A stretch of 64,000 nt of DNA, taken from NCBI GenBank assembly GCA_016214605.1, contig JACROD010000012.1, positions 57 to 64,056 of the forward strand, given 5' to 3'. The position numbers were made by a program, and so were the translations under genes. The notes under the pieces were generated by a model. The model saw only the letters and a program-made list of their open reading frames with translations. It searched no databases and was not told where the DNA came from. Below, piece by piece: positions 1 through 64,000 of the stretch (the first letter of the stretch is position 1; every line of letters starts with the position of its first letter). This DNA is from Candidatus Kaiserbacteria bacterium (lineage in GTDB: Bacteria > Patescibacteriota > Minisyncoccia > Phycocordibacterales > UBA2100).

Positions 1-2987
1 GCGTCGTCAATCTCGCGGCGACCGCAAGCAGCACGAGCAGCATCACCGGCGTGCAATTCAAGCTCGACGGTGTGAACCTCGGTCCAAAAGATACGATCCC
101 TCCCTATACCGCAACATGGAACTCCGCTTCTTCCACCGGTGCATGGCATGCCATCAATGCCACTGCAAGCGATGCTGCGGGCAATGTCGCATCGACGACC
201 ATGAATCTCAAAATCCAAAACACGCCGTACCTCAGTGCGGTACCTGCTCCCGGTGCCTACAAAAGATCGCCGCAAACTATCTATCTCTCCGCAAGTACCA
301 CGATTCGCTATCGTCGTGATGGCATCGTCCCTACCTGTGCGTCCGGCAACTTATATTCGGGTGGAATAAATATCGCCACCTCCACCATCATCCGCGCCAT
401 CGCCTGCAAGGGCACCAAGGCGGCGTCGCCGGTGATATCATTTGCATACGATATATTCATACCAAGTTATTCCTATGGCGGTAGGATCGTCGTGGTTGGT
501 CCGGCAGCCGCTACATCCACGGTCCTCAGTCCGGCTGTAGCTGATCTTCAAAAGTATCTCAAGCAAATGACCAGCTTTGATTATAATAATCTTGGTCAAT
601 ATCCGGGGATTTATAGTATACAGCTCATACTTGCCAGTTCTCCGCTTGCCCCCGCAGACGCCGTCGCACAGCTCAATGGCAAAGGATTCGAAGCTTTCGT
701 CATTCGCAGCGACGCTACTCAACTCAAGATTATCGCCAACAACGAACGCGGACTTGATCACGGCATTTATTACTACCTCGAACAACTTGGTGTGCGTTGG
801 CTATTGCCAAGTAACAAGTGGACGATCGTGCCGAAAAAGTACAACGTCACGCTCACGATCGATAAGCTCGTAGAGCCGGCGTACAGTCTCAATCGCTCCT
901 ATGCCGGCACCGGCGGCTTCTTCAGCTACGCCTTTGGTCGTCGACATGTCGGCTCAGGGATATTTGCCGCAGATACCGCCGACTGGCAACGTCGCCTGCG
1001 TTATAGTCGCGAGTATCACCTCGGTAAGGCGATGGGAGAAGCATTTATCACAACAAATGTGACCACCCTGCAAGCTCACCCTGAGTATCTGGCAAAGATC
1101 GACGGCAAATACTCACCGCTCTATCTCCCAAACGGCAATCTCAATGTCACTGCCAAGATCAATGCCGGCAATCCGGAGGCGGTCAACTATTATTGCGACT
1201 CGATCATGAAAGGGTATCGCGCTGCACGCAAGGTCTTGGGCGTGGCCGCGACCACCATGTCCGTCGAGCCTTCGGATGGTACGGGAGAGGGTAACAATGT
1301 ATCCGAGCTCGTGGCTGCCGGGGTAGGCGATGGCTCGTCGAGCGATCAGGAATTTTTCATCATTAATGCTTGCGCCCGCAAACTCAAGGCGGAATTTCCG
1401 GATGCAAACGCGATCACACTCGCGTATGCCGCCCATGCCGATCCGCCTACGTTCCCACTCGAGTCCAATGTCTTCGTCCAGCCGGCGTTTGCTTTTCGCA
1501 TAGGTCCCAAGACAGCGAATCTGGACGGTGATCAATGGGTTGCTTTGTGGAGTACCAAAGTGAGCACGATGGGCATCTACGACTACTGGTCCATTCCCGA
1601 TTGGACTCATGATGAGCCCTCATTCAATTATCTGACCGTTGGTAGCATGATACGTAACTTTTATGCTAAAAAGATCAAAGGCATTAATGCCGAATCCACC
1701 TACAGTATGGGCGCTATGGGTATCGGCCACTATGTCGCCTCGCACGTCATGTGGGACACGACGATCGATGATACAAAGCTCATCGACGAGTGGTACACGC
1801 TCGCGTTTGGCCCGGCCAAAGCGCCCATGAAGCGGATGATGGAACGCTGGGCGACGAGCTACCGCCCGATCTCGGCCGAACTTGGTACTTCGTATCAGGA
1901 TATCCAGCAGGCGGAAAATCTGGCGGCCAACAATCCTGCCGTGCAAGCCCGTATCGATGATTACGCGCGCTACCTCCATTACTTGCGCCTGCGCGTAGAA
2001 CTCGTCAATGCGCAGGCGGTAAGTACGACGACTGCCAGTCCAAAGGCAACGGAGCTCGCCACGCACCTATTCAATATCGACGAGTCGCATATGGTGCAAA
2101 CGATGCGCGAATTTGATCTTCTCGTATCCCGTGGACCTGGATATCCAGAACTCGTAAATCAGTTTCATCTGCACGATCCAAATGTCGCCAATGATCCCCC
2201 CGACGGCCCCGGCTGGGCCGCTGTCCATCCGCTCTCGCATGCCGACGTGATGAATCTCATCACCGACGGTGCGAGTAAATATCCTTTGCCAGATTTCACG
2301 ATCAAGAAATATACGGGCAATCTCGTGCCGCTCACGCCTATCACATGGACGGCACCGACCACGACTGATCCATGGGGTCCTTTCATGGGGAGCGCCGGAG
2401 CATTGGATATCGATCTGCAAATGCCGTCAGAGCTCGCCAATTTTCCCTTGCGTGTCTCGCGCACGCTGGATAATGCGGTGACCATCACCAATGATGCCGG
2501 ACAAACGGTCTACACACACAATGTCATAGGCATCGCATCCACCACTGCCATGGATGAAATAAGCGTCCCGCTTTCGCCGGGACACTACAAAGTGCACTTT
2601 TTCTCCTCAGGTGGAGTAAAGGATAGTCCCTTCCAATTCAAAACATGGAAAGGTGTCCCGATCACATTGACTCGTTTTCTGGCGCCGAAGTCTTACGGTC
2701 CCACACTCAAACTGTACTTCTATGTCCCCAAAGGTCAACAAAAAGTGGTGGTGTATAAAGCAATAGGTCAATACTTGAAATTATTCGATTCGCACGGCAA
2801 AACGGTATCGACCGAAAAACGCGACGCCAATCAAGTAGTTGTCGCTATTGTGCCCTCCGGCGAGGACGGCGCGGTGTGGTCGATGAATTACCTGATGGCG
2901 CCGGATTTTCCGTCTGAAATGCTTACGACGCCGCAGACGTTCTCACTCGAACCGCAAGTCCTCATGGTGCCAAGCGATGCGAAGTAA
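1..2987 (+). CDS. Large secreted protein (5'-partial, enters from upstream of the window) with Ig-like (Big-type) and chitobiase-C-like beta-sandwich domains and an uncharacterised central domain
   Basis: The open frame continues to nt 3 (VVNLAATASSTSSITGVQFKLDGVNLG...). An Ig-like module 'VQFKLDG.NLG..DT..PY...WN.AS..G.H...A.A.DAAGN' is shared with the genes at 3005 and 7890. The stop TAA is at 2985-2987. Confidence 0.6.
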   Translation, partial: VVNLAATASSTSSITGVQFKLDGVNLGPKDTIPPYTATWNSASSTGAWHAINATASDAAGNVASTTMNLKIQNTPYLSAVPAPGAYKRSPQTIYLSASTTIRYRRDGIVPTCASGNLYSGGINIATSTIIRAIACKGTKAASPVISFAYDIFIPSYSYGGRIVVVGPAAATSTVLSPAVADLQKYLKQMTSFDYNNLGQYPGIYSIQLILASSPLAPADAVAQLNGKGFEAFVIRSDATQLKIIANNERGLDHGIYYYLEQLGVRWLLPSNKWTIVPKKYNVTLTIDKLVEPAYSLNRSYAGTGGFFSYAFGRRHVGSGIFAADTADWQRRLRYSREYHLGKAMGEAFITTNVTTLQAHPEYLAKIDGKYSPLYLPNGNLNVTAKINAGNPEAVNYYCDSIMKGYRAARKVLGVAATTMSVEPSDGTGEGNNVSELVAAGVGDGSSSDQEFFIINACARKLKAEFPDANAITLAYAAHADPPTFPLESNVFVQPAFAFRIGPKTANLDGDQWVALWSTKVSTMGIYDYWSIPDWTHDEPSFNYLTVGSMIRNFYAKKIKGINAESTYSMGAMGIGHYVASHVMWDTTIDDTKLIDEWYTLAFGPAKAPMKRMMERWATSYRPISAELGTSYQDIQQAENLAANNPAVQARIDDYARYLHYLRLRVELVNAQAVSTTTASPKATELATHLFNIDESHMVQTMREFDLLVSRGPGYPELVNQFHLHDPNVANDPPDGPGWAAVHPLSHADVMNLITDGASKYPLPDFTIKKYTGNLVPLTPITWTAPTTTDPWGPFMGSAGALDIDLQMPSELANFPLRVSRTLDNAVTITNDAGQTVYTHNVIGIASTTAMDEISVPLSPGHYKVHFFSSGGVKDSPFQFKTWKGVPITLTRFLAPKSYGPTLKLYFYVPKGQQKVVVYKAIGQYLKLFDSHGKTVSTEKRDANQVVVAIVPSGEDGAVWSMNYLMAPDFPSEMLTTPQTFSLEPQVLMVPSDAK

Positions 2988-3004
2988 TCTTGTATAATAA
3001 ACGT

Positions 3005-5935
3005 ATGATAAAGAAACTCCTCCCCGCCCTCCTTTCCGTCCTGTTCATCTTCCCGTTCTCCGCATCCGCTCTCACACAGCAAGAACGCACCACCCTCATC
3101 TTCCAGCTCGTCGCCAAAGTCCTCGAGCTCCAAAAGCAGATCGTCGCCCTCGGCGGCACGCCGATCGCAATCCCGCCAGGTCTTGCGGCACTGGCACAGC
3201 AGGGACAAAATCCCACAACACCATCGACGACTCCCAACCCTCTTGCTATTTCGTTTACCGCACCAGCCACGAGCACGGTGAGTGGTACGGTCACACTTAC
3301 GGCGGTAGCTTCAAGCACGAACGCTATCCTCGGCGTCCAATTCAAACTTGACGGTGCAAATCTCAACGCCGAAGACACAACATCACCATATTCAATATCA
3401 TGGAACACCGCATCAACGACCAATGGCGCGCACACGCTTGCCGCTGTAGCACGCGATGCGGCGGGGAACAGAGCGACGAGTACGCGCGCCGTGACGATCT
3501 CAAACGCTGCCGTCGACATGATCCCGCCAGCCGTCCCCTCGTCTCTCTCGGCGACCGTCATCTCGCAAACCCAAATCAATCTCTCATGGTCTTCTTCCGC
3601 CGATACTGGCGGTTCGGGGCTTGCAGGGTACAAGGTGTATCGCAATACTGTTCAGATCGGCACCACGACCAACACATCGTTCCAAAACACCGACCTTACG
3701 GCTTCCACTACCTATACGTATGCCGTCGCCGCATACGACAATGCAGGCAATATATCAGCCAAGTCGGCCGGCGTCTCAAAAACGACACTGTCGGTCGCTA
3801 CTTCGTTGACATCCGCTCAACAGCTTGCCGCCAAGCTACACCAGGATACGCTACCGGTATTCAAAGCGGATCACACTCTGCCGCCTCTCACACGATGGGG
3901 GTGGCAGCTCAATTACGACCTTCAAAAAGAACTCGCCGAGGAGTGGGGGTATGCACTTGACTTCGGCATGGCGACAACCTCGAGCATAAACGCGCTCCAA
4001 TCCCCGGCGAGTCTGCAATCGAGGCTGGTCGCTCTCACAAAATCCGATCCGAAACGGTATCCGATGTCGGCGCTTGTGTGGCGTGGCTATCCGGCATTGG
4101 ACCCTGCAATAGGCTATATTCACGATAGTGCAGGAAATCTCATCAAGGAGCCAATCAAAGGTGCGAATATTTTTAGTCCGCTCGCTCCCGATTCGTACTT
4201 CAAACAGGCAGGACAGATGCGGGCCAATTCGCTCAAGGGATTGGTGGCAAAAGTGCCCGTCTCCATCGTCCTCAACGGGGGTGAGGACAGCCCAAGCTTG
4301 GCGAATCCGGGTCTTTATAATGCTCAATATGAGCAGGATCCGGCCGTCGTGGCGGCTCGTGCTATCGCACCGTGGACATACCGCGATTACGGTCCTGTGC
4401 CGTGGGCCTACTACATCTCCGAACGGAAAGCCCATCAAGAGAACATTATTTCCGATTCCATCCGCGCGGCCGTGCCCAACAGAATACTCTATGTCTACTA
4501 TCCGACAGGCGGACCGTTGTACTCGCTTTGGAATGCCGATCGCGCATCACAAGAGCTTGTCGATTCTTACTGGGGATATCCATGGATGCGTGCCGTGTCC
4601 GATATGCCGTCAAATCAATATTACACAGCTATATTCAATAAAGGGTACACTGTGGATCCGAACGACCTGCTCTCGCAGATGCTTAAGTCCAAGGGATTGG
4701 AATTCGCGTACGGCGATTATCTGTCGTACAATTGGGTTGCTAACTACGGTTTTGACTCGGCGGTTCTACCCAACGATCGTTACATCGGTTTCCTCAAGAT
4801 GGCTTATGGTGCCGGCATGATGGGCGGCATCGCGGGCTACTTCTCGTATCCCGCGGATGCCTTCGGTACGAAGTGGCAGGGGGGCGCATATCCGGATTGG
4901 CTCGTGCAAATGATGGCACTCTCCCAAGTGCATGCGGCATTCAGCTGGCTAGAGCCATTGGTGCACGTCAGTGATCTTCTGCCCGGCCCCGCCATACAAC
5001 CGACGACGTTCGCGTTTCCGGCGTACGAATTCCCGACGGGTGATGCCGGTGCGCGAGTCGTCGCGCGCAGGCACCGCGGCGCGAACATCTGGCTCGTCGT
5101 CGCGTGGGCGCAGAGCGGCGATGCGCGCACGGTGAGTATCGCGATACCCGATCTTGGTACGGTATCTGTCGTGGCGCGGCCGGCTGGCAGCATCTATCTT
5201 GCGAAGCCGGGAAGCGGTTCTACGGCGATTACATTGCTTGACTCCGATGCGATGCACCCATCCATCGGAATGCAAACGGCCATCACAAACGCGGGGGGAC
5301 TTGGGAGTTCGATATCGAATAGTCCTATCGGATCAGACACTAAACCGCCGTCGGTGCGCATCACGTCGCCCAAACCGGCATCATGGCCGTGTTGGAGGGG
5401 ATCCGAAAATGCTATCGTCGCGGCGGCGGACGACAACGTCGGCGTGACGAGCGTGCAGTTCCAGCTTGACGGGGCTAATTATGGATCGCCGATCGCCAAA
5501 GCACCGTATCTTATGAGTTTGAACACGACTCTGCTACAAGATGCGCCGGGACCGGACGGGAAAGGTGTGAAGTATGCCATCACGGCAATTGCGCGGGATG
5601 CCGCCGGTAATACAAGCACGTCGGCGCCAATCACTCATTGTGTCTATAATTATCCGATCATGTCTATATTGACGCCTGCCGCGAGCTCCACTGTTTCAGG
5701 GATAGTCACACTAACTGCATCTTCAACCGGGATTACTCCGCCGGCGGTCAGAGCACAATACTACATCGATGGCAGTACGTCGCTTGGGACGGCAACGTCT
5801 TCTGCTCTATCCTATAAACTAAAATGGGACACAACCACCACTACCAATGGTCTGCATGTGGTCAAGGTTGTCGGTTCTGATTGGAGAGGGTATATAGGCA
5901 CCTCGCCCACTATCACTGTTATGGTCAAAAATTAA
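3005..5935 (+). CDS. Secreted multidomain protein: signal peptide, coiled coil, Ig-like domains, a fibronectin type III domain and a large uncharacterised domain
   Basis: The N-terminus MIKKLLPALLSVLFIFPFSASA is a signal peptide. The FN3 signature is 'PPAVPSSLSATVISQTQINLSWSSS...GYKVYRN...TSFQNTDLTASTTYTYAVAAYDNAGN'. It shares the VQF(K/Q)LDGAN...ARDAAGN Ig-like module with its neighbours. The ATG at 3005 is preferred over 2990. Confidence 0.65.
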   Translation: MIKKLLPALLSVLFIFPFSASALTQQERTTLIFQLVAKVLELQKQIVALGGTPIAIPPGLAALAQQGQNPTTPSTTPNPLAISFTAPATSTVSGTVTLTAVASSTNAILGVQFKLDGANLNAEDTTSPYSISWNTASTTNGAHTLAAVARDAAGNRATSTRAVTISNAAVDMIPPAVPSSLSATVISQTQINLSWSSSADTGGSGLAGYKVYRNTVQIGTTTNTSFQNTDLTASTTYTYAVAAYDNAGNISAKSAGVSKTTLSVATSLTSAQQLAAKLHQDTLPVFKADHTLPPLTRWGWQLNYDLQKELAEEWGYALDFGMATTSSINALQSPASLQSRLVALTKSDPKRYPMSALVWRGYPALDPAIGYIHDSAGNLIKEPIKGANIFSPLAPDSYFKQAGQMRANSLKGLVAKVPVSIVLNGGEDSPSLANPGLYNAQYEQDPAVVAARAIAPWTYRDYGPVPWAYYISERKAHQENIISDSIRAAVPNRILYVYYPTGGPLYSLWNADRASQELVDSYWGYPWMRAVSDMPSNQYYTAIFNKGYTVDPNDLLSQMLKSKGLEFAYGDYLSYNWVANYGFDSAVLPNDRYIGFLKMAYGAGMMGGIAGYFSYPADAFGTKWQGGAYPDWLVQMMALSQVHAAFSWLEPLVHVSDLLPGPAIQPTTFAFPAYEFPTGDAGARVVARRHRGANIWLVVAWAQSGDARTVSIAIPDLGTVSVVARPAGSIYLAKPGSGSTAITLLDSDAMHPSIGMQTAITNAGGLGSSISNSPIGSDTKPPSVRITSPKPASWPCWRGSENAIVAAADDNVGVTSVQFQLDGANYGSPIAKAPYLMSLNTTLLQDAPGPDGKGVKYAITAIARDAAGNTSTSAPITHCVYNYPIMSILTPAASSTVSGIVTLTASSTGITPPAVRAQYYIDGSTSLGTATSSALSYKLKWDTTTTTNGLHVVKVVGSDWRGYIGTSPTITVMVKN

Positions 5936-6220
5936 TCGGATCATCGCTGTTCACGGAGGTAGAATCTGAGCTGGTCTCATTGAGACGGTTGACTTTGAAT
6001 TAACGTGACGATGTCCCCAAGCGCCACAAAGTCGTGTTGCATATGGCAAGCGCTATCTGGACCTGCTGGTCCAGCGCTCGGTCTTGCCGCCGTCGCACCA
6101 CAAGGGCATTTCCATTTTCCTAAGAGGATTACCTCTAAGGAAAATTGGTCCAGCTGCGAAGACGGCAAAAAAGACGACAAAAAACATTCCCCCGCGTTTT
6201 GTCCGTGCTATACTTTTCTC

Positions 6221-7081
6221 ATGCAAACTCTCAAAGAAGCCATAGAAGCCGCGCATGATAGTCGGATCGCGATCGGCCACTTTAATGTATCGGATTCCAA
6301 CCAATTCAACGCCGTGGTCGCGGCGGCGGGAAGCCTCAATCTCCCCGTCATCATCGGCGTCTCCGAAGGAGAGCGTACATTCTTTGGTGTGCACAATATC
6401 GCGGTTTTGGTCGCCGCGGCTCGCGCCGATGGCAAACAGGTATACCTCAATGCCGACCACACCTATTCTATAGATGGTATCAAGGAAGCCGTCGACGCCG
6501 GATTCGACGCGGTCATTTTCGACGGCAGCCATCTCTCATTTGAAGACAATATCAAACAGACCCGCGAGGTCGTCGAGTATGCGCGCACAAAAGGCAAGGG
6601 CACTTTGGTGGAAGCCGAGGTCGGCCGCATTGGCACCTCGAGCAAGCTTCTCGATGTCCCGCCCGAAGACATGGACAAAGACCTGACGACCGCCGAAGAG
6701 GCTTCACAATTTGTCCGCGAGACTTCGGTAGATATGCTCGCTCCGGCGGTCGGCACCATGCATGGCAGGCTCAAAGGCGGTGGCGAGCCCAAGATCGACA
6801 TCGCCCGCATCGAGGTATTGCGCGAGGCCGCCGGCGTCCCGCTCGTGCTCCATGGGGGATCGGGGTCGTCAGATGCCGACATTATAGCAGCGGCCAAGGC
6901 GGGTTGCTCGATCATTCATATCAATACTGATATTCGTGTCGCATACCGCAAGGGGATAGAGGCAGCTCTGGCGGCAAATGCCGATGAAATAGCCCCCTAC
7001 AAATTCCTCGCAGAGGGGACAAAGGCTGTCCAAGACATGACTACCAAATACCTCCGTCTTTTTGCGGGAATACAAGAATAG
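6221..7081 (+). CDS. fba: Fructose/tagatose-bisphosphate aldolase, class II
   Basis: MQTLKEAIEAAHDSRIAIGHFNVSD...VIIGVSEGE...LHGGSG are class II aldolase motifs. The ORF-track start at 6005 is a spurious 5' extension. The ATG at 6221 gives about 287 aa. Confidence 0.85.
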   Translation: MQTLKEAIEAAHDSRIAIGHFNVSDSNQFNAVVAAAGSLNLPVIIGVSEGERTFFGVHNIAVLVAAARADGKQVYLNADHTYSIDGIKEAVDAGFDAVIFDGSHLSFEDNIKQTREVVEYARTKGKGTLVEAEVGRIGTSSKLLDVPPEDMDKDLTTAEEASQFVRETSVDMLAPAVGTMHGRLKGGGEPKIDIARIEVLREAAGVPLVLHGGSGSSDADIIAAAKAGCSIIHINTDIRVAYRKGIEAALAANADEIAPYKFLAEGTKAVQDMTTKYLRLFAGIQE

Positions 7082-7125
7082 AGCAGATTGTTGCATTTTT
7101 GCTCAAATCCCGTATACTTTCGCCC

Positions 7126-7752
7126 ATGTTAGCACTTGAAGTACAGGTACGTGATCCGAAGGAAACTCCGGACGAATTGCGCGCGCGAGGTATCGTGCCA
7201 GCTGTTATGTATGGCCACAATGAGCCCGCCCAGTCTATCTCGCTCAATGCCGGGGTCCTGGAGGGGGTCTGGCGCGATGCAGGCGAGACGACCGTGATCA
7301 CGCTTAAGGGCCTCAAGGACGATAAGGAGACCCTGATCCACGATGCCCAGGTGCATCCCGTTACAGGTAAGCTTATGCATGTGGATTTCTTGGTTCTCGA
7401 AAAGGGCAAGAAGATCGAGATCTCCGTCCCGCTCGAGTTCGTCGGTGAGGCTCCGGCTGAGAAGGCGGGCCACTCCCTCAACAAAGCCCTCCACGAGATC
7501 GAGATCGAGGTCGCTCCGGCTGAGCTCCCGCACAGCCTTGAGGTAGACATCTCATCTCTCACCGAGATCGGTGATCACCTCACTGCCGCACAGATCAAGC
7601 TCCCACCGAGCGCCACCCTCATCACCGACCCCGAAGAATTCGTCGTATCGGTCACCGGCCACGAAGAAGAGCCTGCTGAAGAGGCCAAGACCGAAGAGGC
7701 CGCACCGGCAGAAGACGAGGCCCCGGCCGCTGAGGCCGCGACTGCCGAATAA
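7126..7752 (+). CDS. rplY: Ribosomal protein bL25 (general stress protein Ctc form) with an acidic Ala/Glu-rich C-terminal tail
   Basis: ...RARGIVPAVMYGHNEP...VHPVTGKLMHVDFLVLEKGKKIEISVPLEFVGEAPA is the L25/Ctc beta-barrel plus C-terminal domain. The ORF-track start at 7099 is a TTG. The ATG at 7126 fits the L25 N-terminus. Confidence 0.85.
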   Translation: MLALEVQVRDPKETPDELRARGIVPAVMYGHNEPAQSISLNAGVLEGVWRDAGETTVITLKGLKDDKETLIHDAQVHPVTGKLMHVDFLVLEKGKKIEISVPLEFVGEAPAEKAGHSLNKALHEIEIEVAPAELPHSLEVDISSLTEIGDHLTAAQIKLPPSATLITDPEEFVVSVTGHEEEPAEEAKTEEAAPAEDEAPAAEAATAE

Positions 7753-7771
7753 TCATTGCGTAGTTAAAGAA

Positions 7772-7808
7772 GAGAACGCGTAGTCGAGAGGCTGCGCGTT
7801 CTCTTTTT
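7772..7808 (+). terminator. Rho-independent terminator after rplY
   Basis: GAGAACGCG ... CGCGTTCTC is a 9 bp stem, followed by TTTTTAT. Confidence 0.7.
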
Positions 7809-7889
7809 ATCCACATGCGATCAAGGAGTCATATCCACCAGCAAATATCATATATAATGAAGAGACATTACTGTAATTATATTTGTCAC

Positions 7890-10800
7890 ATGCCTATGCC
7901 ACGCCTAAGGTATCCTGCCGCCCTTTTATTTGGTGTCGCATTTGTATACCTCCCGCAGCTTGCTCTCGCTGCGACACTCAGTCCCGGTGCCGACTGTGTC
8001 ACAGGCCAGACCGCACCAAAATCAGAATATTCTATCAATGTTCCTTCACTTCCGTTGGGTGGGTATGCCGCCAATTCGCTCTCAACAGATTTCACCAATG
8101 CCGCCGGATCAGTCGGTGCCAATACGTATTGGACGGCCTCATCGACCAAGTATCTCGTTCCGACTAATCAGGCACAATTCGTGCTCGCTTCCAAATATTG
8201 CTCACGCGATGAGGAGGTCGAGACGTGGATCCGCGCTGGTCGCGTGTACCTGCGCCTTACGCCTGACGGAAGAGGTGTATTTTTTGATATCAATCCAAAC
8301 ACGACCAACGGAACGCTTATCGTCGGAATCGCGACAAGCACGACCGAAACGCAGTACTATCCCGGCTACAGTCGGTACCTCTACTCCAACGACAACATGG
8401 TTGGAACGATCCCCGGATATTCAAAGACAGCGACCGATGCGCAGCGATTTATCTTCGGTGTCGAAGGATTCGACATGTATGCGAAGTTCAACGGCGTCGA
8501 GTTTATGCGCATCAAAGATTTTCATCACATGGCACCGGGTCGCATGGCTATCAAGACGCCGGCGGGATATGGCGTCCGCTCCACGACGGTCCGTAACTTC
8601 TCCAATAAAACGTTCCTAAGCGATCTGGTAGCCGGCATCTACGATCCGCGCGACTTCGGCTTCCGCTCCATCCAAACGACCGGTTCCATCAGTGCCGGCA
8701 GCAACACACTCACGCTCGCGGGCCCGACATCCTTTACCGTCGGCGACTTTGTGATCGTGGAGATCGGCAAAGAGCCGGGCGCCGGCATGCGCGGTACCAA
8801 GGGAGTCGGCGGCACGTGGCCTGCGAAATCCTACCCGGACCTCACCACGATGCAGGCGGATACGTCGCAGATCGATGGATTGTATGCCTGGCGCGAAGAT
8901 ACCGGAGATGTATATAAATTCGCCACAGCCACATCTTCGTGGGGAAGTGCTTACTCATGGTACACGGCCGGGACGCCCGCATGGGGGCTTGATCGGGCCG
9001 CCAAAAATTATTATTCCGCCAAGGCAATCCCACGTGCACTACAGGCGCGTGTCACGGCTGTAGCCAACAACGGCGCCACACTTACCCTCGACAAATCCGC
9101 TACTGTCTCCGTCTCGGGTGCGAATGTCTACCTTGATGTCGCTCCGATACTCAATTTTCTCGTCGGTACGGACAACTGGTACAAGTTTGGCGGCGTCCCG
9201 GGAGACCTGACCGCACTTGTTCCTCTCAATATGCGAACAGTCCTCCCCGCTGGCTCGTATGCGGTCGGCGGTGCCATCATCACCGGCGGGCAGCGATCGA
9301 ATAATGTCCTATACGGACAAGGATCAAGTACTACGATGCTCTTTAGCCCCAAAGGCGTGCCCTCGGCTTCGATTTGGCTCAACGGCTCAAACAACATGGT
9401 GCGCGATCTACGTCTCGTCGGCAATACGGGCTTGAACGGATTCGGTATCGCCTGGCCCACCACGATCATTCCGTGGGGATATGGTCCATCGGGGCTTGAA
9501 GTGTCATATACAAGCCCTGGTGTCGTCACCGAAACAGTGATTCCGCAAGGGATGGGCTGGCCCTTCGGCATCTTGATGTACGGGAGTAATCTCATTGTGC
9601 AGGACGTCAAGGTAGACAATGTATGGCAGGACGCGGTTGGTGCCAGCTATTGCTATGGTTGCTGGGCGCATCGCGTTGAAAACACGCAGACCGATCCTTT
9701 GCAGAACTATATTCAGTGGCAATTCTTGTGGAGTGATGCGGTTGGTGGCGGGTGCGTCGATTGCATCGTGAAAAGCGACTGGCTTATTGCGGGGTTCTCA
9801 ATCGTCAAAGGCAACGGCGTGCAGTTCATCCGCCCCAAGGGCATCAATGCCACCTTCGAGGTGAATTCATCCGGCAATTTCCTCTATCAGGATCCCGAGA
9901 CGGTGATCCAGCCGATGCGTCAGTCTCCTTCGTTCTCGTCGAACGGGTACATCATGAATATCAATACCAACATGGACAATGCGCTTCCGGTCGAGCAGCG
10001 CGACAAACGCAACGCTGCGGGTGGCAAGATCATCAACCCACACTTCATCGTAGAGGGTCCGATCAATACCAACAATAATGGCCTCAATGCGATCGCTATA
10101 GGGAACTGGGCTCCCAATGTCACTGTCCAGGGCGGCTATATCGAAGGGCCGAATTGGAAGTCGCCGAGCACCATCAATACGCCGGTGGGGGTGATCTCGC
10201 AAGGTACGAGCACTATTGTCGACGGATTGCGCGTAGTAGGTACCGTCAATCCGGCCCTCTTCCCCAAAGGGAACATTATGCTCTTTAAAGATGGGGTTGC
10301 CCGGAATTGCATAGCGGACCTGATCATTCTCTTCGACAAAACAACAAAGAAAGAAAACTGCATGACAAATGCGGAGTACCTGGCGAGTAAAGCGCCCAAG
10401 ATCACCATCACCATACCATCCAATAGCAACGTATCGGGTGCCATTACTGTAGCGGCGTCAACGACCGGCGCCAATCTGCAAGGAGTGCAGTTTTGGCTCG
10501 ATGGTGCGAATCTTGGCTCCGAAGATACCATGGCGCCATACAGCGCCGGGTGGAATACCGCAAGTTCGACCAATGGTATCCATACGCTTACGGCAATCGC
10601 GCGCAATGCACTGGGACAGCAAGCGAGCAGCACCGTAAGCGTACATGTTGCCAATGCCTCTCCGGTAGCGGGCGTTGTGTGCGGGAGCACAACGATCGCG
10701 CCAGTCGCAGAATACGGCGTGCCCGTCTCGCTACTGCCGCTGGGCAGCTATGCGACCAGTTCGCTTTCGGCGTATTTTGAAAATCCTGCCGGAATCATCT

Positions 10801-11459
10801 TTGCGTCCAAGTACTGGGAATCCATTTTTACCAAATATATGAGAGGGAATGATTACCGATACCTCATCGCACGCTCGAAATACTGCTCGCAAGACATGGA
10901 GGTTGATACATGGTCGCGCAACGGCATCGTGTACCTGCGCCTGACCGACACGGGTGATGCGCTGTATTTCTATCACAACGGCGAGGTCGGCAGTGGCGGC
11001 TCCCTTGAAGTCGGCGTCGTTAAGGGTTACATCGACGGCATCGGGTTCCGATGGGCGCAGAATGGAACGTACACGGTACTCTACCGAAATTCAAACCTGG
11101 CAAGCACGACCCCGACAGGGTATGTCAAAAAGCTCACCGATGGACACCACTTCACCTTTGGCGTTCAAGGATCCGATGTATATGTGCGATTCAACGGTAT
11201 CGAATTTGCACGATTCAAGACAACGCACGTGGCGGCCGGTCGCGCCGCTATCCAAGCAAACAGTGGCTATGGTTTTCGTGATCTGACCATTCGCCACACG
11301 GGATCGGCACCTATTGCCTCGGCGATGCCTTCCGGCGGCGTGTCCGCGAGCCTCATTGCAAGCTCGGCTCCTGCATGGAACGCTCTTCAGGAGATTCAAA
11401 AAATAGAGGACATGCTTCGCATGATGTTGGACCTGGTCGATACTATCGGCAAAAGATAA
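7890..11459 (+). CDS. Large secreted protein with an internally duplicated lectin/beta-sandwich-like module flanking a probable right-handed beta-helix region and an Ig-like domain
   Basis: The signal peptide MPMPRLRYPAALLFGVAFVYLPQLALA begins at the ATG at 7890. The N-terminal block (SEYSINVPSLPLGGYAANSLSTDF...SKYCSRDEEVETWIRAGRVYLRLT...FIFGVEGFDMYAKFNGVEFMRIK) is repeated near the C-terminus (VAEYGVPVSLLPLGSYATSSLSAYF...SKYCSQDMEVDTWSRNGIVYLRLT...FTFGVQGSDVYVRFNGIEFARFK). The shared Ig-like module (VQFWLDGANLGSEDTMAPY...ARNALGQ) is also present. Confidence 0.6.
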   Translation: MPMPRLRYPAALLFGVAFVYLPQLALAATLSPGADCVTGQTAPKSEYSINVPSLPLGGYAANSLSTDFTNAAGSVGANTYWTASSTKYLVPTNQAQFVLASKYCSRDEEVETWIRAGRVYLRLTPDGRGVFFDINPNTTNGTLIVGIATSTTETQYYPGYSRYLYSNDNMVGTIPGYSKTATDAQRFIFGVEGFDMYAKFNGVEFMRIKDFHHMAPGRMAIKTPAGYGVRSTTVRNFSNKTFLSDLVAGIYDPRDFGFRSIQTTGSISAGSNTLTLAGPTSFTVGDFVIVEIGKEPGAGMRGTKGVGGTWPAKSYPDLTTMQADTSQIDGLYAWREDTGDVYKFATATSSWGSAYSWYTAGTPAWGLDRAAKNYYSAKAIPRALQARVTAVANNGATLTLDKSATVSVSGANVYLDVAPILNFLVGTDNWYKFGGVPGDLTALVPLNMRTVLPAGSYAVGGAIITGGQRSNNVLYGQGSSTTMLFSPKGVPSASIWLNGSNNMVRDLRLVGNTGLNGFGIAWPTTIIPWGYGPSGLEVSYTSPGVVTETVIPQGMGWPFGILMYGSNLIVQDVKVDNVWQDAVGASYCYGCWAHRVENTQTDPLQNYIQWQFLWSDAVGGGCVDCIVKSDWLIAGFSIVKGNGVQFIRPKGINATFEVNSSGNFLYQDPETVIQPMRQSPSFSSNGYIMNINTNMDNALPVEQRDKRNAAGGKIINPHFIVEGPINTNNNGLNAIAIGNWAPNVTVQGGYIEGPNWKSPSTINTPVGVISQGTSTIVDGLRVVGTVNPALFPKGNIMLFKDGVARNCIADLIILFDKTTKKENCMTNAEYLASKAPKITITIPSNSNVSGAITVAASTTGANLQGVQFWLDGANLGSEDTMAPYSAGWNTASSTNGIHTLTAIARNALGQQASSTVSVHVANASPVAGVVCGSTTIAPVAEYGVPVSLLPLGSYATSSLSAYFENPAGIIFASKYWESIFTKYMRGNDYRYLIARSKYCSQDMEVDTWSRNGIVYLRLTDTGDALYFYHNGEVGSGGSLEVGVVKGYIDGIGFRWAQNGTYTVLYRNSNLASTTPTGYVKKLTDGHHFTFGVQGSDVYVRFNGIEFARFKTTHVAAGRAAIQANSGYGFRDLTIRHTGSAPIASAMPSGGVSASLIASSAPAWNALQEIQKIEDMLRMMLDLVDTIGKR

Positions 11460-11659
11460 CACGTCATCCTAGAGGAGGGAACAGGGACTGCGCGTGCCGG
11501 GCCGCACGGAGCGTGGTGAAAAATCATCGCGATCTTTTTATCCCGGATCCGATACGAAAGTTCGTATAGCGTCGGTATTCATGCGCTGTAGTTTTTTGAA
11601 ATAGGGAGGCTTGAATTTTTGTGCAAAATGGGTGATAGTAGGGGACACTTACATATTGT

Positions 11660-12760
11660 ATGGGACTTTCTATCGGTATCGTCGGTCTGCCAAACGTGGG
11701 GAAATCCACGCTTTTTAATGCACTCACCAAAAAAGGGGTTCCTGCAGAGAATTACCCCTTTTGCACCATCGACCCGTCGGTCGGCGTGGTCGCCGTGCCC
11801 GATGTCCGCCTTGATCGTCTCTCAGAGTTTAGTCATACCCAAAAGATCGTCCCGGCGATCGTCGAATTCGTCGATATTGCCGGTCTGGTCAAAGGCGCTT
11901 CGCAAGGCGAGGGTCTGGGTAATCAATTCCTCACGCACATCCGCGAAGTGGATGCGATCGCGCAGGTCGTGCGCATGTTTGACGACGAAGACGTGCATCA
12001 CGTCGCGGGCGAGGTAGATCCTGCGCGCGATATCGAGGTGATCAATCTCGAACTCGTGCTCGCCGACCTCGACACGGTCGAGAAGCGTATCGCGCGACTG
12101 GAGCGCGATGTGAAAGGGGGAGACAAAGACCTCGCGATCGAGCTCGAAGCGCTCAAGAAGGTCCTCCCGACACTTCACGCAGGCAAGGCCGCACGCACCG
12201 TATCGCTCGGAGAAAAAGAATCGCTCGCGATCCGCTCCATGCATCTGCTCACCATGAAGCCGCTTCTTTATATACTCAATCGCAAAAGCGGCGCGGTAAA
12301 TGTCGATGCCGAAAAAGGCGATCGCTGGCACGCCCTGCAGGATTTCCTCGCGTCATCGGGTGCACAGTGGGTCACGGTGGATGCGGGCGTCGAGCAAGAA
12401 CTCTCCGATGTGCACGATGACGAGCGCGCCGAATTCCGCCGCGAGCTCGGCGTGCAGGACAATGGTATCGATGCGCTCATCCGCGCCGGCTACGAGCTGC
12501 TCAATCTGATCTCGTTCTTTACGACCGGGGAGGTGGAGACGCGTGCATGGACGATTCATCGCGGTGACACCGCTCCCATCGCCGGCGCCGCCATCCACAC
12601 AGATTTTCGCGACAAGTTTATCCGCGCCAACGTCATTCAGTGGGACAAGCTTCTTGAAGCAGGTTCATTTGCGAAGGCACGTGAGCAAGGGCAACTGCGA
12701 TCTGAAGGAAAGGAATATGTTGTAGAGGACGGGGACGTAATGGAATTCTTCCATAGTTAA
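11660..12760 (+). CDS. ychF: Ribosome-binding ATPase YchF (Obg-family GTPase)
   Basis: IGIVGLPNVGKSTLFNALT (G1), DIAGLVKGAS and the C-terminal TGS-like domain are present. Confidence 0.9.
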   Translation: MGLSIGIVGLPNVGKSTLFNALTKKGVPAENYPFCTIDPSVGVVAVPDVRLDRLSEFSHTQKIVPAIVEFVDIAGLVKGASQGEGLGNQFLTHIREVDAIAQVVRMFDDEDVHHVAGEVDPARDIEVINLELVLADLDTVEKRIARLERDVKGGDKDLAIELEALKKVLPTLHAGKAARTVSLGEKESLAIRSMHLLTMKPLLYILNRKSGAVNVDAEKGDRWHALQDFLASSGAQWVTVDAGVEQELSDVHDDERAEFRRELGVQDNGIDALIRAGYELLNLISFFTTGEVETRAWTIHRGDTAPIAGAAIHTDFRDKFIRANVIQWDKLLEAGSFAKAREQGQLRSEGKEYVVEDGDVMEFFHS

Positions 12761-12792
12761 TGCAACTGGAATTTCAAAATTATTGACTCTTT

Positions 12793-12822
12793 AAAAAAAC
12801 CGCCCTATCCGGGCGGTTGATT
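12793..12822. terminator. Bidirectional terminator hairpin between the convergent genes ychF and the HEAT-repeat gene
   Basis: The sequence AAAAAAACCGCCC TATCC GGGCGGTTGATTTG has an A-run before and a T-rich tract after the 7 bp stem. Confidence 0.55.
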
Positions 12823-13317
12823 TGTAGGCCACTTTTTCATGGCCATTTCCTTTACTTCTTTTGCTTCGTCGGACCTTCTCCTTTTTTGGCTCTGTGCAAG
12901 CGCTTCACCCAGTGATTGAGGAGTGTTTGGATTGTGGACCAATGCTATGAGCACGGCGAAGCGTTGAGTCGCAAAGACGCGCCAAAGATGCGCTTCAGGA
13001 CAGTCGCTTCGAGAGGCGAGGGAAGCCTGTATTGTGTCTATCAATCCTGCATCTCCGAGCGGCTGCGCGCGTGCTTCGATCGCAAGGATCACGTCCAACG
13101 GCAAATCTTTTCTGCAGGCAGTATTTGCACGCACCGTTGGATGGAGGTCGTCCGCCAGTTTTTGTAGGATTGCCGGCGGAGTGTGTCGATTATTGGCGAC
13201 CCGCACGCGCACCCAATGTTCATCGTGGTTCGCCAGCTTTGCCAAGACATCAGGCTCGGTCGCAGTGGTGGCATTTTTATAAGCCACGGTATCGATCAGG
13301 TCATTTGTTAAACTCAT
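12805..13317 (-). CDS. Hypothetical protein with HEAT/PBS-lyase-like repeats
   Basis: A repeated L..D....VR..A pattern (LAKLANHDEHWVRVRVANN; LADDLHPTVRANTA; LAIEARAQPLGDAGLIDT) is present. Confidence 0.45.
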   Translation of the reverse strand: MSLTNDLIDTVAYKNATTATEPDVLAKLANHDEHWVRVRVANNRHTPPAILQKLADDLHPTVRANTACRKDLPLDVILAIEARAQPLGDAGLIDTIQASLASRSDCPEAHLWRVFATQRFAVLIALVHNPNTPQSLGEALAQSQKRRRSDEAKEVKEMAMKKWPTNQPPG

Positions 13318-13393
13318 GATTTCCTCCGCGCGATTTCTCCGTGAAATATGACATTTTATATGCAGGAAGTCAAACCGTCTTTTTGAGGTCTAC

Positions 13394-13618
13394 TTAAAGT
13401 TGCTCGATCTCTTTGAGGTCGTGATCGGGGATATAGAGGAGTGCGAAGCCGACGAAGATTCCGAGTACGGTCGTGATGAATGGGTTGCCGCCGAGGAGGT
13501 AGATATCTACCGCATCGAGCAGGTGCCAGATGCCGCGCCAGATGAGGACGAGCCCCAAGACGATCATAAAGTTTTGCTTGATATAACGAAACATTTCCGG
13601 ACGGTCTTTTTTGGTCAT
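13394..13618 (-). CDS. Small membrane protein (two predicted transmembrane helices)
   Basis: The 74 aa hydrophobic ORF has an ATG start. Its function is unknown. Confidence 0.35.
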   Translation of the reverse strand: MTKKDRPEMFRYIKQNFMIVLGLVLIWRGIWHLLDAVDIYLLGGNPFITTVLGIFVGFALLYIPDHDLKEIEQL

Positions 13619-13731
13619 ATATCGGTATTATAATCCACTCCCTAGCATACCGCGCTTCATAGCGTCTTTTTTGGTCCGATGATATATAATAATGGTGTTG
13701 GAGTAGAAATTTTAATATAAACATATTTTAT

Positions 13732-16700
13732 ATGAAGAGGCATAATTTTTCGACTTTCCTTGTTATCGCAATGGTCTTTTTTGTAAGTCTGTCCTCTGTT
13801 CGCGTAGCCAACGCAGCAATCGGAGATATTGAGCTTGTATCTCCGCCAGCCGGTAATATCTACACATCTACTGATGGCCCAATCTATATGCGGAATTCAG
13901 CGCAAGCTGTCAGTAACGGGTGTTCCAATTCTCAAGTAGCCACTATTTATCGGACAGACACTGGAGATAATACACCCATTGAAGCAGTTAATCTCGTACC
14001 CGGTGGATGCACGGGTGACACTTTCAGTACAGCGAATGTCTATTCAGGCACTGACGTGCGATCAATACCGGGAACATACGATGTGCTGGATATGCAATGC
14101 CCAGAATCATTCACAGAAAGTATGTGTCTTGCAGCACAGGGAGCCACCGTCCAATTCTCGTTCACTGTTGCTACAGCAGCTCCGGTAATTTCTCCAAATC
14201 TTGTGAATGCAACGATTGACACTACTTATTCAAGGGCTATCGGAGTGACCGGAGGCCTTGCGCCATTCACCTGGAGTATTGCTTCCGGATCATTACCTGA
14301 CGGACTGTCTTTAAATACTTCAACGGGGGTCATTTCAGGTACTCCGACAGTGACAGGGACTTCCGATTTTACGGTTCAGGTGATAGACAGCAATGCGGCG
14401 GTTGACACGCATTCGTTCTCTCTTTTGGTTAATTCCACGCCAGTTATTACTAGCACCAGTCTTGTCGGAGGGCACGTTAATACGTTGTATTACCAGACTC
14501 TGCAGAAATCTGGCGGCACACTACCTGTTACATGGAGTGTTATTTCCGGGTCACTGCCACCTGGAATGCAGCTTACTGGGGGTGTAGTGGCGGGAATTCC
14601 AACTCAGGTTGGGACCTCAACCTTTACGGTCCAACTCACTGACGCCAATGGAGCTACAGCTACACAAGCACTCGTTCTGGTTATTGACTACGTACCCCCT
14701 GTCATCATCACCCCCACACTTCATCCTGGTCAAGTTGATATTGCTTACCATTCTATTTATGGCTCTGTTTACGACACGGTCCGTGTCTCGGGTGGTAGTT
14801 TGCCATTAATATGGAGTATTATCTCCGGTAGTTTTCCCGATGGACTATCACTCGACCCTTCTAATGGTTTGGTGTCAGGAACCCCGACTACCGCAGGAAC
14901 ATACCACTTTACTGTGCAAGTCACCGACAACGACGTGGCGTCAGATACCCAAGAAGTCACATTGGATATTGATCCGTCCACAAGTGGAGAAGTGGTTCTT
15001 GTCTCGCCGCCTACGGGTAACCTTTATACAAGCACTAACGGTCCGATCTATATGCGAAACTCGGGAAGGGCCGTTAATAGTGACTGTGCGACCTACGGAA
15101 GTCCCATTGCACTAGCAACCATCTATCGAACAGATACCGGAGACAACACTCCTTCTGAGGAGGTTAATCTTGGGTGTACTGGAGAAGTTTTCAGTACGGC
15201 TAATGTATATTGGGGTTCCGATGTGCGTTTAACACCTGGAGCATACGATGTATTGGATAGGCAATGTCCGGAGTTTGTCACAGAACAGGATTGTCTTTTT
15301 GGTTCTTATGCAGCCTTGGGAGCCACAGTCCAATTCTCATTCACGGTAACATCAACGGTCGTTTCGCCGCCGGCCATTACCACCACTTCGCTGAGTGAGG
15401 CCACGATAGGAGTTGGGTACAATCACTCGCTCCATGTTACAGACGGATCTGCTCCGTATGTTTGGACAATCGCCTCAGGAAGTCTGCCCGCAGGCCTCAG
15501 CCTCAATGGATCAAATGGTGAAATATCCGGAGTACCAAGCATTGCTGGAAATTATGATTTTACTGTTCAAGTTACCGATACAAATTCACAAACAGCAATC
15601 CAGGATTTAACTCTTGTCGTAAATCCGGCGCCAGAAATTATTACTGCTTCAATTCCTGACGCCACTATAACAGGCAATTACTCACAGACCCTAGAGGTTG
15701 CCGGTGGCACCACTCCTCTTACTTGGAGCTTACCTGCAGGCAGTCTACCTTCAGGGCTAACCTTGAGTAGCTCTGGCATCCTATCGGGTGTGCCAGGCGA
15801 GACTGGTTCTTTTAATTTTACCGTACAAGCTACTGACGCAAACTCGGCTTTTGCCACCCAGACATTATCCTTGATGGTAAACCAAGCCCCGGCTGTCACG
15901 ACTACGAGTCTAGCAGTAGGCACCATAAATGCGGCCTATTCCCAGGCACTTGAAGTGTCAGACGGCTCTTTTCCGTTTATTTGGTCCGTCACATCCGGCA
16001 TCCTACCTGACGGATTAAGTCTCAATAGTTATACTGGTGAAATATTCGGTACGCCGACGACTGGAGGGAATCAGCTACTTACAGTGCAAGTGGTTGATAA
16101 CAACGGCGTTTCTGATTCAAAGTCATTATCCATAGCGGTTAATCCATCCGTTACCATTACCACAATCTCCAATCCTACCGACGCGACGATAAATGCCGCT
16201 TATTCGCAAATACTCACAGCCACTGGCGGTACCGTACCGCTCACATGGGGTCTCCTGAGTGGTAGTCTGCCACCTGGTCTCACTTTGAGTGAGACTGGTG
16301 TCTTGTCTGGCATTCCAACGGCCACAGGAGTTTTTAACTTTACCGCCCATGTTACGGATGCCAACAACTCTTCAGCGAATCAGGTGTTGTCTATTGTAGT
16401 GAATTCTGCACCGATCATCACTACCAGCTTCGTACCAGACGCGACGGCTAATGCCGTATATTCGCAGTCTCTGCAGGCAACAGGAGGCACTGCGCCCCTT
16501 ACATGGAGCTTACTGAGCGGATCCTTGCCCGCAGGTCTGGCACTTAATTCTGAGGGCACTATCGTGGGTGTCCCAACGACTACGGGTACCTATACCTTCA
16601 CTGTTCAGGTAACTGATATTTATAACATATCAGCCAACCAATCACTCACGATCCAAGTCCATCCGGCTCTCCATATCACCACAACGAACCTCCCCAATGG

Positions 16701-16926
16701 AAAAGTAGATAAAAAGTACTCTCGCTCTGTCCATGCCGCCGGCGGTACTGCACCGTTTGTGTGGAGCATTATTTCAGGTACTTTGCCCACAGGATTATCG
16801 TTTGATTCTGGGACTGGTGTAATCTCCGGTATCCCCACTATTGCCGGAACCGTAAACTTCACCGTTAAGGTTCTCGACTCTAATAATGCCAGCTCGACAC
16901 AGTCATTGAGTATTCAGGTGAATTGA
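13732..16926 (+). CDS. Secreted giant surface protein composed of about ten tandem putative-Ig / cadherin-like (dystroglycan-type) domains
   Basis: The signal peptide is MKRHNFSTFLVIAMVFFVSLSSVRVANA. An approximately 85 aa unit '...T.SL..A.....Y...L....G..P..W....GSLP.GLSL....G.ISG.P...G...FTVQVTD.N' is repeated about 10 times. Two N-terminal paralogous approximately 130 aa modules are also repeated (ELVSPPAGNIYTSTDGPIYMRNS... / VVLVSPPTGNLYTSTNGPIYMRNS...). GC is lower than in the housekeeping genes. Confidence 0.75.
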   Translation: MKRHNFSTFLVIAMVFFVSLSSVRVANAAIGDIELVSPPAGNIYTSTDGPIYMRNSAQAVSNGCSNSQVATIYRTDTGDNTPIEAVNLVPGGCTGDTFSTANVYSGTDVRSIPGTYDVLDMQCPESFTESMCLAAQGATVQFSFTVATAAPVISPNLVNATIDTTYSRAIGVTGGLAPFTWSIASGSLPDGLSLNTSTGVISGTPTVTGTSDFTVQVIDSNAAVDTHSFSLLVNSTPVITSTSLVGGHVNTLYYQTLQKSGGTLPVTWSVISGSLPPGMQLTGGVVAGIPTQVGTSTFTVQLTDANGATATQALVLVIDYVPPVIITPTLHPGQVDIAYHSIYGSVYDTVRVSGGSLPLIWSIISGSFPDGLSLDPSNGLVSGTPTTAGTYHFTVQVTDNDVASDTQEVTLDIDPSTSGEVVLVSPPTGNLYTSTNGPIYMRNSGRAVNSDCATYGSPIALATIYRTDTGDNTPSEEVNLGCTGEVFSTANVYWGSDVRLTPGAYDVLDRQCPEFVTEQDCLFGSYAALGATVQFSFTVTSTVVSPPAITTTSLSEATIGVGYNHSLHVTDGSAPYVWTIASGSLPAGLSLNGSNGEISGVPSIAGNYDFTVQVTDTNSQTAIQDLTLVVNPAPEIITASIPDATITGNYSQTLEVAGGTTPLTWSLPAGSLPSGLTLSSSGILSGVPGETGSFNFTVQATDANSAFATQTLSLMVNQAPAVTTTSLAVGTINAAYSQALEVSDGSFPFIWSVTSGILPDGLSLNSYTGEIFGTPTTGGNQLLTVQVVDNNGVSDSKSLSIAVNPSVTITTISNPTDATINAAYSQILTATGGTVPLTWGLLSGSLPPGLTLSETGVLSGIPTATGVFNFTAHVTDANNSSANQVLSIVVNSAPIITTSFVPDATANAVYSQSLQATGGTAPLTWSLLSGSLPAGLALNSEGTIVGVPTTTGTYTFTVQVTDIYNISANQSLTIQVHPALHITTTNLPNGKVDKKYSRSVHAAGGTAPFVWSIISGTLPTGLSFDSGTGVISGIPTIAGTVNFTVKVLDSNNASSTQSLSIQVN

Positions 16927-16939
16927 TAACGACCGATAT

Positions 16940-18772
16940 ATGAATCCTGCAGGTTTTTTGGTTGATACTCTCAAGGTTGCCAATGTCAGATTCTTCAATA
17001 GAAAATATCTAATCGCTCTTGCGCTGTTTATACTATTCATATCCTTATATATTTACACCGCGCCTCGCGGGGTGTTTGATGGAGATAGTGGGGAAATGAC
17101 AACCGCGGTCCATACACTCGGTCTGGCTCACAGTACCGGTTTTCCTCTCTATGTACTCTCGGCAAAACTGTTCACATTTGTATTTCCGTTTGGTGAATTT
17201 GCCTTTCGTCTCAATATCTATTCTGCACTGCTCACTGCTCTTTCGGTCGCCCTGCTCTATGTACTGATTCTTGAGATGGAGTTGTCCACTGTGGCGGCTT
17301 TTTTGGCGTCATCAACTTTTGGTCTGGGATTTTCGATTTGGCGCAATGCCGGTCAGGCAAGAATATATCCGCTTGCGCTGCTGTTCGTGATCCTTCTCGC
17401 TTTTATCTTCGTTCGATGGCAGAAGGACAAACATATCCGCTATTTGTATTGGTATGTACTTGTGTGGGGTATTTCTTTTGGTACGCATCTTCTCGTGTTG
17501 ACCATGATCTGGCCCTTGCTCATCATGCTTTGGCAAAAGAGAGACTATCTAAGGACGCATGTAACGGTGCTCGGCAAAGCGGCATTGCTATTTTTCTTAC
17601 CTTTTGTGCAGTACATCTATATACCGATTGCGAATGCGAGGCACATGACCACCTCATGGGGAGATACTGGTGGGTTGATGGGATTCCTGTATTACATTAC
17701 CCAGAGACAGTACGTATATAAAATGATTGCACGAGATTGGACCGGCATAGCTCTTTTTTTCAAGCAGATGGGAGGTGTGATTTTCTCGGAGCTTGGGGCG
17801 ATTCTCTTTATGATTGGTATAGGGGGACTCATATATTTCTACAAGGAAAATAAACCGCTATGCTCTGCGCTAGTATTGGCAAGTCTCTCCAATATTGTCA
17901 TCATGTTCTCCTATGGCAATGAGGGGGATATCGGTTTCCTGTATCGCTATCTCTTTATCGTGCACCTGACAGTAGCAATCGGCATTGCCTATAGTGTCAC
18001 TGCCTTAGGGCGCGTTCGTAATGCCAAATGGTTTCTCGTGGCGTTTTTGATACTCCTTATATTTATTGAGCTTCGGACAAACTACGCTCGAAATAATCTG
18101 CGCGCAAACTTCATCGTATCCGATATTGCCCAGAACATTTTGGAGACGGTCGGACCAAACTCGATCCTTTTTACTACACTCGATGCGCCCCACGGGGCTA
18201 TCACGTATCTACAGAGCGAACGTTATCGGACCGATGTGATCGCCGTGATATCAGATCAGTTGGGATTTGATTGGTATGTGAAGGATCTCATATGGAAATA
18301 TCCCGATACATTCAGTACCGGATTGCTTACAATACAAGGAGACTATCTAAGAAAAAATAGTTTAAGAATAGAGGAAATAGTGCAGAATAATCTCGACAAG
18401 CGAGATATGTATGCAATGTTTGCCAACAACAAATTGCCCGACAACAGGACTCTTGCAGATGACTTTACTATCACCCCGATCGGTGTCGTGAATAAAATTA
18501 CAGCTAAAGGTGACGATAGTAAGATGATTTTGGCAAAAAATATCGATATCTGGAACAATTATCAACTGAGAGGTGTTTTCTCGGACACTTATGACAAAAC
18601 GATGGAATATCCTTTGAGGATCCTATACAGGGATGCACTCTATAATCTCGGGGTTTCTTACTTCAAGAATGGTTTTACGTCTCAAGCTGTAGACGCTTTG
18701 CAATACTCGCTCAAGATCAACTACACTCCCTATGCACAGAACGAGTTGGATTTTATAGAAAAACAGCGCTAA
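16940..18772 (+). CDS. GT-C fold glycosyltransferase of the DUF2723/TMEM260 (protein O-mannosyltransferase-like) family with C-terminal TPR-like repeats
   Basis: The N-terminal half is polytopic membrane (about 10 TM helices) and begins ...TAPRGVFDGDSGEMTTAVHTLGLAHSTGFPLY, an Asp-containing first-loop motif typical of GT-C enzymes. The C-terminal half is soluble with TPR-like sequence YNLGVSYFKNG...ALQYSLKINY. The gene is AT-rich. Confidence 0.65.
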   Translation: MNPAGFLVDTLKVANVRFFNRKYLIALALFILFISLYIYTAPRGVFDGDSGEMTTAVHTLGLAHSTGFPLYVLSAKLFTFVFPFGEFAFRLNIYSALLTALSVALLYVLILEMELSTVAAFLASSTFGLGFSIWRNAGQARIYPLALLFVILLAFIFVRWQKDKHIRYLYWYVLVWGISFGTHLLVLTMIWPLLIMLWQKRDYLRTHVTVLGKAALLFFLPFVQYIYIPIANARHMTTSWGDTGGLMGFLYYITQRQYVYKMIARDWTGIALFFKQMGGVIFSELGAILFMIGIGGLIYFYKENKPLCSALVLASLSNIVIMFSYGNEGDIGFLYRYLFIVHLTVAIGIAYSVTALGRVRNAKWFLVAFLILLIFIELRTNYARNNLRANFIVSDIAQNILETVGPNSILFTTLDAPHGAITYLQSERYRTDVIAVISDQLGFDWYVKDLIWKYPDTFSTGLLTIQGDYLRKNSLRIEEIVQNNLDKRDMYAMFANNKLPDNRTLADDFTITPIGVVNKITAKGDDSKMILAKNIDIWNNYQLRGVFSDTYDKTMEYPLRILYRDALYNLGVSYFKNGFTSQAVDALQYSLKINYTPYAQNELDFIEKQR

Positions 18773-18778
18773 TCGATT

Positions 18779-19489
18779 ATGCTCGACCTCTGTATACCGA
18801 CCTACAACGAAGCAGATATCATCGCAGAATCGATATGCACGATAGAGAAAACACTACAGAGTACATCTCTTGAATGGCGGATTATCCTTGCGGACAATGG
18901 TTCCACAGACGGTACGATCGACATTGTGGAAGCACTCCTGTTACCGCAAACGCATATCCTCGCTGTTCCTCAGCGGGGTAAGGGAGCGGCGATTGTCGCA
19001 GTGACTCAGATGTCAAACGCGGAAATATTCGGTTTTATCGACGCGGATCTCTCCGTCGATCCGCAAGAGATTGAGGTATTTGTCCGTCATATCGAACATG
19101 GTGATGCCGACATTGTTGTCGGTTCGCGACTGATCAATACGAGGCTTGTGCAAAGGAATTTTCTACGTACGTTCTCGTCGCGATTATTCAATATTCTGCG
19201 CCGTGTGATACTCGGTATTCGAGTCGCAGACAGTCAATGCGGATTTAAGATGATGAATGCGCGAGGTCGAAAGATACTTACGCAATGCACAGAAACGGGA
19301 TGGTTCATGGACATAGAATTTTTATATCGCGCCGAACTTACAGGTCTTGTTATACAAGAAATACCTGTGCACTGGGAAGAGCATCGCTTTGCAGGACACA
19401 AGAGTAAGCTCCGTATAGTATCTGATGGGTGGGAAGCGGTGCTTGCCATGACAAGAATACGTCGTTCAGCTAGAAAGTTCACGGTTTGA
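18779..19489 (+). CDS. GT2-family glycosyltransferase (polyprenyl-phosphate mannose/glucose synthase-like)
   Basis: LCIPTYNEADII...ILADNGSTDGT...FIDADLSVDP...VVGSR are GT-A DXD/Rossmann motifs. The start is 7 nt after the GT-C gene stop. Confidence 0.8.
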   Translation: MLDLCIPTYNEADIIAESICTIEKTLQSTSLEWRIILADNGSTDGTIDIVEALLLPQTHILAVPQRGKGAAIVAVTQMSNAEIFGFIDADLSVDPQEIEVFVRHIEHGDADIVVGSRLINTRLVQRNFLRTFSSRLFNILRRVILGIRVADSQCGFKMMNARGRKILTQCTETGWFMDIEFLYRAELTGLVIQEIPVHWEEHRFAGHKSKLRIVSDGWEAVLAMTRIRRSARKFTV

Positions 19490-19490
19490 T

Positions 19491-20192
19491 ATGGAAAAAG
19501 AATCCTTCGAGCTTTTGCGGAGTATAGAAAGGTCATGGTGGTATCGCGGTCGCGCTGGAGCTATTCGTGCCGTGCTTGGTCGTGTGGGGCAGAAGGGGAT
19601 GATGGTACTTGATTATGGGGCAGGTTTCGGCGGTATGTGTGCGGAACTCGCTCCCTACGGTCAGGTCTTTGCCTTTGAGACCGATCCACGAGCATACGCA
19701 TCTGCGCGGCAAAGAGGGTATTTGGAACTATACAATGATGTTGAGAGCGCGCTGGGGCAATCATATGATCTCATCGCTCTTTTTGATGTGCTTGAGCACC
19801 TTCCCGATGATCGTGCATCTCTCATACAAATGCGAGAATCTTTTTCCAAATCAGGCAAAATTATACTCACCGTACCAGCGATGCCATTTTTGTGGAGCGT
19901 ACACGACACATCGCACCATCACTTCAGACGCTATACGCATTCCTCTTTACGTAGGGTGCTTGAAGAAGCTGGATATACGGTCGAGTACATGAGTTATTGG
20001 AATATGTTACTTTTTGTCCCGGCGGCGTTGGTGCGGTTGTTTGGCAGTGCAGGCGACGGCTCGTTACGCCTGTCTCCCATAGTCGACGCCCTCCTTTACC
20101 GCATTATCAGGGTCGAAGTCTTCTTGATGAGGTTCATTCGACTCCCGATTGGTATCAGTTTGGTGGCGCTTGTTCATACGAAGAACATGTAG
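19491..20192 (+). CDS. Class I SAM-dependent methyltransferase
   Basis: VLDYGAGFGGM (motif I), ...YDLIALFDVLEHLPD (motif II/III) and a C-terminal hydrophobic segment are present. Its ATG is 2 nt after the GT2 stop, so the genes are probably translationally coupled. Confidence 0.75.
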   Translation: MEKESFELLRSIERSWWYRGRAGAIRAVLGRVGQKGMMVLDYGAGFGGMCAELAPYGQVFAFETDPRAYASARQRGYLELYNDVESALGQSYDLIALFDVLEHLPDDRASLIQMRESFSKSGKIILTVPAMPFLWSVHDTSHHHFRRYTHSSLRRVLEEAGYTVEYMSYWNMLLFVPAALVRLFGSAGDGSLRLSPIVDALLYRIIRVEVFLMRFIRLPIGISLVALVHTKNM

Positions 20193-20292
20193 GGGTCCTA
20201 AGTATTCGGTCCTATAAAGCGGTCGCGACGAAATCCGCCGGGCGCACCCTTCATGATGAACACAGGAGACTTTTGTACTATACTGTACATAT

Positions 20293-21276
20293 ATGCAACC
20301 AAATAAAACGACCCCGAAGGATTTCTTTTTATGGGTAGGTGCCATGGTGGCTTTGTATGCGAGTGTGTTTGCGTTTATCGCGCTCATATTCGGATATCTC
20401 GACCATCTCTTTCCTGATCGGCTCTCTTACTACACGGGGGATGCATACTCAGGCAGCATCAGCTACGAGATGGCGGTCATCATCGTGCTCTTTCCGGTAT
20501 TCCTCGCGCTCATGCGCGTGATCCGCAGTACGATCATGCAGGATGTGACGCGTCGTGATATCTGGGTGCGTCGCTGGGCGCTTTTCCTCACACTCTTTAT
20601 TGCCGGAGCGGCTATGGCGGGCGACCTCATCACACTCATCATGTACTTCCTCAATGGCGATGTGACAATACGCTTCATACTCAAGGTCGTGGTGCTTCTC
20701 CTCGTTTCCGGCGGGGTGTTCATGCACTTCCTCGCCGACCTGCGCGGATATTGGGATCAGAATCCTGCTCGAGCCAAGATGCTTGGTTGGGCTGCGGGCG
20801 TGGTGCTCGTGATCACGATCGTGGCAGGGTTCTTCATCGTCGGCACGCCATGGCAGGCGCGTCTCTATCGCTACGATGATCAAAAGGTGAGTGATTTGCA
20901 AAACATCCAATACCAGATCGTCAATTACTGGCAGTCCAAGGAAATGTTGCCGGTGACGCTCGCCGACCTCGTCGATCCGATCAGTGGATTCATGGTGCCG
21001 GTCGACCCGCAGACAGGCGAGGCCTACCGCTATCAAGCAACCGGCATGTACAGCTTCCAGATCTGTGCCGACTTCAACGCCGAGACCCAGCAGTACAGCG
21101 CCAATGGCATTTCCCGTCCGATCCCGGCCAAGCCAATGGCGGTCGGCTCGACGACAGGAGGCCCCGATCTCAATGCCGAGCCATGGACCCATGGAGCGGG
21201 AGAAAAGTGCTTCGAGCGTACGATAGACCCGGATCGCTACCCACCGTTTTCCAAGCAAAAGAATCCGACACTTTAA
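20293..21276 (+). CDS. Polytopic membrane protein with a C-terminal periplasmic domain carrying a pseudopilin-like motif
   Basis: There are four to five TM helices followed by ...YQIVNYWQSKEMLPVTLADLVDPISGFMVPVDPQTGEAYRY. This resembles the GspG/type IV pilin C-terminal 'P.DPW/G..Y.Y' block. Confidence 0.5.
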   Translation: MQPNKTTPKDFFLWVGAMVALYASVFAFIALIFGYLDHLFPDRLSYYTGDAYSGSISYEMAVIIVLFPVFLALMRVIRSTIMQDVTRRDIWVRRWALFLTLFIAGAAMAGDLITLIMYFLNGDVTIRFILKVVVLLLVSGGVFMHFLADLRGYWDQNPARAKMLGWAAGVVLVITIVAGFFIVGTPWQARLYRYDDQKVSDLQNIQYQIVNYWQSKEMLPVTLADLVDPISGFMVPVDPQTGEAYRYQATGMYSFQICADFNAETQQYSANGISRPIPAKPMAVGSTTGGPDLNAEPWTHGAGEKCFERTIDPDRYPPFSKQKNPTL

Positions 21277-21279
21277 ATT

Positions 21280-21687
21280 ATGGGAATCGAAAGTGGCAAG
21301 CAGTCAGCGGCCATAACGCCGCAAGAAGCTATGGAGAGAGATGCGCTCCGTGCGACCATAGAAGATGAAAAAAAGAAAGAAAGGGAACATGAATTGTTCA
21401 AAGAAGCTGTTTTGGAGAAAGTAAACGGTCGTCTGGCTGACTTTGCTGAACAAAACTCCATTAAATATGAGTCGTTCCCACTGGGTGAGTGGGTTTCTCT
21501 GGATCAAGAAAATCAGGTGTCTTTTCATTGCAAGGAAAATTCTGATTGGGAGAAAATGTCATCATTTTTGGATTCTGAAGTCGCTACTTTCTCAGAAATG
21601 TTGGTGACTCAAGAGGGTGGACAGGTCATTTTGTATCCAGAAAAAGACCCCGCTCATCGGACCTACAAGATTACACTCAAGGGGTGA
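21280..21687 (+). CDS. Hypothetical protein (AT-rich gene immediately upstream of leuS)
   Basis: A 135 aa ORF with an ATG start. Its GC is well below the flanking genes. No recognisable motifs were found. Confidence 0.4.
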   Translation: MGIESGKQSAAITPQEAMERDALRATIEDEKKKEREHELFKEAVLEKVNGRLADFAEQNSIKYESFPLGEWVSLDQENQVSFHCKENSDWEKMSSFLDSEVATFSEMLVTQEGGQVILYPEKDPAHRTYKITLKG

Positions 21688-21706
21688 TTTGTGATATCGT
21701 ATTCCA

Positions 21707-24604
21707 ATGCGGCAGTACGATCACAAAAAGATAGAGAAAAGGTGGCAAAAAGAATGGGAAAAGAAAAAAGCCCATGTCGTCAAGGACAAGGTCGCCGGCA
21801 AGAAAAATGAGTATCTGCTCGTCGAATTCGCATATCCCTCGGGCAATCTCCATGTAGGACACTGGTATGCTTTTGCGGTCCCGGATATCTACGGGCGCTT
21901 CCGTCGCGCACAGGGGCGCAATGTCTTGTACCCGATGGGATTTGATGCTTTTGGTCTGCCTGCCGAAAATGCCGCGATCAAAAACAAGCTCAATCCGCGC
22001 ACGTGGACGTATGCCAATATCAAACACATGAAAGGTCAGCTCGCCTCGATGGGGGCGTCTTTCGATTGGAGTAGGGAAGTGATCACGTGCGATCCGGATT
22101 ATTATCGTTGGACACAGTGGCAGTTTCTCCAGTTTTACAAAAAAGGTCTCGCATACCAAAAAGAGACCGCCGCCAACTGGTGCCCCAACGACAAGACCGT
22201 GCTCGCCAACGAGCAAGTGGTCAATGGCCGCTGTGAGCGATGCGGCGCCGAAGTAGAACAGCGCCAGATGGTTCAGTGGAATCTCAAGATCACCGACTAC
22301 GCCGACCGCCTCATCGACGATCTCACCAAGCTCGATTGGCCGGAGCAGATCAAGGAGAGTCAGCGCAATTGGATCGGTCGGAGTGAGGGGGCCCAAATTG
22401 ATTTTTTCCTTAATTTCGAGAATCAAATATTTAATGATCGTATTGGACCCACCGGCAAGAAGGCTCATGTCACAGCGTTTACCACACGGCCCGATACACT
22501 CTATGGTGCCACGTATGTGGTGCTTGCACCGGAGCAGTCATGGCTCACGCGTGCTGTTTACGAAGATCAGATGCTTAAAAATAATGATGAGGTAAAAGCA
22601 TATATCGAAAAGACGAAGAAAAGAAGCGATCTTGAGCGCCAAGAGAATAAGGAAAAGAGCGGTATCAGACTCGAAGGTGTTAGTGCGATCAATCCCGCCA
22701 CCGGAGAGAAGATCCCGGTGTTTGTAGCGGATTATGTTCTCGGTAGCTATGGTACCGGGGTTGTCATGGCCGTGCCAGCGCACGACGAGCGCGATTTTGA
22801 ATTTGCCAAGAAGTTTGATCTGCCGATCAAGGCGGTGATTGAACCAATGTTCACTGCAAAAAACGGAGAAGATGCAGTTAAGGCAGAACTTCCATTAAAC
22901 AGGCGCGAAGCGGTTGTTTGTGTAGTTAAGCATTGGTCAGAAGATAAATATCTTTGTCTAAAGTGGAAAAAAGTAGCCTGGAGTGGCTTTGTCACCGGTG
23001 GCATTGACGGTAGTGAATCGAAAGAAGAAGCCGGTAAAAGAGAAATTCTTGAAGAAACTGGATACAAAAATGTCAGATTCATAAAAGAACTTGGTCAGGT
23101 TGTTAATGTGCAGTTTTACCACGTCCTAAAAAAAGAAAATCGCTGGGCACGATTCCAAGGATTACTCTTTGAATTAACTGATAGTGAGCAAGAACAAATA
23201 AGTGAAGAAGAGAAAGATATACATGATATTCACTGGCTTAATCGCGATGAAGTCGAAAAATTTCTTTCAGTTGGGGATATGAAGCTTATTTGGGATCGCG
23301 CAATGGGAAAAGAATCCGCATATACAGGTTCAGGCATCCTTGTAAGTTCTAGTCAATACGACGGACTTGCAAATCAAGAAGCCAAAAAATCGATCACCGA
23401 AAAGTTTGGCCGTGCCAAGAAGACCTACCGCCTGCGCGATTGGGGAGTATCGCGTCAGCGGTATTGGGGTGTGCCGATACCGATCATTCACTGTGATGAT
23501 TGTGGTGCGGTCCCGGTGCCCGACAAGGATTTGCCGGTCAAGCTTCCCGAGGTCAAAGACTATCTTCCCGCAGGAGATGGCAAATCGCCGCTCGCCAAGG
23601 CGACCAAATGGGTCAATGTAAAATGCCCCCAGTGCAAAGGCAAGGCGATGCGCGAGACGGATACCCTTGATACGTTTGTCGATTCGTCGTGGTATTTTCT
23701 GCGCTACACCGACCCTAAAAACAAGAAGCAATTCGCCAACAAGAAAAAGCAGGCGACCTGGATGCCGATCGATCTCTACTCGGGTGGTGCCGAGCACACC
23801 ACGATGCACTTGCTCTATAGTCGCTTTTGGCACAAGGCGCTCTATGATCTCAAGCTCGTCGGCGAGAAAGAGCCGTATACGCGCCGCATGAACCGCGGAC
23901 TCATCCTCGGTCCCGACGGCGCCAAGATGAGCAAATCAAAAGGCAATGTCATCGACCCGGATGCGGTGGTGGCCCAGCTGGGAGCTGATACGGTGCGCCT
24001 CTATCTCGCATTCATCGGTCCGTACAATGAAGCGGGTAGCTACCCATGGAATCCTGATTCGATTGTCGGCGTGCGCCGATTTCTCGAGCGCGTCTGGCGA
24101 CTAGGACAGTTAACAGTTGACAGTAAACAGTTGACAGCAGATGCGGAAGTCGAAAGATTGTTACATAAGACGATCAAGAAGGTGGGGGAGGATTGCGCGG
24201 AGATGAAATTCAACACCGCCATCTCGCAGATGATGATCTTCGTGAATACCGCTGAATCAAAAGGCATCACCCGCGCGCAGTATGCGACATTCGTGCGGCT
24301 CCTCGCGCCATTTGCACCACATATCACCGAAGAACTCTGGCATGAAATAGGTAATAAAAAGTCGGTCCATCTGGAGCCGTGGCCCAAGTACGACAAGAAG
24401 AAGCTCGTCTCCGACACGGTTACGATCATGATCCAGATCAACGGCAAGCTCAGGGGTGAGGTGCGGGTCGCCGCCGATGCCGACAAGGATACGGTCGAAT
24501 CGGCTGCCAAGCGCGCGGTCGCCGATCGTCTCACGGACCAGACCATTCAACGCACGATAGTTGTCCCTGGCCGTCTCGTGAATTTTGTCGTATTGACAAG
24601 GTAG
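21707..24604 (+). CDS. leuS: Leucyl-tRNA synthetase carrying an in-frame Nudix-hydrolase-like insertion
   Basis: HVGH (HIGH), CP1/editing-region landmarks (TTRPDTLYGATYVVLAPE, GTGVVMAVPAHDERDFEFA), RLRDWGVSRQRYWG, KMSKS, and anticodon/C-terminal domains are all collinear with bacterial LeuRS. An extra ~150-160 aa segment lies between ...LPIKAVIEP and GSGILVSSSQYDG... Confidence 0.95.
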   Translation: MRQYDHKKIEKRWQKEWEKKKAHVVKDKVAGKKNEYLLVEFAYPSGNLHVGHWYAFAVPDIYGRFRRAQGRNVLYPMGFDAFGLPAENAAIKNKLNPRTWTYANIKHMKGQLASMGASFDWSREVITCDPDYYRWTQWQFLQFYKKGLAYQKETAANWCPNDKTVLANEQVVNGRCERCGAEVEQRQMVQWNLKITDYADRLIDDLTKLDWPEQIKESQRNWIGRSEGAQIDFFLNFENQIFNDRIGPTGKKAHVTAFTTRPDTLYGATYVVLAPEQSWLTRAVYEDQMLKNNDEVKAYIEKTKKRSDLERQENKEKSGIRLEGVSAINPATGEKIPVFVADYVLGSYGTGVVMAVPAHDERDFEFAKKFDLPIKAVIEPMFTAKNGEDAVKAELPLNRREAVVCVVKHWSEDKYLCLKWKKVAWSGFVTGGIDGSESKEEAGKREILEETGYKNVRFIKELGQVVNVQFYHVLKKENRWARFQGLLFELTDSEQEQISEEEKDIHDIHWLNRDEVEKFLSVGDMKLIWDRAMGKESAYTGSGILVSSSQYDGLANQEAKKSITEKFGRAKKTYRLRDWGVSRQRYWGVPIPIIHCDDCGAVPVPDKDLPVKLPEVKDYLPAGDGKSPLAKATKWVNVKCPQCKGKAMRETDTLDTFVDSSWYFLRYTDPKNKKQFANKKKQATWMPIDLYSGGAEHTTMHLLYSRFWHKALYDLKLVGEKEPYTRRMNRGLILGPDGAKMSKSKGNVIDPDAVVAQLGADTVRLYLAFIGPYNEAGSYPWNPDSIVGVRRFLERVWRLGQLTVDSKQLTADAEVERLLHKTIKKVGEDCAEMKFNTAISQMMIFVNTAESKGITRAQYATFVRLLAPFAPHITEELWHEIGNKKSVHLEPWPKYDKKKLVSDTVTIMIQINGKLRGEVRVAADADKDTVESAAKRAVADRLTDQTIQRTIVVPGRLVNFVVLTR
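22847..23325 (+). other. Nudix hydrolase domain inserted in-frame into leuS; AT-rich relative to the rest of the gene
   Basis: The encoded segment contains GGIDGSESKEEAGKREILEETGY, a perfect Nudix box G-x5-E-x7-REUxEExGU. The DNA here (for example aaaaacggagaagatgcagttaaggcagaacttccattaaac) is far more AT-rich than flanking leuS sequence. The segment starts 1140 nt (380 codons) from the leuS ATG, so it is in frame. Confidence 0.7.
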
Positions 24605-24650
24605 TCTATCTGGACTATAGTTTTTTTAGAGGATTGGGGAGGGTAGGATC

Positions 24651-24887
24651 ATGCTGAAGCCAGTTTTTGCTTGCGCGCTCCTGTGCCTGAGCGCTTTTGC
24701 CGTCTCGCCCGCACATGCGTCTCTTGGCGACCAGACGAGCCTGAGTGTCGAAGAGGTGAACAAGCGCTATGCGCTTGCCGACTCGTCGGAGATTGCCAGG
24801 CTCGCGAGACTGTTCCGCGCCCTGCGGGAAGAGCAGGAGCGCGTGGACGATGTAATGAAGAAATGGGATCGGTGGCTGTTCCACTGA
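24651..24887 (+). CDS. Small secreted protein (signal peptide)
   Basis: MLKPVFACALLCLSAFAVSPAHA is a signal peptide. A good SD sequence (GGGGAGGG) lies upstream. Confidence 0.4.
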   Translation: MLKPVFACALLCLSAFAVSPAHASLGDQTSLSVEEVNKRYALADSSEIARLARLFRALREEQERVDDVMKKWDRWLFH

Positions 24888-24903
24888 ATAGAGGAGAAAA
24901 ACA

Positions 24904-25137
24904 ATGGTTGAACGTCTGCCTAATGTCAGCTTTGTTGGCGGAGTATGCGCTGGCATCGCTTACGAGTACGGCATCCCCGTATGCCTTGTACGCACTGCGG
25001 TAGCGATCGTGTGTGTGGCTCTTTTGTTCCCCACTCTGCTTTATATTTGGGAGTGGAAAGTTGGTTCCTCGGTGGACTATTATACGCCGGGCGACTACAA
25101 AGACAGGACATCCCTGTTCGGGCTCTTTGTGGACTAA
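24904..25137 (+). CDS. PspC-domain membrane protein
   Basis: RLPNVSFVGGVCAGIAYEYGIPVCLVRTAVAIVCVALLFPTLLYIWEW matches the PspC domain pattern (R...GVC.G.A..F.I...VR). Confidence 0.6.
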   Translation: MVERLPNVSFVGGVCAGIAYEYGIPVCLVRTAVAIVCVALLFPTLLYIWEWKVGSSVDYYTPGDYKDRTSLFGLFVD

Positions 25138-25310
25138 GGACAGGAGGGCTCACGCTTCGGTGCGGGCTCTTTTCTTTTTATTTCTTAAACACCCGCAGGC
25201 CGTTTGCGCCATCTTACCATAGTGTAGTCAACCACTCCGATCCTATTGCGTAGTTCGTTAGTATTACAGGCTACCACTTCAATCTCATTCTCGTAAGAAT
25301 CCAAACAAAA

Positions 25311-25349
25311 TAATATGCTATAATCACACGGCCGTGTATAAATAGCATA
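25311..25349 (+). promoter_or_regulatory. Promoter/operator block upstream of the PaaX-like regulator gene (copy 1 of a duplicated motif)
   Basis: The block is aatatgcTATAATcaCACGGCCGTGtataaatagcata. It holds a perfect -10 hexamer abutting a 12 bp palindrome ACACGGCCGTGT. It is about 85% identical over 39 nt to the block at 26022-26059. Confidence 0.55.
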
Positions 25350-25384
25350 CACGATTTTTATACATTCATACATCCGAATCAAGT

Positions 25385-25960
25385 ATGGGAGACATGGAAC
25401 GACGGGGCAAGAAACGTGCGCAAAAAAGAGACTTGCAGCGTGCTCTGTTGAGCGCTGTTGCCTTTGCGGGACTACTCGCACTCGCCGCCGTGCCCTCGAA
25501 TCTTCCCCTGGCTCTGGCCAGACTCGGCATGCTTCCTACAGGGCCCAAGGATGCGGGGACGGTCAACCGCGCGAGGAATCGACTCATCAAGAAAGGATTG
25601 TTGACGCGCACGAAAGACGGTTTCCTGCGTTTGACCCCGGCAGGCACACGTGCCATGCGCACGATCGAATTACAGGACTCCTTGCTCAAGAATTCCCGGC
25701 GATGGGACGGACGATGGCGTGTGCTCATCTTCGATATTCCCGAAAAGTACCGGAGGACGCGTGAGAAACTCAGGATGACGATCCTTTCCGTGGGCTTTGT
25801 CGGTTTGCAGGGCAGTGTGTGGGTCTTCCCGCACGATTGCGAAGACTTCGTGGCACTTCTCAAAGCCGATCTGCATATCGGAAACAATCTCTTGTACATG
25901 ATCGTCGATGAAATGGAAGCCGACGGTCCACTACGCAAACATTTCGGTTTAGATCAGTGA
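25385..25960 (+). CDS. PaaX-family transcriptional regulator (short form: winged helix plus PaaX middle domain)
   Basis: ...NRLIKKGLLTRTKDGFLRLTPAG is winged-helix-like. RWDGRWRVLIFDIPEKYRRTREKLRMTILSVGFVGLQGSVWVFP aligns with E. coli PaaX 'AWDGKWLLLLSEGLDKSTLADVKKQLIWQGFGALAPSLMASP'. Confidence 0.6.
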   Translation: MGDMERRGKKRAQKRDLQRALLSAVAFAGLLALAAVPSNLPLALARLGMLPTGPKDAGTVNRARNRLIKKGLLTRTKDGFLRLTPAGTRAMRTIELQDSLLKNSRRWDGRWRVLIFDIPEKYRRTREKLRMTILSVGFVGLQGSVWVFPHDCEDFVALLKADLHIGNNLLYMIVDEMEADGPLRKHFGLDQ

Positions 25961-26021
25961 GAAACAGGGAAGAGAGTTGGAAAGGGGCTTGATCATGTTG
26001 TGGAGTTAGGGATTGTTTGAA

Positions 26022-26059
26022 TATGCTATTTTCATACGGCCGTGTAAAGATAGTATAAG
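26022..26059 (+). promoter_or_regulatory. Promoter/operator block (copy 2) upstream of the hypothetical gene at 26158
   Basis: The block is aatatgctattttCATACGGCCGTGtaaagatagtata, with an ACGGCCGT palindrome core. It is near-identical to the block at 25311-25349. Confidence 0.55.
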
Positions 26060-26157
26060 GTTGTTTTGGGAACACATGGGAACACATGATGTTGATGTGC
26101 AGGAGAGAAGATGCTATCTTTTCCGTGGAAGGGTAGTTTGCAGGGGGGGGATGTGTT

Positions 26158-26562
26158 ATGTCCAAAGCCAAGATAGCCCTCAATACAGGGATCGCAGTTG
26201 TCTACGATGGTGACGATGTATACGGCCTAAAAATAGGGAAACCCGAGCCGGAAAACATCAGTGGGATGAACATTGCGGTGTTGTTGCAAATGGGAGGACC
26301 GTATATCAATCTTCTTGCGGGGCCGTACCCTTATAAAAAAGTGTACGACATCATGTCTCTGGAATGTCCGGCCTTTCGTATCGTCAAGAAGGTGTTGGAT
26401 GCGCGTGGGCTCGCCGACGAATATAAAATCGAAAGATCATTGTGTAAAAGTGATGTCATGGTACTTGCTGCAGAGGCGAGTAGGGAGATACTCGCGCTTG
26501 CCTTGGAAAGGCTTTGCGACAAAGAATACAGGCCTAGGGTCCTAGCAAATGAACGTGATTAA
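26158..26562 (+). CDS. Hypothetical protein, probable target of the PaaX-like regulator
   Basis: A 134 aa ORF with an ATG start, preceded by the duplicated operator block. No recognisable motifs were found. Confidence 0.45.
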   Translation: MSKAKIALNTGIAVVYDGDDVYGLKIGKPEPENISGMNIAVLLQMGGPYINLLAGPYPYKKVYDIMSLECPAFRIVKKVLDARGLADEYKIERSLCKSDVMVLAAEASREILALALERLCDKEYRPRVLANERD

Positions 26563-26608
26563 TTTTAATAAGTTCCGGGAGGCGACCCTCGGGACTTATT
26601 TCTTTGAA

Positions 26609-28117
26609 TTACTTTTTGAAAACCCGTAAACCACCAACACCGTCTTCCATGGTGTAGCCGGCCGCGTCTATTTCGTTGCGGAGTTCGTCGGCGCGAGACC
26701 AGCTTTTTTCTTGCCGCGCTTCTTCACGCTCGGTGATCATTTTTTGTATCGCTTCGGGAAGGGAATCGATCGAGACTTCTTCTTGCATCTCACTGGCGGC
26801 CAGTGTACGCGCCGCTTCATTGGGTTCGATGAGACCGAGACCGAGCACTCGGTCGAAGTCGAGCAAGGTCGCGAGGAGGTCGGCTTTTGAGAGCGTGGTA
26901 TCTTTGGTCATTTCCCATATCACCGCGAGTGCTCCCGGTGTGTCGAGATCGTCGTTGATGCGTTCCATGAATTTTTGTTGCCAGGCCATCGATACGATGC
27001 CCGGAGGAGTGACGGTACCCAAAGTGCCCGCAAGCGAGAGGCGCAGAGCGAGGAGCTTGGCGAGCGCGGTCTGCGAAGCGGCGAGCGCCTCCCAAGAAAA
27101 ATTAGAATTGGTACGATAGTGTGCCCCAAGGAATAGGTAGCGTAGCGCGAGTGGGTGGAGCCCGCGCTCGATCACATCGGAGAGATATATCACATTACCA
27201 AGGGATTTTGAGATCTTTTGTCCTTCTATCTGGATATGTGCGCGATGGATCCAAAATCGCGAAAAGGGCTTCTTGCCGGTCGCGGCTTCGGACTGCGCTA
27301 TTTCATTATTGTGGTGCACGGGGATGTGTTCGATGCCGCCGGTGTGGATGTCGATCTGTTCGCCCAGAGTGGCGCGGATCATTGCCGAGCATTCGATGTG
27401 CCAGCCCGGGAAACCCTTGCCCCACGGACTGTCCCAGCCGATCTTGGGATCGGATTTCCAGAGCATAAAGTCGGTCGGGCGATGTTTATCTTCGTCGACA
27501 GCGACGCGCGCGCCCTCGCGCAATCCCTCGAGATCAATTCCGCCGAGTGCTCCATAAGCGGGGAAGAGGGAAGTGTCGAAATACACGCCGTTTGCCGTCT
27601 GGTATGCGTAGCCTTTTTCTTCAAGTGCTCGGATCATGGCGATCTGTGCGGGTACATAAGCCGATGCGCGGGGGAATTCGATCTTGGTCGTGTCGATATT
27701 GAGCTTGGTGAGATCGTCAAAGAATATTTGTGTGTAACGCTCCGCGAGGAGCGCCATGTTTTCCATGGTGACTTTCATTTTTTCGCGCTTGAGACCTTTG
27801 GTCATTTTGTCTTCGCCTTCATCCGCATCGGAGGTGAGGTGACCAAAGTCGGTGATGTTGATCACTTGTTTGACCGGGAAGCCGTTTTTCTCAAGTGTGC
27901 GACGCAAAATATCGGCAAACACAAACATACTCAAATTACCGATTTGTTGCACGTTATAGACGGTCGGTCCGCAGTTGTACATGCGTACCGTCTTCACATG
28001 ATCTGGCAGATCAAACTGCTGGAGTTCCTTGCCGAGCGTATTGTAGAGAAAGAGCGGCGGTCCGCTGCGGGCAGGCTCCTTCTTGTGGGGGACATTTCTA
28101 AACATGAGTCGTTTCAT
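26609..28117 (-). CDS. cysS: Cysteinyl-tRNA synthetase
   Basis: CGPTVY (Zn-ligand Cys), WHIECS, HTGGIEH..HHNNE, the KMSKS-type KISKS motif and the C-terminal DALR-like region are present. The canonical HIGH motif reads QIGN. The exact start (28117 or 28103) is uncertain. Confidence 0.9.
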   Translation of the reverse strand: MKRLMFRNVPHKKEPARSGPPLFLYNTLGKELQQFDLPDHVKTVRMYNCGPTVYNVQQIGNLSMFVFADILRRTLEKNGFPVKQVINITDFGHLTSDADEGEDKMTKGLKREKMKVTMENMALLAERYTQIFFDDLTKLNIDTTKIEFPRASAYVPAQIAMIRALEEKGYAYQTANGVYFDTSLFPAYGALGGIDLEGLREGARVAVDEDKHRPTDFMLWKSDPKIGWDSPWGKGFPGWHIECSAMIRATLGEQIDIHTGGIEHIPVHHNNEIAQSEAATGKKPFSRFWIHRAHIQIEGQKISKSLGNVIYLSDVIERGLHPLALRYLFLGAHYRTNSNFSWEALAASQTALAKLLALRLSLAGTLGTVTPPGIVSMAWQQKFMERINDDLDTPGALAVIWEMTKDTTLSKADLLATLLDFDRVLGLGLIEPNEAARTLAASEMQEEVSIDSLPEAIQKMITEREEARQEKSWSRADELRNEIDAAGYTMEDGVGGLRVFKK

Positions 28118-28118
28118 A

Positions 28119-29030
28119 TCAGAGCCATTTCTTGTGTTTGAAGTAGAGAAGCATCAGACTGCCGATCATCAGTACGCTGCCGACAATGATCCAAAAGTCG
28201 TGCGGATGGCCGATGATCGGGTTGTCCTTGGCGTTCATGTCGAATATAGCGACCAGGAGCGCGAGTGGGAAGGTGAGCAGTGCCATGATCGTGAGTACGC
28301 GCATCGTCTCATTTTGCTTGGTGGTGAGCAGGGAGTTATTGGTCTCGCGCAGTTCTTTCAAGGATTCTATTTCGCGGATGATATGGGTGTGGACGCGATA
28401 GTATTCGTTGGAAAGTGCGCGCAAGAATGGGATAAACTCTTGTCCGAAGAGCGCGGGCGCGCATTCTTCGAGCTCGTGCAGCACTTCATGGTGAGGTTCT
28501 ACGGTTTGTCGCAGATTGAGCAGATCTCGCGCGCTTCGGGAGATCGCGGCGACCATCTCGATTTCGTGTCCTGAAAAGGTGTGTTCTTCGATGGTGCCGA
28601 GGTCGCGGTGGATGTATTCGAGCTCGTGCTCGACGGCTTTGTAGAGCTTTTTGAGTATATAGAAAAAGATGAAGCCTGCATGCTCGCCGAATGTATTGGA
28701 ACCAACTGCCGAATTTACCTCGAATACTTTTGAGAATTTGTGCAAAGGATCGATGACCTCATAGTGTGCGGTTATGATGAAATTGCGCCCGACAATAAAA
28801 TCGATCTCTTGTTCGCGTGCGATGTGCGAATGCCGGAGTGCAGGAAAATGGATAATGACATAGAGATAATTCTGAAAAACCTCGGCTCGCGGCTTGCCCG
28901 AAGGCAAGAGGAGTTCTTCGGCGATCTGCGGAGCAATGTTGAATTCACCGATGACGTCCCTGACGTCTTGAGAGGTGGGGGATTCGATATCCACCCAAGT
29001 CAGATCTCCTTGCTGATACCGAGATTGCAT
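28119..29030 (-). CDS. corA: CorA-family Mg2+/Co2+ transporter
   Basis: The cytoplasmic N-domain beginning MQSRYQQGDLTWVDIESPTSQDV is typical of CorA. The two C-terminal TM helices carry F-D-M-N in place of the Y-G-M-N motif. The ORF-track 5' extension to 29216 was rejected. The ATG at 29028-29030 is preferred. Confidence 0.8.
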   Translation of the reverse strand: MQSRYQQGDLTWVDIESPTSQDVRDVIGEFNIAPQIAEELLLPSGKPRAEVFQNYLYVIIHFPALRHSHIAREQEIDFIVGRNFIITAHYEVIDPLHKFSKVFEVNSAVGSNTFGEHAGFIFFYILKKLYKAVEHELEYIHRDLGTIEEHTFSGHEIEMVAAISRSARDLLNLRQTVEPHHEVLHELEECAPALFGQEFIPFLRALSNEYYRVHTHIIREIESLKELRETNNSLLTTKQNETMRVLTIMALLTFPLALLVAIFDMNAKDNPIIGHPHDFWIIVGSVLMIGSLMLLYFKHKKWL

Positions 29031-29121
29031 GCATCTAGTATAACGCACGCTGGTATAGAGATGAAATCTATTTTTACAGTGTACAAACTGCTTGTTTGCA
29101 TAGCGAGTGACGCATGAGATA

Positions 29122-30387
29122 ATGTCCTGCATGTCTGTACGATATCCAGAACGTTTGCTTTCTGTGCGTTTCGTTATGGCGGCCACTATTCTTGTGGCGG
29201 TAGTCGGCTTCGGCACCGGATTTCTCGCGGGTCATTCGGCTTTGGTGCGCGGCAGCAGCATTTTGTCATCAGAGGATTCAATGCCGCAGGATGTGGATTT
29301 TGCAGCGGTATGGAAGGCGTGGCACATTATCAACGACAATTTCGTCCCAGCCGCCGTGGCTACTTCGACACCCATTGCGACCACGACCGCAGATCTCAAT
29401 CAGCAAAAGGTGTATGGCATGATCGGCGGTCTTGCCGCGTCGCTCAATGATCCGTACACGTTTTTCCTGCCGCCCGTCCAAAACACGCAGTTCGCTTCCG
29501 ACATGAGCGGTGCTTTCGAAGGGGTGGGCATGGAGATCGACGTCAAAGACGGCGTGCTCACCGTAGTCTCTCCGCTCAAAGGCACCCCTGCCGAGAAGTC
29601 GGGGATCAGATCGAGCGATATAATACTCAAGATCGACGGCGTATCGACCGAGGGAATGGATGTCTCTAATGCCGTCAAACACATCCGTGGCCCCAAGGGG
29701 TCTACCGTCGTGCTCACGGTATTGCGCAGCGGATGGGATGAACCGCGTGAGATCAAGATTATCCGCGATGTGATCAATGTGCCGGTTGTCACGACGACCG
29801 AGCGCGACGATGGCATTTTCGTGATCCAGGTCGCGACCTTTACTGCCAATGCTCCCGATCTCTTTCGTGCAGGATTGCGCGAGTTCGTCACCTCAGGGAA
29901 ATCAAAACTCATCCTCGATCTGCGTGGCAATCCCGGCGGATATCTCGACGGAGCGGTCAATATCGGAAGTTGGTTCTTGCCTTCAGGTGCAGTGATCGTC
30001 ACTGAGGATTATGCGGGACATGCGGCAAACGTTGTACATCGGTCGCTCGGGTACAATGTTTTCAACAAGAATCTCAAGATGGTTGTTCTCGTCGACAAAG
30101 GATCTGCCTCCGCCTCAGAAATATTGGCCGAAGCCCTGCGCTATCATGGAGTGGCAAAGATTGTCGGGACCAACACTTTCGGCAAGGGGGTCGTACAGGA
30201 GCTTTTCCCGATCACCGATGATACCTCTCTCAAGGTCACTGTCGCACGCTGGCTCGGCCCCGACGGCATCCAGATCCCGCATGACGGCATCGTGCCCGAT
30301 ATCATGTCGACCACGACCGAAGAATTCATCAAAGCAAAAAAGGATGTGCAAATGGAAAAGGCGGTTGAGGTGTTGAATAAGATGTAA
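29122..30387 (+). CDS. ctpA: Carboxyl-terminal processing protease (S41 family, CtpA-like) with a PDZ domain
   Basis: The N-terminal TM anchor is followed by the PDZ (GMEIDVKDGVLTVVSPLKGTPAEKSGIRSSDIILKIDG) and the S41 catalytic region (LILDLRGNPGGYLDGAV...NTFGKGVVQ). The ORF-track start at 29107 is a GTG. The first in-frame ATG is at 29122. Confidence 0.85.
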   Translation: MSCMSVRYPERLLSVRFVMAATILVAVVGFGTGFLAGHSALVRGSSILSSEDSMPQDVDFAAVWKAWHIINDNFVPAAVATSTPIATTTADLNQQKVYGMIGGLAASLNDPYTFFLPPVQNTQFASDMSGAFEGVGMEIDVKDGVLTVVSPLKGTPAEKSGIRSSDIILKIDGVSTEGMDVSNAVKHIRGPKGSTVVLTVLRSGWDEPREIKIIRDVINVPVVTTTERDDGIFVIQVATFTANAPDLFRAGLREFVTSGKSKLILDLRGNPGGYLDGAVNIGSWFLPSGAVIVTEDYAGHAANVVHRSLGYNVFNKNLKMVVLVDKGSASASEILAEALRYHGVAKIVGTNTFGKGVVQELFPITDDTSLKVTVARWLGPDGIQIPHDGIVPDIMSTTTEEFIKAKKDVQMEKAVEVLNKM

Positions 30388-30439
30388 TTTTGTGGGACTT
30401 CCTTTTGCGTTCGTTCGATTAGTGAAGTAGGATGGGCAT

Positions 30440-30883
30440 ATGAAGGTCATTTTTATCAAAGACGTGGCGCGGGTAGGCCAGCGCGGGCAGGCCAAGGAGG
30501 TCAATGACGGCTACGCGCTCAATTTTCTCATCCCGCAGGGGCTCGCCGAGCAGGCCACTCCCGCCAAGATCGCTGCCTGGGACGAGCGCCAAAAAGTCGA
30601 GGCCAAGCAGGTCGCCGAGCGCGAAGCAGGGTGGGCGCAGGCACTCGCGAAGCTCAAGGGGGCGAAGGTCACGGTCTCTGCCAAGGGCAATGAAAAAGGC
30701 CACCTCTTTACCAAGCTACCGGTGAGCTCAATCGCTGATGCAATCAAAAAAGAGCACAGTATCGATTTGCCCAAGGATGCGATCACCATGAAGACACAGA
30801 TCAAAGATTTTGGAGAGTTTTCCGCAGAGATCAAACTTGGACAAAAAACCGTCGCGATCATCGTGGAAGTCGTGAAGACTTAG
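30440..30883 (+). CDS. rplI: Ribosomal protein bL9
   Basis: [36 protein letters not shown] is the classic L9 N-domain. Confidence 0.9.
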
Positions 30884-31901
30884 ACACCTAATATTTTAGT
30901 GGCGGTCGAGAGCCCGCTCGCGAGCGCGCCTTCGACGGTCGCGGTCTCTTTACCTTCGTAGAGTGCCTCGCCGGCGAAAAAGATCGTGCCGAAGACCGGC
31001 TTCAATATCTCCGCACGAGCGGCATGCGACGCGGGAGTGGTATAGCTGTAGGCGCCGCGCGCATACGGGTCGGCCGGCCAGTTGGCGATCATTGGCCTGA
31101 CGAGGTTTTGATACAGTGTATCGACGGGCACCTTGAAAATAGTCAAAAGCGAATTCATCGCCATATCCAAGATGTCGCCATCCGATCTGCCCATGAGCTT
31201 TTCCGCATGAGGACCGGCGATCCAGCCGGTGAGTATGGGGTAGGGGAGCGGGTATTGGGTCCACCAAGTGCGGATCTCTCCGTCGGAGAACATAAAATCC
31301 ATCTCGGTAAAATCTTTGCCGAGTGTATTGGTCCACCACTGATCTTTGAATCGCAGGAGAATCTTGATCACTCCGCCAGATCCCATTTTTGATGCGGCGT
31401 AAAGCTTTTCCGGGATCGGTGGGACAAAGATAATGCCTGAGAGGATGGGTTGGCGGCATCGAATCCCTTGACCATCTCTATGATCGCTTTGTGGAGAAGG
31501 TCGTATTGTTCGCCTGGAAAATTCTTTTCCAAGAACTCCGAGATCGACATATCGTGATCCAGTGCGCGCAGCTTTTCATGCAGGAGGTCCTGATCGGGGA
31601 TGACCTGGTCGTTGATCGTAAAATTTCTATCGCGCGAGCTCCACATGTCGCCATGCGTCTCTATGAGGGTCATGCCCGCCGCTGCTACGAGCGATTTGGT
31701 CACCGGAGCGTCGCCATGGACGAATTCCGCGCCAGCTTGCGCGGGTATGCCGAAGTCTTCGAGCGAGAGCGGCCAGATGCGGCCGCCGATGCGATCGCGC
31801 GCTTCGAGCACGATCACACGCCTGCCCGCCTTGCCGAGCTCGCATGCCGCCATGAGGCCGGATGCTCCCGCGCCGACTACGATGATAGTCTCTCGTCCCA
31901 T
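30880..31901 (-). pseudogene. Flavin-containing amine oxidase / renalase-like FAD oxidoreductase interrupted by a frameshift near nt 31430-31450
   Basis: The N-terminal ORF (31368-31901) has the FAD dinucleotide-binding motif IIVVGAGASGLMAACELGKAGRRVIVLEARDRIGGR. The C-terminal ORF (30880-31386) carries the amine-oxidase C-terminal FAD-binding block (IFFAGEALYEGKETATVEGALASGL) in a different frame. The two frames overlap across about 31386-31450. Confidence 0.5.
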
Positions 31902-31935
31902 GGCTTCATGATATCCGAATGAGCCCGTTTATTAA

Positions 31936-31972
31936 AACAAAACAAGGCGCACGAATGTGCGCCTTGTTTTGA
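31936..31972 (-). terminator. Rho-independent (bidirectional-type) terminator downstream of rpmA
   Basis: AACAAGGCGCAC GAAT GTGCGCCTTGTT is a 12 bp stem flanked by A- and T-runs. Confidence 0.75.
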
Positions 31973-31987
31973 GAAGAAAAATTTTAT

Positions 31988-32260
31988 TTAAACAACCTCG
32001 ACGATCTGGCGGCGGACGATCTGCCCGTCGTAGTTGGTCTTGCGCTTGGAGTGGAAACGCACGATACCCTCGCTCAAGGCGAAGAGCGTGTGATCCTTGC
32101 CGATGCCGATATTCTTGCCGGCCATGATAGCCGTGCCGCGCTGGCGGACGATGACCTCACCCGTCGCTACCTTTTGACCGTCGGCGCGTTTGACGCCGAG
32201 ATACTTCGGATTCGAATCGCGTAGGTTTTTGGCTGAGCCACCTGCTTTTGTATGTGCCAT
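31988..32260 (-). CDS. rpmA: Ribosomal protein bL27
   Basis: [25 protein letters not shown]...IVRQRGT...[12 protein letters not shown] matches bL27. The gene is not preceded by rplU here. Confidence 0.9.
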
Positions 32261-32280
32261 AGAGTGTTATTTTTGGTATC

Positions 32281-32679
32281 ATGCCCGCCATGTCGGGACT
32301 CATGAGTAGGAAGAATATACAGGATTTCTTTGCCAAATGCAAGGATCTCCTGGAGGAGGGGATCGGGGAATGGGGGCTTTTTGCCATTATCCTCCTGGTC
32401 GCCCTATCGGCCTTTGGTTTGGGCCGTTTATCGGCTCTACAGAGCTCTCGGCCGGCCGTCTCGATCACAGAGGCTCCGAGCCTAGCCAAGCCGCGGGGAA
32501 TGTATAAAGGAGGTCAATATGTGGCCTCTCGCACCGGTACGACCTACTACTACCCCTGGTGCGGCGGGGCCCAAAATATCGCCCCAGAAGCCCAGGTCTG
32601 GTTTAAGACCCAGGAGGCCGCCCAGAAGGCTGGCTACCGGCCCGCCAAGAACTGCAAAGGTTTGGTAAATAATCCGTAA
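32281..32679 (+). CDS. Small membrane-anchored protein with a C-terminal Cys-containing putative metal-binding domain
   Basis: An N-terminal TM helix is followed by ...YVASRTGTTYYYPWCGGAQNIAPEAQVWFKTQEAAQKAGYRPAKNC. This resembles small DNA/metal-binding 'Y.P.C.....I........F.S...A...GY.P.K.C' domains. Confidence 0.4.
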   Translation: MPAMSGLMSRKNIQDFFAKCKDLLEEGIGEWGLFAIILLVALSAFGLGRLSALQSSRPAVSITEAPSLAKPRGMYKGGQYVASRTGTTYYYPWCGGAQNIAPEAQVWFKTQEAAQKAGYRPAKNCKGLVNNP

Positions 32680-32697
32680 TGGCCTATACTCCCGCCC

Positions 32698-35600
32698 ATG
32701 AGAGGTAAGCATTATTTGCCAATACTGATCGCCATGGCGATCATCACTTTTGCGTCATCAGTCCACGCCGACACACCCTGCAACGTCCCCGATCCCGTCA
32801 CGTACGGTTCTTTTTTCACCCCATACGAAGCGGACGAATACCAGCAAGGTCTGCTCACTCAGCACTTTCAAAACCAAACAGAATACCCCGGCTATCCACC
32901 CTTCAAGATCCGTTGGTCCTTTTTCGACGACGAGTGTCAGTTCGCAAATCAGCTGATCTTCGTCACTCCCGTCAGCTTTCCTCTCGACATCACCGATTGG
33001 AGCATTCGCTTCACATCAAGTACTCATTTCGATGTATGGGATGATGAACACGAAACGATCCTCACGTCGCAAGACATCGATCAGTACCCACCCTATACAA
33101 GGATCGAATTCACCCCGCTCCTTGGCGACAATATCAGTACACAAAGCTACCTCCGATCCCGTACGCTCAAGATCCAAGAAGACGGCCACACACCGATCTT
33201 GACCGGTACCTTGCCCAAGGATCCCGCATGTCCGTCAATGTCGGTGTATGGAAATATCTTCGATCCTGCATACGAGCACGCCGAATACATAGACGGCCTT
33301 CTGCGCGTACATGTGCGATTCACTACGATGACTTCTTCAGGTGGATTCATACGCACCAAGACACTCTCCGTACCGGCATCATGCGACAGAGACAGTCAAA
33401 TACCTCCTACGTCATGGAAGGGTGTCACTCCGCCGCCGCGCATGAAGTATTTCTCCTTCCGTATGACATCTCCTACGCATTGGGTCATGTGGAATGATGA
33501 GGCCGACACACCGGTATATTGCGACATGAGCCGCACCGATCCGTACGCTGATTTTGATCGAGGCTGCGAAGGTGATCTCGAACCGTCCGCATCGTACACA
33601 TCCTTCTATATGGATATTGGGAGTGGCTCGGTCGCGACACTCATCACGACACCTTTCCCGCCGGTGGAACGAGGCTGCACCGAGAACTGCAATTCAAATG
33701 TCCTTTTCCTGCCGGGGATTGAGGCGAGTCGGCTCTACCGGCCGCAGGTTGTGGGGGATCCGGATAAGCAATTGTGGGAGCCAGGCAACAATATCGACGT
33801 TCAAGAGTTGTACCTCAATCCCGATGGTTCGAGTGTACGTCCTGATGTGTACACAAAAGAAGGGGATGTGATCGATGAGAAGGTGTTCCCCGTACTCGGA
33901 GGCAACATATACAAATCATTCATTGATCGAATGAATACCCTCGAGAGTGACGGCAAGATCAACGATTGGGAAGCGGCCTCATACGACTGGCGCTTATCCC
34001 TCGATGATATCTTGCAGTATGGTCATCAGGTGGACGATCGTATATACTATTCCGGCGATTCGCGTGCGACCACTACACCTTACATCATTCAGGAACTACG
34101 TAGACTTGCGACCACCTCTCGTACCGGCAAAGTAACGATCATTGCACACTCCAACGGCGGTCTCGTCGGAAAAGCTCTCACCGAAGCACTCGGTCCCGAG
34201 GCCCCGCAGCTCATCGACCGAATCATATTCATCGCTGTGCCGCAGGCGGGAACGCCGATGGCACTACCGGCCGACTTGCACGGATACAAGCAAGCGTACC
34301 TCGGCGGCTTGGTACTCTCGCAACATACCGCACGCACGTTCGCTCAACATGCTCCCATGGCATACAATCTTTTACCTTCGGCCCCCTATTTCACCTATGT
34401 GGACGATCCTGTAGTTTCTTTTGATCCCCGTTTAACCGACTGGATCACAAGGTACGGATCCGTCATTCATTCCGCTCCATCCCTACATACGTTTCTCACC
34501 GACACGTACGGTCGTGTTGATCCTCAAACAGGCGATATCAATACCCCTATTCAGATGAGCGATACATTGCTTACTGTAGCCGAGAACACGCATACTGAGC
34601 TCGACAGCTGGACTCCACCCACAGGCGTCCAGCTTGTTCAAATCGCCGGATGGGGTGTCCCGACGACAGTGAGCGGCATCACCTACAAGCCACATGGTGC
34701 CGGTGTGACCTACGAAGCGGATACGACGATCGATGGTGACGGTACGGTCGTCGTACCGAGCGCATTGTGGACGAGCACGGAGACCGGGGCCGTGAATTAT
34801 TGGGTGGATTTGAAAGACTACAACAAACTTCTTAATCGCGTCACTAACCTCAGACTTAAAACCGATCATTCAAACATACTTGAAGTGTCGCCTTTGTTGG
34901 ATTTGATATCTAGCATCATTCAGCATTCAACGAGCACGGTGACACAATACATTTCTACCACTAATCCGGTTGCAGAGATCACAGACCACCAACTTCACTT
35001 TGCGCTCCATTCGCCGCTCACGCTCGACATGTACGATGATCAAGGCCGCCACACCGGCGTTTCCACGACCACCGGCGAGGTGGAAGAACAAATTCCCGGT
35101 ACCTACTACGCACAGTTCGGCGAAACCAAGCACATCTTCAGTGACGCGACTACTACGATGCATATCATGATGGAAGGCTATGACACCGGCACCTTCACCT
35201 TCAATGTCGACGAATTGGAGGGCGATACCCGCATCGCAAGCACCACTTTCCAGGATATTCCGACGACTGAAAACACTACGGTCACCTTGGATATACAGTC
35301 CGATATCACTACACTCTCGTCGATGAGTATAGACGTCAACAGCGACGGTGCAGTTGATCACATGCTCGTTCCCAAGCTGGATGGCATCGTTACTCTCGAT
35401 ACCACTCCGCCAGAGATACAGATCACCTTCGCCACTTCGACCAATGCCCTCAGGTTTATCGGCATTGACGACATGGGCACCACCACGGTCAGTGCGACAA
35501 TGACCTACCCAGTCCTCAAAAAACATCAAAGAGAGGCGAGGGGTATCGCTACTACCACGGTGACAGTGCGTGACCTGGCAGGGAATACCACGGTGCTCGT

Positions 35601-35952
35601 CTATACCGAGAAGCTTCCATCGCCGGAGAAACGCGATACCATCTCTCTCGAAGAGATCGCCTACAACGGCGCGACCACTACACTCTCCGACACCTCGGTC
35701 TCATACAAATGGCGCACCGACAAAAACGGCCTGTACAAGCTTTTCGCCGCGCATATCAAGACAAACGCAACGAGCACTGAATCCCACTATCGTCCCAAGA
35801 AAGACCAGACTGTCGTCATGACTAAGCCACATGATTTGGATGATACAGACGAAGATGACGATGTGGACAGTCGATCCGTTAAACAGAGATTACCTGGTAT
35901 GATTATTCCGTACTTGAGAACGGAGGAGGGGAGAGTGATTATCGGGTATTAG
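32698..35952 (+). CDS. Large secreted protein with a lipase/PGAP1-like alpha/beta-hydrolase domain
   Basis: The signal peptide is MRGKHYLPILIAMAIITFASSVHA. The central VTIIAHSNGGLVGKAL is an AHSxG nucleophile elbow, as in lipases/LCAT/PGAP1-like hydrolases. Long N- and C-terminal beta-rich regions flank it. Confidence 0.6.
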   Translation: MRGKHYLPILIAMAIITFASSVHADTPCNVPDPVTYGSFFTPYEADEYQQGLLTQHFQNQTEYPGYPPFKIRWSFFDDECQFANQLIFVTPVSFPLDITDWSIRFTSSTHFDVWDDEHETILTSQDIDQYPPYTRIEFTPLLGDNISTQSYLRSRTLKIQEDGHTPILTGTLPKDPACPSMSVYGNIFDPAYEHAEYIDGLLRVHVRFTTMTSSGGFIRTKTLSVPASCDRDSQIPPTSWKGVTPPPRMKYFSFRMTSPTHWVMWNDEADTPVYCDMSRTDPYADFDRGCEGDLEPSASYTSFYMDIGSGSVATLITTPFPPVERGCTENCNSNVLFLPGIEASRLYRPQVVGDPDKQLWEPGNNIDVQELYLNPDGSSVRPDVYTKEGDVIDEKVFPVLGGNIYKSFIDRMNTLESDGKINDWEAASYDWRLSLDDILQYGHQVDDRIYYSGDSRATTTPYIIQELRRLATTSRTGKVTIIAHSNGGLVGKALTEALGPEAPQLIDRIIFIAVPQAGTPMALPADLHGYKQAYLGGLVLSQHTARTFAQHAPMAYNLLPSAPYFTYVDDPVVSFDPRLTDWITRYGSVIHSAPSLHTFLTDTYGRVDPQTGDINTPIQMSDTLLTVAENTHTELDSWTPPTGVQLVQIAGWGVPTTVSGITYKPHGAGVTYEADTTIDGDGTVVVPSALWTSTETGAVNYWVDLKDYNKLLNRVTNLRLKTDHSNILEVSPLLDLISSIIQHSTSTVTQYISTTNPVAEITDHQLHFALHSPLTLDMYDDQGRHTGVSTTTGEVEEQIPGTYYAQFGETKHIFSDATTTMHIMMEGYDTGTFTFNVDELEGDTRIASTTFQDIPTTENTTVTLDIQSDITTLSSMSIDVNSDGAVDHMLVPKLDGIVTLDTTPPEIQITFATSTNALRFIGIDDMGTTTVSATMTYPVLKKHQREARGIATTTVTVRDLAGNTTVLVYTEKLPSPEKRDTISLEEIAYNGATTTLSDTSVSYKWRTDKNGLYKLFAAHIKTNATSTESHYRPKKDQTVVMTKPHDLDDTDEDDDVDSRSVKQRLPGMIIPYLRTEEGRVIIGY

Positions 35953-35963
35953 ATATTCTTCAT

Positions 35964-36362
35964 ATGATTAGCAAAAAAACAACACTGTTTATTGGTATCT
36001 TTGGAGGAATAATATTTTTGTTGGCACTGTATGCAACACAGATCGGTTTGTGTGCGGTTGTGAATCAATCCTGTTCGGAATTCTTCGACCCTATTACTGA
36101 AAATTTGATACCCTTTCTCCCTCTCTTCATCCTTTCCCTTATCACCTTCAAAATGCGCGATGAAGTCTACCGGACATGGTTCCGTTTCGCTCGATGGTGG
36201 ATCCCGTTTTCCATCATGCTCATCTTCATTTCTCCCGAATACAGTGTTGATCAAATGTTTCGTATTGAAAAGGGAAGTGTGGCGCTCCTTACATCGGCGC
36301 TCTTCTCCACCATCTCCCTCATCATTGTCACGTGGAAATACTCCGTTACGCGGAAGAAATAA
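35964..36362 (+). CDS. Small polytopic membrane protein
   Basis: A 132 aa ORF with about four hydrophobic helices. It is AT-rich and has an ATG start. Confidence 0.4.
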   Translation: MISKKTTLFIGIFGGIIFLLALYATQIGLCAVVNQSCSEFFDPITENLIPFLPLFILSLITFKMRDEVYRTWFRFARWWIPFSIMLIFISPEYSVDQMFRIEKGSVALLTSALFSTISLIIVTWKYSVTRKK

Positions 36363-36365
36363 TAT

Positions 36366-36968
36366 ATGCTCGTCGTCGATGTCGAAGCCTCAGGGACAGA
36401 ATCTTGGAAGCACTCCATCGTCTCTGTCGGTGCGCTCGATCTGATGCATCCGGAGAATCGTTTTTACGAGGAATGCCGCATATGGGATGGGGCACACATC
36501 ATGGATGAGGCGCTCAAGGTCAACGGTTTCACCCGCGAGCAGATCCTCGATCCCCAGAAGCAGACCGAGGGCGACCTCGCGCACGCTTTTCTCGATTGGA
36601 GCAAAGATCTAGCGGATCGCACGCTTGCCGGGCAAAACGTCTCTTTTGATCGGGATTTTCTCAAGGCTGCCAGTGCACGCGCCGGCCACACCGAATGGAC
36701 GTTTGCTTACCGTACGATCGACACTCACACACTCTGCTGGATGCACATGATCAATCACGGGATCCAGCCGCCTATAGATCCCAAACATCACCGATCCGCG
36801 CTCAATCTCGATGCGGTCATGAATTATTGCGGCATACCCGATGAGCCCGAGCCGCACAATGCGCTTACCGGCGCACTCTCGCACGCCGAGGTGATTTCGC
36901 GTCTCCTCTACGACAAAAAGCTCCTACCCGAGTTTGAACAGTTTCAGATCCCGTGGAAGTCTCACTAA
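36366..36968 (+). CDS. DEDD-family 3'-5' exonuclease (DnaQ-like domain)
   Basis: LVVDVEASGT (Exo I D-x-E), NVSFDRDFL (Exo II) and HNALTGALSHAEV (Exo III His) are present. Confidence 0.7.
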   Translation: MLVVDVEASGTESWKHSIVSVGALDLMHPENRFYEECRIWDGAHIMDEALKVNGFTREQILDPQKQTEGDLAHAFLDWSKDLADRTLAGQNVSFDRDFLKAASARAGHTEWTFAYRTIDTHTLCWMHMINHGIQPPIDPKHHRSALNLDAVMNYCGIPDEPEPHNALTGALSHAEVISRLLYDKKLLPEFEQFQIPWKSH

Positions 36969-37066
36969 GGGTTTGACCCTGGCGCAAGGGCACACTATCA
37001 TTCATGGCAGAGTTGGACGGCGTTGATCGCGGTCCTGTTTGATTCGATAGATGAAGGGTGAACGTG

Positions 37067-37297
37067 ATGCGGAAATCATTCCTCTCTGTTTGTGCCATGT
37101 TTTTCTTCGCCATTACACTCCTTGCGGTGAGTACGGCGATGATCGCCGGGGCCTCAATGTGCGCGAGTATATTTGGTGGTGACCTCACGTCCGCGGGTGC
37201 TTCGTTTAAGGTATTTTTCGTCGCGGTCGTCGTGATCGGCATAAGCTACCACCTTGCCCGGAAATGTGACAATGAGACCAACCCGCCTCTGCTTTGA
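37067..37297 (+). CDS. Small membrane protein (hypothetical)
   Basis: A hydrophobic 76 aa ORF. The ORF-track start at 37058 is a GTG. The ATG at 37067 is preferred. Confidence 0.3.
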   Translation: MRKSFLSVCAMFFFAITLLAVSTAMIAGASMCASIFGGDLTSAGASFKVFFVAVVVIGISYHLARKCDNETNPPLL

Positions 37298-37365
37298 AGA
37301 TGATGATCTGCTGATCAGATAAAAAAAGAGCGCCCAAGGGCGCTCTTGAAGTTTGGGGAGATATT

Positions 37366-37656
37366 ATGTGGGAACTACCGTACGATAGACAAGGACGCCA
37401 TAGGTGGTATTTTTGTTTGAGTACAACCGATCAATTCCTACGGATCGAAAGGATGACTTCAATGGAAGCTCTAAAAGAACTCGGCAGATTGATCATTGCT
37501 GGCACCGGCGTTGTGGCGATCTTAGTCCTTGTTGTGTCAGACATATTCCTTACGGTGCACCTGCAGCGCGGACAACCGGTGGTGATCGATATCGTATTCG
37601 TTATCGCTTCCGCATTGGTCCTGACTGTAGTCGGCCTGCTGGTTTGGAAGAAATAG
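37366..37656 (+). CDS. Small membrane protein (hypothetical)
   Basis: A 96 aa ORF with two hydrophobic helices. It is followed by a strong terminator. Confidence 0.4.
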   Translation: MWELPYDRQGRHRWYFCLSTTDQFLRIERMTSMEALKELGRLIIAGTGVVAILVLVVSDIFLTVHLQRGQPVVIDIVFVIASALVLTVVGLLVWKK

Positions 37657-37676
37657 ATCTCTGTGTTTGAAAGTTG

Positions 37677-37709
37677 AAAGCCGTCCAGATGTGACGGCTT
37701 TCTTTTTTA
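37677..37709 (+). terminator. Rho-independent terminator
   Basis: AAAGCCGTC CAGATGT GACGGCTTT CTTTTTTAA. Confidence 0.8.
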
Positions 37710-38295
37710 ATAAAAAAAGAGGGGAGAGGTGAGGGGAGTTTTTACCCCTTTTCCCTGCTTCCTAAAATAGGACCCCTACCCCGGTGGGGGAGCGGAAAGG
37801 GCCTCCCCGGTTTTTTAGCGCGATCCTTTTTATACCGACGTGAGCCGATAAAGATATTTCCGAAATATTTTTTGAGGAGGCCAACAAAAAAGAGGGGGTA
37901 GACAACAAATCTCGGGAAGTGTTGTAATGATCTCGGCCCTGTGGATAACTTCTATAGGTAACGTCGCACAATATATCTTTTGCGACACATCGCTAGGGCG
38001 CAATGTCGCAAAAGATACGCCACAATGTGCAACGCAGTCTTCTTCGAAGAATACATCGCACAATGTGGCGCAGTCCCGAGTGCATGCCATTACTTTGCTC
38101 ATATCGCATTTTAGGACCTCTGGCTTCCCCGGACCTCGGGTCGGCTCTTTTTGGTCCGGGGGCTCTCCGAGCCTCCCGGACCTGATACTAGGTATGGGTC
38201 CAAACGGCCAGAGGCCCGTATAGGGCCTCAAAAAATTGCCGAGATCAGGGAAGTCGGACTTCCCTCTTTTTTGATCTAACCGGGGGAGTCAAAAA
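37710..38295. other. About 590 bp non-coding, repeat-rich region with several stem-loops (possible structured RNA, regulatory array or island boundary)
   Basis: There is no convincing ORF. There is a G-rich hairpin with a T-run (GGGGGAGCGGAAAGGGCCTCCCCGGTTTTTT, about 37770-37810). A cluster of related motifs follows (tcgcacaatat, tgcgacacatcgc, gcgcaatgtcgca, gccacaatgtgcaacgc, tcgcacaatgtggcgcag, 37960-38080). Further hairpins are ccggacctcgggtcggctc...gagcctcccggacc and ggcccgtatagggcc. Confidence 0.4.
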
Positions 38296-38330
38296 TAATG
38301 ACCTCGATCGAGGTCATTATTTTTGATTAT
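38296..38330 (-). terminator. Terminator for the AT-rich minus-strand cassette
   Basis: A perfect 14 bp inverted repeat AATAATGACCTCGA/TCGAGGTCATTATT is flanked by A/T runs. Confidence 0.65.
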
Positions 38331-38617
38331 TTATTTTGGATCGGGCTTTTCATTGGCTCGTCGGGCAGACTACCTTCGATCTGTACGCCGTTGGCTTTTT
38401 CGAATTCTTCGATCTGACGGAGGATCATCCGGCCGAGCCGTTTTGCGAATACGAGATTTGTGGCAAAGACATCCGAATGCTGGCCCGAACGAAATGCGAG
38501 ATAAAACGCGCCTTCTCGGATCTGGAGCGAGAACATCTCCGGATAGGTGCGGGCTCCGGTGTGGGTCGTCTCAAAAGGATTTTGGTCTTGATTGGGCATG
38601 GTCCAAGTATACCTCAA
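38327..38617 (-). CDS. Hypothetical small ORF (TTG start in ORF track; internal ATG at 38597-38599)
   Basis: It lies directly downstream of the 245 aa gene and overlaps its stop. The coding status is uncertain. Confidence 0.25.
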   Translation of the reverse strand: MRYTWTMPNQDQNPFETTHTGARTYPEMFSLQIREGAFYLAFRSGQHSDVFATNLVFAKRLGRMILRQIEEFEKANGVQIEGSLPDEPMKSPIQNK

Positions 38618-39351
38618 GATCCCCGGTTCAGGAGAATCGCTTTTGCAGGCCTTAGTAATTCTCCTACTGCAGAGTTGTATTCTCTTACAGAAGCGTTTCG
38701 ATTCACACTAGGCGAATCTTTCCATGTATTATAAAGTGTTCGAATCCCCGGGAATGTTCCGTTGCCAGGATAGAGACCTTGAACTATAAAATATACTGCG
38801 AATTGCTCCACTATCACCACGAATATTGGAATAATAGATTCCATAGCTTTTTCATGAGTCGCTTTTTGTTCGATAACCCTGAGAGCGAATTCCTCCATAA
38901 GATTTCCAAGAGTTGTTATATCCTGTCGAAGTTCAAGGCTATTTGTAGCGAGATATATTCTTGCCTGTTCCCTCGCAACATCGGTGTGAGTTCGTAAAAA
39001 AGTGGCTCGATCAAAGCTCTCCATTCTGGTGGAGAGGAATGTATAAGAGCCATTGGTGCCATGTGTTGCAACGATTGCACTTTGAATTTTCGAATGGAGT
39101 GGAATGATGTCATCGCGAGTGATATCTAATAATGCGCTGACGGCATCTATGCGATCTTTCCTCTTTTGATAAACATATTGATACACGGCAACAAAAGCTA
39201 ATGCGGCCAAAACTACTTGAGAGGCATATGACAAGTCTTCTAGGAGCGGTTCAAGATGATAGTAGACGGTCATCATCAGTGCAATGAAGGCCCCGATGCC
39301 AAAACCTACGAGAGTAAACACCCATTCCCTGCTTTTTATTAAAGTTTGCAT
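38614..39351 (-). CDS. AT-rich hypothetical membrane protein (two N-terminal TM helices plus a soluble domain)
   Basis: A 245 aa ORF with an ATG start at 39349-39351. GC is well below that of its neighbours (murG/gltX and others). Confidence 0.5.
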   Translation of the reverse strand: MQTLIKSREWVFTLVGFGIGAFIALMMTVYYHLEPLLEDLSYASQVVLAALAFVAVYQYVYQKRKDRIDAVSALLDITRDDIIPLHSKIQSAIVATHGTNGSYTFLSTRMESFDRATFLRTHTDVAREQARIYLATNSLELRQDITTLGNLMEEFALRVIEQKATHEKAMESIIPIFVVIVEQFAVYFIVQGLYPGNGTFPGIRTLYNTWKDSPSVNRNASVREYNSAVGELLRPAKAILLNRGS

Positions 39352-39442
39352 CCCTCTTTATAGACCCAAAATCTCCCAGAATCCAGGGGAGTCGCACTTC
39401 CCTGTTTTCCACTTTTTGCTCCGACGATTTCCTTACAACCTA

Positions 39443-40738
39443 TTAATTCGCCGGGAGGTAATTCATCGGGTTGAGGTAGCCTGAGAGTGGAGCTACCGGC
39501 ATGACGGCGTTGGCGCACGGGGTGGATTGATTGGTCGCTTGGCCGAGCTTGATGATCTGTGTCGCACTCGATACGTACACGCCAAAGTGCAGATGCGGCC
39601 CGGTGGCGTAGCCGGTCTCGCCGGTGTAGCCGATCAGGTCCCCTGTCTTCACCTCCTGTCCTTGCGAGACATTGATCTGCGAGAGGTGTGCATACATCGT
39701 ATCGAGGCCATTGGCGTGTTTGATGAGCACCCATCGTCCGAATGAATAGCATCCCTTGATCGCGTCGGTGTTGCCGGTGCCGATCACGGTGCCGGTGAGT
39801 GCTGTGTGCAGTGGCGTGCCGATCGGAGCCGCGAGGTCGATACCATTGTGGCCCTTGCCATTGTAAGCGCCTGAAGCGGCAAAGGGTGTGTTGCCGAAGT
39901 ATTGGGTGATACGCACGTTGTCGAGCGGCCATTGGAGGGTCCCCGCTCCGGCGGGCGTCACTTTGGAGAGGTCCACCGCGACGCGGAATTTTGCGTTGAG
40001 GTCGCTGAGCGCTGCTTCCATGCTCGCCTGCTGTTCTTTCTTCTTTTTGAGGAGTGCCTGGTATGCCGACTCTTGAGCCTTGGTCTGTGCGAGGAGTTCG
40101 TCCTGTGCTTTTTTGGTCGCGGTGATCGAGCCCTGCTGTGCCACGAGCGTCTTCTGCTGGTCTTCGAGGGTCTTTTTCTTTTTGTCGGTCTCGTCTTTTG
40201 CTTGCGAGAGTTTTGCTTCTTCTGCGGCGAGCTCTTCGATCTGTGCGCGGACGGCGTCTTGGATCACGGCGGTGCGATCAATCATTTTCCAGGCACTGGA
40301 AATATCCTCCGATCCGAGCACTTGTGCCGGCAGAGACCGGCGATCCTCCATATGCATGAGCCGGATCGACTCCCCGAGGCCCGCTTTGTTGTCGGCGATC
40401 GTGTGTTGGGTATCGGCGATCGTACCCTCGAGCTGCTTGAGCTGGAGCTGGGTGGTGGTGAGCTTGGTCTTGGTCGCGGTGATCGAGGCGGCAGTCTTCT
40501 TGAGCGAGACGATGATGCCGTTGAGCTTGGTTTGGAGGGTCGTCTTTTTGGCCGAGGTGGCGTCGAGCTGTGCCTGATACTGGGCGATCTCTTTGTTGAC
40601 GGCGGCGAGCTGGGAGTTTTGGTCGTCGATCTGTGTCTGTATTTCCGATGCCGTTTGCGCCGAAGCGGCAAGCGGTGTTAGGCACATGAGCACCGTCAAA
40701 AGATACGGTCCCGAGCTACGCATAAACCGACGTAGCAT
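39443..40738 (-). CDS. M23-family metallopeptidase with an N-terminal coiled coil (EnvC-like murein hydrolase/activator)
   Basis: The signal peptide is MLRRFMRSSGPYLLTVLMCLTPLAASAQT. A long Q/E/K-rich coiled coil follows. The C-terminal LytM motifs are HNGIDLAAPIGTP...DTMYAHL...GYTGETGYATGPHLHFGVY. Confidence 0.85.
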   Translation of the reverse strand: MLRRFMRSSGPYLLTVLMCLTPLAASAQTASEIQTQIDDQNSQLAAVNKEIAQYQAQLDATSAKKTTLQTKLNGIIVSLKKTAASITATKTKLTTTQLQLKQLEGTIADTQHTIADNKAGLGESIRLMHMEDRRSLPAQVLGSEDISSAWKMIDRTAVIQDAVRAQIEELAAEEAKLSQAKDETDKKKKTLEDQQKTLVAQQGSITATKKAQDELLAQTKAQESAYQALLKKKKEQQASMEAALSDLNAKFRVAVDLSKVTPAGAGTLQWPLDNVRITQYFGNTPFAASGAYNGKGHNGIDLAAPIGTPLHTALTGTVIGTGNTDAIKGCYSFGRWVLIKHANGLDTMYAHLSQINVSQGQEVKTGDLIGYTGETGYATGPHLHFGVYVSSATQIIKLGQATNQSTPCANAVMPVAPLSGYLNPMNYLPAN

Positions 40739-40739
40739 A

Positions 40740-42158
40740 TTATGTGCTGAGCCCCGAAGCTTCTAAGAGGTTGTGTGCGACTTTGATGCGTGCGAGAGTC
40801 TCGGTGAGCCCGATAATAGAAATGACGGTAAAGGGATCAGGGCTGCGCTCCGCTCCCGTGAGCGCGAAGCGCAGTGGCCACAAGACCGCCCCGCGGCCGA
40901 TCTCGGTCGCATAGTCCCATATGAGGGATTTGATATTTTCAGGATCCTTGAATTGATCTTGAGAAGACTTGACAAATGTCTCTTTGACGTGTTGTAAATG
41001 TTTTACGGTATCTGTGGGGGATCCGCCTTTGAATGGGATCTTGGTCACATCGAGGATAGGCTTCTTAAAATAGTAATCAAGCTCCCCCTCCCCTACCATC
41101 GTGCGTAGATCATTCGAAGTGCTGATACGCTCGCGGATCACCGGCAAGAGCTTTTGAGCGATCGTGGCATCCATGTCTGTAATACCGCCCGCCGCCGCCC
41201 CTTCTTTCATTGAAGTTTCGGCGTGAGAGAAAGCTAAGGCGGGCAAGCGCTCGGTGAGTGCTTCTTTCAAGACCGGCATCGTATAGGTGCTGAAGTCGTC
41301 GGTGGTCATACGTAGGAGGTATTCCCTATTGAACCAACGCAACTTTTCTTCGTTGAAAATAGCGCCATGGTGCTGAATGCCGGAAAAATTAAACGCCTCG
41401 ACGAGTTGGTCTTTTGAAAAGATTTCTTGCTCGGTGCCGGGATTCCAGCCGATGAGTGCGAGGAAATTGAGCATCGACTCGGGGAGATAGCCCGCGTCGC
41501 GGTATTCGGTGAGGGCTTTGGCGCCGCGGCGCTTGGAGAGCTTGGCGCGATCGGGGCCAAGGACGATCGGCAGGTGTGCGTAGCGCGGCTCGGTGAATCC
41601 GAGTGCGCGCTGGATGAGGATTTGTCGCGGGGTGTTGGCGATGTGGTCGTCGCCGCGGACGATGTGGGTCACGCTCATTTCGCCGTCGTCTACTACGACC
41701 GCGAGGTGGAAGAGCGGCTCGTCTATATTGCGCGCGATGATGAAATCTCCGAGGTCGGTCACGTCGGTGTTGATCGGCCCGCGCACGAGATCGTCAAAAG
41801 TAATGACGCCGCCGGGATTGCGGAATCGGATCAGATCGGATTCTTTGCCTTCGGCGGAGGTCTCGTGGGATAGGTACGCATGATCGCTGTCGATGAGGCG
41901 TTTGACCGCCGCTTGGTGCTGTGCGAGGCGGTCGCTCTGACGGGCAAAAGAGTCCCAGTCGATGCCGAGCCATTGGAGCGATTCGAGGATGTTGGCTTCG
42001 TATTCGGGCTTGGAGCGCGCTTTGTCGGTGTCTTCGATGCGGAGGATGAAATGCCCCTTTTGCTGGCGCGCGAAAAGGTACGCGAAGACAGCTGTGCGGT
42101 AATTGCCGCCATGGAGAAGCCCTGTGGGGCTCGGTGCGAAGCGGGTAATAACGCTCAT
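40740..42158 (-). CDS. gltX: Glutamyl-tRNA synthetase
   Basis: RFAPSPTGLLHGGNYRTAVFAYLFAR...LRIEDTD is the class I HIGH region. KLSKR is the KMSKS motif. Confidence 0.9.
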   Translation of the reverse strand: MSVITRFAPSPTGLLHGGNYRTAVFAYLFARQQKGHFILRIEDTDKARSKPEYEANILESLQWLGIDWDSFARQSDRLAQHQAAVKRLIDSDHAYLSHETSAEGKESDLIRFRNPGGVITFDDLVRGPINTDVTDLGDFIIARNIDEPLFHLAVVVDDGEMSVTHIVRGDDHIANTPRQILIQRALGFTEPRYAHLPIVLGPDRAKLSKRRGAKALTEYRDAGYLPESMLNFLALIGWNPGTEQEIFSKDQLVEAFNFSGIQHHGAIFNEEKLRWFNREYLLRMTTDDFSTYTMPVLKEALTERLPALAFSHAETSMKEGAAAGGITDMDATIAQKLLPVIRERISTSNDLRTMVGEGELDYYFKKPILDVTKIPFKGGSPTDTVKHLQHVKETFVKSSQDQFKDPENIKSLIWDYATEIGRGAVLWPLRFALTGAERSPDPFTVISIIGLTETLARIKVAHNLLEASGLST

Positions 42159-42194
42159 TTTTTCATTATACCGTAACCAGGAGGACTGACGAAA

Positions 42195-43337
42195 CTAGAC
42201 CGGCTCGTGCTCAATCGCGGTCTCGAGCAATATCTGCGCGATCTTTTTGGCGGCATGAGGGCGCGCGAATGCGCGCGCCGCCATACGCATGCCTTCGAGG
42301 GCGACGGAGTCGTTCATGAGACGCTCGATCTCGGCGAGTAGGAGGTGCGGTTTGAGGTTGTGTTGTTCAATCACGACGCACCCGCCAGCGCGCGCGTAGG
42401 AGAAGGCGTTGGTGGTCTGGTCGTGCGAAACATCGAGCGGTATGGGCACCAAGATCGCCGGGATGCCCCAGGCGGCGACCTCGAAGATAGTGCCCGATCC
42501 AGCGCGGGCGATCACGAGCGCTGCGAGTCCTGCCGCCATGCGCTCTGCGATCGTGTTGAGTAGGCCGAAAGCGCGGTATCGTTCTGTATAGGGAGAATCT
42601 TTGAGCACGACACCGGCGATGCCAGTGACCTCTTCGAGATTGTCGCGGCCGGTCTGGTGGATGATGTTGTACTTTTTGACCAATTCCGGCAGTGCATCGA
42701 GGATCACTTCATTGATGGCGCGTGCTCCCTGTGAACCGCCCATAATGAGGATCGTCGGGACCGAAGGGTCGAGCTTGAGGAATTCGTATCCGCCCTCTTT
42801 GGCCGGCATTTCGATCTCGGCGCGGATTGGATGTCCGATGCGGGCTATCTTTGAGCGCGTTTTCTCGGGGAAGTGTGCGGCTGCGTCCGGGTGTGCTACG
42901 GCGATCCACTTGGCGAATTTGGCCGACCAGAGCGAGACGCGGCCCGGAGTGGCGTCGGCATCATAGATGACTACGGGAATAGCTAGGATACGCGCGGCAT
43001 ACAAGACGGGAAACGCGACGAATCCTCCTGAAGAAAAGACGACATCGGGATACAGCGAGAAGAGCTGGATCGTGGATTGAATGATGCCGAAAAAGGTCTT
43101 GAAGCCGTCGAGAAAATTGAGTACGCTCGCGTAGCGCCGCATGCGTCCTGCCGAACTCACCACATGGGTGATGTCGTGCTCAAGGAGCGCGACCTTATCA
43201 AAAGGCGCTGGTCCGATGTAGTAGAGCTTCGGTTCTATCAGAGCGCGTTCTTTGGCGAGGTCTTCTACTGCTTCGGCGACCGCGATCAGCGGATAGAAGT
43301 GTCCGCCGCTGCCCCCACCTGTAAGTGCGATCTTCAT
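42195..43337 (-). CDS. murG: Undecaprenyldiphospho-muramoylpentapeptide beta-N-acetylglucosaminyltransferase
   Basis: MKIALTGGGSGGHFYPLIAVAE is the G-loop. The C-terminal GT-B motifs are ILIMGGSQGA... The ORF-track TTG start at 43361 was rejected in favour of the ATG at 43337. Confidence 0.9.
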   Translation of the reverse strand: MKIALTGGGSGGHFYPLIAVAEAVEDLAKERALIEPKLYYIGPAPFDKVALLEHDITHVVSSAGRMRRYASVLNFLDGFKTFFGIIQSTIQLFSLYPDVVFSSGGFVAFPVLYAARILAIPVVIYDADATPGRVSLWSAKFAKWIAVAHPDAAAHFPEKTRSKIARIGHPIRAEIEMPAKEGGYEFLKLDPSVPTILIMGGSQGARAINEVILDALPELVKKYNIIHQTGRDNLEEVTGIAGVVLKDSPYTERYRAFGLLNTIAERMAAGLAALVIARAGSGTIFEVAAWGIPAILVPIPLDVSHDQTTNAFSYARAGGCVVIEQHNLKPHLLLAEIERLMNDSVALEGMRMAARAFARPHAAKKIAQILLETAIEHEPV

Positions 43338-43382
43338 ATGCTTATTTATAATATCATGCAAAAAGTATGGCTCTCTCCGACT

Positions 43383-44492
43383 TTACACTCCTTTCTTCTG
43401 GTGCCGTGAGACATTGAGCAAGATGCCGGCTGAGGCGAGCGAGACGAGCATGGCACTGCCGCCTTGGCTGATAAAGGTGAGCGGCACGCCGGTGAGAGGA
43501 GCGATCCCGAGCATGGAAGCAATATTGATAAACGCCTCAATGACGAGATAGGTCGATATGCCGGCGGCGATCAACGTGCCAAAAAGATCGGATGCATGCG
43601 TGGCGACAAAAAATCCCCGGAGCGCGAAAGCGAGAAAAAGTCCGACGATCATGATAGTACCGATAAATCCGAGTTCTTCGCCGGCGACGGCGAAGATCGA
43701 GTCGCCCATCGGTTCCGGCAGATAGCTGAATTTTTGGATCCCCTGCCCCCATCCGCGGCCGGTGATTCCACCTGAGCCGATTGCGATCAAAGACTGCTTG
43801 ATCTGATACCCTTCCGCGTGTGCGCCCGCAGAAGGGTCGATAAAGGTCATGACGCGATCGCGCACATAAGGCCGTGTCATGACGAGTGCGCCGAGCAAAA
43901 GTATCGCGACCAAAGTCATCAGTATGATGTCTCGCATCCGTCCACCTGCCATCCAAAAGACCGAAAGCACTGCGATGCAAATGATTCCGAGCGTGCCGAG
44001 ATCGGGCTGCAACAGCAGGAGGAGGACCGGAAGCGCGAGAATACCCGCGATGCCGAGCAATCCGTGTCGCCATGTCTGTACTTTGGTGCCGATATGAGAG
44101 AAGTACGCCGCCGCCATAATGATCGCTGCGAGCTTGAGTATCTCCGATGGCTGGAGAGAGAATCTCCATATGTACAGCCATCGTTGGCCGCCGCCATGCT
44201 CTGCGCCGATATGGGGCAAAAATACCGCAGCCGTAAGCAGAAGCGCTAGAGCGAAGAAATGAGGAGCGAAGCGGCGCCATGTATGGTAATCAATGGTAGA
44301 TGTCATGATAAGGGCTATAAGTCCGAATCCCACCCCCAGCACGAGGTGGCCAAAAAGGATTGGGGAGACACTATTGCCGCTGCGTGCGAGATATCCGAAG
44401 GCGGCAGAGGCAAATATAAAACACCCGCCGATAAGAAGTATGGCGAGCAGTATGATCAGTGGGCGATCGATATGAGTTTTACGCTTGGGCAC
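43383..44492 (-). CDS. ftsW: SEDS-family peptidoglycan glycosyltransferase (FtsW/RodA)
   Basis: There are ten TM helices. The conserved C-terminal block is ...GDSIFAVAGEELGFIGT... ...PLTGVPLTFISQGGSAML. Confidence 0.85.
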   Translation of the reverse strand: MPKRKTHIDRPLIILLAILLIGGCFIFASAAFGYLARSGNSVSPILFGHLVLGVGFGLIALIMTSTIDYHTWRRFAPHFFALALLLTAAVFLPHIGAEHGGGQRWLYIWRFSLQPSEILKLAAIIMAAAYFSHIGTKVQTWRHGLLGIAGILALPVLLLLLQPDLGTLGIICIAVLSVFWMAGGRMRDIILMTLVAILLLGALVMTRPYVRDRVMTFIDPSAGAHAEGYQIKQSLIAIGSGGITGRGWGQGIQKFSYLPEPMGDSIFAVAGEELGFIGTIMIVGLFLAFALRGFFVATHASDLFGTLIAAGISTYLVIEAFINIASMLGIAPLTGVPLTFISQGGSAMLVSLASAGILLNVSRHQKKGV

Positions 44493-44506
44493 ACCCTTAT
44501 TCTACC

Positions 44507-45613
44507 CTATCCCAAAGCGGCCAGGGCGAGGATAACTCCTGCAAAAGCGAAGATCACCGAGAGTATCCAATAGCGCATGACGACCTTGTATCCGGGCCAG
44601 CCGATCGCCTCAAAATGATGATGGAGTGGCGCGACAAGGAATATCTTTTTGTGCAGGAATTTTTTGGAGAGGACCTGTGCGATATTCGACAAGACGGTGA
44701 TCACGAGCAGTCCACCGATCACCGGTAATACAGCGATCCCATATCCGCCGCCCAAGGTGTCGGTCATGAGGGCGACGACGCCGAGCGTGAGTGTGAGTGC
44801 CATCGTACCCGTATCGGTCATGTAGAATCTCGCGGGCGGTATATTGAACCAGAGGAACGCGAGGATGCCACCGACGATCGTTGCGCAAAAGGCCGCGAGA
44901 TCGTTTTGACCCTCGATATAAGCGATGATCGTGTATGAGGAAAAAATACTTGCGAAGACGCCGCCCGAGAGGCCGTCGATGCCATCGATGACGCCGGAGG
45001 CGAAAAGGGCGAGCGAGACAAGAATGAAAAACGGAATGATCAGCCAGCCGATCTCGAGCGGTGCGACGAAGGGAATGTTGATCGCGGTCACGTCGAGCTT
45101 GTCATAGAACCAGACGCCGATGATAAAAGAAAGTCCGATGACAATCCCGAGCCGCCACCTCAGCGCGAGCCCCGCCTTCGCGAGGCCAGAGCCCGCTTCG
45201 GCGTGGCGGAGGCCCGAGCCGCCGGGGCGTATCGTGAGCAAGTCATCAAAGAGGCCGGCGATAGCGCCGACGATGAGGGTCGTGAGCGGTATCCAGGTCT
45301 GACTTCGGCTCAAAAATGAAAGCATGTCTGTCTGTGGCGACGGGAAGAGTACATTAATGATCACGAGTACGAGTGTCGTGATGACCACGCTTCCCCATAT
45401 CACGACGCCGCCCATGCGCGGTGCGCGTACCTCCTGGTCCTTGTGGAGGCCGTTGAATACCTCTGCCTCTGAGCCGTCGAGCGCGATCTTGCCCGCACGC
45501 TTCTTCCAGGCTTTGTGTTTGTACAGGTAGCGGGTGACGATCGGCGTGATAAGCATGCCGATCACGAATGTCAGCGTCGCAGGTATCAGTATATAGATGA
45601 CGCCGGGCAACAT
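44507..45613 (-). CDS. mraY: Phospho-N-acetylmuramoyl-pentapeptide transferase
   Basis: ...MTDTGTMALT..., APLHHHFE and the multi-TM topology match MraY. Confidence 0.9.
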   Translation of the reverse strand: MLPGVIYILIPATLTFVIGMLITPIVTRYLYKHKAWKKRAGKIALDGSEAEVFNGLHKDQEVRAPRMGGVVIWGSVVITTLVLVIINVLFPSPQTDMLSFLSRSQTWIPLTTLIVGAIAGLFDDLLTIRPGGSGLRHAEAGSGLAKAGLALRWRLGIVIGLSFIIGVWFYDKLDVTAINIPFVAPLEIGWLIIPFFILVSLALFASGVIDGIDGLSGGVFASIFSSYTIIAYIEGQNDLAAFCATIVGGILAFLWFNIPPARFYMTDTGTMALTLTLGVVALMTDTLGGGYGIAVLPVIGGLLVITVLSNIAQVLSKKFLHKKIFLVAPLHHHFEAIGWPGYKVVMRYWILSVIFAFAGVILALAALG

Positions 45614-45734
45614 AAAACCATTGTAACTCGGGGTGCAAAAATGACATAGTGATGGTCTTTTGCCCCTTTATCCCCAGGTAAGACACAGAAGAGGCTTTAC
45701 GAGTTCACCGCTTGCGTGTAATGGAGGTGATACC

Positions 45735-47138
45735 ATGATTCGTATGGCAAATGTGCGTGTGCCGCCGCAAGATATCGACACGGAGCGTGCCCTTTTGGGT
45801 GCGCTGATGCTCAGTCAGAGTGCGATGTATGAGGTCGCCGATGTGGTCGGTGTCGACTCTTTTTATGCGGGCAAACACCGTACGATCTTCGACGCGATGC
45901 TTGCACTTCATGGCAAGGGTGAGCCGATCGATGTGGTGACCCTCTCGGGCAAGCTCAAAGAGCGCAAACAGCTCAACGACGTGGGCGGATCGTCGTATCT
46001 CTCCGATCTGGTCAACGCATCCGCCTCTCCCGGCAGCGCGCGTCACTATGCGCAGATGGTACAGTCCAAATTCATATTGCGCAGCCTGATCGAAGCCGGG
46101 GCAAAGATCAATGAACTCGGTTTTCAAGAAGATCGCGAGATCGACACTGTACTCGATGAAGCACAGGCGGCCGTCTTTGCCGTCACGCAGTCCCCTACCC
46201 TCCAATCCTTTACTGCGATCAAGGACGAGCTGAGTGAAGCATGGGAGCGCCTAGAAAAGCTGCAAAAGCACGATGGCTCCATGCGTGGCGTGCCGACCGG
46301 CTTCCCTGCACTTGACAACATGCTCTCCGGATTCCAAAAGTCCGACCTCGTCATCTTGGCGGCCCGGCCTTCTATCGGTAAGACCTCGCTCGCGCTCGAT
46401 ATCGCGCGTCAGGCCGCGACCAAGCACAAGGTCCCGGTGGGCATCTTCTCGCTCGAAATGAGTAGCCAGCAGCTGGTCGATCGCATGCTCGCCGCACAGG
46501 CCGGGGTCAGTTCGTGGAAGCTACGCACCGGCAAAATCCGTGACCAAAGCGATTTTGAACGCCTCCAAGAAGGCATGAGTACACTCGCCGAAGCGCCGAT
46601 CTATATCGACGACAAGCCGGGAGCGACGGTCCTCACCATGCGCTCCGTGGCGCGCCGCCTCAAAATGGAAAAGGATCTCGGTCTCGTCATCATCGACTAC
46701 CTGCAGCTCATTACGCCGACCGCGGGCCGTTCGTCCGATTCGATGGTCCAGCAAGTGACCGAGATATCGCGCTCGCTCAAGGGTATGGCGCGCGAGCTTG
46801 ATGTGCCGGTGCTGGCGCTCTCGCAGCTTTCGCGCGCCGTCGAGCAGCGCGGCGGCCGACCGCGACTCTCGGATTTGCGCGATTCCGGCTCGATCGAACA
46901 AGACGCCGATGTCGTGATGTTTATTCATCGCGAAGACATGACCGGCAATCGCACCGAGGGCGAGCGCACCAACATCGCCGAGATCCTGATCGAAAAACAC
47001 CGCAACGGCCCTGTGGGCAAGATCGATCTCAAATTCGACGACGAGAAGACCTCGTTCATGTCGATCGACAAGAGCGACTTTGGAGACTTTGGCATGGTCG
47101 AGGCTCATGTCGACGCCGATGCGGGCGGACCGTTTTAA
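45735..47138 (+). CDS. dnaB: Replicative DNA helicase DnaB
   Basis: The N-terminal domain is QDIDTERALLGALML. Walker A is ILAARPSIGKTSLAL. The ATG at 45735 is preferred over the ORF-track start at 45660. Confidence 0.9.
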   Translation: MIRMANVRVPPQDIDTERALLGALMLSQSAMYEVADVVGVDSFYAGKHRTIFDAMLALHGKGEPIDVVTLSGKLKERKQLNDVGGSSYLSDLVNASASPGSARHYAQMVQSKFILRSLIEAGAKINELGFQEDREIDTVLDEAQAAVFAVTQSPTLQSFTAIKDELSEAWERLEKLQKHDGSMRGVPTGFPALDNMLSGFQKSDLVILAARPSIGKTSLALDIARQAATKHKVPVGIFSLEMSSQQLVDRMLAAQAGVSSWKLRTGKIRDQSDFERLQEGMSTLAEAPIYIDDKPGATVLTMRSVARRLKMEKDLGLVIIDYLQLITPTAGRSSDSMVQQVTEISRSLKGMARELDVPVLALSQLSRAVEQRGGRPRLSDLRDSGSIEQDADVVMFIHREDMTGNRTEGERTNIAEILIEKHRNGPVGKIDLKFDDEKTSFMSIDKSDFGDFGMVEAHVDADAGGPF

Positions 47139-47142
47139 GGAA

Positions 47143-47215
47143 GTTTACAGTAGACAGTTGACAGTAAAGTCCGGAAATATTTCTTCTGTAAACTGTCCTG
47201 CTGTAAACTGTAAAC
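47143..47215. repeat. Heptamer (G/A)ACAGT(T/A) direct and inverted repeat cluster in the dnaB-recR spacer
   Basis: gtTTACAGTaGACAGTTGACAGTAAAg ... cTGTAAACTGTCctgCTGTAAACTGTAAAC. A 14-mer CAGTTGACAGTAAA is shared with leuS (24114-24127). Confidence 0.6.
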
Positions 47216-47226
47216 TTGCACCCCCT

Positions 47227-47832
47227 ATGGATCCCATTGAACGACTCAGTACAATTTTTGAAAGATTCCCCGGTATCGGTCCGCGACAGGCGGCACGCTT
47301 TGTCCAATTCCTCCTGCGCTCATCGCCCGCGATCCGCCGCGATCTGATCGAATCCTTGCAGTGCCTCGGAGGGTCGGTCTCGCAGTGTGAAGAGTGCATG
47401 CGTTTTCATACGAGCAGAGAGAAGTTGTGCGGCATCTGTGCCAACCCTCGACGCGATCCGCAGTATCTCGCAGTGGTCGCATCCGATGCCGATCTGCTCG
47501 CGCTCGAGCGCAGCGGTACGTACCGCGGCATGTACTTCGTGATCGGCGGCACTATCTCGCTGGCTTCCGAAAAGGCCTCAGGCCTGCGCATTCCCGGGTT
47601 GCTGAATTCGATCTCTCAGCGCGTCGAAGCAGGACTCAAAGAAGTGATCCTCGCTTTTCCCGCCAATCCCGAAGGCGATGCCACGATGATCCGCTTGCGC
47701 GAAGATCTCGAGCCGCTCACGCTCGTGCATGAGCTCAAGATAAGCGCGCTGGGCCGTGGCCTCTCCACCGGCAGCGAACTCGAATACGCCGACCCCGACA
47801 CGATCCAGAGTGCTTTTGAGAGTCGGCGATAA
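47227..47832 (+). CDS. recR: Recombination protein RecR
   Basis: The HhH sequence (FPGIGPRQAARF), the C4 zinc finger (CxxC...CxxC), the Toprim domain and the C-terminal Walker-B-like motif are present. The ATG at 47227 is preferred. Confidence 0.9.
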   Translation: MDPIERLSTIFERFPGIGPRQAARFVQFLLRSSPAIRRDLIESLQCLGGSVSQCEECMRFHTSREKLCGICANPRRDPQYLAVVASDADLLALERSGTYRGMYFVIGGTISLASEKASGLRIPGLLNSISQRVEAGLKEVILAFPANPEGDATMIRLREDLEPLTLVHELKISALGRGLSTGSELEYADPDTIQSAFESRR

Positions 47833-47850
47833 ACTTGCTACATTAGGTTA

Positions 47851-48120
47851 ATGGCGGCGATAAAGATAATCACGGTAATTTTGTCGCTCATTGTGACCGG
47901 CCTCGGTCTTACATCACAGGTTCGCAAAAATTATCTGAGAAAGAGTGTTGACGGCCTCTCCCTATTTTACTTCGTGGTTCTTGCGATATCGTATTCTTTC
48001 TGGAGCGTGTACGGTCTCTTGCAGGAAGATCCAGTGCTCATTATTCCGATGTCTTTGGGATGTTTTGTATCATGGATTGTGGTCTTTCAATTCTATCTCT
48101 ATCGAAGCACTCCCTTCTGA
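47851..48120 (+). CDS. Small 3-TM membrane protein, SemiSWEET/PQ-loop-like
   Basis: An 89 aa ORF with three hydrophobic helices. The LTSQVRKNYLRKSVDGLSL segment sits in the PQ-loop position, with S-Q instead of P-Q. Confidence 0.4.
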   Translation: MAAIKIITVILSLIVTGLGLTSQVRKNYLRKSVDGLSLFYFVVLAISYSFWSVYGLLQEDPVLIIPMSLGCFVSWIVVFQFYLYRSTPF

Positions 48121-48143
48121 AATCAATTTGATATACTCACGGC

Positions 48144-51100
48144 ATGTCTCAGTCTGATTTCGTTCATCTCCACACCCACTCCCACTATTCCCTTCTGGAA
48201 GCATTGCCCAATATCAAGGATCTGGTAAAGGCCGCAAAGGAAGATGGGCAGACCGCGCTCGCGCTTACCGACAATGGCAACATGTACGGTGCGATCGAGT
48301 TTTACAAAGAGTGCAAGAAAAAAGAGATCAAGCCGATCATTGGCGTAGATTTCTACGTGGCTCAGCGCACGCGCCACGACAAAGAGCATCGCGTCGACGA
48401 TCGTCATAGTCGCCTGATCCTGCTCGCCAAGAATGAAGCGGGGTATCGCAATCTCCTCCTCCTAGTATCCAAGGCCTACATCGAAGGCTTTTACTATCGT
48501 CCGCGCCTCGATCGCGAGCTCTTGCAGGCATACCGCGAGGGCCTGATCGCGATCCTCCCCTCCTTTTCGGGTGAGCATGCGCGCGCACTCAAGGATGATG
48601 CGGCAGACCGAGCGCGCGAATCGCTCGATTGGTACAAACACCTCTACGGCGAGGACCTCTATCTCGAGATCACCCATCACCCCGAGATCGAAGGCCACGA
48701 GGATCTGCAAAAAAAGATCATCGCTCTGGGCAAGGAAATGCATGTGCCGCTGGTCGCCGCGCATGATACGTACTATTTGAAACAAGACGACGCGATCGCG
48801 CGCGAGCTGGTCAACAAGATCCGCACCGGCGGCACCCTGAATCGCGATCTCGACGACAATGCGCCCAATTTTTCCTTCATCCCCAAAGCCGAGGCGATCA
48901 AGCTTTTCAAGAGCACTCCGGAAGCTCTCGACAACACGATCAAGATCGCGGATCAATGCAACCTCACGCTCAATCTCGGTTCGTGGCTCTTTCCCGACTT
49001 TCCTATTCCGGCGGGCACGACGCACGATGCAGAGCTGCGCGAATTCACCTATCAGGGATTTGCGCGCCGCAATATCCCCCAAAATCCTGATATCGTCGCA
49101 CGCGTCGACTACGAGCTCAAGGTCATCGCCGACAAGGGGTATTCGCCGTACTTCTTGGTGGTGTCTGATCTGCTTCGTCATGCCAAATCCGCAGGCATCT
49201 TTACCAACACCCGCGGATCGGCGGCCGGATCGCTCGTCTCGTATCTCACGGGCATCACGACGGTCGATCCGCTCGAATACCAGCTCCCCTTCGAGCGCTT
49301 CCTCAATCCGGAGCGCCCCTCGCCGCCGGACGTCGACATGGACATCGCCGACAACAGGCGCGACGACATGATCGCATATGCGCGCCACAAGTACGGCGAC
49401 GATCACGTGGCGCAGATCGGCACCTTTGGGACCATGATGGCGCGCGCCGCCGTGCGCGACGTCTCGCGTGCACTCGGACATTCGTATGCGCTCGGCGACA
49501 AGATCGCCAAGATCATTCCCTTTGGCAAGCAGGGTTTTCCCGTCACGATTGCAGGCTCGCTCGAAGAGGTCCCTGAGCTCGCCGAGGTCTACAAGACCGA
49601 TTCGGATGCCCGTGAGATCCTCGATCTCGCACAAAAGGTCGAAGGCAATGCGCGCCATGTGGGAGTGCATGCGGCCGGGGTCGTCATCGCGCCCACGCCG
49701 GTGACGGATTTTGTGCCGATACAATTCGACCCCAAGGGCGGCAAGATGATCACGCAGTACGACATGCATGCCGTCGAAGAAGCCGGCCTTCTCAAATTCG
49801 ACTTTCTGGGTCTCACCAACCTCTCGGTCCTCGCCGATGCCGTGGCGCGCGTGCGCGATCGCCTCGGTGTCGAGATCGACATGGATCGCTTGCCGCAGCG
49901 AGATGAAAAGACCTTCGAGATGCTCTCGCGCGGCGAGACACTCGGTGTATTTCAAATGGCGAGCAGTGGCATGACTAGCTACCTGATGAAGCTGAAGCCC
50001 ACGCGCATCGACGACTTAAACGTGATGGTCGCACTCTATCGTCCGGGCCCGATGAACAACATCGACGAATACATCGCCCGCAAGAACGGCACGTCGCGCA
50101 TCACCTATCTGCACCCCAAAATGGAATCCTATCTCTCCAAGACCTTCGGCGTGCTCGTGTACCAAGACGACCTCCTCATGACCGCGATCGAGCTCGCCGG
50201 ATACACCTGGGGCGAGGTCGACAAATTCCGCAAAGCGGTCGGCAAGAAGATCCCCGAAGAAATGGCCAAACAGCACGTGATCTTCGTCGAAGGATGCCAA
50301 AAGCACACCGGCATGAGCGCCGCGATGGCAGAGAAGCTGTGGGAGCTTTTCGAGCCGTTCCAGGGCTACGGCTTCAACAAGGCGCATGCCGCGAGCTACG
50401 GCAACCTCGCGTATCAGACCGGCTACATGAAAGCCAACTTCCCTGTCGACTACATGGCGGCGGTGCTCACGGCGACCGGCGGAGATGTAGACGAGATCGC
50501 ACAGATCGTCGCCGAGTGCAAGCGCATGGGGATCGCGATCTTGCCACCGTCGATCAATCAGAGCCGCGGCAATTTTACCGTAGTGGATGACTTCTCCGAA
50601 CCAAAAAATCCTGGAAGGTCAGACCTTCCAACGGAAATAAGCCATGAAATCGATGGGAAGGTCAGACCTTCCCAAAATATGGCGATTCGTTTCGGGTTGT
50701 ACTCCATCAAGAATTTTGGCACCGGCGTTGGCGATTCGATCATCGCTGCGCGCGAGGAGGGCGGAGATTTCACCGACATTGCCGATTTCCTCTCGCGTAT
50801 TCCCGACAAGAATCTCAACAAAAAATCCCTCGAAGCCTTGATCAAGTGCGGCGCGATGGATGATCTTGGAGAGCGCGGATCGCTTCTCGCGCATATCGAG
50901 ATGCTGCTCGGATTCCATCGCGAGCACATGAAGGCGCCGTCGGACCAAGGCTCGCTCTTTGGCGGACTCATGGCCACACCGACCACACTGCGCCTGCCTC
51001 CTGCTCCCGCCGCTTCAAAAGACCAGTGTCTCGAATGGGAAAAAGAACTCCTCGGTCTCTACATCTCGGGCCATCCGCTCGACAAACATGCGGCCAAGCT

Positions 51101-51392
51101 CAGCAATGCGAAGAATACGATCAAGCATGCCAAGACGAATCTGCGTGGTGTCGACACGGTGATCGGCGGCTTTATTGAAACGGTCCGCACGATCCTCACG
51201 AAGAAAGGCGAGAAGATGGCGTTTATCAAGATCGCCGATCTGTCCGACACGATCGAGGTCGTCGCGTTTCCCCGTACGTTCAAAGAGCATGAGGCGCTCC
51301 TCGTGCCAGGCCAGTGCGTCGCGCTCAAAGGTAAGGTAGAAGAGCGCAATGGCGAACAGAGCTTTTTGATCGACAAGGTGCGCGCGTTGTAG
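48144..51392 (+). CDS. dnaE: DNA polymerase III alpha subunit
   Basis: The PHP domain is FVHLHTHSHYSLLEA...ALTDNGNMYGA. The palm/fingers and HhH regions are present. There is a C-terminal OB fold. Confidence 0.95.
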   Translation: MSQSDFVHLHTHSHYSLLEALPNIKDLVKAAKEDGQTALALTDNGNMYGAIEFYKECKKKEIKPIIGVDFYVAQRTRHDKEHRVDDRHSRLILLAKNEAGYRNLLLLVSKAYIEGFYYRPRLDRELLQAYREGLIAILPSFSGEHARALKDDAADRARESLDWYKHLYGEDLYLEITHHPEIEGHEDLQKKIIALGKEMHVPLVAAHDTYYLKQDDAIARELVNKIRTGGTLNRDLDDNAPNFSFIPKAEAIKLFKSTPEALDNTIKIADQCNLTLNLGSWLFPDFPIPAGTTHDAELREFTYQGFARRNIPQNPDIVARVDYELKVIADKGYSPYFLVVSDLLRHAKSAGIFTNTRGSAAGSLVSYLTGITTVDPLEYQLPFERFLNPERPSPPDVDMDIADNRRDDMIAYARHKYGDDHVAQIGTFGTMMARAAVRDVSRALGHSYALGDKIAKIIPFGKQGFPVTIAGSLEEVPELAEVYKTDSDAREILDLAQKVEGNARHVGVHAAGVVIAPTPVTDFVPIQFDPKGGKMITQYDMHAVEEAGLLKFDFLGLTNLSVLADAVARVRDRLGVEIDMDRLPQRDEKTFEMLSRGETLGVFQMASSGMTSYLMKLKPTRIDDLNVMVALYRPGPMNNIDEYIARKNGTSRITYLHPKMESYLSKTFGVLVYQDDLLMTAIELAGYTWGEVDKFRKAVGKKIPEEMAKQHVIFVEGCQKHTGMSAAMAEKLWELFEPFQGYGFNKAHAASYGNLAYQTGYMKANFPVDYMAAVLTATGGDVDEIAQIVAECKRMGIAILPPSINQSRGNFTVVDDFSEPKNPGRSDLPTEISHEIDGKVRPSQNMAIRFGLYSIKNFGTGVGDSIIAAREEGGDFTDIADFLSRIPDKNLNKKSLEALIKCGAMDDLGERGSLLAHIEMLLGFHREHMKAPSDQGSLFGGLMATPTTLRLPPAPAASKDQCLEWEKELLGLYISGHPLDKHAAKLSNAKNTIKHAKTNLRGVDTVIGGFIETVRTILTKKGEKMAFIKIADLSDTIEVVAFPRTFKEHEALLVPGQCVALKGKVEERNGEQSFLIDKVRAL
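50598..50682 (+). repeat. In-frame insertion within dnaE containing two copies of a 17-19 bp perfect palindrome
   Basis: GGAAGGTCAGACCTTCC (50613-50629) and GGGAAGGTCAGACCTTCCC (50655-50673) encode an extra FSEPKNPGRSDLPTEISHEIDGKVRPSQ segment. This segment is absent at the corresponding position (..HVNDDGEIVYG..) of E. coli DnaE. Confidence 0.6.
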
Positions 51393-51477
51393 ACAAGTAT
51401 GGGTAAGTATGCTATGAATATCTTGGAACATCTATGGTCGTCATAGATGTAAGGCAAAATAAGAGAAGGGATCAATC

Positions 51478-51798
51478 TTGGAATCGAAAGGAAAACGCGC
51501 CGTCGCGCGAGTGATAAGTCGCATCGGCGGACATCTCAAGGCCTATAGCATTGGAGGCGTCTACAACAAGGATCATCGCGTGGGCGAGAAGGCGGTGCTT
51601 GCGCTTTTGATGGAGAGCCCCCTCTTGTCGCTTGAAGAGCAGCGAGCCTGCGAAGAGGCGTTTGATATCGTGTCGCACCTCATCAAGCGTGATAGGGATT
51701 CGGTCAAGTCAGAATCACCATCATATGATTGGCGAAAGATGGAAAGATTGTCGCTTCAGTTTGGTCGCATGGCGATAGATATGCTCAAGTCCGCATAG
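51478..51798 (+). CDS. Hypothetical ORF in the 500 bp dnaE-thrS spacer (TTG start)
   Basis: A 106 aa ORF with no motifs. Its coding status is uncertain. Confidence 0.25.
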   Translation: MESKGKRAVARVISRIGGHLKAYSIGGVYNKDHRVGEKAVLALLMESPLLSLEEQRACEEAFDIVSHLIKRDRDSVKSESPSYDWRKMERLSLQFGRMAIDMLKSA

Positions 51799-51829
51799 GG
51801 GCGCATCACGCGACATCTCGACATTTTTC

Positions 51830-51860
51830 AACGGCATCGTAGAGGGTGCCGTTTTCTTTT
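51830..51860 (+). terminator. Terminator/attenuator-like hairpin about 40 nt upstream of thrS
   Basis: AACGGCA tcgtagagggt TGCCGTT TTCTTTTTG. Confidence 0.45.
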
Positions 51861-51895
51861 TGCTCTAGGCGATAAAATTGATATGATGCGATCAT

Positions 51896-53635
51896 ATGTC
51901 TTCAAGTCTCGAATATAAGCGCCATACACTCGCACATCTTATGGCAGCTGCTGTCAAGGATCTCCATCCAAGCGCGCTCCCCACCATTGGTCCGGCGATC
52001 GACAATGGCTTTTACTACGACTTCGATACGCATGAGATCAAAGAAGAAGATCTCAAGAAGATCGAAAAGAAAATGCGCCAAGTTCTCCCCTCTTGGAAAG
52101 CATTTACCCACGAAGTCGTCTCTGCCGACAAGGCGCGCGAGGTATTTGCCAGCAACAAATACAAGATCGAACTCATCGACAATCTGGAGAAAGAAGGTGC
52201 GACAATCACGCTCTACACCTGCGGCGGATTCACCGATCTTTGTCGCGGCGGCCACTGTGAGCATCCTGCGGCAGAGATCGCGCCGGATTCATTCCAGCTC
52301 GACAAGGTCGCAGGCGCCTATTGGCGCGGTGACGAGAAAAATCCCATGCTCACGCGCATCTACGGTCTCGCATTTGAAGACAAAGCCGGTCTCGATGCAT
52401 ATCAGGCGATGATGATTGAAGCGGAGAAACGTGATCATCGCAAGCTCGGTGCCGAACTCGATCTTTTTCATTTTGATGAATCCATCGGCAAAGGTCTCCC
52501 AATCTGGCTCCCCAAAGGCAACATCATCAAAGAAGAACTCGAAAAATGGGCAAAGGAGACGGAAACCAAATGGGGCTATCAGCGTGTGACGACCCCGATC
52601 ATCACCAAAGAAGATTTGTTCTACACATCAGGGCATCTCCCGCTCTACAAAGACAGTATGTATGCACCGATCCAGATCGAGAATGAGAATTACTACATCA
52701 AGCCGATGAACTGCCCGTTCCACCACAAGACCTTCGCCGCTCGGCCCAAGAGTTATCGCGATCTGCCGGTCCGCTATGCAGAGTACGGCTGGTGCCATCG
52801 TTTCGAAGATTCCGGCAGTCTCTTTGGTCTCATGCGTGTGCGCGGCATGCAGATGAACGATGCTCACATCTATGTCCAAAAAGAAGATGCCGTCGAAGAA
52901 TTCGTGCGCGTCATCCAGCTCCACGAGTATTACTACAAGACCCTCGGTATTGAAAATTACGAAATGGAATTGGCTCTGCGCGATCCCAAGAAAATGGACA
53001 AATATCACGGCGACGAGGAGGATTGGAAAGATGCCGAACGCATGACCATCGAGGCAATGGAAAAGTCCGGCGTGCCCTACAAAGTCGTCCACGAAGGCGC
53101 CGCCTTCTATGGTCCCAAGATGGACTTCCAGATTTATTCTTCTATAGGGCGCGCATTCACCGCTTCGACCAATCAGCTTGACCTTTTCATGGGCAAGCGC
53201 TTCGGTCTCGAATACACCGCCAAGGATGGTACCAAACAGATCCCGGCAGTCATCCACCGCGCACCTCTCGGTACACACGAACGCTTCATCGGATTCCTCA
53301 TCGAACACTACGCCGGAGCATTCCCGACCTGGCTCTCTCCGGTCCAGGTCAAGATATTGCCGGTCTCCGAAAAGCACGCTGACTATGCGGCAGAGATATT
53401 GAAGCAATTGCAGACAGCAGACATCCGCGCCGAAGTCGACGATACTGACAGCCTCGGCAAGCGCATCCGCGCCGCAAAGATGCAAAAGGTGCCGTACGTG
53501 ATCGTCGTTGGCGACAAAGAAGTAGAGCAAAAGAATCTCACCATAGAAGGCCGTGCAGGCAAATGGGAGAAGACCCCGTCGGTAGAGGAGTTTATCACGG
53601 AGATCAGTAAAGAGATCGAGACCCGTTCCCTCTAA
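51896..53635 (+). CDS. thrS: Threonyl-tRNA synthetase (short form lacking the N-terminal TGS domain)
   Basis: The SAD/editing motifs are HTLAHLMAAAV...CGGFTDLCRGGHCEH. The class II motifs 1-3 and the anticodon-binding domain follow. Confidence 0.9.
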   Translation: MSSSLEYKRHTLAHLMAAAVKDLHPSALPTIGPAIDNGFYYDFDTHEIKEEDLKKIEKKMRQVLPSWKAFTHEVVSADKAREVFASNKYKIELIDNLEKEGATITLYTCGGFTDLCRGGHCEHPAAEIAPDSFQLDKVAGAYWRGDEKNPMLTRIYGLAFEDKAGLDAYQAMMIEAEKRDHRKLGAELDLFHFDESIGKGLPIWLPKGNIIKEELEKWAKETETKWGYQRVTTPIITKEDLFYTSGHLPLYKDSMYAPIQIENENYYIKPMNCPFHHKTFAARPKSYRDLPVRYAEYGWCHRFEDSGSLFGLMRVRGMQMNDAHIYVQKEDAVEEFVRVIQLHEYYYKTLGIENYEMELALRDPKKMDKYHGDEEDWKDAERMTIEAMEKSGVPYKVVHEGAAFYGPKMDFQIYSSIGRAFTASTNQLDLFMGKRFGLEYTAKDGTKQIPAVIHRAPLGTHERFIGFLIEHYAGAFPTWLSPVQVKILPVSEKHADYAAEILKQLQTADIRAEVDDTDSLGKRIRAAKMQKVPYVIVVGDKEVEQKNLTIEGRAGKWEKTPSVEEFITEISKEIETRSL

Positions 53636-53637
53636 AG

Positions 53638-53692
53638 AGGTTGCGAGAATGAGACCTTCGCATTTTTTGCGAAGGTCTGATTCTCGCAACCT
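53638..53692. repeat. 25 bp inverted repeat immediately after the thrS stop
   Basis: AGGTTGCGAGAATGAGACCTTCGCA ttttt TGCGAAGGTCTGATTCTCGCAACCT has one mismatch across the stem. Confidence 0.7.
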
Positions 53693-53707
53693 GCCGCTCG
53701 GTGATGT

Positions 53708-53727
53708 GTGTGAATGGGCCCATTCAC
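53708..53727. repeat. Perfect 20 bp palindrome
   Basis: TGTGAATGGGCCCATTCACA. Confidence 0.7.
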
Positions 53728-53736
53728 ATACAAATC

Positions 53737-53766
53737 AAAACCGCCCCTTTCGGGGCGGTTTTGATT
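53737..53766. terminator. Bidirectional rho-independent terminator between thrS and the convergent repeat-protein gene
   Basis: AAAACCGCCCC TTT CGGGGCGGTTTT is flanked by an A-run and a T-run. Confidence 0.8.
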
Positions 53767-53854
53767 TCACTTTGGAGCGCCTTTTGGGGAGCTCGTCCGC
53801 CTTCGCACTTCGTGCTTCAGCGTGACAAGGGCGGCGGCAGTCGGTTGGTTGATG

Positions 53855-55414
53855 TTAGGCGCGGGTGATCGTGATACGTGGCATTTCGTCAGCGTTTTGA
53901 GCAAGCTTGATGATCATCGTATCTGCGGTCGAGTCGCGGTATTCGCCACGGGTCGGAAGATCTGCGAAAGACGTTTTTTGCGCGACTGCCGGAGTCTCGG
54001 TCATGGTGACCGGAGTTGCTGTTGCCTTTACGGCGGCGACATGCGAACGTTTGACCTCTTGGCGGTTGCTGCGTACTGTGCCGCTTGCGAATGCGAGGCC
54101 TCCCTTGTAGTAGAGCGCGAGGTATGAGGCAGCGAGAGCGAAGCTCAAGAGTCCTGCCCAGTAGATCGCGTTGCCGATCGGACCGAAGTCAAAGCCGGTG
54201 TACGGAATCTGCGTGAGCGAGACGTACGGCTTCGTAGGCACCTGCGGAGGAACGTAAACCGGAGGTACATATGCCGGTGGCTGATAGACCGGAGGCTGTT
54301 GCTGGTAGATCACCTGGGTCTGGCAGGTGTTGCTGCCGCCTTGACCGTGGACCGTCAGGGTGTAGATCGTCGTGCCGCCTACAGGGTAGACCGTAGTCGA
54401 GCCGTTAGGATTCACCGTGCCGACATTCGGACTGATCGAGGCCGAGAAGGCGTTGGTCGAACTCCATGTGAGCGTGACGGGATTGTTGCTGTAGCTGTTA
54501 TAGTAGGAATTCGAGACACTGATCGTACAGGTCGGAAGCATATAATTCTGCGCGAAGTTGTAATTGATCGCGAACTGATTTGGTGCCTGATAGACCGGAG
54601 CCGGGATATTGATGTTGTTGATGTTGGTGTTGCTGATCGGAGCCTGATTCTGTGTGACCGTGACCGGGTTGTTCTGAGTCTGTGTGTGAGTGCTCGACAA
54701 GACCTGGCTGTTGGCCTGATGATTTGTCTGATTCTGCTGCTGTTCCTGATTAGAGGAGCCGCCGGTAGCAGTGGCCGTCACATGAGTGGTGGTCGGCCAG
54801 GTCGGGATCGGGGTGTGGTCTACGTACTGGTTGTTATTGTTGTAGGTGTTTGAGTGGGACGGCGTCGCGGTGTAGCGCGGCATTGTCGGCCAGGTCGGGA
54901 TTGGTTCGTAGACCGGACGAGCAGGCGGGATGTAGTAGCCACCGCCCGTCGAGTATCCGCCGAATCCACCTATGCCGCCATAGCTCGGGGTGCCGTAGGA
55001 ATAGATCGGAGAAGCAGTGTTGCCGTAGTCGTATCCGCCGTAGCCGGTGGAATAATCATACGGTGTTGAGTAGTCGTATGATGTGGAGTAATCATACGGG
55101 GTCGTATAATCATACGGCGTCGAGTAATCGTATGATGTTGAGTAGTTGTAAGGGGTGGAGTAGTCGTATCCTGTTGAGTAGTCGTAAGGAGTAGTGTAGT
55201 CGTATGAGGTTGAATAATCATATGGCGTCGAGTAATCGTATGATGTTGAGTAGTCGTAAGGGGTGGAGTAGTCGTATCCTGTTGAGTAGTCGCCGCAACA
55301 ACCGCCATCGCCAGCATATTGCGCATGAGCAATCGGAGAGAATGCGAAGAGTGTGCTCAAGACAAGCACCGAAATGATCCCAGAACCAGCGATCTTGTTT
55401 GTCATTACGTTCAT
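53855..55414 (-). CDS. Secreted/surface protein with (YDYSTP/S)n hexapeptide tandem repeats, a Thr/Gln/Asn-rich linker, a beta-rich domain and a C-terminal membrane anchor
   Basis: The signal peptide is followed by GYDYSTPYDYSTSYDYSTPYDYSTSYDYTTPYDYSTGYDYSTPYNYSTSYDYSTPYDY... The C-terminal region reads ...SLTQIPYTGFDFGPIGNAIYWAGLLSFALAASYLALYYKGG, followed by an approximately 80 aa tail. Confidence 0.7.
   Translation of the reverse strand: MNVMTNKIAGSGIISVLVLSTLFAFSPIAHAQYAGDGGCCGDYSTGYDYSTPYDYSTSYDYSTPYDYSTSYDYTTPYDYSTGYDYSTPYNYSTSYDYSTPYDYTTPYDYSTSYDYSTPYDYSTGYGGYDYGNTASPIYSYGTPSYGGIGGFGGYSTGGGYYIPPARPVYEPIPTWPTMPRYTATPSHSNTYNNNNQYVDHTPIPTWPTTTHVTATATGGSSNQEQQQNQTNHQANSQVLSSTHTQTQNNPVTVTQNQAPISNTNINNINIPAPVYQAPNQFAINYNFAQNYMLPTCTISVSNSYYNSYSNNPVTLTWSSTNAFSASISPNVGTVNPNGSTTVYPVGGTTIYTLTVHGQGGSNTCQTQVIYQQQPPVYQPPAYVPPVYVPPQVPTKPYVSLTQIPYTGFDFGPIGNAIYWAGLLSFALAASYLALYYKGGLAFASGTVRSNRQEVKRSHVAAVKATATPVTMTETPAVAQKTSFADLPTRGEYRDSTADTMIIKLAQNADEMPRITITRA
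54990..55300. repeat. Tandem DNA repeats encoding the YDYSTP hexapeptide array
   Basis: The 18/36 bp periodicity (..gtagtcgtatgatgttgagtagtcgtaagg..) is visible. Two near-identical segments of about 70 bp lie about 108 bp apart. Confidence 0.7.
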
Positions 55415-55570
55415 AAATATTTTTTAGTAAATAAGCCATTAAATACTGCTAATCCGACGTTTATAGTGTGATTATACTCCCAAAGTATCTGTCTGTCAAG
55501 TATGAAAACGGTGCCGGGATTTTGGGTCCCTGGCACCGTTATAGGGTCTTGTCGCGTACAATGCAAGGAT

Positions 55571-56029
55571 CTACTGCTTGACTGGCTCGATCTTGGGGTA
55601 TCCAATTTCGGGACAGATATCTCTGCCAAAGAGGCATGCGGTGTTTTCGGGTACGCGCTCGTATTTTTCTTGATGCGCGATGGCCTGCACGTCCTCATAC
55701 GGATAACTGGCGTGATTTTCATCGTTGCAGATATACATCTTCTCGGTTTTATCCCGAAGCCAATGTCGACCTACCATGATGCAATCATCCGTCCCTGCGT
55801 TTTTCTTGGTGTAGGTCCGCTTCTTTCCGTTTTTCAACGTGAGGCGAAGAAGGACCTTGCGCGGATGCGGCTGTGTGAACGGCACGCATCGCGCGTCTCG
55901 TGAGGGTATCAGTTTAGGATTCACTCCAAGCCGAAAGTCTCGACATTTCGTGCATTGATCGTTCGCAAGCGCCGAGAAAGGCGCAGACACGAAGAAAGAT
56001 GCAACGAGTAAGTGAAAGAACAATTTCAT
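55571..56029 (-). CDS. Secreted Cys-containing hypothetical protein
   Basis: The signal peptide is MKLFFHLLVASFFVSAPFSALA. Confidence 0.45.
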   Translation of the reverse strand: MKLFFHLLVASFFVSAPFSALANDQCTKCRDFRLGVNPKLIPSRDARCVPFTQPHPRKVLLRLTLKNGKKRTYTKKNAGTDDCIMVGRHWLRDKTEKMYICNDENHASYPYEDVQAIAHQEKYERVPENTACLFGRDICPEIGYPKIEPVKQ

Positions 56030-56181
56030 GGCTTCCTCCTTTCTCTCTCTCGAATCTAATCATGTCTGTGATGAGATTTTCATGAAAGCCTGGCTGGAAA
56101 TCTCGAGAGATTTACAATCAGGAAATAATGAAAAAGTTTTGGCGGGGGATGGAATATTCCATCCCCACGCCAGTACCGCGC

Positions 56182-56802
56182 TTATCGCGGATTGTTATGG
56201 CATCGGCCATCCTGCCACAGGAAGCCTGGTTCGCCATTATGCGGGCCGCCCTGCATGATGCATTTCTTCTGCTTAGGAGGCGGAGGGTAATCCATCTCCC
56301 CGTTCGCAACAGTAGTCGATCCGTAATTTTGGGGCGGTATGCGGTGGCATTGATCATCCGACGCCCACACATAGCCGATTTGCCCGTCATACGGAGCCAT
56401 CATGCGGCATCGTGCGCCATTCGGAAGTCGACCCATTGGGGCTCCCTCCAAACTTTGCTGACCGCCGTAGCCGCCCTGAGGCTGCTGCTGCGTCCGCGGG
56501 TCGCCCTGCGGAGCAAGGTCATGGCCTGGTCGTCCGTCTCCGGTCTGTTCGGCCGGAAGTGCGATAGGAGTTGCTGGAGCGATCAATTCGGCAATCCGTT
56601 GACGGATGCCCGGAAACCATGCCTTCTCGTAGCCGAACATGACCACAAAGATCACAACCAATCCGAGGGCGATCGCCCTCCACACGTCCACTTTTTTCGG
56701 CGGAGTCACAGCGGCCTTAGGGGTCGCCCGTCTCGTCTTGGGCGCCCCCACTTCCTCGATGGAAGTGACGACGTCCGTGATTTTTTTCGGTTCTTCGGCC
56801 AC
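56182..56802 (-). CDS. Single-pass membrane protein with a Pro/Gln/Gly-rich linker and a Cys-containing C-terminal domain
   Basis: The TM helix is WRAIALGLVVIFVVMFGY. The Arg-rich plus-strand ORF overlapping it (56128-56826) looks like GC-rich antisense noise. Confidence 0.45.
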   Translation of the reverse strand: MAEEPKKITDVVTSIEEVGAPKTRRATPKAAVTPPKKVDVWRAIALGLVVIFVVMFGYEKAWFPGIRQRIAELIAPATPIALPAEQTGDGRPGHDLAPQGDPRTQQQPQGGYGGQQSLEGAPMGRLPNGARCRMMAPYDGQIGYVWASDDQCHRIPPQNYGSTTVANGEMDYPPPPKQKKCIMQGGPHNGEPGFLWQDGRCHNNPR

Positions 56803-56899
56803 GATGGCCTCCTTTTATTTTATTAAGAACTGTTGATTAGATTACTGGGTGGAATGTCCCATTCCAGTACCGGAGCAATTATATCACCTATAAAATAAA

Positions 56900-56932
56900 A
56901 AGTCAAGCGCCACGTTTGACGTGGCGCTTTTG
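56900..56932 (-). terminator. Terminator downstream of the 56951-57343 gene
   Basis: GCGCCACGT ttg ACGTGGCGC + TTTTGGG. Confidence 0.7.
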
Positions 56933-56950
56933 GGTCGACAAGGTCGACCA

Positions 56951-57343
56951 TTAGCAAGGGTATACCTGCCCGTTTGGATATCGGCACAGTCGTCTGCGGC
57001 TCGAGTATCCTGGCTGAGATGCAACGCCGCCGGGGACGAGTCGGTACACGTTTCTCGCCGGTCCAACCGTATATCCGAGAGGTCGAATCGGGCCGAAGGT
57101 GACGTGCCTCCGTGTATTATTGAATCTTATTAATTCTTCGCGGGCTTCGTTCAGGCGTTGCTGGACGTATCCCAGCAAGGGCGGTGTCGGCACATATGCC
57201 GGCGGCTTTTGCACGACATAGTCCCAGGTCTGCCGTGCCTCTTTGATGACCGGCTTTCTCTGGGCCGGTGTCGTGAGCTCTAATACGAGCGCCGCGGCCA
57301 CGGCACACCCCATGACGCGTATGTAGAATTTGTCAGATGCCAC
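56951..57343 (-). CDS. Small secreted hypothetical protein
   Basis: MASDKFYIRVMGCAVAAALVLELTTPAQ is signal-peptide-like. Confidence 0.4.
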   Translation of the reverse strand: MASDKFYIRVMGCAVAAALVLELTTPAQRKPVIKEARQTWDYVVQKPPAYVPTPPLLGYVQQRLNEAREELIRFNNTRRHVTFGPIRPLGYTVGPARNVYRLVPGGVASQPGYSSRRRLCRYPNGQVYPC

Positions 57344-57431
57344 GTGAGATTCCTCTCTTACGTTGTTGAACTTGATTCGCTTGTAAAATTATAATCGAAC
57401 ATGACCGAAATGTCAAGTGGCGGCAAAAAGG

Positions 57432-57478
57432 TGGCGGCAAAAAGGCCCGCAAAGCGGGCCTTTTTGCCGCCACTTCCT
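57432..57478. terminator. Long perfect hairpin with flanking direct repeat; terminator for the sortase gene
   Basis: GGCGGCAAAAAGGCCCGC aaa GCGGGCCTTTTTGCCGCC is an 18 bp stem. It is preceded by the duplicated GTGGCGGCAAAAAG. Confidence 0.75.
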
Positions 57479-57492
57479 GCTTTATTTTCTCA

Positions 57493-58158
57493 TTATTGCC
57501 GCCCGACAAAATCAGCCTCTAGGATGAATCGCGCGCTTTTGCTAGTGAGGGTGTCGCAGGTGACGAGTGTGAGCTTGGTGCCGATTGATGGTGAGAGGTC
57601 GATGATCGCGTCGTCGGCATTGGCCTTGCGGACCGATGTCACACGGTAGAGATACGATGAGCCGTCATCGCCGGTGAGTGTGATCGAATCCCCCGCCTTG
57701 AGGTCGGGAATGTTGTTGAATGCGCGGAACATCTGGTTGTGCACGATCGGCAGATGCGAGCTATGCGCGAAAATGAGCACGTTGCCGGCTTGCCCGAGTG
57801 TGGCAGAGTCGACGTATCGCGCCGGGCCGGATTGAAGAAGTGCATCCAATGTATCGATGTTGCGCGTGCTCGGATTTTGGACCGGTAGATCAATGCCGGC
57901 CGCAGGGATACTGATGTGCGTCGGGACGATAATACTGGTCACGGCGGTGTCGTTCTGCGCGGGTGCGGCGGAAGGCGTCGTCACGAGATCGTTTTGGCTT
58001 GGAGCGGATACAGACGGAGCAGTGCCGTCGATGTAGTACGGAACGAAGCCAATCGAATCCGCCGCGGAGAGCGCGCAGAAGAAGAGGAAAACGGTGAGTG
58101 CCACGAAGACTGAGAATGGTGGTTTTTGCCCCATTTTTGCAAGATTAAAAGATGTCAT
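57493..58158 (-). CDS. Sortase-family transpeptidase
   Basis: An N-terminal TM anchor is followed by the conserved His (LIFAHSSH), the TLVTCD Cys motif and a downstream Arg (SARFIL). Confidence 0.8.
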   Translation of the reverse strand: MTSFNLAKMGQKPPFSVFVALTVFLFFCALSAADSIGFVPYYIDGTAPSVSAPSQNDLVTTPSAAPAQNDTAVTSIIVPTHISIPAAGIDLPVQNPSTRNIDTLDALLQSGPARYVDSATLGQAGNVLIFAHSSHLPIVHNQMFRAFNNIPDLKAGDSITLTGDDGSSYLYRVTSVRKANADDAIIDLSPSIGTKLTLVTCDTLTSKSARFILEADFVGRQ

Positions 58159-58235
58159 AAATGGTATTATGGTAAATCATTTTACGACTATTGTCAATGA
58201 TTGCGATAAGGGCGAAATTGTGCAACGATTGAGCC

Positions 58236-58922
58236 ATGGTAGACCTCAAATTGCCTTATGCCGGTGACGAGGAGGAAGTGATACATACTCACACCTCGCA
58301 TCCCGCGCACGACAAACGCTCGGCCAATGTCCCTGCAATCATCGGATTCATTATACTCGTGATCGTGGTCATGTGGGGCATTGTGCATTTGATAGTGCTT
58401 GCGCAGCCGTGGTTCTCTTCTTTGATCCCCAAGCCCACCGTCTCGAATCCTATATCCTCAGCCCCGACCCTATCCAAGCCGGTATTCGATAAGCCGGTGA
58501 CGACAGCACAGTCTCAGGTGCCCGCCACTCGTCCGTCCGCCTCCCCCGCGGATCTCTCGGTACGCATCATCGCTGTCGGGATCATTGATCCGGTGACGGG
58601 TATATTCGTAAATCGTCCACCGGCCTCCCCTTCCGATGTGGCTGCGGTACAATTTGACATATCCAATGACGGCGGCAGCACGACGGGCCTGTGGTATTTC
58701 CATGCTTTTTTGCCGTCGACCCCTTCGGGATACTCGTATGATTCCCCAGTGCAGGAGTCGCTCGGTCCCGGCGACCGTGTCATCAATACGCTGCGCTTTT
58801 CTCCGGTCGTATCCAACGGAGGTCTCTTCAATGTGATCGTTGATTCGCAAGGTACGGTGGATGAATCCGATGAAACCAACAACACGGCTACTGTTGTGAT
58901 CCCAATGCCAGCTTACTACTAA
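58236..58922 (+). CDS. Membrane-anchored protein with a C-terminal CARDB-like adhesion domain
   Basis: An N-terminal TM helix and a Pro/Ser-rich linker are followed by ...LRFSPVVSNGGLFNVIVDSQGTVDESDETNN (a typical CARDB ending). Confidence 0.55.
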   Translation: MVDLKLPYAGDEEEVIHTHTSHPAHDKRSANVPAIIGFIILVIVVMWGIVHLIVLAQPWFSSLIPKPTVSNPISSAPTLSKPVFDKPVTTAQSQVPATRPSASPADLSVRIIAVGIIDPVTGIFVNRPPASPSDVAAVQFDISNDGGSTTGLWYFHAFLPSTPSGYSYDSPVQESLGPGDRVINTLRFSPVVSNGGLFNVIVDSQGTVDESDETNNTATVVIPMPAYY

Positions 58923-58985
58923 GGTGTCATGTCATACAAAAAGCGGGCGAAAGGCCTCGGCCTTTCGCCCGCTTTTTCGGCTACT

Positions 58986-61073
58986 TTAAATATCAAGTGT
59001 CGCCTCTTTTGCGTGCGATTGGATGAAAGATTTGCGGGCCGGGACGTCGGTGCCCATGAGCATGTCGAAGACCATGTCGGCGTCTTGGGCGTCTTCGACG
59101 GTGACTTGCTTGAGTACGCGATTGGCAGGGTTCATGGTGGTCTCGGAGAGTTCCTCGGGATTCATTTCTCCCAAACCCTTGTAGCGCTGGACGGTGATTC
59201 TTGCTGTGCCCGCCTTAGCTTTAGCGGCGGCGGGGCTGGTGGCGTCATCGTCATCTCCTTCTAGCTCATCCGACTCCGCCAAGGCTACATCGGACACAGT
59301 GGGAGCATCCTTACCTATGTATGCGATGCGCTGCTCATCGGTGTATGCATAGAAGACTTCTTTGCCTTTTTTGATCTTGAAGAGCGGCGGCTGGGCGATA
59401 TAGATGTAGCCGCCGTCGATGACCGGACGAAAATGGCGATAAAACAGTGTGAGCAAAAGTGTGCGGATGTGTGCACCGTCGACGTCGGCATCGGTCGCGA
59501 TGATGATCTTGTGATAGCGGAGCTTCTTGAGGTCAAAGATGTCGCCGATCGCGGTGCCCATGGCGACGACGAGATTTTTGATCTGCTCGGAGGCGAGCAT
59601 TTTGTCGAGACGTGCGCGTTCGATATTGAGGATCTTGCCGCGCAACGGGAGGATTGCCTGTGTGCGGCGATCGCGGCCCATCTTGGCCGAGCCGCCGGCC
59701 GAATCTCCCTCTACGATGAAGAGCTCGGATTCTTCCGCCGACTTTGTCTGACAGTCGGCGAGCTTGCCAGGGAGCGTCATGCCGTCGAGCGCGCCCTTGC
59801 GGAGGATCGAGTCTTTGGCGGCTTTGGCGGCTTTGCGGGCCTTCATGGCGAGCGCAGCTTTGCCGATGATGGCGCGCGCTTCTTCAGGGTGTTCTTCGAG
59901 GAATTGGGCGAATGCTTCGGAGAATACCGATTGTGTGGCGCCGAGCGCTTCTACCGAACCCAACTTCCCTTTCGTTTGCCCCTCAAACTGAATCTCGCGC
60001 ATCTTGACCGAGACGACCGCCGTGAGGCCTTCGAGGACGTCGTCGCCGGTAAAATTGTCACCCTCTTTGCCGCCGCCGTTCTTGGCGACGTTGTTGAGTG
60101 AGCGTGTGAGTGCGGTCTTGAAGCCGGTGATGTGCGTGCCGCCTTCGGGATTGTAAATATTGTTTGCAAAAGCGCTGATGCGCGCGGTGATGTCGTCTAC
60201 ATACTGCAAAGCGATCTCTACCTGGACGCCGTCTTGTTCTTTCTCGACGAAGAAGATCGTCTTGTGGACGGGCTCTTGGTGGCGATTTTGGAAGCCGACG
60301 AGACTGCGGAGACCGCCCTCGAAGTAGAAACTCATCGACGGTGCGTCGATCCCGAGGTCGCGCATCCAGAAGGTGCCCTTGTCGTCGAGCTTGTCGATGT
60401 CGCGGCCCGACATGTCGCGCATGTCGATGATGGCGATGCGCAGGGCGCGCACGAGGTATGCCTGCTGGCGGAGATGCGAGACGATGGTTTGGAAGTTGTA
60501 TTCGATGGTCTGGAAGATCGTGGGGTCGGCCTCAAAGGTGATGATCGTGCCGTGCAGGTCGGATGAGCCGACTTTCTTGACCTGAGCTACCGGCTTGCCG
60601 CCGTTTTTATATTCTTGGACGTACTTGCCGCCGTCGCGATGGACCTCGGCGCGCATGTAATTGGAAAGTGCGTTGACCACCGATGCGCCGACGCCGTGCA
60701 GACCTCCGGAGACTTTGTAGCCTTCGCCGCCGAATTTGCCGCCCGCATGGAGCACGGTGAGGATGGTCTCGAGCGCGCTCACCTTCGTCTTGGAGTGGAT
60801 GTCTACCGGGATGCCGCGACCGTTGTCGGCGACGCGGATGCGATTGCCCGGTAAGAGTACGACTTCGATATCATCGCAAAAGCCGCCCATCGCTTCGTCG
60901 CGTGAGTTGTCGAAGATCTCCCAGACGAGGTGGTGCAAGCCGTCGACACCGGTGGTGCCGATATACATGCCCGGGCGGCGGCGTACGGCCTCCAGACCCT
61001 CCAATACGGTGATGTCTGAAGCGTCGTAATGACCTTCTTTTTTCTTGGGGTCTTTTGCCGGTGTCTTGGCCAT
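58986..61073 (-). CDS. gyrB: DNA gyrase subunit B (short Gram-positive-type, without the large insert)
   Basis: The GHKL ATPase domain ([18 protein letters not shown]...DNGRGIP), the Toprim domain (EGDSAGG) and the C-terminal region are present. Confidence 0.95.
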
Positions 61074-61176
61074 AGTGCTGGGTATTATAGCAGAAAATCA
61101 TCCTAGAAAGGACTTGACAGAAAATATATAAAGTACATAATGATGCACAGTAAATCAATCTATGATGAGGTGATAC

Positions 61177-61572
61177 ATGTACCGTACATCCTTATACACC
61201 CTAATGAGCTTTGCGTTGGGGGCTTTCGGACTCGGGCTCGTCACTTTGGTGGAGTCAGGGACTACAATCGACGTTCACACCGAAACATGCCGAATAACTT
61301 CGATTACAAAGTCGTTCGACAATGAGGAAAGGGCCCAGATTGACGCGGTTAAATTTCGCTGCCCTTCTTCCGAGGTCGACCAGTGGCTCTTTTGGAAGGG
61401 TAAAACGATTCAGAAGCTGGAGAGACTCGAACAAATCGTCCCGTTTATGGACGTTGACGAAAAGTTTGAGTGCACGGTGTTGCGTCTGCAGGGAGATTTG
61501 ACGGGTCGGACTTCCCGCTGGCGTGTGCAAACCTGTTGGCCAATCCTTCCTCGCCTGAACGGTTTGCCGTAA
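61177..61572 (+). CDS. Hypothetical membrane-anchored protein
   Basis: A 131 aa ORF with an ATG start and an N-terminal TM helix. Confidence 0.4.
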   Translation: MYRTSLYTLMSFALGAFGLGLVTLVESGTTIDVHTETCRITSITKSFDNEERAQIDAVKFRCPSSEVDQWLFWKGKTIQKLERLEQIVPFMDVDEKFECTVLRLQGDLTGRTSRWRVQTCWPILPRLNGLP

Positions 61573-61599
61573 CACATTTCTGCAAGCCGGTTAAACCAA

Positions 61600-61632
61600 G
61601 CCGCCGGAAGCAATTCCGGCGGCAACTTTTTA
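61600..61632. terminator. Rho-independent terminator
   Basis: GCCGCCGGAA gcaa TTCCGGCGGC aacTTTTTA. Confidence 0.7.
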
Positions 61633-61655
61633 TATTTTGATATCAACACCCTGAA

Positions 61656-61898
61656 TCAGTCAGTGAAGAAGTGTTTGCGCAACTCATGTTCGGGAACAAA
61701 GCGGGATACCTGCGCGATGATGGCATGCAGGGTACCGCGATCAATCTCTTTGTGATTCGGGATGGTGATGTTTTGTATCCCATTCCCGATATCTCGGCGC
61801 AATTTGATATGGCTGCCGCGTTGTGCGTGCGCGCGAAATCCGAATTGCTCGAAGATTTTTACGATCTCCTTACCCCTCATTACACGCGGCTTAGGCAT
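61656..61898 (-). CDS. hicA: HicA-family mRNA interferase toxin
   Basis: MRGKEIVKIFEQFGF...QRGSHIKLRRD...TIPNHKEIDRGTLHAIIAQV matches the HicA (YcfA) pattern. Confidence 0.8.
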   Translation of the reverse strand: MPKPRVMRGKEIVKIFEQFGFRAHAQRGSHIKLRRDIGNGIQNITIPNHKEIDRGTLHAIIAQVSRFVPEHELRKHFFTD

Positions 61899-62118
61899 GC
61901 ATCGGCGTATCGAGTTCGAAGTTGACCAAAACAGTCGGCGAAGGAGCTAGGCCGAGCGATGAAAAATCCTCCCCCTCAAGGTGCAAGGCGGTCGCTTCTT
62001 TGATATTTTCGGCAAGCTCATCGAGTGTGTCGGCCTGCGTCACAATCGGCAATTCGACGCCCTGCGCCACATACTTGGTATCACCACGCGAGATATGGAA
62101 TTGGATGATGTGCTTCAT
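61891..62118 (-). CDS. hicB: HicB-family antitoxin
   Basis: MKHIIQFHISRGDTKYVAQGVELPIVTQADTLDELAENIKEATALHLE matches HicB/UPF0150. It overlaps hicA by 8 nt. The ATG at 62118 is preferred over the ORF-track start. Confidence 0.75.
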   Translation of the reverse strand: MKHIIQFHISRGDTKYVAQGVELPIVTQADTLDELAENIKEATALHLEGEDFSSLGLAPSPTVLVNFELDTPMHA

Positions 62119-62229
62119 GCGGAAGATTATACCAGAAAACCAGGGCGAAAACGAGCTTGACATAGGATATTATATCATGTATAGTTTATTTAGGTAAACC
62201 TGATGCAACTCTGAAAAAAGGAAACCAAG

Positions 62230-62472
62230 ATGATTAGGCAGGCACTGTTGATCGTCGTTTACCTACCGATCTTTGCGGGAATGGATTTGATGCTCGGAAG
62301 ACTGACGGGGAGCGACTGGGGCCTCGTGGGGTTCGCCGATACGTTTTTCGGAGCGATGTTTGGACTTGCGGTGGCTACTCACCCGCTCTTTATATTTGGA
62401 CTCGTAGGAGTCTGGTCGGTAGCGGCACTCCTCATATGCCTCTGGAATCTGTATCGGGGGTATGTGCACTAG
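62230..62472 (+). CDS. Small membrane protein (hypothetical)
   Basis: An 80 aa hydrophobic ORF followed by a terminator. Confidence 0.35.
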   Translation: MIRQALLIVVYLPIFAGMDLMLGRLTGSDWGLVGFADTFFGAMFGLAVATHPLFIFGLVGVWSVAALLICLWNLYRGYVH

Positions 62473-62499
62473 GACACACACAGGTTCAACCTATGTAAA

Positions 62500-62540
62500 A
62501 CCGCCGACGCACACACGCGTCGGCGGCAAATTTTTTATAC
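62500..62540 (+). terminator. Rho-independent terminator
   Basis: CCGCCGACGC acacac GCGTCGGCGG caaaTTTTTT. Confidence 0.65.
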
Positions 62541-62602
62541 TTTTTACTACCCACACGAGGTCATTGCGGCCACCGGGCCGCGTGGTAGATTTTTCTATAG
62601 AA

Positions 62603-62622
62603 GACCGAAGCTGTTTTCGGTT
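62603..62622 (+). promoter_or_regulatory. Conserved 5' leader hairpin (copy 1) upstream of the 62646 gene
   Basis: gaAGACCGAagCTGTTTTCGGTtaTCTcaAAAAtGGAGGAAG is followed by ATG at 62646. Compare copy 2 at 63357-63377. Confidence 0.5.
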
Positions 62623-62645
62623 ATCTCAAAAATGGAGGAAGGGTC

Positions 62646-63263
62646 ATGAGTAATCGCAAAAAGACCGACTTCAAAAAGGGAGAGGTTGCTACTACGAGGC
62701 AAGTCATCACGAGGATCACGGAGCCGTGCATGTCCAAGGCAGAAGTCGAATCGCTGATGCGGAGCGCCGGGATTCCCTTGTGGTCATCGCAGACGCAGAT
62801 CGACAAGCATGAGCAGATCGAGCTCCGGCGTGAACGATGGCGCTTTGGTCTGCAATGGGCGTTGTATGCCCTCGCGCTCGGTGTGTTTTTTGGTACGTGG
62901 GCGTGGCTGGTCCCCGACCCGTCGCTCATCGGCGCTGGCTTGTCATGCGGCGTGATGTATGCTTTTGCGGCATGGCTCTGCTACACCGAGCAGGTCGTGT
63001 GGCGTACGAGCGAAGATGTGCGGCTTTATGCGGGTATGTATTATCGTGATGGCTGCCATGTCGCATTGCCTGATAAGATCGTGGATATTGCACGACGTAT
63101 CGTCGATCTACTGCCTGCATCTGTCGATCCTCACTACAAAGTGGGGTCTGTGGGCTCGGATCCGGAGCTCAGGTGCTATGTGTTTGGGCACTGCATCGTG
63201 GCCGCGGTCTGGTACGAATTGTCGGATGGCGCGATCAAGATCCTCAAAGAGCCGACCTATTGA
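62646..63263 (+). CDS. Hypothetical membrane protein (two central TM helices)
   Basis: A 205 aa ORF with a strong SD (GGAGG) and an ATG start. Confidence 0.5.
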   Translation: MSNRKKTDFKKGEVATTRQVITRITEPCMSKAEVESLMRSAGIPLWSSQTQIDKHEQIELRRERWRFGLQWALYALALGVFFGTWAWLVPDPSLIGAGLSCGVMYAFAAWLCYTEQVVWRTSEDVRLYAGMYYRDGCHVALPDKIVDIARRIVDLLPASVDPHYKVGSVGSDPELRCYVFGHCIVAAVWYELSDGAIKILKEPTY

Positions 63264-63282
63264 AAGGTCTGTATAGAAAAAT

Positions 63283-63314
63283 AAACCGTCGAGAGCAATC
63301 TCGGCGGTTTTTTG
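63283..63314 (+). terminator. Rho-independent terminator
   Basis: AAACCGTCGAGA gcaa TCTCGGCGGTTTTTTG. Confidence 0.7.
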
Positions 63315-63356
63315 CTTGTAACACAAGGAAAGGCGTATTAAAGTATAAGGCAGGAA

Positions 63357-63377
63357 AGACCGATCTGTTTTCGGTCT
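63357..63377 (+). promoter_or_regulatory. Conserved 5' leader hairpin (copy 2)
   Basis: gaAAGACCGAtCTGTTTTCGGTCTCTataatgAAAAAGGGAGAAG is followed by ATG at 63403. Confidence 0.5.
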
Positions 63378-63476
63378 CTATAATGAAAAAGGGAGAAGTA
63401 CGATGAGTAAACATGAGACCTTCGCTACACTCAACGCCCGGCGCTTTCGCCGACCGCTTTCCTCAAGGCGAATGGG

Positions 63477-63881
63477 ATGCATTGGCCGCGATGGCGTGCG
63501 ATGGCGCATAAAATATCTGTGACATTGCGTTATGCGTGGCCGGAAACCGATGTCGTGGTGCTAGCGTTTGTCGCAGGTATCGCCATGTTGGCTGCCGGAG
63601 CCGCTGCGACCTTGGCGACGAGTGTATTCTCGGTGTTATCGGACTCCGCTAGTCTGGGCATGTGGTGCGGGATCTTTGCAACTTTGGCGGCAACTCAAGT
63701 TGCCGTTGGTGCGTGGTTTATCCCCATCTTTCCGCGCTGGTATGTGACCGACGTCACATCAGAAAACAGGTTCAAGATGGGTCATGTTTTGCGGCACTCG
63801 TGTCCCGTTAAAATCAACATGACACAAAAAATATCCAGCAAACGCGGGATATTTTCATCATTTACGCCGTTCACGATTTGA
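63477..63881 (+). CDS. Hypothetical membrane protein; start unresolved (a 39-codon ORF starting at the SD-preceded ATG at 63403 overlaps in another frame)
   Basis: A 134 aa hydrophobic ORF. The only strong RBS is in front of the ATG at 63403, which opens a short Arg-rich ORF ending at 63522. Confidence 0.35.
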   Translation: MHWPRWRAMAHKISVTLRYAWPETDVVVLAFVAGIAMLAAGAAATLATSVFSVLSDSASLGMWCGIFATLAATQVAVGAWFIPIFPRWYVTDVTSENRFKMGHVLRHSCPVKINMTQKISSKRGIFSSFTPFTI

Positions 63882-64000
63882 ATTCGCCGTCGACCGGCTC
63901 GGGCGATACTGGAGGCATACCAGCCTCCTAACCAATATCGCCATATGCACATCGGCACCTACGTATTCAGCGAGATCATGGAATGTATTCCGCGCCGCGC

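Follow-up and report, generated by a model that had tools for sequence, protein, structure and literature searches.

The window analyzed here, a 64,000-nt stretch of DNA from a tiny, uncultured Candidatus Kaiserbacteria bacterium (GCA_016214605.1 JACROD010000012.1:57-64056), contains four consecutive genes on the plus strand. They encode a secreted tandem Ig-like protein of 1064 aa with Pfam He_PIG repeats (13732..16926), which we consider a candidate glycosylation acceptor; a TMEM260-like GT-C glycosyltransferase of 610 aa (16940..18772); a soluble GT2 enzyme of the polyprenyl-phosphate-sugar synthase type (236 aa; 18779..19489); and a class I SAM methyltransferase (MT) of the Methyltransf_23 family (233 aa; 19491..20192). 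The open reading frames lie exactly where a preliminary description of this DNA had placed them, and the tight packing that it reported was borne out: the gaps are, in gene order, 13, 6, and 1 nt, which, with the shared strand, argues for co-transcription of the four genes. The complete arrangement is found in this window only, among the loci compared. In relatives, the GT-C goes with the He_PIG protein and the GT2 with the MT as two separate modules, and only in this window do the two come together, so the four genes are not the single conserved cassette that had been proposed.

By sequence comparison, the GT-C is a true TMEM260 homolog with the human catalytic residues conserved. In HMM searches, it scores 83.1 bits against PF11028 (TMEM260-like/DUF2723; curated cutoff, 24.2), and precomputed matches to PF11028 and to PF28495, the outer domain, exist for the identical NCBI protein. 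A profile built from 19 family members matches the cryo-EM chain of human TMEM260 (9rql_A) with an E value of 2.5e-62 across the transmembrane (TM) core and the outer domain, and direct pairwise alignment of the two proteins gives 25% identity over 441 aa (E = 5e-35). In the human enzyme, the first outer loop contributes D52 and H67, TMH10 contributes R355, and the outer domain contributes the base D441, all of them essential according to mutagenesis or structure; these align to D49, H64, R336, and D415, all four of which are invariant in the 19 sequences. The human donor loop residues Y267 and R264 align to Y258 and to an invariant Q255 with R/K256 adjacent to it, respectively. Membership in the PMT/GT39 family was not indicated, as PMT_2 reaches 19.6 bits (E = 0.0011) against a cutoff of 26.1 and there is no PMT or MIR match.

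The domain layout of the GT-C is consistent with this assignment. A TM region of ~11 helices (aa 1 to ~385), whose first outer loop holds a GDSGE motif (D49/E52) and H64, is followed by an alpha/beta "Rossmann-like" outer domain that carries D415 (aa ~390 to 545) and by three C-terminal TPR helices (aa 557 to 609). The TPR match is weak in Pfam (E = 0.004) and clear by profile. Both the DUF2723/TMEM260 type and the C-terminal TPR recognized in the preliminary description stand. An AF2 model (pLDDT, 82.5; pTM, 0.83) likewise places ~11 TM helices before residue ~385, strands at 409 to 522, and three helices at 557 to 609, and a fold search with this model returned PglB, STT3, ArnT, and Pmt4, all of the GT-C fold, as well as AftA and Emb. 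We prefer the ATG at 16940 because the NCBI start would yield a 558-aa protein that loses TM1 and the GDSGE motif. The best matches of the locus proteins all come from CPR; related GT-C proteins are 37 to 41% identical, with the closest at 41%.

The repeat protein begins with a Sec-type signal peptide (aa 1 to 28) and matches He_PIG (PF05345) with an E value of 1.7e-110 in nine stretches, and nine repeats could be aligned. It is therefore secreted and Ig-like, as had been described, with nine repeats rather than about ten. The repeats fall into two blocks, of three (aa ~150 to 415) and six (aa ~546 to 1064), and ahead of each lies a copy of a ~120-aa, four-cysteine orphan domain (aa ~29 to 150 and ~417 to 545). 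The two copies are 67% identical to each other, and the domain occurs in one other protein only among the 1.84e9 representatives searched. No C-terminal anchor was found in the 1064 residues. Ser and Thr make up 26% of the whole protein; Ser/Thr-rich linkers, which the preliminary description had suggested checking for, are absent from it, and the repeats abut.

Signal-peptide-bearing He_PIG proteins are encoded at offset +1 or -1 of orthologous GT-Cs in the window and in five other CPR loci: L005/L006, L008/L098 (Yanofskybacteria), L009/L092 (Saccharibacteria), L088, and L097. The expected synteny of the GT-C with surface-protein genes in relatives is thus present. He_PIG genes make up 6/25 of the immediate GT-C neighbors versus 0/120 of the remaining genes of those loci (Fisher p = 1.5e-5), and in distant DUF2723 loci they number 0/1703. 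The order and orientation of the pair vary by locus (upstream, downstream, or divergent), the He_PIG-associated GT-Cs are scattered over the GT-C clade, and the He_PIG domain is the sole feature common to the neighbor proteins of different loci. Shared descent of gene order may account for part of the six associations. About half of the ortholog loci have no adjacent He_PIG gene and carry extra PMT-type GT-Cs instead, which would also fit glycan building. The preliminary description had named as plausible substrates the giant proteins encoded upstream (1-11459), which carry Big_7, fn3, and DUF4838 domains; no link to them was found, and the recurring partner is the He_PIG protein, of which the repeat protein is the only one in the window.

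The second module (18779..20192) points to the supply of a sugar donor. The GT2 matches Glycos_transf_2 (PF00535; 1.4e-28) and carries the motifs ADNGSTDGT, DAD (DXD; residues 88 to 90), and QCGFK. Its top NCBIfam matches (AglJ, ArnC, PgfS, PpgS, and Dol-P-hexose transferase) and best PDB matches (ArnC, 1.8e-13; Pyrococcus DPMS, 1.1e-9) are all polyprenyl-phosphate glycosyltransferases, in agreement with its earlier assignment to the polyprenyl-phosphate-sugar synthase type. All of the NCBIfam matches lie under their family cutoffs, so that the protein could be assigned to no specific equivalog and to no particular sugar: AglJ, the best, reaches 72.7 bits (3.2e-20) against 325, and ArnC, PgfS, and PpgS are also far below. 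The GT2 has no hydrophobic segment that could form a TM helix, and the C-terminal TM helices of GtrB, ArnC, and Pyrococcus DPMS are absent; in this it is like the catalytic type of DPM1/Ppm1, which has no TM helices. The MT, too, was correctly named a SAM methyltransferase, with 56.1 bits (4.8e-15) against Methyltransf_23 (PF13489; cutoff, 27), and its PDB relatives are uncharacterised proteins.

MT orthologs across CPR are 45 to 56% identical to the window protein, and GT2 orthologs (61% and 53.5% identical) are encoded directly upstream of them. A GT2 gene lies immediately upstream of the MT gene in 4/4 MT contexts examined, 3/4 of which have GT-C genes alongside; the two are fused in L010 (508 aa) and L167 (431 aa), and an MT is fused to a GtrA_DPMS_TM domain in P0076. 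GT2-MT is a separately conserved module, one that in relatives pairs with GT-Cs of the PMT type, not the TMEM260 type, and it probably makes a lipid-linked, possibly methylated, sugar. GT2 matches in GT-C loci are always at most three genes from the GT-C. The presence of MraY, MurG, and FtsW genes in the same window indicates that the organism uses polyprenyl-phosphate carriers. No flippase gene, GtrA-like or other, was seen among the window ORFs scanned, in which GT2 and GT-C are adjacent; GtrA genes or GtrA fusions are present in relatives.

From the homology, conserved residues, gene linkage, and fusions that we observed directly, we infer an acceptor, a sugar, a target of methylation, and an order of steps. 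At the cytoplasmic face, the soluble GT2 would take a hexose-type sugar from its nucleotide-activated form and load it onto polyprenyl (undecaprenyl) phosphate. The co-conserved MT would belong to this donor pathway; its most likely task would be to methylate the lipid-linked sugar ahead of the flip, on the model of ArnD, which acts on the product of ArnC. A putative flippase would then carry the donor outward, where the GT-C, with an outer-face pocket predicted to contain D49, H64, R336, and the putative base D415, would place the sugar on Ser/Thr hydroxyls in the nine He_PIG repeats of the neighboring Sec-exported protein while the acceptor chain is still extended. We give roughly even weight to the proposal that the genes form a TMEM260-type system with which a CPR bacterium O-glycosylates protein from a lipid-linked donor, the adjacent Ig-repeat protein being the candidate substrate. 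The core idea of the preliminary description, surface glycosylation by a lipid-linked GT-C and a Ppm-like GT2 with an MT, is thereby kept and gains the TMEM260 homology and the He_PIG synteny; the single conserved cassette, recent horizontal acquisition (see below), and the upstream giants as substrates are not supported.

Several observations count against O-glycosylation of the He_PIG protein by the GT-C. No Ser/Thr column sets the GT-C-associated He_PIG repeats apart from 1759 unassociated repeats, and the human TMEM260 sequon (P..P..GP..GG..T) is absent from the He_PIG repeats. He_PIG giants of other phyla have no GT-C neighbor, the neighbors of distant DUF2723 genes encode YmdB, tricorn protease, and PGM/PMM and no Ig proteins, and an MT occurs together with a TMEM260-like GT-C in the window and L010 only.

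Among the closest known systems is human TMEM260, which resides in the ER and O-mannosylates the IPT domains of plexins, MET, RON, and fibrocystin; its specificity is for these Ig-like domains. The two enzymes share a homologous TM GT-C core and outer Rossmann-like domain, the same essential residues, and C-terminal TPR helices, and the candidate acceptor here is also a protein of tandem Ig-like (E-set type) domains. They differ in that the carrier of the bacterial enzyme would be polyprenyl, not dolichyl, that its TPR is far shorter (three helices versus five; 610 versus 707 aa overall), that the candidate acceptor domain is He_PIG instead of IPT/TIG and lacks the human sequon, and that the GT-C here has donor genes, a methyltransferase gene among them, in its cluster.

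Bacterial systems offer parallels to the wider arrangement. In the Streptococcus mutans Pgf cluster (the GT2 PgfS, the GT-Cs PgfM1/PgfM2, and PgfE), the adhesins Cnm/CnaB/CbpA are encoded within the cluster, as is the candidate substrate here, and PgfS is among the NCBIfam matches of our GT2. Pgf and streptococcal GtrB/PgtC2 also follow the same three-component logic, in which an Und-P-sugar made by a GT2 is the donor for O-glycosylation of exported surface proteins by a GT-C outside the membrane. However, their GT-Cs are YfhO-type rather than TMEM260-type, their acceptors are Ser/Thr-rich disordered regions of a kind that the repeat protein lacks, their GT2s are membrane anchored, and they include no methyltransferase. 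Actinobacterial Pmt (GT39)/Ppm1 systems likewise combine a GT-C with a polyprenyl-phosphate-mannose synthase GT2 and act on Sec-exported acceptors; their genes are usually not clustered with the substrate and are not known to include an MT, and the GT-C here is of a different family.

For the donor module, ArnC/ArnD/ArnT and GtrA/GtrB/GtrC are informative. ArnC is the closest PDB match of the GT2, ArnD provides a precedent for changing a lipid-linked monosaccharide before flipping, and relatives of the MT include fusions with a GtrA-type TM domain. Unlike the system proposed here, Arn and Gtr act on lipid A or O-antigen; the GT2 lacks the C-terminal TM helices of ArnC and GtrB, and the window has no GtrA gene. 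Haloferax AglJ, a Dol-P-hexose GT2, is the best NCBIfam match of the GT2, and its pathway also includes AglP, the SAM methyltransferase of the Haloferax N-glycan, so that a GT2 for a lipid-linked sugar and methylation of sugar occur together there as well. That pathway, however, is archaeal N-glycosylation with the AglB oligosaccharyltransferase, and the likeness does not establish orthology.

TMEM260 became known as an O-mannosyltransferase only in 2023, with a report of the structure following in 2026. For bacteria, papers on the human protein speak of "distant homologs in bacteria" and no more, and in the literature searched, DUF2723 is mentioned solely by the same human TMEM260 study. A bacterial ortholog that shares one operon of 6.5 kb with its probable substrate and the donor genes would be a compact, reconstitutable system for Ig-like domain recognition by the GT-C class. 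With the cluster one could also ask directly whether O-glycosylation of Ig domains is older than the eukaryotes, and it gives a starting point for learning how surface proteins are built and diversified in episymbiotic CPR bacteria. The GT2-MT module, whose members occur fused to each other or, for the MT, to GtrA, suggests that lipid-linked monosaccharide donors undergo a modification not described before. The cluster as a whole suggests that sugar-tagging of Ig-like domains may be far older than animals. One possibility, which we advance tentatively and with some doubt, is that domain-specific Ig-fold O-glycosylation by TMEM260-type enzymes is ancient and occurs in CPR, where a clade of ~600-aa TMEM260 orthologs would recognize, on secreted adhesin-like proteins encoded alongside, the He_PIG repeats emerging from the Sec channel and attach a methylated hexose from a dedicated GT2-MT module. 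If true, this would be a prokaryotic prototype of metazoan plexin/MET O-mannosylation, with a lipid-linked methyl-sugar donor new to description.

Is the He_PIG protein a substrate at all? The GT-C might instead decorate a non-protein acceptor at the outer face (a cell-wall glycopolymer, lipoglycan, or lipid), as do ArnT, GtrC, YfhO, and Emb/Aft, with the He_PIG protein a co-functioning surface component such as a glycan-binding adhesin or scaffold. L001, L004, L088, and L090 have two to three tandem GT-Cs with one GT2, an arrangement usual where glycans are built step by step; the fold search returned ArnT, AftA, and Emb beside protein glycosyltransferases; no acceptor sequon is derivable from the He_PIG repeats; and distant family members adjoin PGM/PMM and other non-Ig genes. 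We nevertheless consider this fairly unlikely, as the sole characterized family member modifies protein, the acceptor-activating base D441 is kept as the invariant D415, the outer domain and TPR helices that bind peptide in the human enzyme are retained, and the linkage is specific to secreted He_PIG proteins and persists through rearrangement.

The preliminary description had read the AT-richness of the region, and of the GT-C gene in particular, as a sign of horizontal acquisition. Its composition is indeed distinct: GC3 is 0.424, 0.489, 0.460, and 0.517 for the four genes in order, versus a window median of 0.62 and 0.57 to 0.74 in the other window genes of at least 300 aa, and the low-GC3 island, real but modest, stops before a DUF5671 gene (GC3, 0.69). 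The nearest GT-C is just 41% identical and the orphan N-terminal domain is almost unique, as a recent arrival might be. Yet the GT-C/He_PIG pair also lies 0.12 to 0.15 under its neighbors in GC3 in three other CPR genomes (L098, L088, and L092), which makes the deficit a recurrent property of the pair and not the mark of one recent transfer. With ychF adjoining the pair in both Kaiserbacteria and Yanofskybacteria, all best matches in CPR, and no integrase, tRNA, or repeat boundaries seen in a non-exhaustive look, recent acquisition seems improbable. The same ychF gene, near the pair in two classes, indicates some inherited synteny and so lends something to the view that these are neighbors without a shared pathway, in which GT-C/He_PIG would be inherited order in one CPR lineage and GT2-MT, here by chance, would serve other GT-Cs or another product. 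That the full arrangement is confined to this window, and that GT2-MT sits with PMT-type GT-Cs in relatives, fits such a view, which we regard as distinctly improbable: the spacing and shared strand argue for co-transcription, the He_PIG neighbor is kept in three arrangements beside GT-Cs just 37 to 41% identical, any GT-C requires a polyprenyl-phosphate sugar donor and a GT2 is always close by in GT-C loci, and the depressed GC3 is common to all four genes.

The window contains four genes of the plus strand of a Candidatus Kaiserbacteria (CPR/Patescibacteria) contig, separated by only 13, 6 and 1 nt. The first (13732-16926, +) encodes a repeat protein that matches the Pfam "putative Ig domain" family He_PIG in nine stretches (E=1.7e-110). 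It is followed by a TMEM260-like GT-C glycosyltransferase (16940-18772, +; PF11028 at 83.1 bits, cutoff 24.2; PMT_2 and TPR matches weak), a GT2 glycosyltransferase (18779-19489, +; Glycos_transf_2, 1.4e-28) and a methyltransferase, MT (19491-20192, +; Methyltransf_23, 4.8e-15). All four open reading frames lie on the plus strand where the preliminary description had placed them, and its GT-C, GT2 and methyltransferase assignments are borne out by these Pfam families. Its view of the genes as one cassette holds for their tight packing but not for their conservation; they form two conserved modules, the GT-C with the He_PIG protein and the GT2 with the MT, which are contiguous only here.

The GT-C almost certainly belongs to the TMEM260 family. 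A family profile made from the window protein and 18 relatives matched the human TMEM260 chain 9rql_A with an E value of 2.5e-62 (profile positions 12-451, human residues 30-486), and the window protein itself aligns with human TMEM260 at 25% identity over 441 residues (E=5e-35). According to a 2026 structure paper on TMEM260, the donor is bound by D52, H67, R264, Y267 and R355, and the catalytic base is D441 of the luminal Rossmann-like domain; the D52A, H67 and D441A mutants are inactive. In a mapping on which the profile and pairwise alignments agree, D52, H67, Y267, R355 and D441 correspond to D49, H64, Y258, R336 and D415 of the window protein, and R264 corresponds to Q255, with R256 next to it. 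D49, H64, R336 and D415 are invariant across all 19 family members. In the AF2 model (pLDDT 82.5, pTM 0.83), approximately 11 TM helices are followed by an alpha/beta domain and, at the end, three TPR helices, and its Foldseek matches (PglB, STT3, ArnT, ALG9/12, DPY19 and Pmt4) indicate a GT-C fold; the PDB set searched was older than the 9rql release, so only generic GT-C matches were returned. The NCBI gene model (558 aa) begins about 52 codons late (16940-17102) and thereby loses TM1 together with the GDSGE motif of the catalytic loop, which is invariant. Starting at the ATG at 16940 restores this motif and gives a length that fits the homologues.

To find He_PIG neighbors, we searched 165 loci with GT-C relatives, drawn from genome and metagenome collections and protein-identity look-ups, using an HMM derived from the repeats of the window protein, with Pfam confirmation in the loci tested. 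He_PIG proteins were found only beside strong GT-C orthologues (~37 to 41% identity, ~600 aa), and in every case at an offset of +1 or -1. The loci are L005/L006/L087, L008/L098 (Yanofskybacteria), L009/L091/L092 (Saccharibacteria, divergent orientation), L088, L097 and the window. Counted over distinct loci, 6 of 25 immediate neighbors carried He_PIG versus 0 of 120 other genes (Fisher p=1.5e-5). All six GT-C-adjacent proteins start with a signal peptide, and He_PIG is the only domain that they have in common. Because the associated GT-Cs are scattered over the clade and gene order varies among loci, the linkage has outlived rearrangement. About half of the GT-C orthologue loci lack a He_PIG neighbor; extra PMT-type GT-Cs and a GT2 are found there. 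Two He_PIG giants of other phyla, both among the highest-scoring, had no GT-C nearby.

The association with Ig-like proteins is specific to this GT-C clade, since no Ig-like family occurs among the neighbors of 88 distant DUF2723 genes, where YmdB, tricorn protease, PGM/PMM and PMT_2 are found instead. He_PIG was likewise absent from all 1703 genes of distant DUF2723 loci. In the loci with these other neighbors (L013-L026, L103-L112 and L041/L049/L066/L071/L149), a YmdB phosphoesterase lies directly upstream of the DUF2723 gene in 14, tricorn-type proteases (~1080 to 1150 aa) lie near it in 8, and a phosphoglucomutase/phosphomannomutase does so in 5. At a further locus (L012, 4883-6777), a GT2 gene and an RGP (reversibly glycosylated polypeptide/UDP-arabinose-mutase-like) gene adjoin that of a more distantly related TMEM260-like GT-C (835 aa). 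This set may be a three-component system for a pentofuranose, similar to what PMC11127046 describes.

The GT2 lacks TM segments and carries the motifs ADNGSTDGT, DAD and QCGFK. Its NCBIfam matches (AglJ, ArnC, PgfS, PpgS and Dol-P-hexose transferase) all fall far under the equivalog cutoffs, and its PDB matches include ArnC (1.8e-13) and Pyrococcus DPMS (1.1e-9). Polyprenyl-phosphate glycosyltransferases are thus its nearest relatives in both databases, which makes the class clear without assigning a sugar, and we consider it likely that the GT2 is a donor synthase. Polyprenyl-phosphate carriers are in use in this organism, as indicated by MraY, MurG and FtsW in the window. Every GT2 match in the GT-C loci is at most three genes from the GT-C.

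The MT has many CPR orthologues (45 to 56% identity). A GT2 of 230 to 260 aa lies directly upstream in all four MT contexts examined, in two of which it is clearly orthologous to that of the window (61% and 53.5% identity), and PMT-type GT-C genes adjoin in three of the four. The two activities are also fused, in a 508-aa protein two genes from a TMEM260-like GT-C (L010, 14082-15608) and in a 431-aa protein (L167, 3229-4524), while a third fusion (P0076; L168, 6001-7188) joins the MT to a GtrA/DPMS-type domain with four TM segments (GtrA_DPMS_TM). These fusions suggest a membrane-tethered donor-synthesis complex. A hydrophobic stretch at the C terminus of the MT was considered as a membrane anchor and rejected, because all orthologues share it as the conserved terminal part of the MT fold, "PLPFG.SLVA.ARKK".

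The He_PIG protein carries a Sec-type signal peptide, has no hydrophobic segment elsewhere and lacks a sortase signal. It is the secreted tandem Ig-like protein of the preliminary description, with nine repeats rather than about ten. The repeats form two blocks (3 and 6) and abut directly, leaving none of the Ser/Thr-rich linkers that had been considered, and Ser and Thr together make up 26% of the whole protein. Each block is preceded by a ~120-aa, 4-Cys domain, whose two copies (13816-14181 and 14980-15366) are 67% identical; among 1.84e9 representative proteins, this domain occurs in one other, P0276 from a soil metagenome (54% identity), which is encoded on a short contig. Structure prediction for the orphan N-domain with the first repeat gave an unusable model (pLDDT 46.9). 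The gene has no DNA-level tandem repeats, and the window encodes no second He_PIG protein. Homologue searches with the whole protein returned mostly repeat-rich Acidobacteriota and Myxococcota proteins that are not orthologues.

The homology, the conserved residues, the linkage and the fusions are shown by the data above, whereas the acceptor, site, sugar and methylation target of the following scheme are inferred. At the inner face, the GT2 would charge polyprenyl phosphate with a hexose-type sugar, and the MT would belong to that donor pathway too, in the simplest case methylating the lipid-linked sugar, with ArnD acting on the ArnC product as precedent; methylation of the sugar is a tentative proposal. 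A flippase would export the donor, and the TMEM260-like GT-C would transfer the sugar to Ser/Thr of the adjacent protein's He_PIG repeats on the still-extended chain, in the way that human TMEM260 acts on IPT domains (2026 structure paper). We slightly favor the He_PIG protein as the acceptor.

If the acceptor were not a protein, and the He_PIG protein were a surface component that functions alongside, the tandem GT-Cs seen in some loci and the missing sequon would be accommodated: no Ser/Thr column of the repeat alignment separates 19 GT-C-associated He_PIG repeats from 1759 unassociated ones, and there is no human TMEM260 sequon. Two points speak against this reading: the acceptor-side base is conserved, and the linkage to He_PIG is specific. 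That the four genes are unrelated and neighbors merely through descent fits poorly with their tight spacing, their common GC3 and an adjacency kept despite rearranged order. The compositional island is real, with GC3 of 0.42 to 0.52 in the four genes versus a window median of 0.62, and stops short of a DUF5671 gene (GC3 0.69). Its AT-richness had been taken as a sign of horizontal acquisition, but GC3 of the GT-C/He_PIG pair is low in the same way in three other genomes (0.351/0.351 versus 0.466 in L098, 0.322/0.331 versus 0.452 in L088 and 0.343/0.393 versus 0.478 in L092), and ychF adjoins the pair in both Kaiserbacteria and Yanofskybacteria, which argues against recent acquisition. The low GC3 thus recurs with the pair, which supports treating its genes as a unit, and does not point to a recent transfer into this genome.

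The closest enzyme to the GT-C is human TMEM260. By logic, the closest bacterial systems are the S. mutans Pgf cluster, which co-encodes a GT2, a GT-C and substrate adhesins, and actinobacterial Pmt/Ppm1; both differ in using other GT-C families and in targeting disordered Ser/Thr-rich regions. The donor logic is common to ArnC/ArnD/ArnT and GtrA/GtrB/GtrC. What is new here is a TMEM260-type GT-C in a putative bacterial glycosylation role predicted from sequence, its repeated association with proteins of tandem Ig-like repeats, a GT2 without TM segments and a dedicated methyltransferase partner. The bacterial side of TMEM260 appears in the literature consulted only as "distant homologs in bacteria," and no other paper there mentions DUF2723.

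Upstream, three giant proteins (978, 981 and 1214 aa; 51-11459, +) carry Big_7, fn3, CHB_HEX_C and DUF4838 domains, their genes interrupted by those for class II fructose-bisphosphate aldolase and ribosomal protein L25. They had been suggested as substrates, yet nothing ties them to the glycosylation genes, and their GC3 is genome-typical. Between an LRV-repeat gene and the island, a 74-aa protein with two TM helices (13394-13618, -) has no Pfam match and is not a GtrA; an overlapping ORF (13356-13724, -) was dismissed as spurious given its Arg-rich translation. Two proteins without a family match stand out in composition, one of 245 aa (38614-39351, -) with the lowest GC3 among the window's long ORFs (0.366) and one of 519 aa (53855-55414, -) with unusual GC1/GC2 (0.46/0.51). 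A sortase gene (-) is divergent from a gene for a 228-aa CARDB-domain protein (+) at 57493-58922. Finally, the leucyl-tRNA synthetase (965 aa; 21707-24604, +) contains a NUDIX hydrolase domain (PF00293, E=2.6e-11, aa 402-517), an unusual insertion that follows the editing domain and precedes the second half of the catalytic domain.

Follow-up and report, generated by a model that had tools for sequence, protein, structure and literature searches.

A Nudix-fold domain nested in the CP1 editing domain of a Kaiserbacteria leucyl-tRNA synthetase, with a history separate from its host gene

Introduction

Few enzymes of translation have been studied as thoroughly as leucyl-tRNA synthetase (LeuRS), whose CP1 editing domain is a validated drug target. 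LeuRS of E. coli and Thermus carry a leucine-specific insertion domain before the KMSKS signature, a feature that is not universal. A 2026 survey of 2.7 million domains listed the LeuRS editing domain as insertion-exclusive, with "zero instances of host function" (PMC13114784). In the literature, we found no paper describing a Nudix domain within LeuRS.

Here we analysed 64,000 nucleotides from a Candidatus Kaiserbacteria bacterium (hereafter the window). A first-pass annotation of this DNA had proposed that a Nudix domain is inserted in frame in LeuRS, which was borne out by HMM searches, fold prediction, alignment and base composition.

Results

The uninterrupted open reading frame at 21707-24604 encodes a bacterial-type LeuRS. 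It scored 995.1 bits against TIGR00396 (leuS_bact, cut-off 548.4), and its product is a 100% match to the NCBI entry 'class I tRNA ligase family protein [Candidatus Kaiserbacteria bacterium]' (protein cluster P0161). The gene order DUF5671, leuS, cysS is common to the window and its relatives. The features referred to below are:

21707..24604, + strand: leuS, bacterial-type leucyl-tRNA synthetase, 965 aa (uninterrupted frame, TIGR00396, match to P0161, synteny)
21851..21862, + strand: HIGH signature HVGH (aa 49-52) of the class I catalytic site, read from the sequence
22364..22843, + strand: N-terminal four-fifths of the CP1 editing domain (aa 220-379; PF13603 positions 1-141, 174 bits)
~22830..23395, + strand: low-GC patch, very probably replaced horizontally (GC3, blastn breakpoints, nucleotide identity)
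22844..23311, + strand: Nudix module (aa 380-535) in a CP1 surface loop, 'site B' (PF00293, AF2, Foldseek, alignment to standalone proteins)
22997..23065, + strand: Nudix box GGIDGSESKEEAGKREILEETGY (aa 431-453) with metal-binding residues E446, E449 and E450, read from the sequence
23312..23404, + strand: C-terminal strand of CP1 (aa 536-566), closing the domain after the insert (PF13603 positions 152-183/185)
23924..23938, + strand: KMSKS signature (aa 740-744), read from the sequence

In an alignment of 46 sequences (A1), residues H49, G51 and H52 of HVGH and K740, M741, S742, K743 and S744 of KMSKS were invariant. The N-terminal part of CP1 holds the T-rich motif TTRPDT (aa 259-264) and the motif AHDERD (aa 358-363); TTRPDT, D360 and D363 were invariant in A1 and aligned with T. 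thermophilus LeuRS. Judged by these residues, the motifs of both the synthetic and the editing site are intact.

Aligned to T. thermophilus LeuRS, residues 1-379 of the window protein correspond to 1-363 and residues 536-739 to 374-583, so that ~156 window residues stand at a 10-residue Thermus loop, in agreement with the extra ~150-160 residues estimated before. The insert splits PF13603 between model positions ~146 and ~152. Beyond it, the C-terminal strand of CP1 aligns to T. thermophilus LeuRS from residue 374 on, and an isolated 71-aa fragment with this strand scored 19.5 bits against PF13603 (E = 7e-4). The first-pass annotation had asked where the insertion point lies relative to the CP1 and leucine-specific domains: it lies inside CP1, and the leucine-specific domain (Thermus ~584-635) is absent from the window protein. 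Thermus residues 583 and 636 both pair with window residue 739, which leaves ~52 residues missing there.

PF00293 (gathering score 21.1) matched residues 402-517 with 44.1 bits in the context of the whole protein, and the segment flagged in the first pass scored 47.1 bits alone. The Nudix box GGIDGSESKEEAGKREILEETGY fits G-x5-E-x7-R-E-U-x-E-E-x-G-U at every position, exactly as claimed. AF2 predicted the isolated module with a pLDDT of 92.1 and a pTM of 0.86; in the full-length model (overall pTM 0.62) pLDDT was 90-96 over the module. The predicted fold is an alpha/beta/alpha Nudix sandwich with the box on a loop-helix-loop. Foldseek returned 488 PDB matches at E <= 1e-3, and the best 50 of the 488 were all Nudix-family proteins, led by 2azw, 3i7u (an Aquifex Ap4A hydrolase; TM 0.8, rmsd 2.5 A), RppH, Rv2985, CT771 and NUDT2. 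These fold neighbours are only 15-22% identical in sequence; weak sequence matches of the module fall in the Ap4A-hydrolase/RppH neighbourhood too. The module also aligns over its full length with the standalone Nudix proteins P0002-P0011 (158-190 aa). The segment is a complete Nudix-fold protein domain, inserted as a whole protein, and the architecture has three levels: the Nudix module is nested in frame within CP1, and CP1 within the Rossmann catalytic domain. Family motifs are KHWSEDKY upstream of the box, K-x2-NR and a C-terminal W. The family was seen here almost only in CPR (Patescibacteria) bacteria.

The insert begins at P380-M381 (PMFTAK) and finishes with AMGK at residue 535, followed by ESAYTG. 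An intein would have a Hint domain with Cys/Ser at its start, His-Asn at its end and Cys/Ser/Thr next to it downstream. No Hint or intein Pfam model matched the leuS frame. At the insert borders we found only short repeats at chance level and no inverted-repeat or target-duplication signature of transposon ends; two exact direct repeats of 10-11 nt are part of host codons, and the peptides encoded there, FAKKF / GRAKK, recur in the insert-free allele P0180. No PADLOC defence model was matched convincingly; the sole hit scored 14.3 bits (E = 0.006).

Base composition sets the insert apart. The first pass had given ~40% GC by eye for 22847-23325; windowed calculation returned 0.388 (window mean 0.530, sd 0.045, z = -3.15), the lowest of 133 non-overlapping windows, and just 0.17% of sliding windows were equally low. 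The remainder of leuS measured 52.6% GC rather than the 'upper-50s' that had been stated, and the upstream frame at 21280-21687, also described as AT-rich, does lie in a low-GC tract (21330-21847, GC 0.427). GC3 is 0.29 in the module versus 0.62 in the remaining leuS, with values of 0.15-0.36 within the tract and 0.45-0.84 outside. Homology to four relatives by blastn ends at nt 22827-22839 and restarts at nt 23318-23397; compared with the closest allele, identity at the nucleotide level is 0.42-0.53 within the patch and 0.81-0.97 beyond its downstream end. The low-GC character of the proposed foreign tract thus held, but its limits had been drawn slightly too narrow: the patch extends over ~22830-23395 and comprises the module plus the variable C-terminal CP1 strand (~30 adjoining codons), bracketed by the conserved motifs AVPAHDERDFEFAKKF and YRLRDWGVSRQRYWG. 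Across 97 modules, module GC followed host GC (r = 0.84), and the window deviates the most from this trend (dGC3 = -0.33). Modules far below host GC3 also occur in other MAGs from other studies (L015 -0.24, L059 -0.23, L007 -0.22, L043 -0.20).

Module and host gene have different relatives. The N- and C-terminal LeuRS segments of the window are 84% and 89% identical to those of P0167, 84% and 82% to P0163, and 82% and 81% to P0162, versus module identities of 32%, 45% and 46%, respectively. With L001, a low-GC (~41% GC) Nomurabacteria LeuRS that contains the closest relative of the module, the module is 75% and the core 53% identical; synonymous sites between these two modules are saturated. 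In simple NJ trees, the module of the window grouped with L001 in 100% of bootstrap replicates and with P0167 in 0%, whereas the LeuRS body grouped with P0167 in 99% and with L001 in 0%. Module identity did not follow core identity (r = -0.02); the control comparison, between the N-terminal and the C-terminal half of the LeuRS core, showed congruence (r = 0.74), as did segments of the catalytic domain (r = 0.88). Thus, the phylogeny of the module is uncoupled from that of its host gene, and the module has been swapped between lineages like a cassette. Since the flanks are close to relatives, the modules of these relatives are divergent or absent, and the module groups with Nomurabacteria, we regard the patch in the window as recently recombined and foreign. 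A metagenome scan contained no closer donor (best 70%). Cluster P0161 has one member on one contig, so that the foreign patch was not seen twice.

The fusion, if confirmed, had been expected to be unusual. This holds beside characterised LeuRS only; in Paceibacteria-type CPR, a Nudix domain in LeuRS is the rule. The module was in frame inside leuS in 80/80 GTDB loci and 80/80 metagenome loci, which were collected by similarity to the window's own module, and PF00293 was present in 115 of the 120 nearest LeuRS clusters. Its two sites lie on either side of the CP1 core (site A after residue ~206, site B after residue 379), with one to three copies per gene, including tandem copies. No other host gene was found across 0.9 Mb of CPR DNA. 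Family members occur as free-standing genes too, without any CP1; none of these standalone homologues adjoins leuS, so they offer no independent genomic link of the Nudix function to LeuRS. Free-standing genes that combine a mini-CP1 with a Nudix domain also exist. The close relatives P0180 and P0245 lack an insert at the site B loop, hence the module is not needed for aminoacylation. Other inserts in LeuRS of relatives are a PF06821 serine hydrolase (alpha/beta-hydrolase) at two sites and a HAD domain, and leuS of L001 additionally carries a DUF559/Vsr-like endonuclease domain.

Among family members, the glutamates of the Nudix box are nearly invariant (E16 in 106/107, E19 in 104/107, E20 in 107/107), as is G22 (107/107). 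Wherever dS was unsaturated (within lineages), dN/dS of the module was 0.01-0.17, indicating strong purifying selection. Based on both findings, the domain is probably an active enzyme, a predicted Mg2+/Mn2+-dependent pyrophosphohydrolase. Its substrate class can be named only tentatively, as putative Ap4A/ApnA-type, since no subfamily model came near its cut-off and the fold neighbours are so distant in sequence. NCBIfam equivalogs (RppH, ADP-compound hydrolase and other Nudix subfamilies) scored 27-30 bits versus cut-offs of 116-118. The RppH equivalogs NF001936 and NF001938, tried as candidates, were rejected with 30.1 and 28.9 bits versus 118 and 116. ApnA hydrolases reportedly share, among the Bessman-lab subfamily motifs, a conserved Tyr ~16-18 residues downstream of the box; in the module, F and Y lie 17 and 18 residues past it (QFYH), in an aromatic column that is at least 80% conserved. 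The Aquifex Ap4A hydrolase was the second-best fold match, and no subfamily HMM scored above its cut-off. Ap4A-type activity, as suggested in the first pass, would fit the closest folds (Aquifex Ap4A hydrolase, RppH, NUDT2). For aminoacyl-adenylate as a substrate, we found no support.

Discussion

We are highly confident in the anatomy of the fusion and in its history of horizontal replacement. Taken whole, a nested, horizontally replaced and active ApnA-type Nudix domain is the explanation we favour, with somewhat better than even confidence. The most likely substrates would be dinucleoside polyphosphates or 5'-polyphosphate nucleotides (Ap4A/ApnA or RppH-like), and to the Ap4A/ApnA class we give somewhat less than even odds. 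If so, it may work beside LeuRS and clear adenylate-derived by-products such as Ap4A. The patch would have arrived when divergent leuS alleles recombined homologously, with the highly conserved flanking motifs as anchors, and neither by transposition nor by an intein-like mechanism.

Could the recent transfer be an artefact? A metagenome assembler might have joined in a low-GC block from a co-occurring CPR genome, in which case the Nudix-in-LeuRS architecture would still be real. The contig is a single observation, and the block is flanked by motifs that are shared between lineages, at which an assembler can cross over. However, such a chimera requires two frame-keeping crossovers ~550 nt apart, between a donor with a GC3 of 0.3 and a host with 0.62 that have few long exact k-mers in common, conserved motifs included. 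MAGs from other studies have modules well below host GC3 too (the four listed above). Mutually unrelated modules at site B in near relatives show that exchange does happen, and we consider a chimera very improbable indeed. A true insertion may still be a passenger, a selfish element in a permissive loop of an essential gene that is rarely lost precisely, serves neither cell nor LeuRS, and spreads by recombination through conserved flanks, following intein logic without splicing. Its polymorphic presence among near relatives and lineages, the uncoupled phylogeny, the several sites and tandem copies, and unrelated domains in leuS of relatives, such as the endonuclease-like domain of L001, all fit this view. 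But a functionless passenger should lose both the catalytic glutamates, nearly invariant in 107 copies, and the low dN/dS of 0.01-0.17; the free-standing genes speak for a cellular function of the family itself, and intein motifs, Hint-domain matches and transposon ends were not found. We therefore judge a mere passenger to be quite unlikely.

Two further alternatives accept an active enzyme and assign it another task. As an in-cis detoxifier or immunity factor, the module would destroy aminoacyl-adenylate mimics directed at LeuRS, or a toxic or signalling nucleotide; the alpha/beta-hydrolase and HAD inserts would do likewise, and fast cassette turnover would reflect an arms race. In favour, every recurrent insert with an assignable fold is a small-molecule hydrolase (Nudix, PF06821 serine hydrolase, HAD), the association is specific to LeuRS, and close relatives are hypervariable at site B. 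There is precedent in hydrolases giving resistance to peptide-nucleotide antibiotics that target aaRS, and these hydrolases have homologues in Parcubacteria (PMC7157772). An IleRS with a built-in GNAT domain is also catalogued in NCBIfam (NF040702). Against this, selection on the module within lineages is purifying, not diversifying, nothing matched in PADLOC, and near leuS we saw no toxin or antibiotic gene cluster. Moreover, no Nudix enzyme is known to us to split the phosphoramidate or sulfamoyl linkages found in these antibiotics, and a detoxifier appears unlikely to us. Alternatively, CP1 might hold an RppH-/Dcp2-like pyrophosphohydrolase near the tRNA acceptor end, where it would act on the 5' terminus of tRNA-Leu, such as a 5'-triphosphate or Np4N/NAD cap. 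RppH models were the best NCBIfam matches (E = 4e-7, below cut-off), the sequence and fold searches also returned RppH, AvrM14 and Dcp2, the two insertion sites lie on either side of CP1, which handles the acceptor end, and the free-standing mini-CP1 plus Nudix genes suggest that the two domains work as a pair. Yet the scores are far under the RppH cut-offs (30 versus 118 bits) and standalone family members have no CP1, which makes an RNA-end enzyme rather improbable.

A broader proposal, more speculative than our favoured reading and in our estimate a long shot of about one chance among several, is that the CP1 region of Paceibacteria-type CPR LeuRS is a recombination hot spot for interchangeable, active hydrolase cassettes whose diversity is kept by selection. 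The cassettes would be Nudix and PF06821 serine hydrolase, each at two sites, and HAD. They would act in cis, either as immunity against LeuRS-directed nucleotide toxins or in processing by-products at the tRNA acceptor end, and the mini-CP1 plus Nudix genes might be a detached form. If true, this would be an 'armed', modular aminoacyl-tRNA synthetase of a kind not described before.

CP1 itself is a routine host across a major bacterial radiation, contrary to its listing in the domain survey (PMC13114784), and one polypeptide can contain up to three Nudix copies and other hydrolases. Should an active module be coupled to LeuRS, it would physically and directly link aminoacylation to nucleotide (Ap4A or RNA-cap) turnover, and this natural fusion would allow possible roles of synthetase-made Ap4A to be tested. 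If it is only a housekeeping enzyme in a tolerant loop, it still represents a clear, datable horizontal transfer at the domain level. The cassette-like exchange in an essential gene is also a tractable case of whole-domain movement by homologous recombination in tiny genomes.

The closest relatives of this system can be compared part by part. The window protein shares with LeuRS of T. thermophilus (1H3N/2V0C) and E. coli (3ZGZ/4AQ7) an alignable catalytic core with HIGH and KMSKS, the position of CP1 after ZN-1, the editing motifs TTRPDT and AHDxRD, and the anticodon-binding and C-terminal domains; it differs from Thermus by a 156-aa Nudix domain in place of a 10-residue CP1 loop (Thermus 364-373) and by the missing leucine-specific domain. 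In fold and canonical box, the module resembles Nudix enzymes of the Ap4A-hydrolase/RppH neighbourhood, namely Aquifex aq_158 (3I7U), E. coli RppH (4S2X), M. tuberculosis Rv2985, C. trachomatis CT771 and human NUDT2, as well as an uncharacterised E. faecalis protein (2AZW); these were its best structural matches (TM up to 0.8). It is only 15-22% identical to them, stays below every NCBIfam subfamily cut-off, has its own motifs (KHWSEDKY, K-x2-NR, C-terminal W), and is embedded rather than free-standing.

'Isoleucine--tRNA ligase, N-acetyltransferase domain-containing' (NF040702), known here by its library name only, likewise places a small-molecule-modifying enzyme domain within a class Ia synthetase, but host, inserted fold and chemistry are different. 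Like inteins and homing-endonuclease insertions, the module sits in frame at a conserved site of an essential gene, occurs sporadically and spreads horizontally, independent of its host. Unlike them, it lacks Hint and splicing motifs, matches no intein Pfam model, is a conserved enzyme presumably kept in the mature protein, and appears to spread via ordinary homologous recombination. The pbp genes of Streptococcus and Neisseria are mosaics that arose from homologous recombination between lineages. As in these mosaics, a sharply bounded foreign block lies in a vertically inherited essential gene, but in leuS of the window a whole accessory domain was exchanged instead of point differences in a drug-binding site.

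A predicted Nudix protein nested in the editing domain of LeuRS

The leuS gene of the window is an uninterrupted open reading frame (ORF), and its product is a bacterial-type leucyl-tRNA synthetase (LeuRS; TIGR00396, 995 bits versus a cut-off of 548). The protein equals the database representative P0161 exactly, which NCBI names 'class I tRNA ligase family protein [Candidatus Kaiserbacteria bacterium]', and this assigns the organism to the CPR (Patescibacteria). Pfam recognized catalytic, editing (CP1, PF13603) and anticodon-binding domains in this ORF, together with a NUDIX domain (PF00293).

Features of the leuS gene.
21707-24604, + strand: leuS, 965 aa
aa 49-52: HIGH motif (HVGH)
aa 259-264: editing motif TTRPDT
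aa 358-363: editing motif AHDERD
aa 380-535 (22844-23311, + strand): Nudix module
aa 431-453: Nudix box, canonical
aa 740-744: KMSKS motif

The HIGH, KMSKS and editing motifs are invariant in 46 relatives and were aligned with those of Thermus thermophilus LeuRS. In contrast to T. thermophilus and E. coli LeuRS, the window LeuRS lacks the leucine-specific domain (Thermus ~584-635). The corresponding gap at 23921-23926 (aa 739-740) lies directly 5' of KMSKS, and the relatives in our LeuRS alignment A1 are without the domain, too. The gene order DUF5671, leuS, cysS, CorA, S41 peptidase, L9 is conserved and identical around the insert-free allele. Thus, the window leuS is the resident housekeeping copy.

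A first-pass annotation, made from the sequence alone, had proposed that a Nudix domain of foreign base composition is inserted in frame in LeuRS at 22847-23325. The insertion was confirmed at the levels of domain profile, alignment and predicted fold. PF00293 matched aa 402-517 with 44.1 bits, above its gathering score of 21.1. AlphaFold2 modelled the module alone with a pLDDT of 92.1 and a pTM of 0.86; in the full-length LeuRS (mean pLDDT 83.2, pTM 0.62) the module portion reached a pLDDT of 90-96. In a Foldseek comparison with the PDB, the top matches were Nudix structures with 15-22% identity to the module: 2AZW (an uncharacterised E. faecalis protein), the Aquifex Ap4A hydrolase (TM ~0.8, rmsd 2.5 Å), RppH, mycobacterial MutT1 and Rv2985, CT771 and NUDT2. 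Sequence profiles weakly indicated the same Nudix neighbourhood, and none of the Nudix subfamily profile models matched the module at its cut-off. The module aligns over its full length, N-terminal extension included, with Nudix proteins of 158-190 aa that CPR bacteria encode as separate genes. By this alignment, the embedded segment is a whole Nudix protein.

Window residues 1-379 align to residues 1-363 of T. thermophilus LeuRS and residues 536-739 to 374-583, so that ~156 residues stand in place of a 10-residue loop. Accordingly, the PF13603 match is split into a part before the insert (model positions 1-141/146) and a part after it (152-183 of 185). This split places the Nudix domain within CP1, the editing domain, and CP1 in turn is an insertion in the Rossmann fold. 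An intein or other self-splicing element was rejected, since neither Hint motifs nor Pfam matches for such elements were found, and a transposon-type insertion was rejected because the borders show neither terminal repeats nor a target-site duplication. Repeats of 10-11 nt that flank the insert lie in conserved codons of the host gene, and the insert-free allele has their peptide motifs as well. Separately, AAGGCGGTGAT at 22829-22849 matches the extended Shine-Dalgarno consensus at 10 of 11 positions, 7 nt 5' of the ATG of Met381, the second residue of the insert. As its bases encode the conserved host residues K-A-V-I, this match is probably due to chance.

Distribution of the module

The module-LeuRS association is LeuRS-specific and widespread in CPR bacteria. 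A GTDB scan with one genome per species revealed 248 module-related stretches and a metagenome scan 245 further ones. When the insertion was sought in these relatives, the module lay inside leuS in 80 of 80 metagenome loci and, in frame, in all 80 best GTDB loci; as the 160 loci were found through module similarity, this proportion gauges how closely the module keeps to leuS as its host, rather than how prevalent it is among CPR LeuRS. With HMMER, 1.84 billion representatives were searched exhaustively; at E <= 1e-30 this gave 135 clusters, most of them long LeuRS. Of the 120 LeuRS clusters closest to the window, 115 carried PF00293. An apparent rarity of the fusion (11 matches in a word-indexed protein search) was a sensitivity artefact, as more sensitive searches found it to be common in CPR.

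The module sits at two sites: site A, behind aa ~206, and site B, a CP1 surface loop that follows window aa 379. Proteins carry it as B, A, A+B, AA or AA+B and reach 1542 aa in length. No other host gene for the module was detected in 0.9 Mb of CPR DNA. Among 149 representatives from the exhaustive search, 16 module-bearing proteins had no LeuRS-core match; the 10 of these that were examined were all standalone or tandem Nudix proteins, or a CP1 fragment plus Nudix. A Rosetta-stone link was rejected, the standalone homologues P0010 and P0003 not being close to leuS. Likewise, a phage origin (one weak Nudix-box match among 2.9 million viral contigs) and a defence system (no PADLOC match to the module) were dismissed; a PHROGs search with the module gave generic Nudix matches only.

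In free-standing genes of ~275-390 aa, the Nudix module sits at the same loop of a CP1-like domain that is minimal and partly degenerate (loci L168, L170 and L171; proteins P0128, P0129, P0144, P0152, P0153 and P0160). Their contigs are very AT-rich (GC 0.25-0.27) and their neighbours unrelated (2-hydroxyacid dehydrogenase, radical SAM enzyme). Such genes hint that CP1 and the module may work, or travel, as a unit.

Relatives' LeuRS carry further in-frame inserted domains at three additional positions.

Other inserts in relatives' LeuRS.
Window-equivalent aa ~237-255 and ~599: PF06821 alpha/beta serine hydrolase
Window-equivalent ~aa 643: HAD phosphatase
L001 LeuRS: DUF559/Vsr-like endonuclease domain, 103.6 bits
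Two inserted segments: no Pfam match
Example inserts: L028 aa 232-425, L001 aa 255-405, L022 aa 580-790, L036 aa 985-1207, L060 aa 781-928, L051 aa 416-547

The serine hydrolase is carried by the closest GTDB relatives of the window (L028, L035 and L049) and missing from the window itself. P0001 (ENA, 671 nt) is a fragmentary second instance of the fusion; its terminus ...VSYTHLTLPT resembles a translated Nextera adapter, so this contig end is an artefact, with both insert junctions upstream of it. Many contigs with Paceibacteria-type leuS (L002-L004, L008, L009, L016 and L021 included) bear the public labels 'uncultured Gammaproteobacteria', 'Nanoarchaeota' or 'Candidatus Saccharibacteria', probably mis-assigned MAG taxonomies.

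The module and its host gene have different histories

Sequence identities and trees indicate that modules have been exchanged between lineages in a cassette-like manner. Module and core identities were uncorrelated (r = -0.02, 2,664 pairs); the control comparisons gave r = 0.74 between both halves of the LeuRS core (N- and C-terminal) and r = 0.88 between the two catalytic-domain segments. The module tree does not separate copies by location, as those of site A, of site B and of standalone genes are interleaved. The site-B loop holds no insert in the relatives P0180 and P0245, and short unrelated fillers in P0172 and P0201.

Amino-acid identity of the window LeuRS to three relatives.
P0167: N-terminal segment 84%, C-terminal 89%, module 32%
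P0163: N-terminal segment 84%, C-terminal 82%, module 45%
P0162: N-terminal segment 82%, C-terminal 81%, module 46%

The module of L001, a Nomurabacteria locus of ~41% GC, is 75% identical to that of the window, compared to only 53% for the LeuRS core. In neighbour-joining trees, built with simple distances from loci ascertained via the module itself, the window sequence grouped with L001 at 100% bootstrap in the module tree and 0% in the body tree, and with P0167 at 0% and 99%, respectively. A single ancient fusion with vertical descent was rejected on the interleaving, the lacking correlation and this bootstrap-supported incongruence.

The CP1 editing core (window 22382-22831, aa 226-375) also appears to have a history apart from the catalytic body. 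Across the window and the leuS genes of L001-L080, pairwise identity values show a correlation of r = 0.80 inside CP1 and of only 0.05-0.11 between CP1 and the catalytic domain. CP1 identity is bimodal: in L025, L041, L023 and L058, CP1 is ~34% identical to the rest and the catalytic bodies ~85%. The window CP1 shares 60-81% of its nucleotides with P0167 and has a lower GC3; most of the remaining gene beyond the patch reaches 85-97%.

A foreign low-GC patch in the window

Composition and nucleotide identity point clearly to a recently imported foreign patch in this genome. The foreign composition suspected in the first-pass annotation held up in a windowed calculation: the GC content of 22847-23325 is 0.388 compared with 0.530 on average in the window (sd 0.045; z = -3.15), the lowest of 133 non-overlapping windows, and GC3 is 0.29 in the module versus 0.62 in the remaining leuS. 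The low-GC3 tract spans ~aa 375 to 560. Among 97 modules, module GC follows host GC (r = 0.84), with a mean dGC3 of -0.06 (sd 0.08); at -0.33 the window is the farthest outlier, and its module GC3 equals that of the L001 module. Amino-acid composition was rejected as the cause of the low GC, because the drop is steepest at third codon positions and most other modules match the GC3 of their host.

Nucleotide identity of the window leuS to P0167, the closest allele, used as reference.
aa 76-225, N-terminal catalytic body: 0.91-0.94
aa 226-375, CP1 core: 0.60-0.81
aa 376-550: 0.42-0.53
aa 551 onward: 0.81-0.97, lower locally at aa 801-825 and at the C-terminal end

In blastn, homology to four relatives ends at nt 22827-22839 and restarts at nt 23318-23397; versus the insert-free allele, 550 nt stand in place of 68 nt. 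The low-GC block is flanked on both sides by highly conserved motifs and shows no transposon ends. Such a block, sharp-ended and between conserved motifs, is what replacement of an allelic patch through homologous recombination would be expected to leave. Saturation of synonymous sites between both modules excludes L001 itself as the donor. No closer donor emerged from the metagenome scan (best 70% identity), and L001 (~75%) is still the nearest copy found.

Other tracts of the window deviate as well.

Other low-GC tracts, blocks and ORFs.
21280-21687: 135-aa ORF between the DUF5671 gene and leuS
~25256-26599: ~1.3 kb block between leuS and cysS, missing in the closest relatives
25385-25960: ORF in this block, PaaX central Cas2-like domain (PF20803, 70.9 bits), weak PADLOC Cas2 matches
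26158-26562: unassigned 134-aa ORF in this block
13514-14067, 18043-18972, 35778-36367 and 38568-39291: further low-GC tracts (~0.42-0.43 versus mean 0.53)

The 135-aa ORF, described earlier as AT-rich, indeed lies within a low-GC tract. It has no Pfam, PHROG or PADLOC match and no homologue in the relatives' loci compared. It looks like a separate lineage-specific insertion, since leuS of the related locus L082 begins 14 nt past the DUF5671 gene.

Selection and possible function

Purifying selection evidently acts on the module: the box keeps its metal-binding glutamates in 104-107 of 107 module copies, and dN/dS is 0.01-0.17 where synonymous sites are unsaturated. The Nudix box comes in two subtypes, each found at site A, at site B and in standalone genes: the canonical one, and one in which positions 7 and 15 covary (Q and M/A/T, respectively). 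The variant (Glu7 to Gln; Arg15 to Met, Ala or Thr) occurs in ~1/4 of the family members, among them the modules of L036, L037, L044, L056 and L065 and the standalone P0002/P0003, and retains all three metal-binding glutamates.

We propose that the patch entered by recombination, that the predicted Nudix domain would be catalytically active, and that its putative substrate would be of the ApnA or 5'-polyphosphate type. Regarding the patch, an unlikely rival is an assembly chimera. Regarding function, the module might be a functionless passenger, a reading that its low dN/dS and conserved glutamates speak against. It might also be a detoxifier acting in cis, a concept taken from PMC7157772, or an enzyme of the tRNA 5' end.

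Comparison with known systems

A full-text literature search yielded no paper that describes a Nudix domain within LeuRS or within a CPR synthetase, and AARS Online does not mention Nudix. Public sequences carry the automatic names 'class I tRNA ligase family protein', 'NUDIX domain-containing protein' or 'alpha/beta fold hydrolase'. In a 2026 survey of domain insertions (PMC13114784), PF13603 was classed among the insertion-exclusive domains: its 213 events included "zero instances of host function". The Nudix-in-CP1 architecture is a counter-example to this status. The window LeuRS belongs with the synthetases that have an accessory domain, and it is its evolutionary behaviour that is unusual.

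Follow-up and report, generated by a model that had tools for sequence, protein, structure and literature searches.

A minimal PaaX-like protein of Candidatus Kaiserbacteria and the palindromes that bracket its gene

A 191-residue relative of PaaX and Cas2

PaaX, the repressor of phenylacetate catabolism in E. coli and Pseudomonas (TIGR02277; structure 8A39), is a 316-aa protein in which a winged helix-turn-helix (wHTH) is followed by a Cas2-like dimerisation domain (PF20803) and a C-terminal helical effector domain. It represses its own promoter, Px, by occlusion, binding the widely spaced inverted repeat TGATTC-N27-GAATCA (PMC9493321). The Cas2-like fold of the middle domain is already known; Pfam names PF20803 the "central Cas2-like domain." Cas2, a subunit of CRISPR adaptation, and VapD, an RNase toxin, themselves have a ferredoxin-like beta-alpha-beta-beta-alpha-beta fold.

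We analysed a window of 64,000 nt from the ultra-small CPR organism Candidatus Kaiserbacteria bacterium (GCA_016214605.1, contig JACROD010000012.1, positions 57-64,056). It encodes a protein, HZC00_01255, with the same order of wHTH and Cas2-like domain, in a neighbourhood of genes for LeuRS, a 78-aa ORF, a PspC-domain protein, an orphan ORF and CysRS. The features of the locus are as follows.

25142..25186, + strand: terminator-like hairpin and T-run, 3' of the PspC-domain gene (from sequence)
25385..25960, + strand: HZC00_01255, minimal PaaX-like protein, 191 aa (ORF, Pfam, AF2, structure and profile alignments)
25559-25591, + strand: predicted wHTH recognition helix, residues 59-69, with the wing at residues 73-83 (profiles, AF2)
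25697-25909, + strand: Cas2-like beta-alpha-beta-beta-alpha-beta domain, residues 105-175
26158..26562, + strand: HZC00_01260, 134-aa ORF with SD-like GGGGGGGGA upstream; a real gene, not a conserved cassette partner
26567..26600, unstranded: terminator-like hairpin between the 134-aa ORF and the convergent CysRS gene (terminator scan)

The start codon giving 191 aa was preferred to NCBI's 188-aa call on the conserved family N-terminus, MGxxE. Because the upstream boundary at 25142..25186 is terminator-like (Rfam gave only a weak, terminator-like chance match there), the regulator would need a promoter of its own. No known RNA family was found in 24500-26800. The same genome encodes a paralogue, P0032.

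Pfam PaaX_M (PF20803) matched residues 105-175 of HZC00_01255 with an E-value of 9.4e-20 (70.9 bits against a cut-off of 24), and TIGR02277 aligned residues 59-159 with model positions 36-137 (E 1e-8), an alignment that takes in the recognition helix, the wing and the WDGRW middle domain. Like the alignments to 3KFW and 8A39, it starts at the recognition helix; the AF2 model (pLDDT 77) shows helix-wing geometry. The N-terminal region gave weak Mrr_N and MarR matches, and the N-tail is basic. In the AF2 model the beta-alpha-beta-beta-alpha-beta fold spans residues 111-174 (pLDDT ~90) and retrieved Cas2 and VapD chains with Foldseek. Three claims of an earlier sequence-only reading were confirmed: the alignment to PaaX across the winged helix and the WDGRW domain, the shorter length of the protein, and the Cas2/VapD-type fold of its middle domain, the last known beforehand through the Pfam name. 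The PaaX HMM search it proposed came out divided, as PaaX_M and TIGR02277 matched while the Pfam PaaX N-terminal model (E<=1) and PaaX_C did not. Residues 20-36 resemble a transmembrane segment in a part of the AF2 model with low confidence; this segment and the Cas2-like FD117IPE motif were counted against the mechanism proposed below.

The sequence supports HZC00_01255 as a distant relative of PaaX. It is not a PaaX equivalog: it stops 16 residues past the Cas2-like domain and has no C-terminal helical effector domain, its TIGR02277 score is 35.1 bits against an equivalog cut-off of 264.55, and no paa catabolic genes adjoin it in the window, the neighbours of the family being housekeeping genes. 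Unlike PaaX, it keeps the Cas2-type FDIP Asp. Among solved structures the best match in both sequence and fold was the PaaX-like protein Rv0674 of M. tuberculosis (3KFW; Foldseek rank 1; hmmsearch E 2.6e-4 over profile positions 55-149), which differs in having 247 aa with an extra C-terminal part and LIVTSIG in place of FDIPE. Type II-A Cas2 aligns with the family motif FD(I/M)P...R..R..L...GF...Q.SV(W/Y), in which the invariant FD117IPE resembles the catalytic-Asp motif of Cas2; judged from sequence, this leaves room for a catalytic role. In contrast to Cas2, the Cas2-like domain here is fused to a wHTH, and the protein fell short of both Cas2 thresholds (TIGR01573, 20.7 vs 24.5 bits; PF09827, 12.5 vs 23.8). 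No cas1 or other cas gene adjoins the regulator, and the 64-kb window showed no CRISPR array. Genes of this family are currently annotated as "hypothetical," "PaaX" or "CRISPR-associated endonuclease Cas2," and none of these labels is accurate.

Two palindromes in the window

Two 38-nt blocks (25312-25349 and 26020-26057) share 84% identity. Each contains a 36-nt palindrome of the form TATGCTAT-N6-ACGGCCGT-N6-ATAGCATA, the outer arms TATGCTAT and ATAGCATA being complementary as well as the ACGGCCGT core.

25314..25349, unstranded: candidate operator U (upstream palindrome), TATGCTAT-aatcac-ACGG/CCGT-gtataa-ATAGCATA, dyad (slash) between 25331/25332
25316-25324, + strand: second -10-like element, TGcTATAAT, in the left arm of operator U (from sequence)
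25337..25342, + strand: -10-like hexamer TATAAA at +6..+11 from the dyad, the family-typical -10 position (from sequence)
26022..26057, unstranded: candidate operator D (downstream palindrome), TATGCTAT-tttcat-ACGG/CCGT-gtaaag-ATAGTATA (pattern match)

Operator D begins 61 nt past the stop codon of the regulator and has no good -10 at +6..+11. For operator U, the implied transcription start near 25349-25351 gives a leader of ~35 nt; the window member is not leaderless, since operator U ends 35 nt from the ATG, and either of the two -10-like hexamers may be the one in use.

A 24-position pattern matched the two blocks and nothing else in 64 kb (0 matches in 100 shuffles), and a pattern of the outer arms alone was likewise confined to them. 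No further site appeared in the window at <=3 mismatches or by a generic palindrome scan, and the window-type operator had 0 matches in JGI metagenomes. Similarity between the blocks is limited to 38-50 nt, the longest being a 50-nt inverted match at 74%, and an origin as part of a longer duplication was rejected. Frequent occurrence elsewhere and a longer duplicated segment were two of the outcomes that the sequence-only reading had named as speaking against it, and neither was seen in the window.

That reading had described a block of ~39 nt, with a palindromic core adjoining a -10-like hexamer, 35-60 nt upstream of both the regulator and the 134-aa gene. Two blocks are indeed present, their ACGGCCGT core is palindromic, and the spacing and hexamers fit block 1. 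It overlooked that the whole 36-nt block is palindromic, and its account fails for block 2, which lies 100 nt before 26158 and reads TAAAGA in place of TATAAA, so the "promoter" part was not duplicated.

Recurrence of the pair in related Parcubacteria

In genomes taken one per species, the family numbers at least 580 loci. Of 80 homologous Parcubacteria loci fetched, 79 were analysed, and copies were counted as paired when upstream and downstream palindromes were at least 25/36 identical. By this measure ~80% of loci (64/79) had a pair. Identity within a locus had a median of 29/36, compared with a mean of 20.4 and a maximum of 28 in cross-locus controls. The downstream copy lies 0-90 nt after the stop codon, and the upstream palindrome is specific to its locus. 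Family palindromes are 36-48 nt long and nearly perfect in downstream and solitary copies. In 36/64 of the paired loci the ATG begins exactly 17 nt past the dyad, so that the start codon falls within the palindrome, and TATAAT (>=5/6) stands at exactly +6..+11 in 49% of upstream vs 10% of downstream copies (61 loci). Together, these positions imply a promoter inside the operator and a leaderless mRNA.

Both PaaX and this family have widely spaced inverted repeats as actual or candidate operators; in the window the arms are 8 bp, set 20 bp apart, with the -10 inside. Unlike PaaX, the family has a second candidate operator past the stop codon, a palindrome centre that is conserved and covaries with the Cas2-like domain and, in most members, what appears to be a leaderless promoter. 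In the literature searched, we found no paper linking PaaX or PF20803 with CPR, Patescibacteria or Cas2, and the self-bracketing architecture of the family appears to be undescribed so far.

Because the arrangement recurs in ~80% of the 79 related loci, the second copy is best read as part of the regulator's own cassette rather than of the neighbouring gene. LacI (O1/O2), GalR (OE/OI) and lambda CI (OL/OR) each have two cognate operators several hundred bp apart. As with these auxiliary-operator repressors, one copy in the window overlaps the promoter and the other is promoter-less; in contrast to them, the second copy of this family lies just past the regulator's own stop codon, family-wide. 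Helical phasing of the two copies was considered as evidence for looping, and the U-D distance shows none of significance (p ~0.1), leaving looping without positive support here.

The sequence-only reading had taken the locus as an autoregulated two-gene module, with the regulator acting on the 134-aa gene through block 2 as a duplicated promoter/operator. That ORF is co-directional, begins 100 nt past copy 2 with a good SD, and has no terminator-like site found between it and the regulator stop, so read-through into it could be gated by a protein at copy 2. Both genes lie in a variable island missing from a close relative; in L001, the closest orthologue, copy 2 is likewise followed by a small co-directional orphan ORF; and the sequence of copy 2 can be read as containing a weak TTTTCA-16-TAGTAT. 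Against this, the family -10 is absent from copy 2, and a search of 25960-26158 gave no promoter on the + strand. The downstream copy is present in ~80% of the family loci whatever the neighbour: genes of >=100 aa beyond it were convergent in 28 cases and co-directional in 23, they were diverse, unrelated housekeeping genes (such as PurD, TopA, aaRS, RbfA and LigA), and only 1/61 downstream copies had a gene starting at a U-like position. Within the window's own subfamily, what follows is an unrelated 102-aa ORF, 795 nt without a gene call, or a 585-aa gene in convergent orientation. The 134-aa protein is unrelated to the ORF downstream of L001, and a full HMMER search of 1.84e9 representative proteins returned a single relative, P0122 (33% identity over 118 aa), whose gene does not adjoin a family gene; a word-based search returned only the protein itself. 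As the earlier reading had said, its function is not recognisable: it has no Pfam, NCBIfam or PADLOC match, and its AF2 single-sequence model (pLDDT 43) is unusable. We therefore regard the two-gene module as unlikely, and control of the 134-aa orphan gene as a general feature is not supported. The autoregulatory half of the claim fares better, as comparison of the family sequences strongly supports autoregulation.

Promoter-less palindromes of consensus type also occur singly, in all kinds of intergenic regions, convergent ones included, and often just past stop codons (0-60 nt). Such non-flanking sites numbered 5 in 476 kb around family genes, ~1 per 95 kb, and the window has none. No remnant of a family gene gave an HMM match within 900 nt on either side of them. 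Spacer bases that vary between loci stay self-complementary (0.56 in upstream, 0.68 in downstream and 0.79 in solitary copies).

REP/RAYT systems ("REPtrons") consist of a single-copy gene between cognate palindromes, with a lineage-specific palindrome and solitary intergenic copies; the protein has an HUH-Y1 fold, and solitary copies number tens to hundreds per genome. The family shares the flanking cognate palindromes, the palindrome private to each lineage and the solitary intergenic copies, and one could suppose that a Cas2-fold nuclease acts on its cognate palindromes, that the gene is domesticated or a mobile element, and that solitary palindromes are dispersed products or empty sites. 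The invariant FDIPE, a Cas2 Asp motif lost from PaaX and Rv0674, the variable island around the window cassette, the position of solitary copies after stop codons and the self-complementarity that runs through unconserved spacers would all fit. However, the family has no HUH-Y1 fold: searches with Pfam, NCBIfam and PADLOC gave no HUH/Y1 or other transposase signature, and the conserved columns contain no HUH motif. Solitary sites are rare, and, in contrast to REP/RAYT, the upstream copy carries the gene's promoter. Paralogues within one genome are ~45-55% identical and have different palindromes, and thus are not recent copies. Orthologues keep their synteny, as in the group downstream of a 684-713-aa ORF (L005, L014, L017, L019, L034) and in the TGTACC group. 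The empty site in L129, at the LeuRS/CysRS junction, is a plain terminator with no palindrome, no family member was found on IMG/VR viral contigs, and the -10 in the right arm of the upstream copy has no mirror image in the left arm of the downstream copy. A REP/RAYT-like or mobile origin is, on this evidence, very unlikely. Cassette ends in the form of inverted repeats were also considered and rejected, as the upstream right arm is not mirrored in the downstream left arm.

Near-perfect palindromes of 36-48 nt shortly after stop codons could also act in RNA: the downstream copy would then be a 3' hairpin for termination or stability of the transcript, with only a secondary likeness to the upstream copy. 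However, >=6 T in the 10 nt past the stem occurred in only 8% of downstream copies (mean 2.8 T), and the genome's own terminators are of the ordinary hairpin-plus-T-run type. Mismatches were split evenly between G:T (50) and A:C (50), with no wobble bias, and copy 2 of the window folds at -12.9 kcal/mol, unremarkable against shuffles (z -0.65). The central step is R/Y in either orientation (CGGTCG or CGACCG), a DNA-level feature, and a role in RNA cannot explain the covariation with recognition-helix residues described below. The downstream copy was rejected as an intrinsic terminator, having no T-run and an ordinary hairpin, and the mismatch, T-run and hairpin data argue that the palindromes act as DNA; we consider an RNA-level role extremely improbable.

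Covariation with the protein and a proposed mechanism

Several genomes have 2-4 paralogues, whose palindrome arms differ, and cross-matches between the palindromes of different loci were confined to flanking positions. The arms ATGCTAT...ATAGCAT are common to the window, L001, L131, L132 and L133, whose proteins are 60-74% identical. Recognition-helix residues covary with the outer arms: of 2451 residue-base pairs scored, 4 of the top 6 join residues 58, 59 and 62 with arm positions 14-17 (hypergeometric p 7e-6, ignoring phylogeny), as in R62 with C14 and S62 with T14. Residue 143 of the Cas2-like domain (LQ[D/G/N/H]SVW) covaries with the palindrome centre, tracking the classes CTATAG and CGRYCG (Fisher p 2e-6, ignoring phylogeny); in the window's subfamily, G143 goes with CGGCCG (3 loci) and D143 with CTATAG (2 loci).

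The palindrome is thus very likely, on the sequence comparisons, the operator of HZC00_01255. Taken as a whole, the data are best explained by a minimal PaaX-like autorepressor with one operator in its promoter and an auxiliary operator 3' of its gene, a reading we think probable. The repressor would comprise a wHTH and a Cas2-fold domain without an effector-binding C-terminal domain. Its symmetric dimer most likely binds the tripartite 36-bp palindrome, the wHTH recognition helices reading the outer 8-bp arms, ~3 helical turns apart as in the TGATTC-N27-GAATCA of E. coli PaaX, and the Cas2-like dimer placed over the dyad. Copy 1 (25314-25349) appears to hold the -10 box from which the regulator itself is transcribed; a repressor bound there would occlude RNA polymerase and give negative autoregulation. 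We infer that copy 2 (26022-26057) is the second operator of the cassette, one without a promoter. Its probable role is to reinforce autorepression through looping, to keep transcription from crossing the 3' boundary, or both; in this genome, read-through into the 134-aa ORF could be gated as a by-product. Further observations count against this mechanism: the spacer symmetry exceeds what contacts with arms and centre should require; solitary promoter-less palindromes, in convergent regions too, are unlike a classical operator set; and the window member, with its leader of ~35 nt, departs from the leaderless pattern.

A wider reading would make this a Parcubacteria-wide system that extends beyond autoregulators. 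In it, the dyad of a private 36-48-bp palindrome would be read, and possibly also cut, by the Cas2-fold domain. Promoter-less copies, with which each paralogue would mark its own gene at either end and a few further intergenic sites, would act either as transcription-unit boundaries that depend on the protein or as substrates for maintenance of the REP/RAYT kind. As a whole we judge this quite improbable; if true, the protein would be a sequence-specific DNA-binding relative of Cas2 that keeps the Cas2 Asp motif.

CPR/Patescibacteria have tiny genomes with few recognisable regulators and, to our knowledge, almost no experimentally characterised transcription factors. The family described here carries its own candidate operator beside its genes, with several paralogues per genome, and so offers a ready-made recognition code (residues 58, 59 and 62 vs arm bases 14-17; residue 143 vs centre type) and a promoter model for these organisms, with a -10 box 6 nt before a leaderless ATG. 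It is a compact intermediate between Cas2/VapD and PaaX that retains the Cas2 Asp motif, and it seems to employ the Cas2 fold near DNA, a point of relevance to the recruitment of this fold for DNA-directed functions.

Fold and family of the regulator

The window is contig sequence from a MAG of Candidatus Kaiserbacteria (Parcubacteria/CPR), and its regulator gene lies between two palindromic blocks.

25312-25349: block 1, the palindrome 5' of the regulator gene, 84% identical to block 2
25385-25960, + strand: regulator gene HZC00_01255, 191 aa
26020-26057: block 2, the palindrome 3' of the stop codon, 84% identical to block 1

We favoured the start at 25385 because an MGxxE N-terminus is common to the whole family. 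At residues 105-175 the regulator had its sole significant Pfam match (E 9.4e-20), to PaaX_M, the "PaaX protein central Cas2-like domain", and positions 36-137 of the NCBIfam PaaX equivalog model aligned with residues 59-159, at 35 bits against a cut-off of 264.55. These two matches uphold the relationship to PaaX proposed in the sequence-only reading. An AlphaFold2 model built with a 113-sequence alignment (pLDDT 77) begins with a long helix of low confidence, followed by a winged helix-turn-helix (wHTH; recognition helix 59-69, wing 73-83, pLDDT ~90), a linker helix and a beta-alpha-beta-beta-alpha-beta domain over residues 111-174. In a Foldseek search of the PDB the PaaX-like Rv0674 (3KFW) came top, with E. 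coli W PaaX (8A39) next and VapD and many Cas2 chains after it; the suspected Cas2/VapD-type fold of the middle domain was thus borne out, and it is already recorded in the Pfam domain name. Residues 20-36 (window 25442-25492) form a hydrophobic stretch, ALLSAVAFAGLLALAAV, which follows eight Lys/Arg residues and resembles a signal anchor or transmembrane helix; in an alignment to PaaX it falls on wHTH helices 1-2, a part modelled by AlphaFold2 with low confidence.

The family profile matched 3KFW (E 2.6e-4), 8A39 (E 0.33) and a type II-A Cas2 (E 0.86). The family motif FDIPE...R..R..L...GF..LQ.SVW aligns with FDMP...R..R..L...GF..Q.SVY of Cas2, and its Asp is kept in the family and lost in E. 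coli PaaX and Rv0674. Sub-threshold scores, the lack of an adjacent cas1 and the lack of any CRISPR array found in the window ruled out the regulator as a Cas2.

Family members make up more than 650 protein-database clusters, and genomes sampled at one per species have at least 580 loci. The family is essentially restricted to Parcubacteria/Paceibacterota, with 2-4 paralogues in several genomes; some members come from bins named Nitrososphaera, Gammaproteobacteria or Saccharibacteria, probably through an error of binning or labelling. Database names for the family include "hypothetical protein", "DNA-binding transcriptional regulator PaaX", "phenylacetic acid degradation operon regulator" and "CRISPR-associated endonuclease Cas2".

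Palindromes on both sides of the gene

The two similar blocks described from the sequence are present, but the palindrome spans a whole 36 nt, TATGCTAT-N6-ACGG/CCGT-N6-ATAGCATA (slash, dyad), which that description had overlooked. The proposed spacing of 35-60 nt between each block and the gene after it was right for block 1 alone: block 1 ends 35 nt before the regulator ATG, whereas block 2 ends 100 nt before that of the 134-aa ORF. The likeness covers ~50 nt at most and does not run on into the flanks, so the blocks are not part of a longer duplication. Nor is the motif scattered: a 24-position pattern derived from the blocks matched only these two places in 64 kb (none in 100 shuffles), and pattern searches and a palindrome scan of the window gave no third site.

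The layout recurs throughout the family. When 150 nt upstream of the gene were compared with 200 nt downstream in 79 of 80 fetched genome loci, a 36-mer of at least 25/36 identity was common to both flanks in 64 loci (median 29/36); in control comparisons of upstream regions with the downstream regions of other loci the mean was 20.4 and the maximum 28 of 36. The shared element was a palindrome of one design every time, with consensus aTACACTAA-N6-GCTA/TAGC-N6-TTAGTGTAt, a centre of CTATAG or CGRYCG, and lineage-specific arms. The four closest relatives of the window regulator (loci L001, L131, L132 and L133; 74-61% identity) lie in genomic contexts other than that of the window, and all carry the window arm type, ATGCTAT...ATAGCAT, on either side of the gene.

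In order to relate protein to palindrome, we aligned 61 proteins with their consensus half-sites, giving 2451 residue-base associations, with statistics uncorrected for phylogeny. The top association paired recognition-helix residue 62 with arm position 14 (Arg with C in 33/34, Ser with T in 8/8); residues 58 and 59 were associated with arm positions 15-17, and four of the six top pairs fell within residues 56-66 and positions 13-18 (hypergeometric p 7e-6, phylogeny-uncorrected). In the Cas2-like domain, two residues were associated with the palindrome centre, residue 127 with positions 4-5 and residue 143, in LQ[D/N/H/G]SVW, with the centre class. Asp occurs with CTATAG and CGRYCG in 37 and 9 cases, other residues in 2 and 14 (Fisher p 2e-6). 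Within the window subfamily, where the arms are identical, G143 accompanies CGGCCG in the window, L131 and L133, and D143 accompanies CTATAG in L001 and L132. These associations point to a tripartite operator, with the arms read by the wHTH and the dyad by the Cas2-like dimer.

Roles of the two copies

The upstream copy is a predicted promoter-operator. In 36 of the 64 loci its dyad precedes the A of the ATG by exactly 17 nt, which puts the start codon at the outer edge of the palindrome (CATACAC...GTGTATG). In the 61 loci of good register, a hexamer with five or six of the TATAAT bases at exactly +6..+11 relative to the dyad was present in 49% of upstream versus 10% of downstream copies; reverse strands gave 11-16%. 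With a -10 box that ends 6 nt short of the ATG there is no space for a leader, which suggests that most family members are leaderless, with the entire promoter and start site within the operator. The window member is of a minority type with a leader; it has TATAAA at the canonical +6..+11 (25337-25342) and its ATG 53 nt from the dyad. The family's promoter-operator geometry is that of Px repression by PaaX, whose site is also an inverted repeat of wide spacing, TGATTC-N27-GAATCA (PMC9493321).

The second block had been taken as promoter and operator of the 134-aa gene, a role that the varied neighbours and missing -10 of downstream copies do not support. Genes of 100 aa or more next downstream were convergent in 28 cases and co-directional in 23, and were unrelated housekeeping genes (PurD, ATP synthase a, RNase H, ThyA, TopA, aaRS, RbfA, IF3, LigA and others); a gene start stood at the regulator-like position in 1 of 61 copies. 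The downstream palindrome was more perfect than the upstream one in 35 loci and less so in 19. An RNA-level signature was not found in downstream copies, in which G:T and A:C mismatches were equally frequent (50 each). The 10 nt just 3' of the copy had six or more T in only 8% (mean 2.8 T), and in the window the copy was no more stable when folded than its shuffled versions (z -0.65). Diverse and convergent neighbours, no -10 and no RNA signature together argue that the second copy is a promoter-less operator acting at the DNA level, part of the regulator's own cassette. It could serve in looping with the promoter operator, as a 3' roadblock or boundary, or as a decoy; U-D distances between the two copies (588-731 bp) showed no helical phasing.

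In JGI metagenomes the window-type pattern gave no match, and a consensus-type pattern gave 45 loci, 12 flanking a family gene and 33 solitary. The solitary sites were intergenic, between tandem, divergent and convergent genes alike, often 7-31 nt past a stop codon; 7% had a -10, and none had a family pseudogene within 900 nt. Across 476 kb surrounding family genes we counted 92 flanking and 5 other sites. Solitary sites thus occur about once per 95 kb, a frequency consistent with each paralogue having a handful of extra sites and not with REP-like abundance. In a few family loci there is a third palindrome, of the same type or a related one (L024 ~3734-3774, L054 1001-1041, L082 ~1345). That of L024 lies 79 nt upstream of the start of a convergent 279-aa neighbour, and that of L054 beyond a tRNA-Leu gene, so that each of these genes is bracketed too; downstream copies are doubled in L042 (889 and 981) and L060 (3610 and 3667). 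A perfect palindrome stands alone in L115 (3823-3858; also L099 and L121), 31 nt past rbfA and with a tRNA-Cys/tRNA-Leu pair ~97 nt downstream of it, adjoining an unannotated 291-aa ORF (4501-5376); three other genomes have rbfA convergent with a neighbouring family gene.

Window context and comparison with known systems

The window has four small genes at its convergent LeuRS/CysRS junction (24605-26608). In a relative with 81%-identical CysRS (L129 7489-7528), LeuRS and CysRS are convergent and 40 nt apart with a terminator alone between them; a 75% relative (L130 7540-8059) has two other small genes there. The relatives differ at this junction, and the window segment is therefore a variable island.

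24651-26562: variable island with a 78-aa ORF, a PspC-domain gene, the regulator and the 134-aa orphan

The 134-aa ORF (HZC00_01260) is a real gene, with one relative (33% identity over 118 aa) among 1.84 billion representatives; that relative is not adjacent to a family gene, and the ORF is unrelated to the 102-aa ORF 3' of the cassette in L001. We found no terminator-like site between regulator and 134-aa ORF, and protein bound at the second copy could affect read-through into the ORF here, incidentally to the family-wide feature. A 10-nt tandem repeat (GGGAACACAT x2, 26069-26088) lies between the downstream palindrome and the ORF; L001 has an analogous 14-nt direct repeat (CCAGGAAGAGAAAT x2, 6682-6722) at the matching position, ahead of its own unrelated ORF.

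Elsewhere in the window, a near-perfect 38-nt palindrome at 38288-38326 (TCAAAAATAATGACCTCGA/TCGAGGTCATTATTTTTGA; 19/20 pairs, CGATCG centre, flanking A-run and T-run) resembles an intrinsic terminator for both directions; its arms match those of no family operator, and the flanking ORFs, 37830-38231 (-) and 38336-38734 (+), had no Pfam match. The LeuRS gene (21707-24604, 965 aa) appears, from the Pfam lists of its L129 and L130 orthologues, to have a NUDIX domain inserted in the synthetase. An 18-nt (6-codon) tandem array of ~12-17 units at 55021-55326 lies inside a 519-aa ORF (53855-55414, -) and was rejected as a CRISPR; it encodes a repetitive protein.

A literature search found no paper on this family or its architecture. 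Its layout is like that of REP/RAYT systems, but it has neither the HUH fold nor REP-like copy numbers. As with PaaX at Px, a wHTH plus Cas2-like dimer would occlude the promoter at an inverted repeat of wide spacing, whereas the regulator is without the defining C-terminal effector domain, equivalog score and paa gene context of PaaX. We class the regulator as a member of a minimal, self-bracketed family of predicted PaaX-like autorepressors of CPR bacteria.
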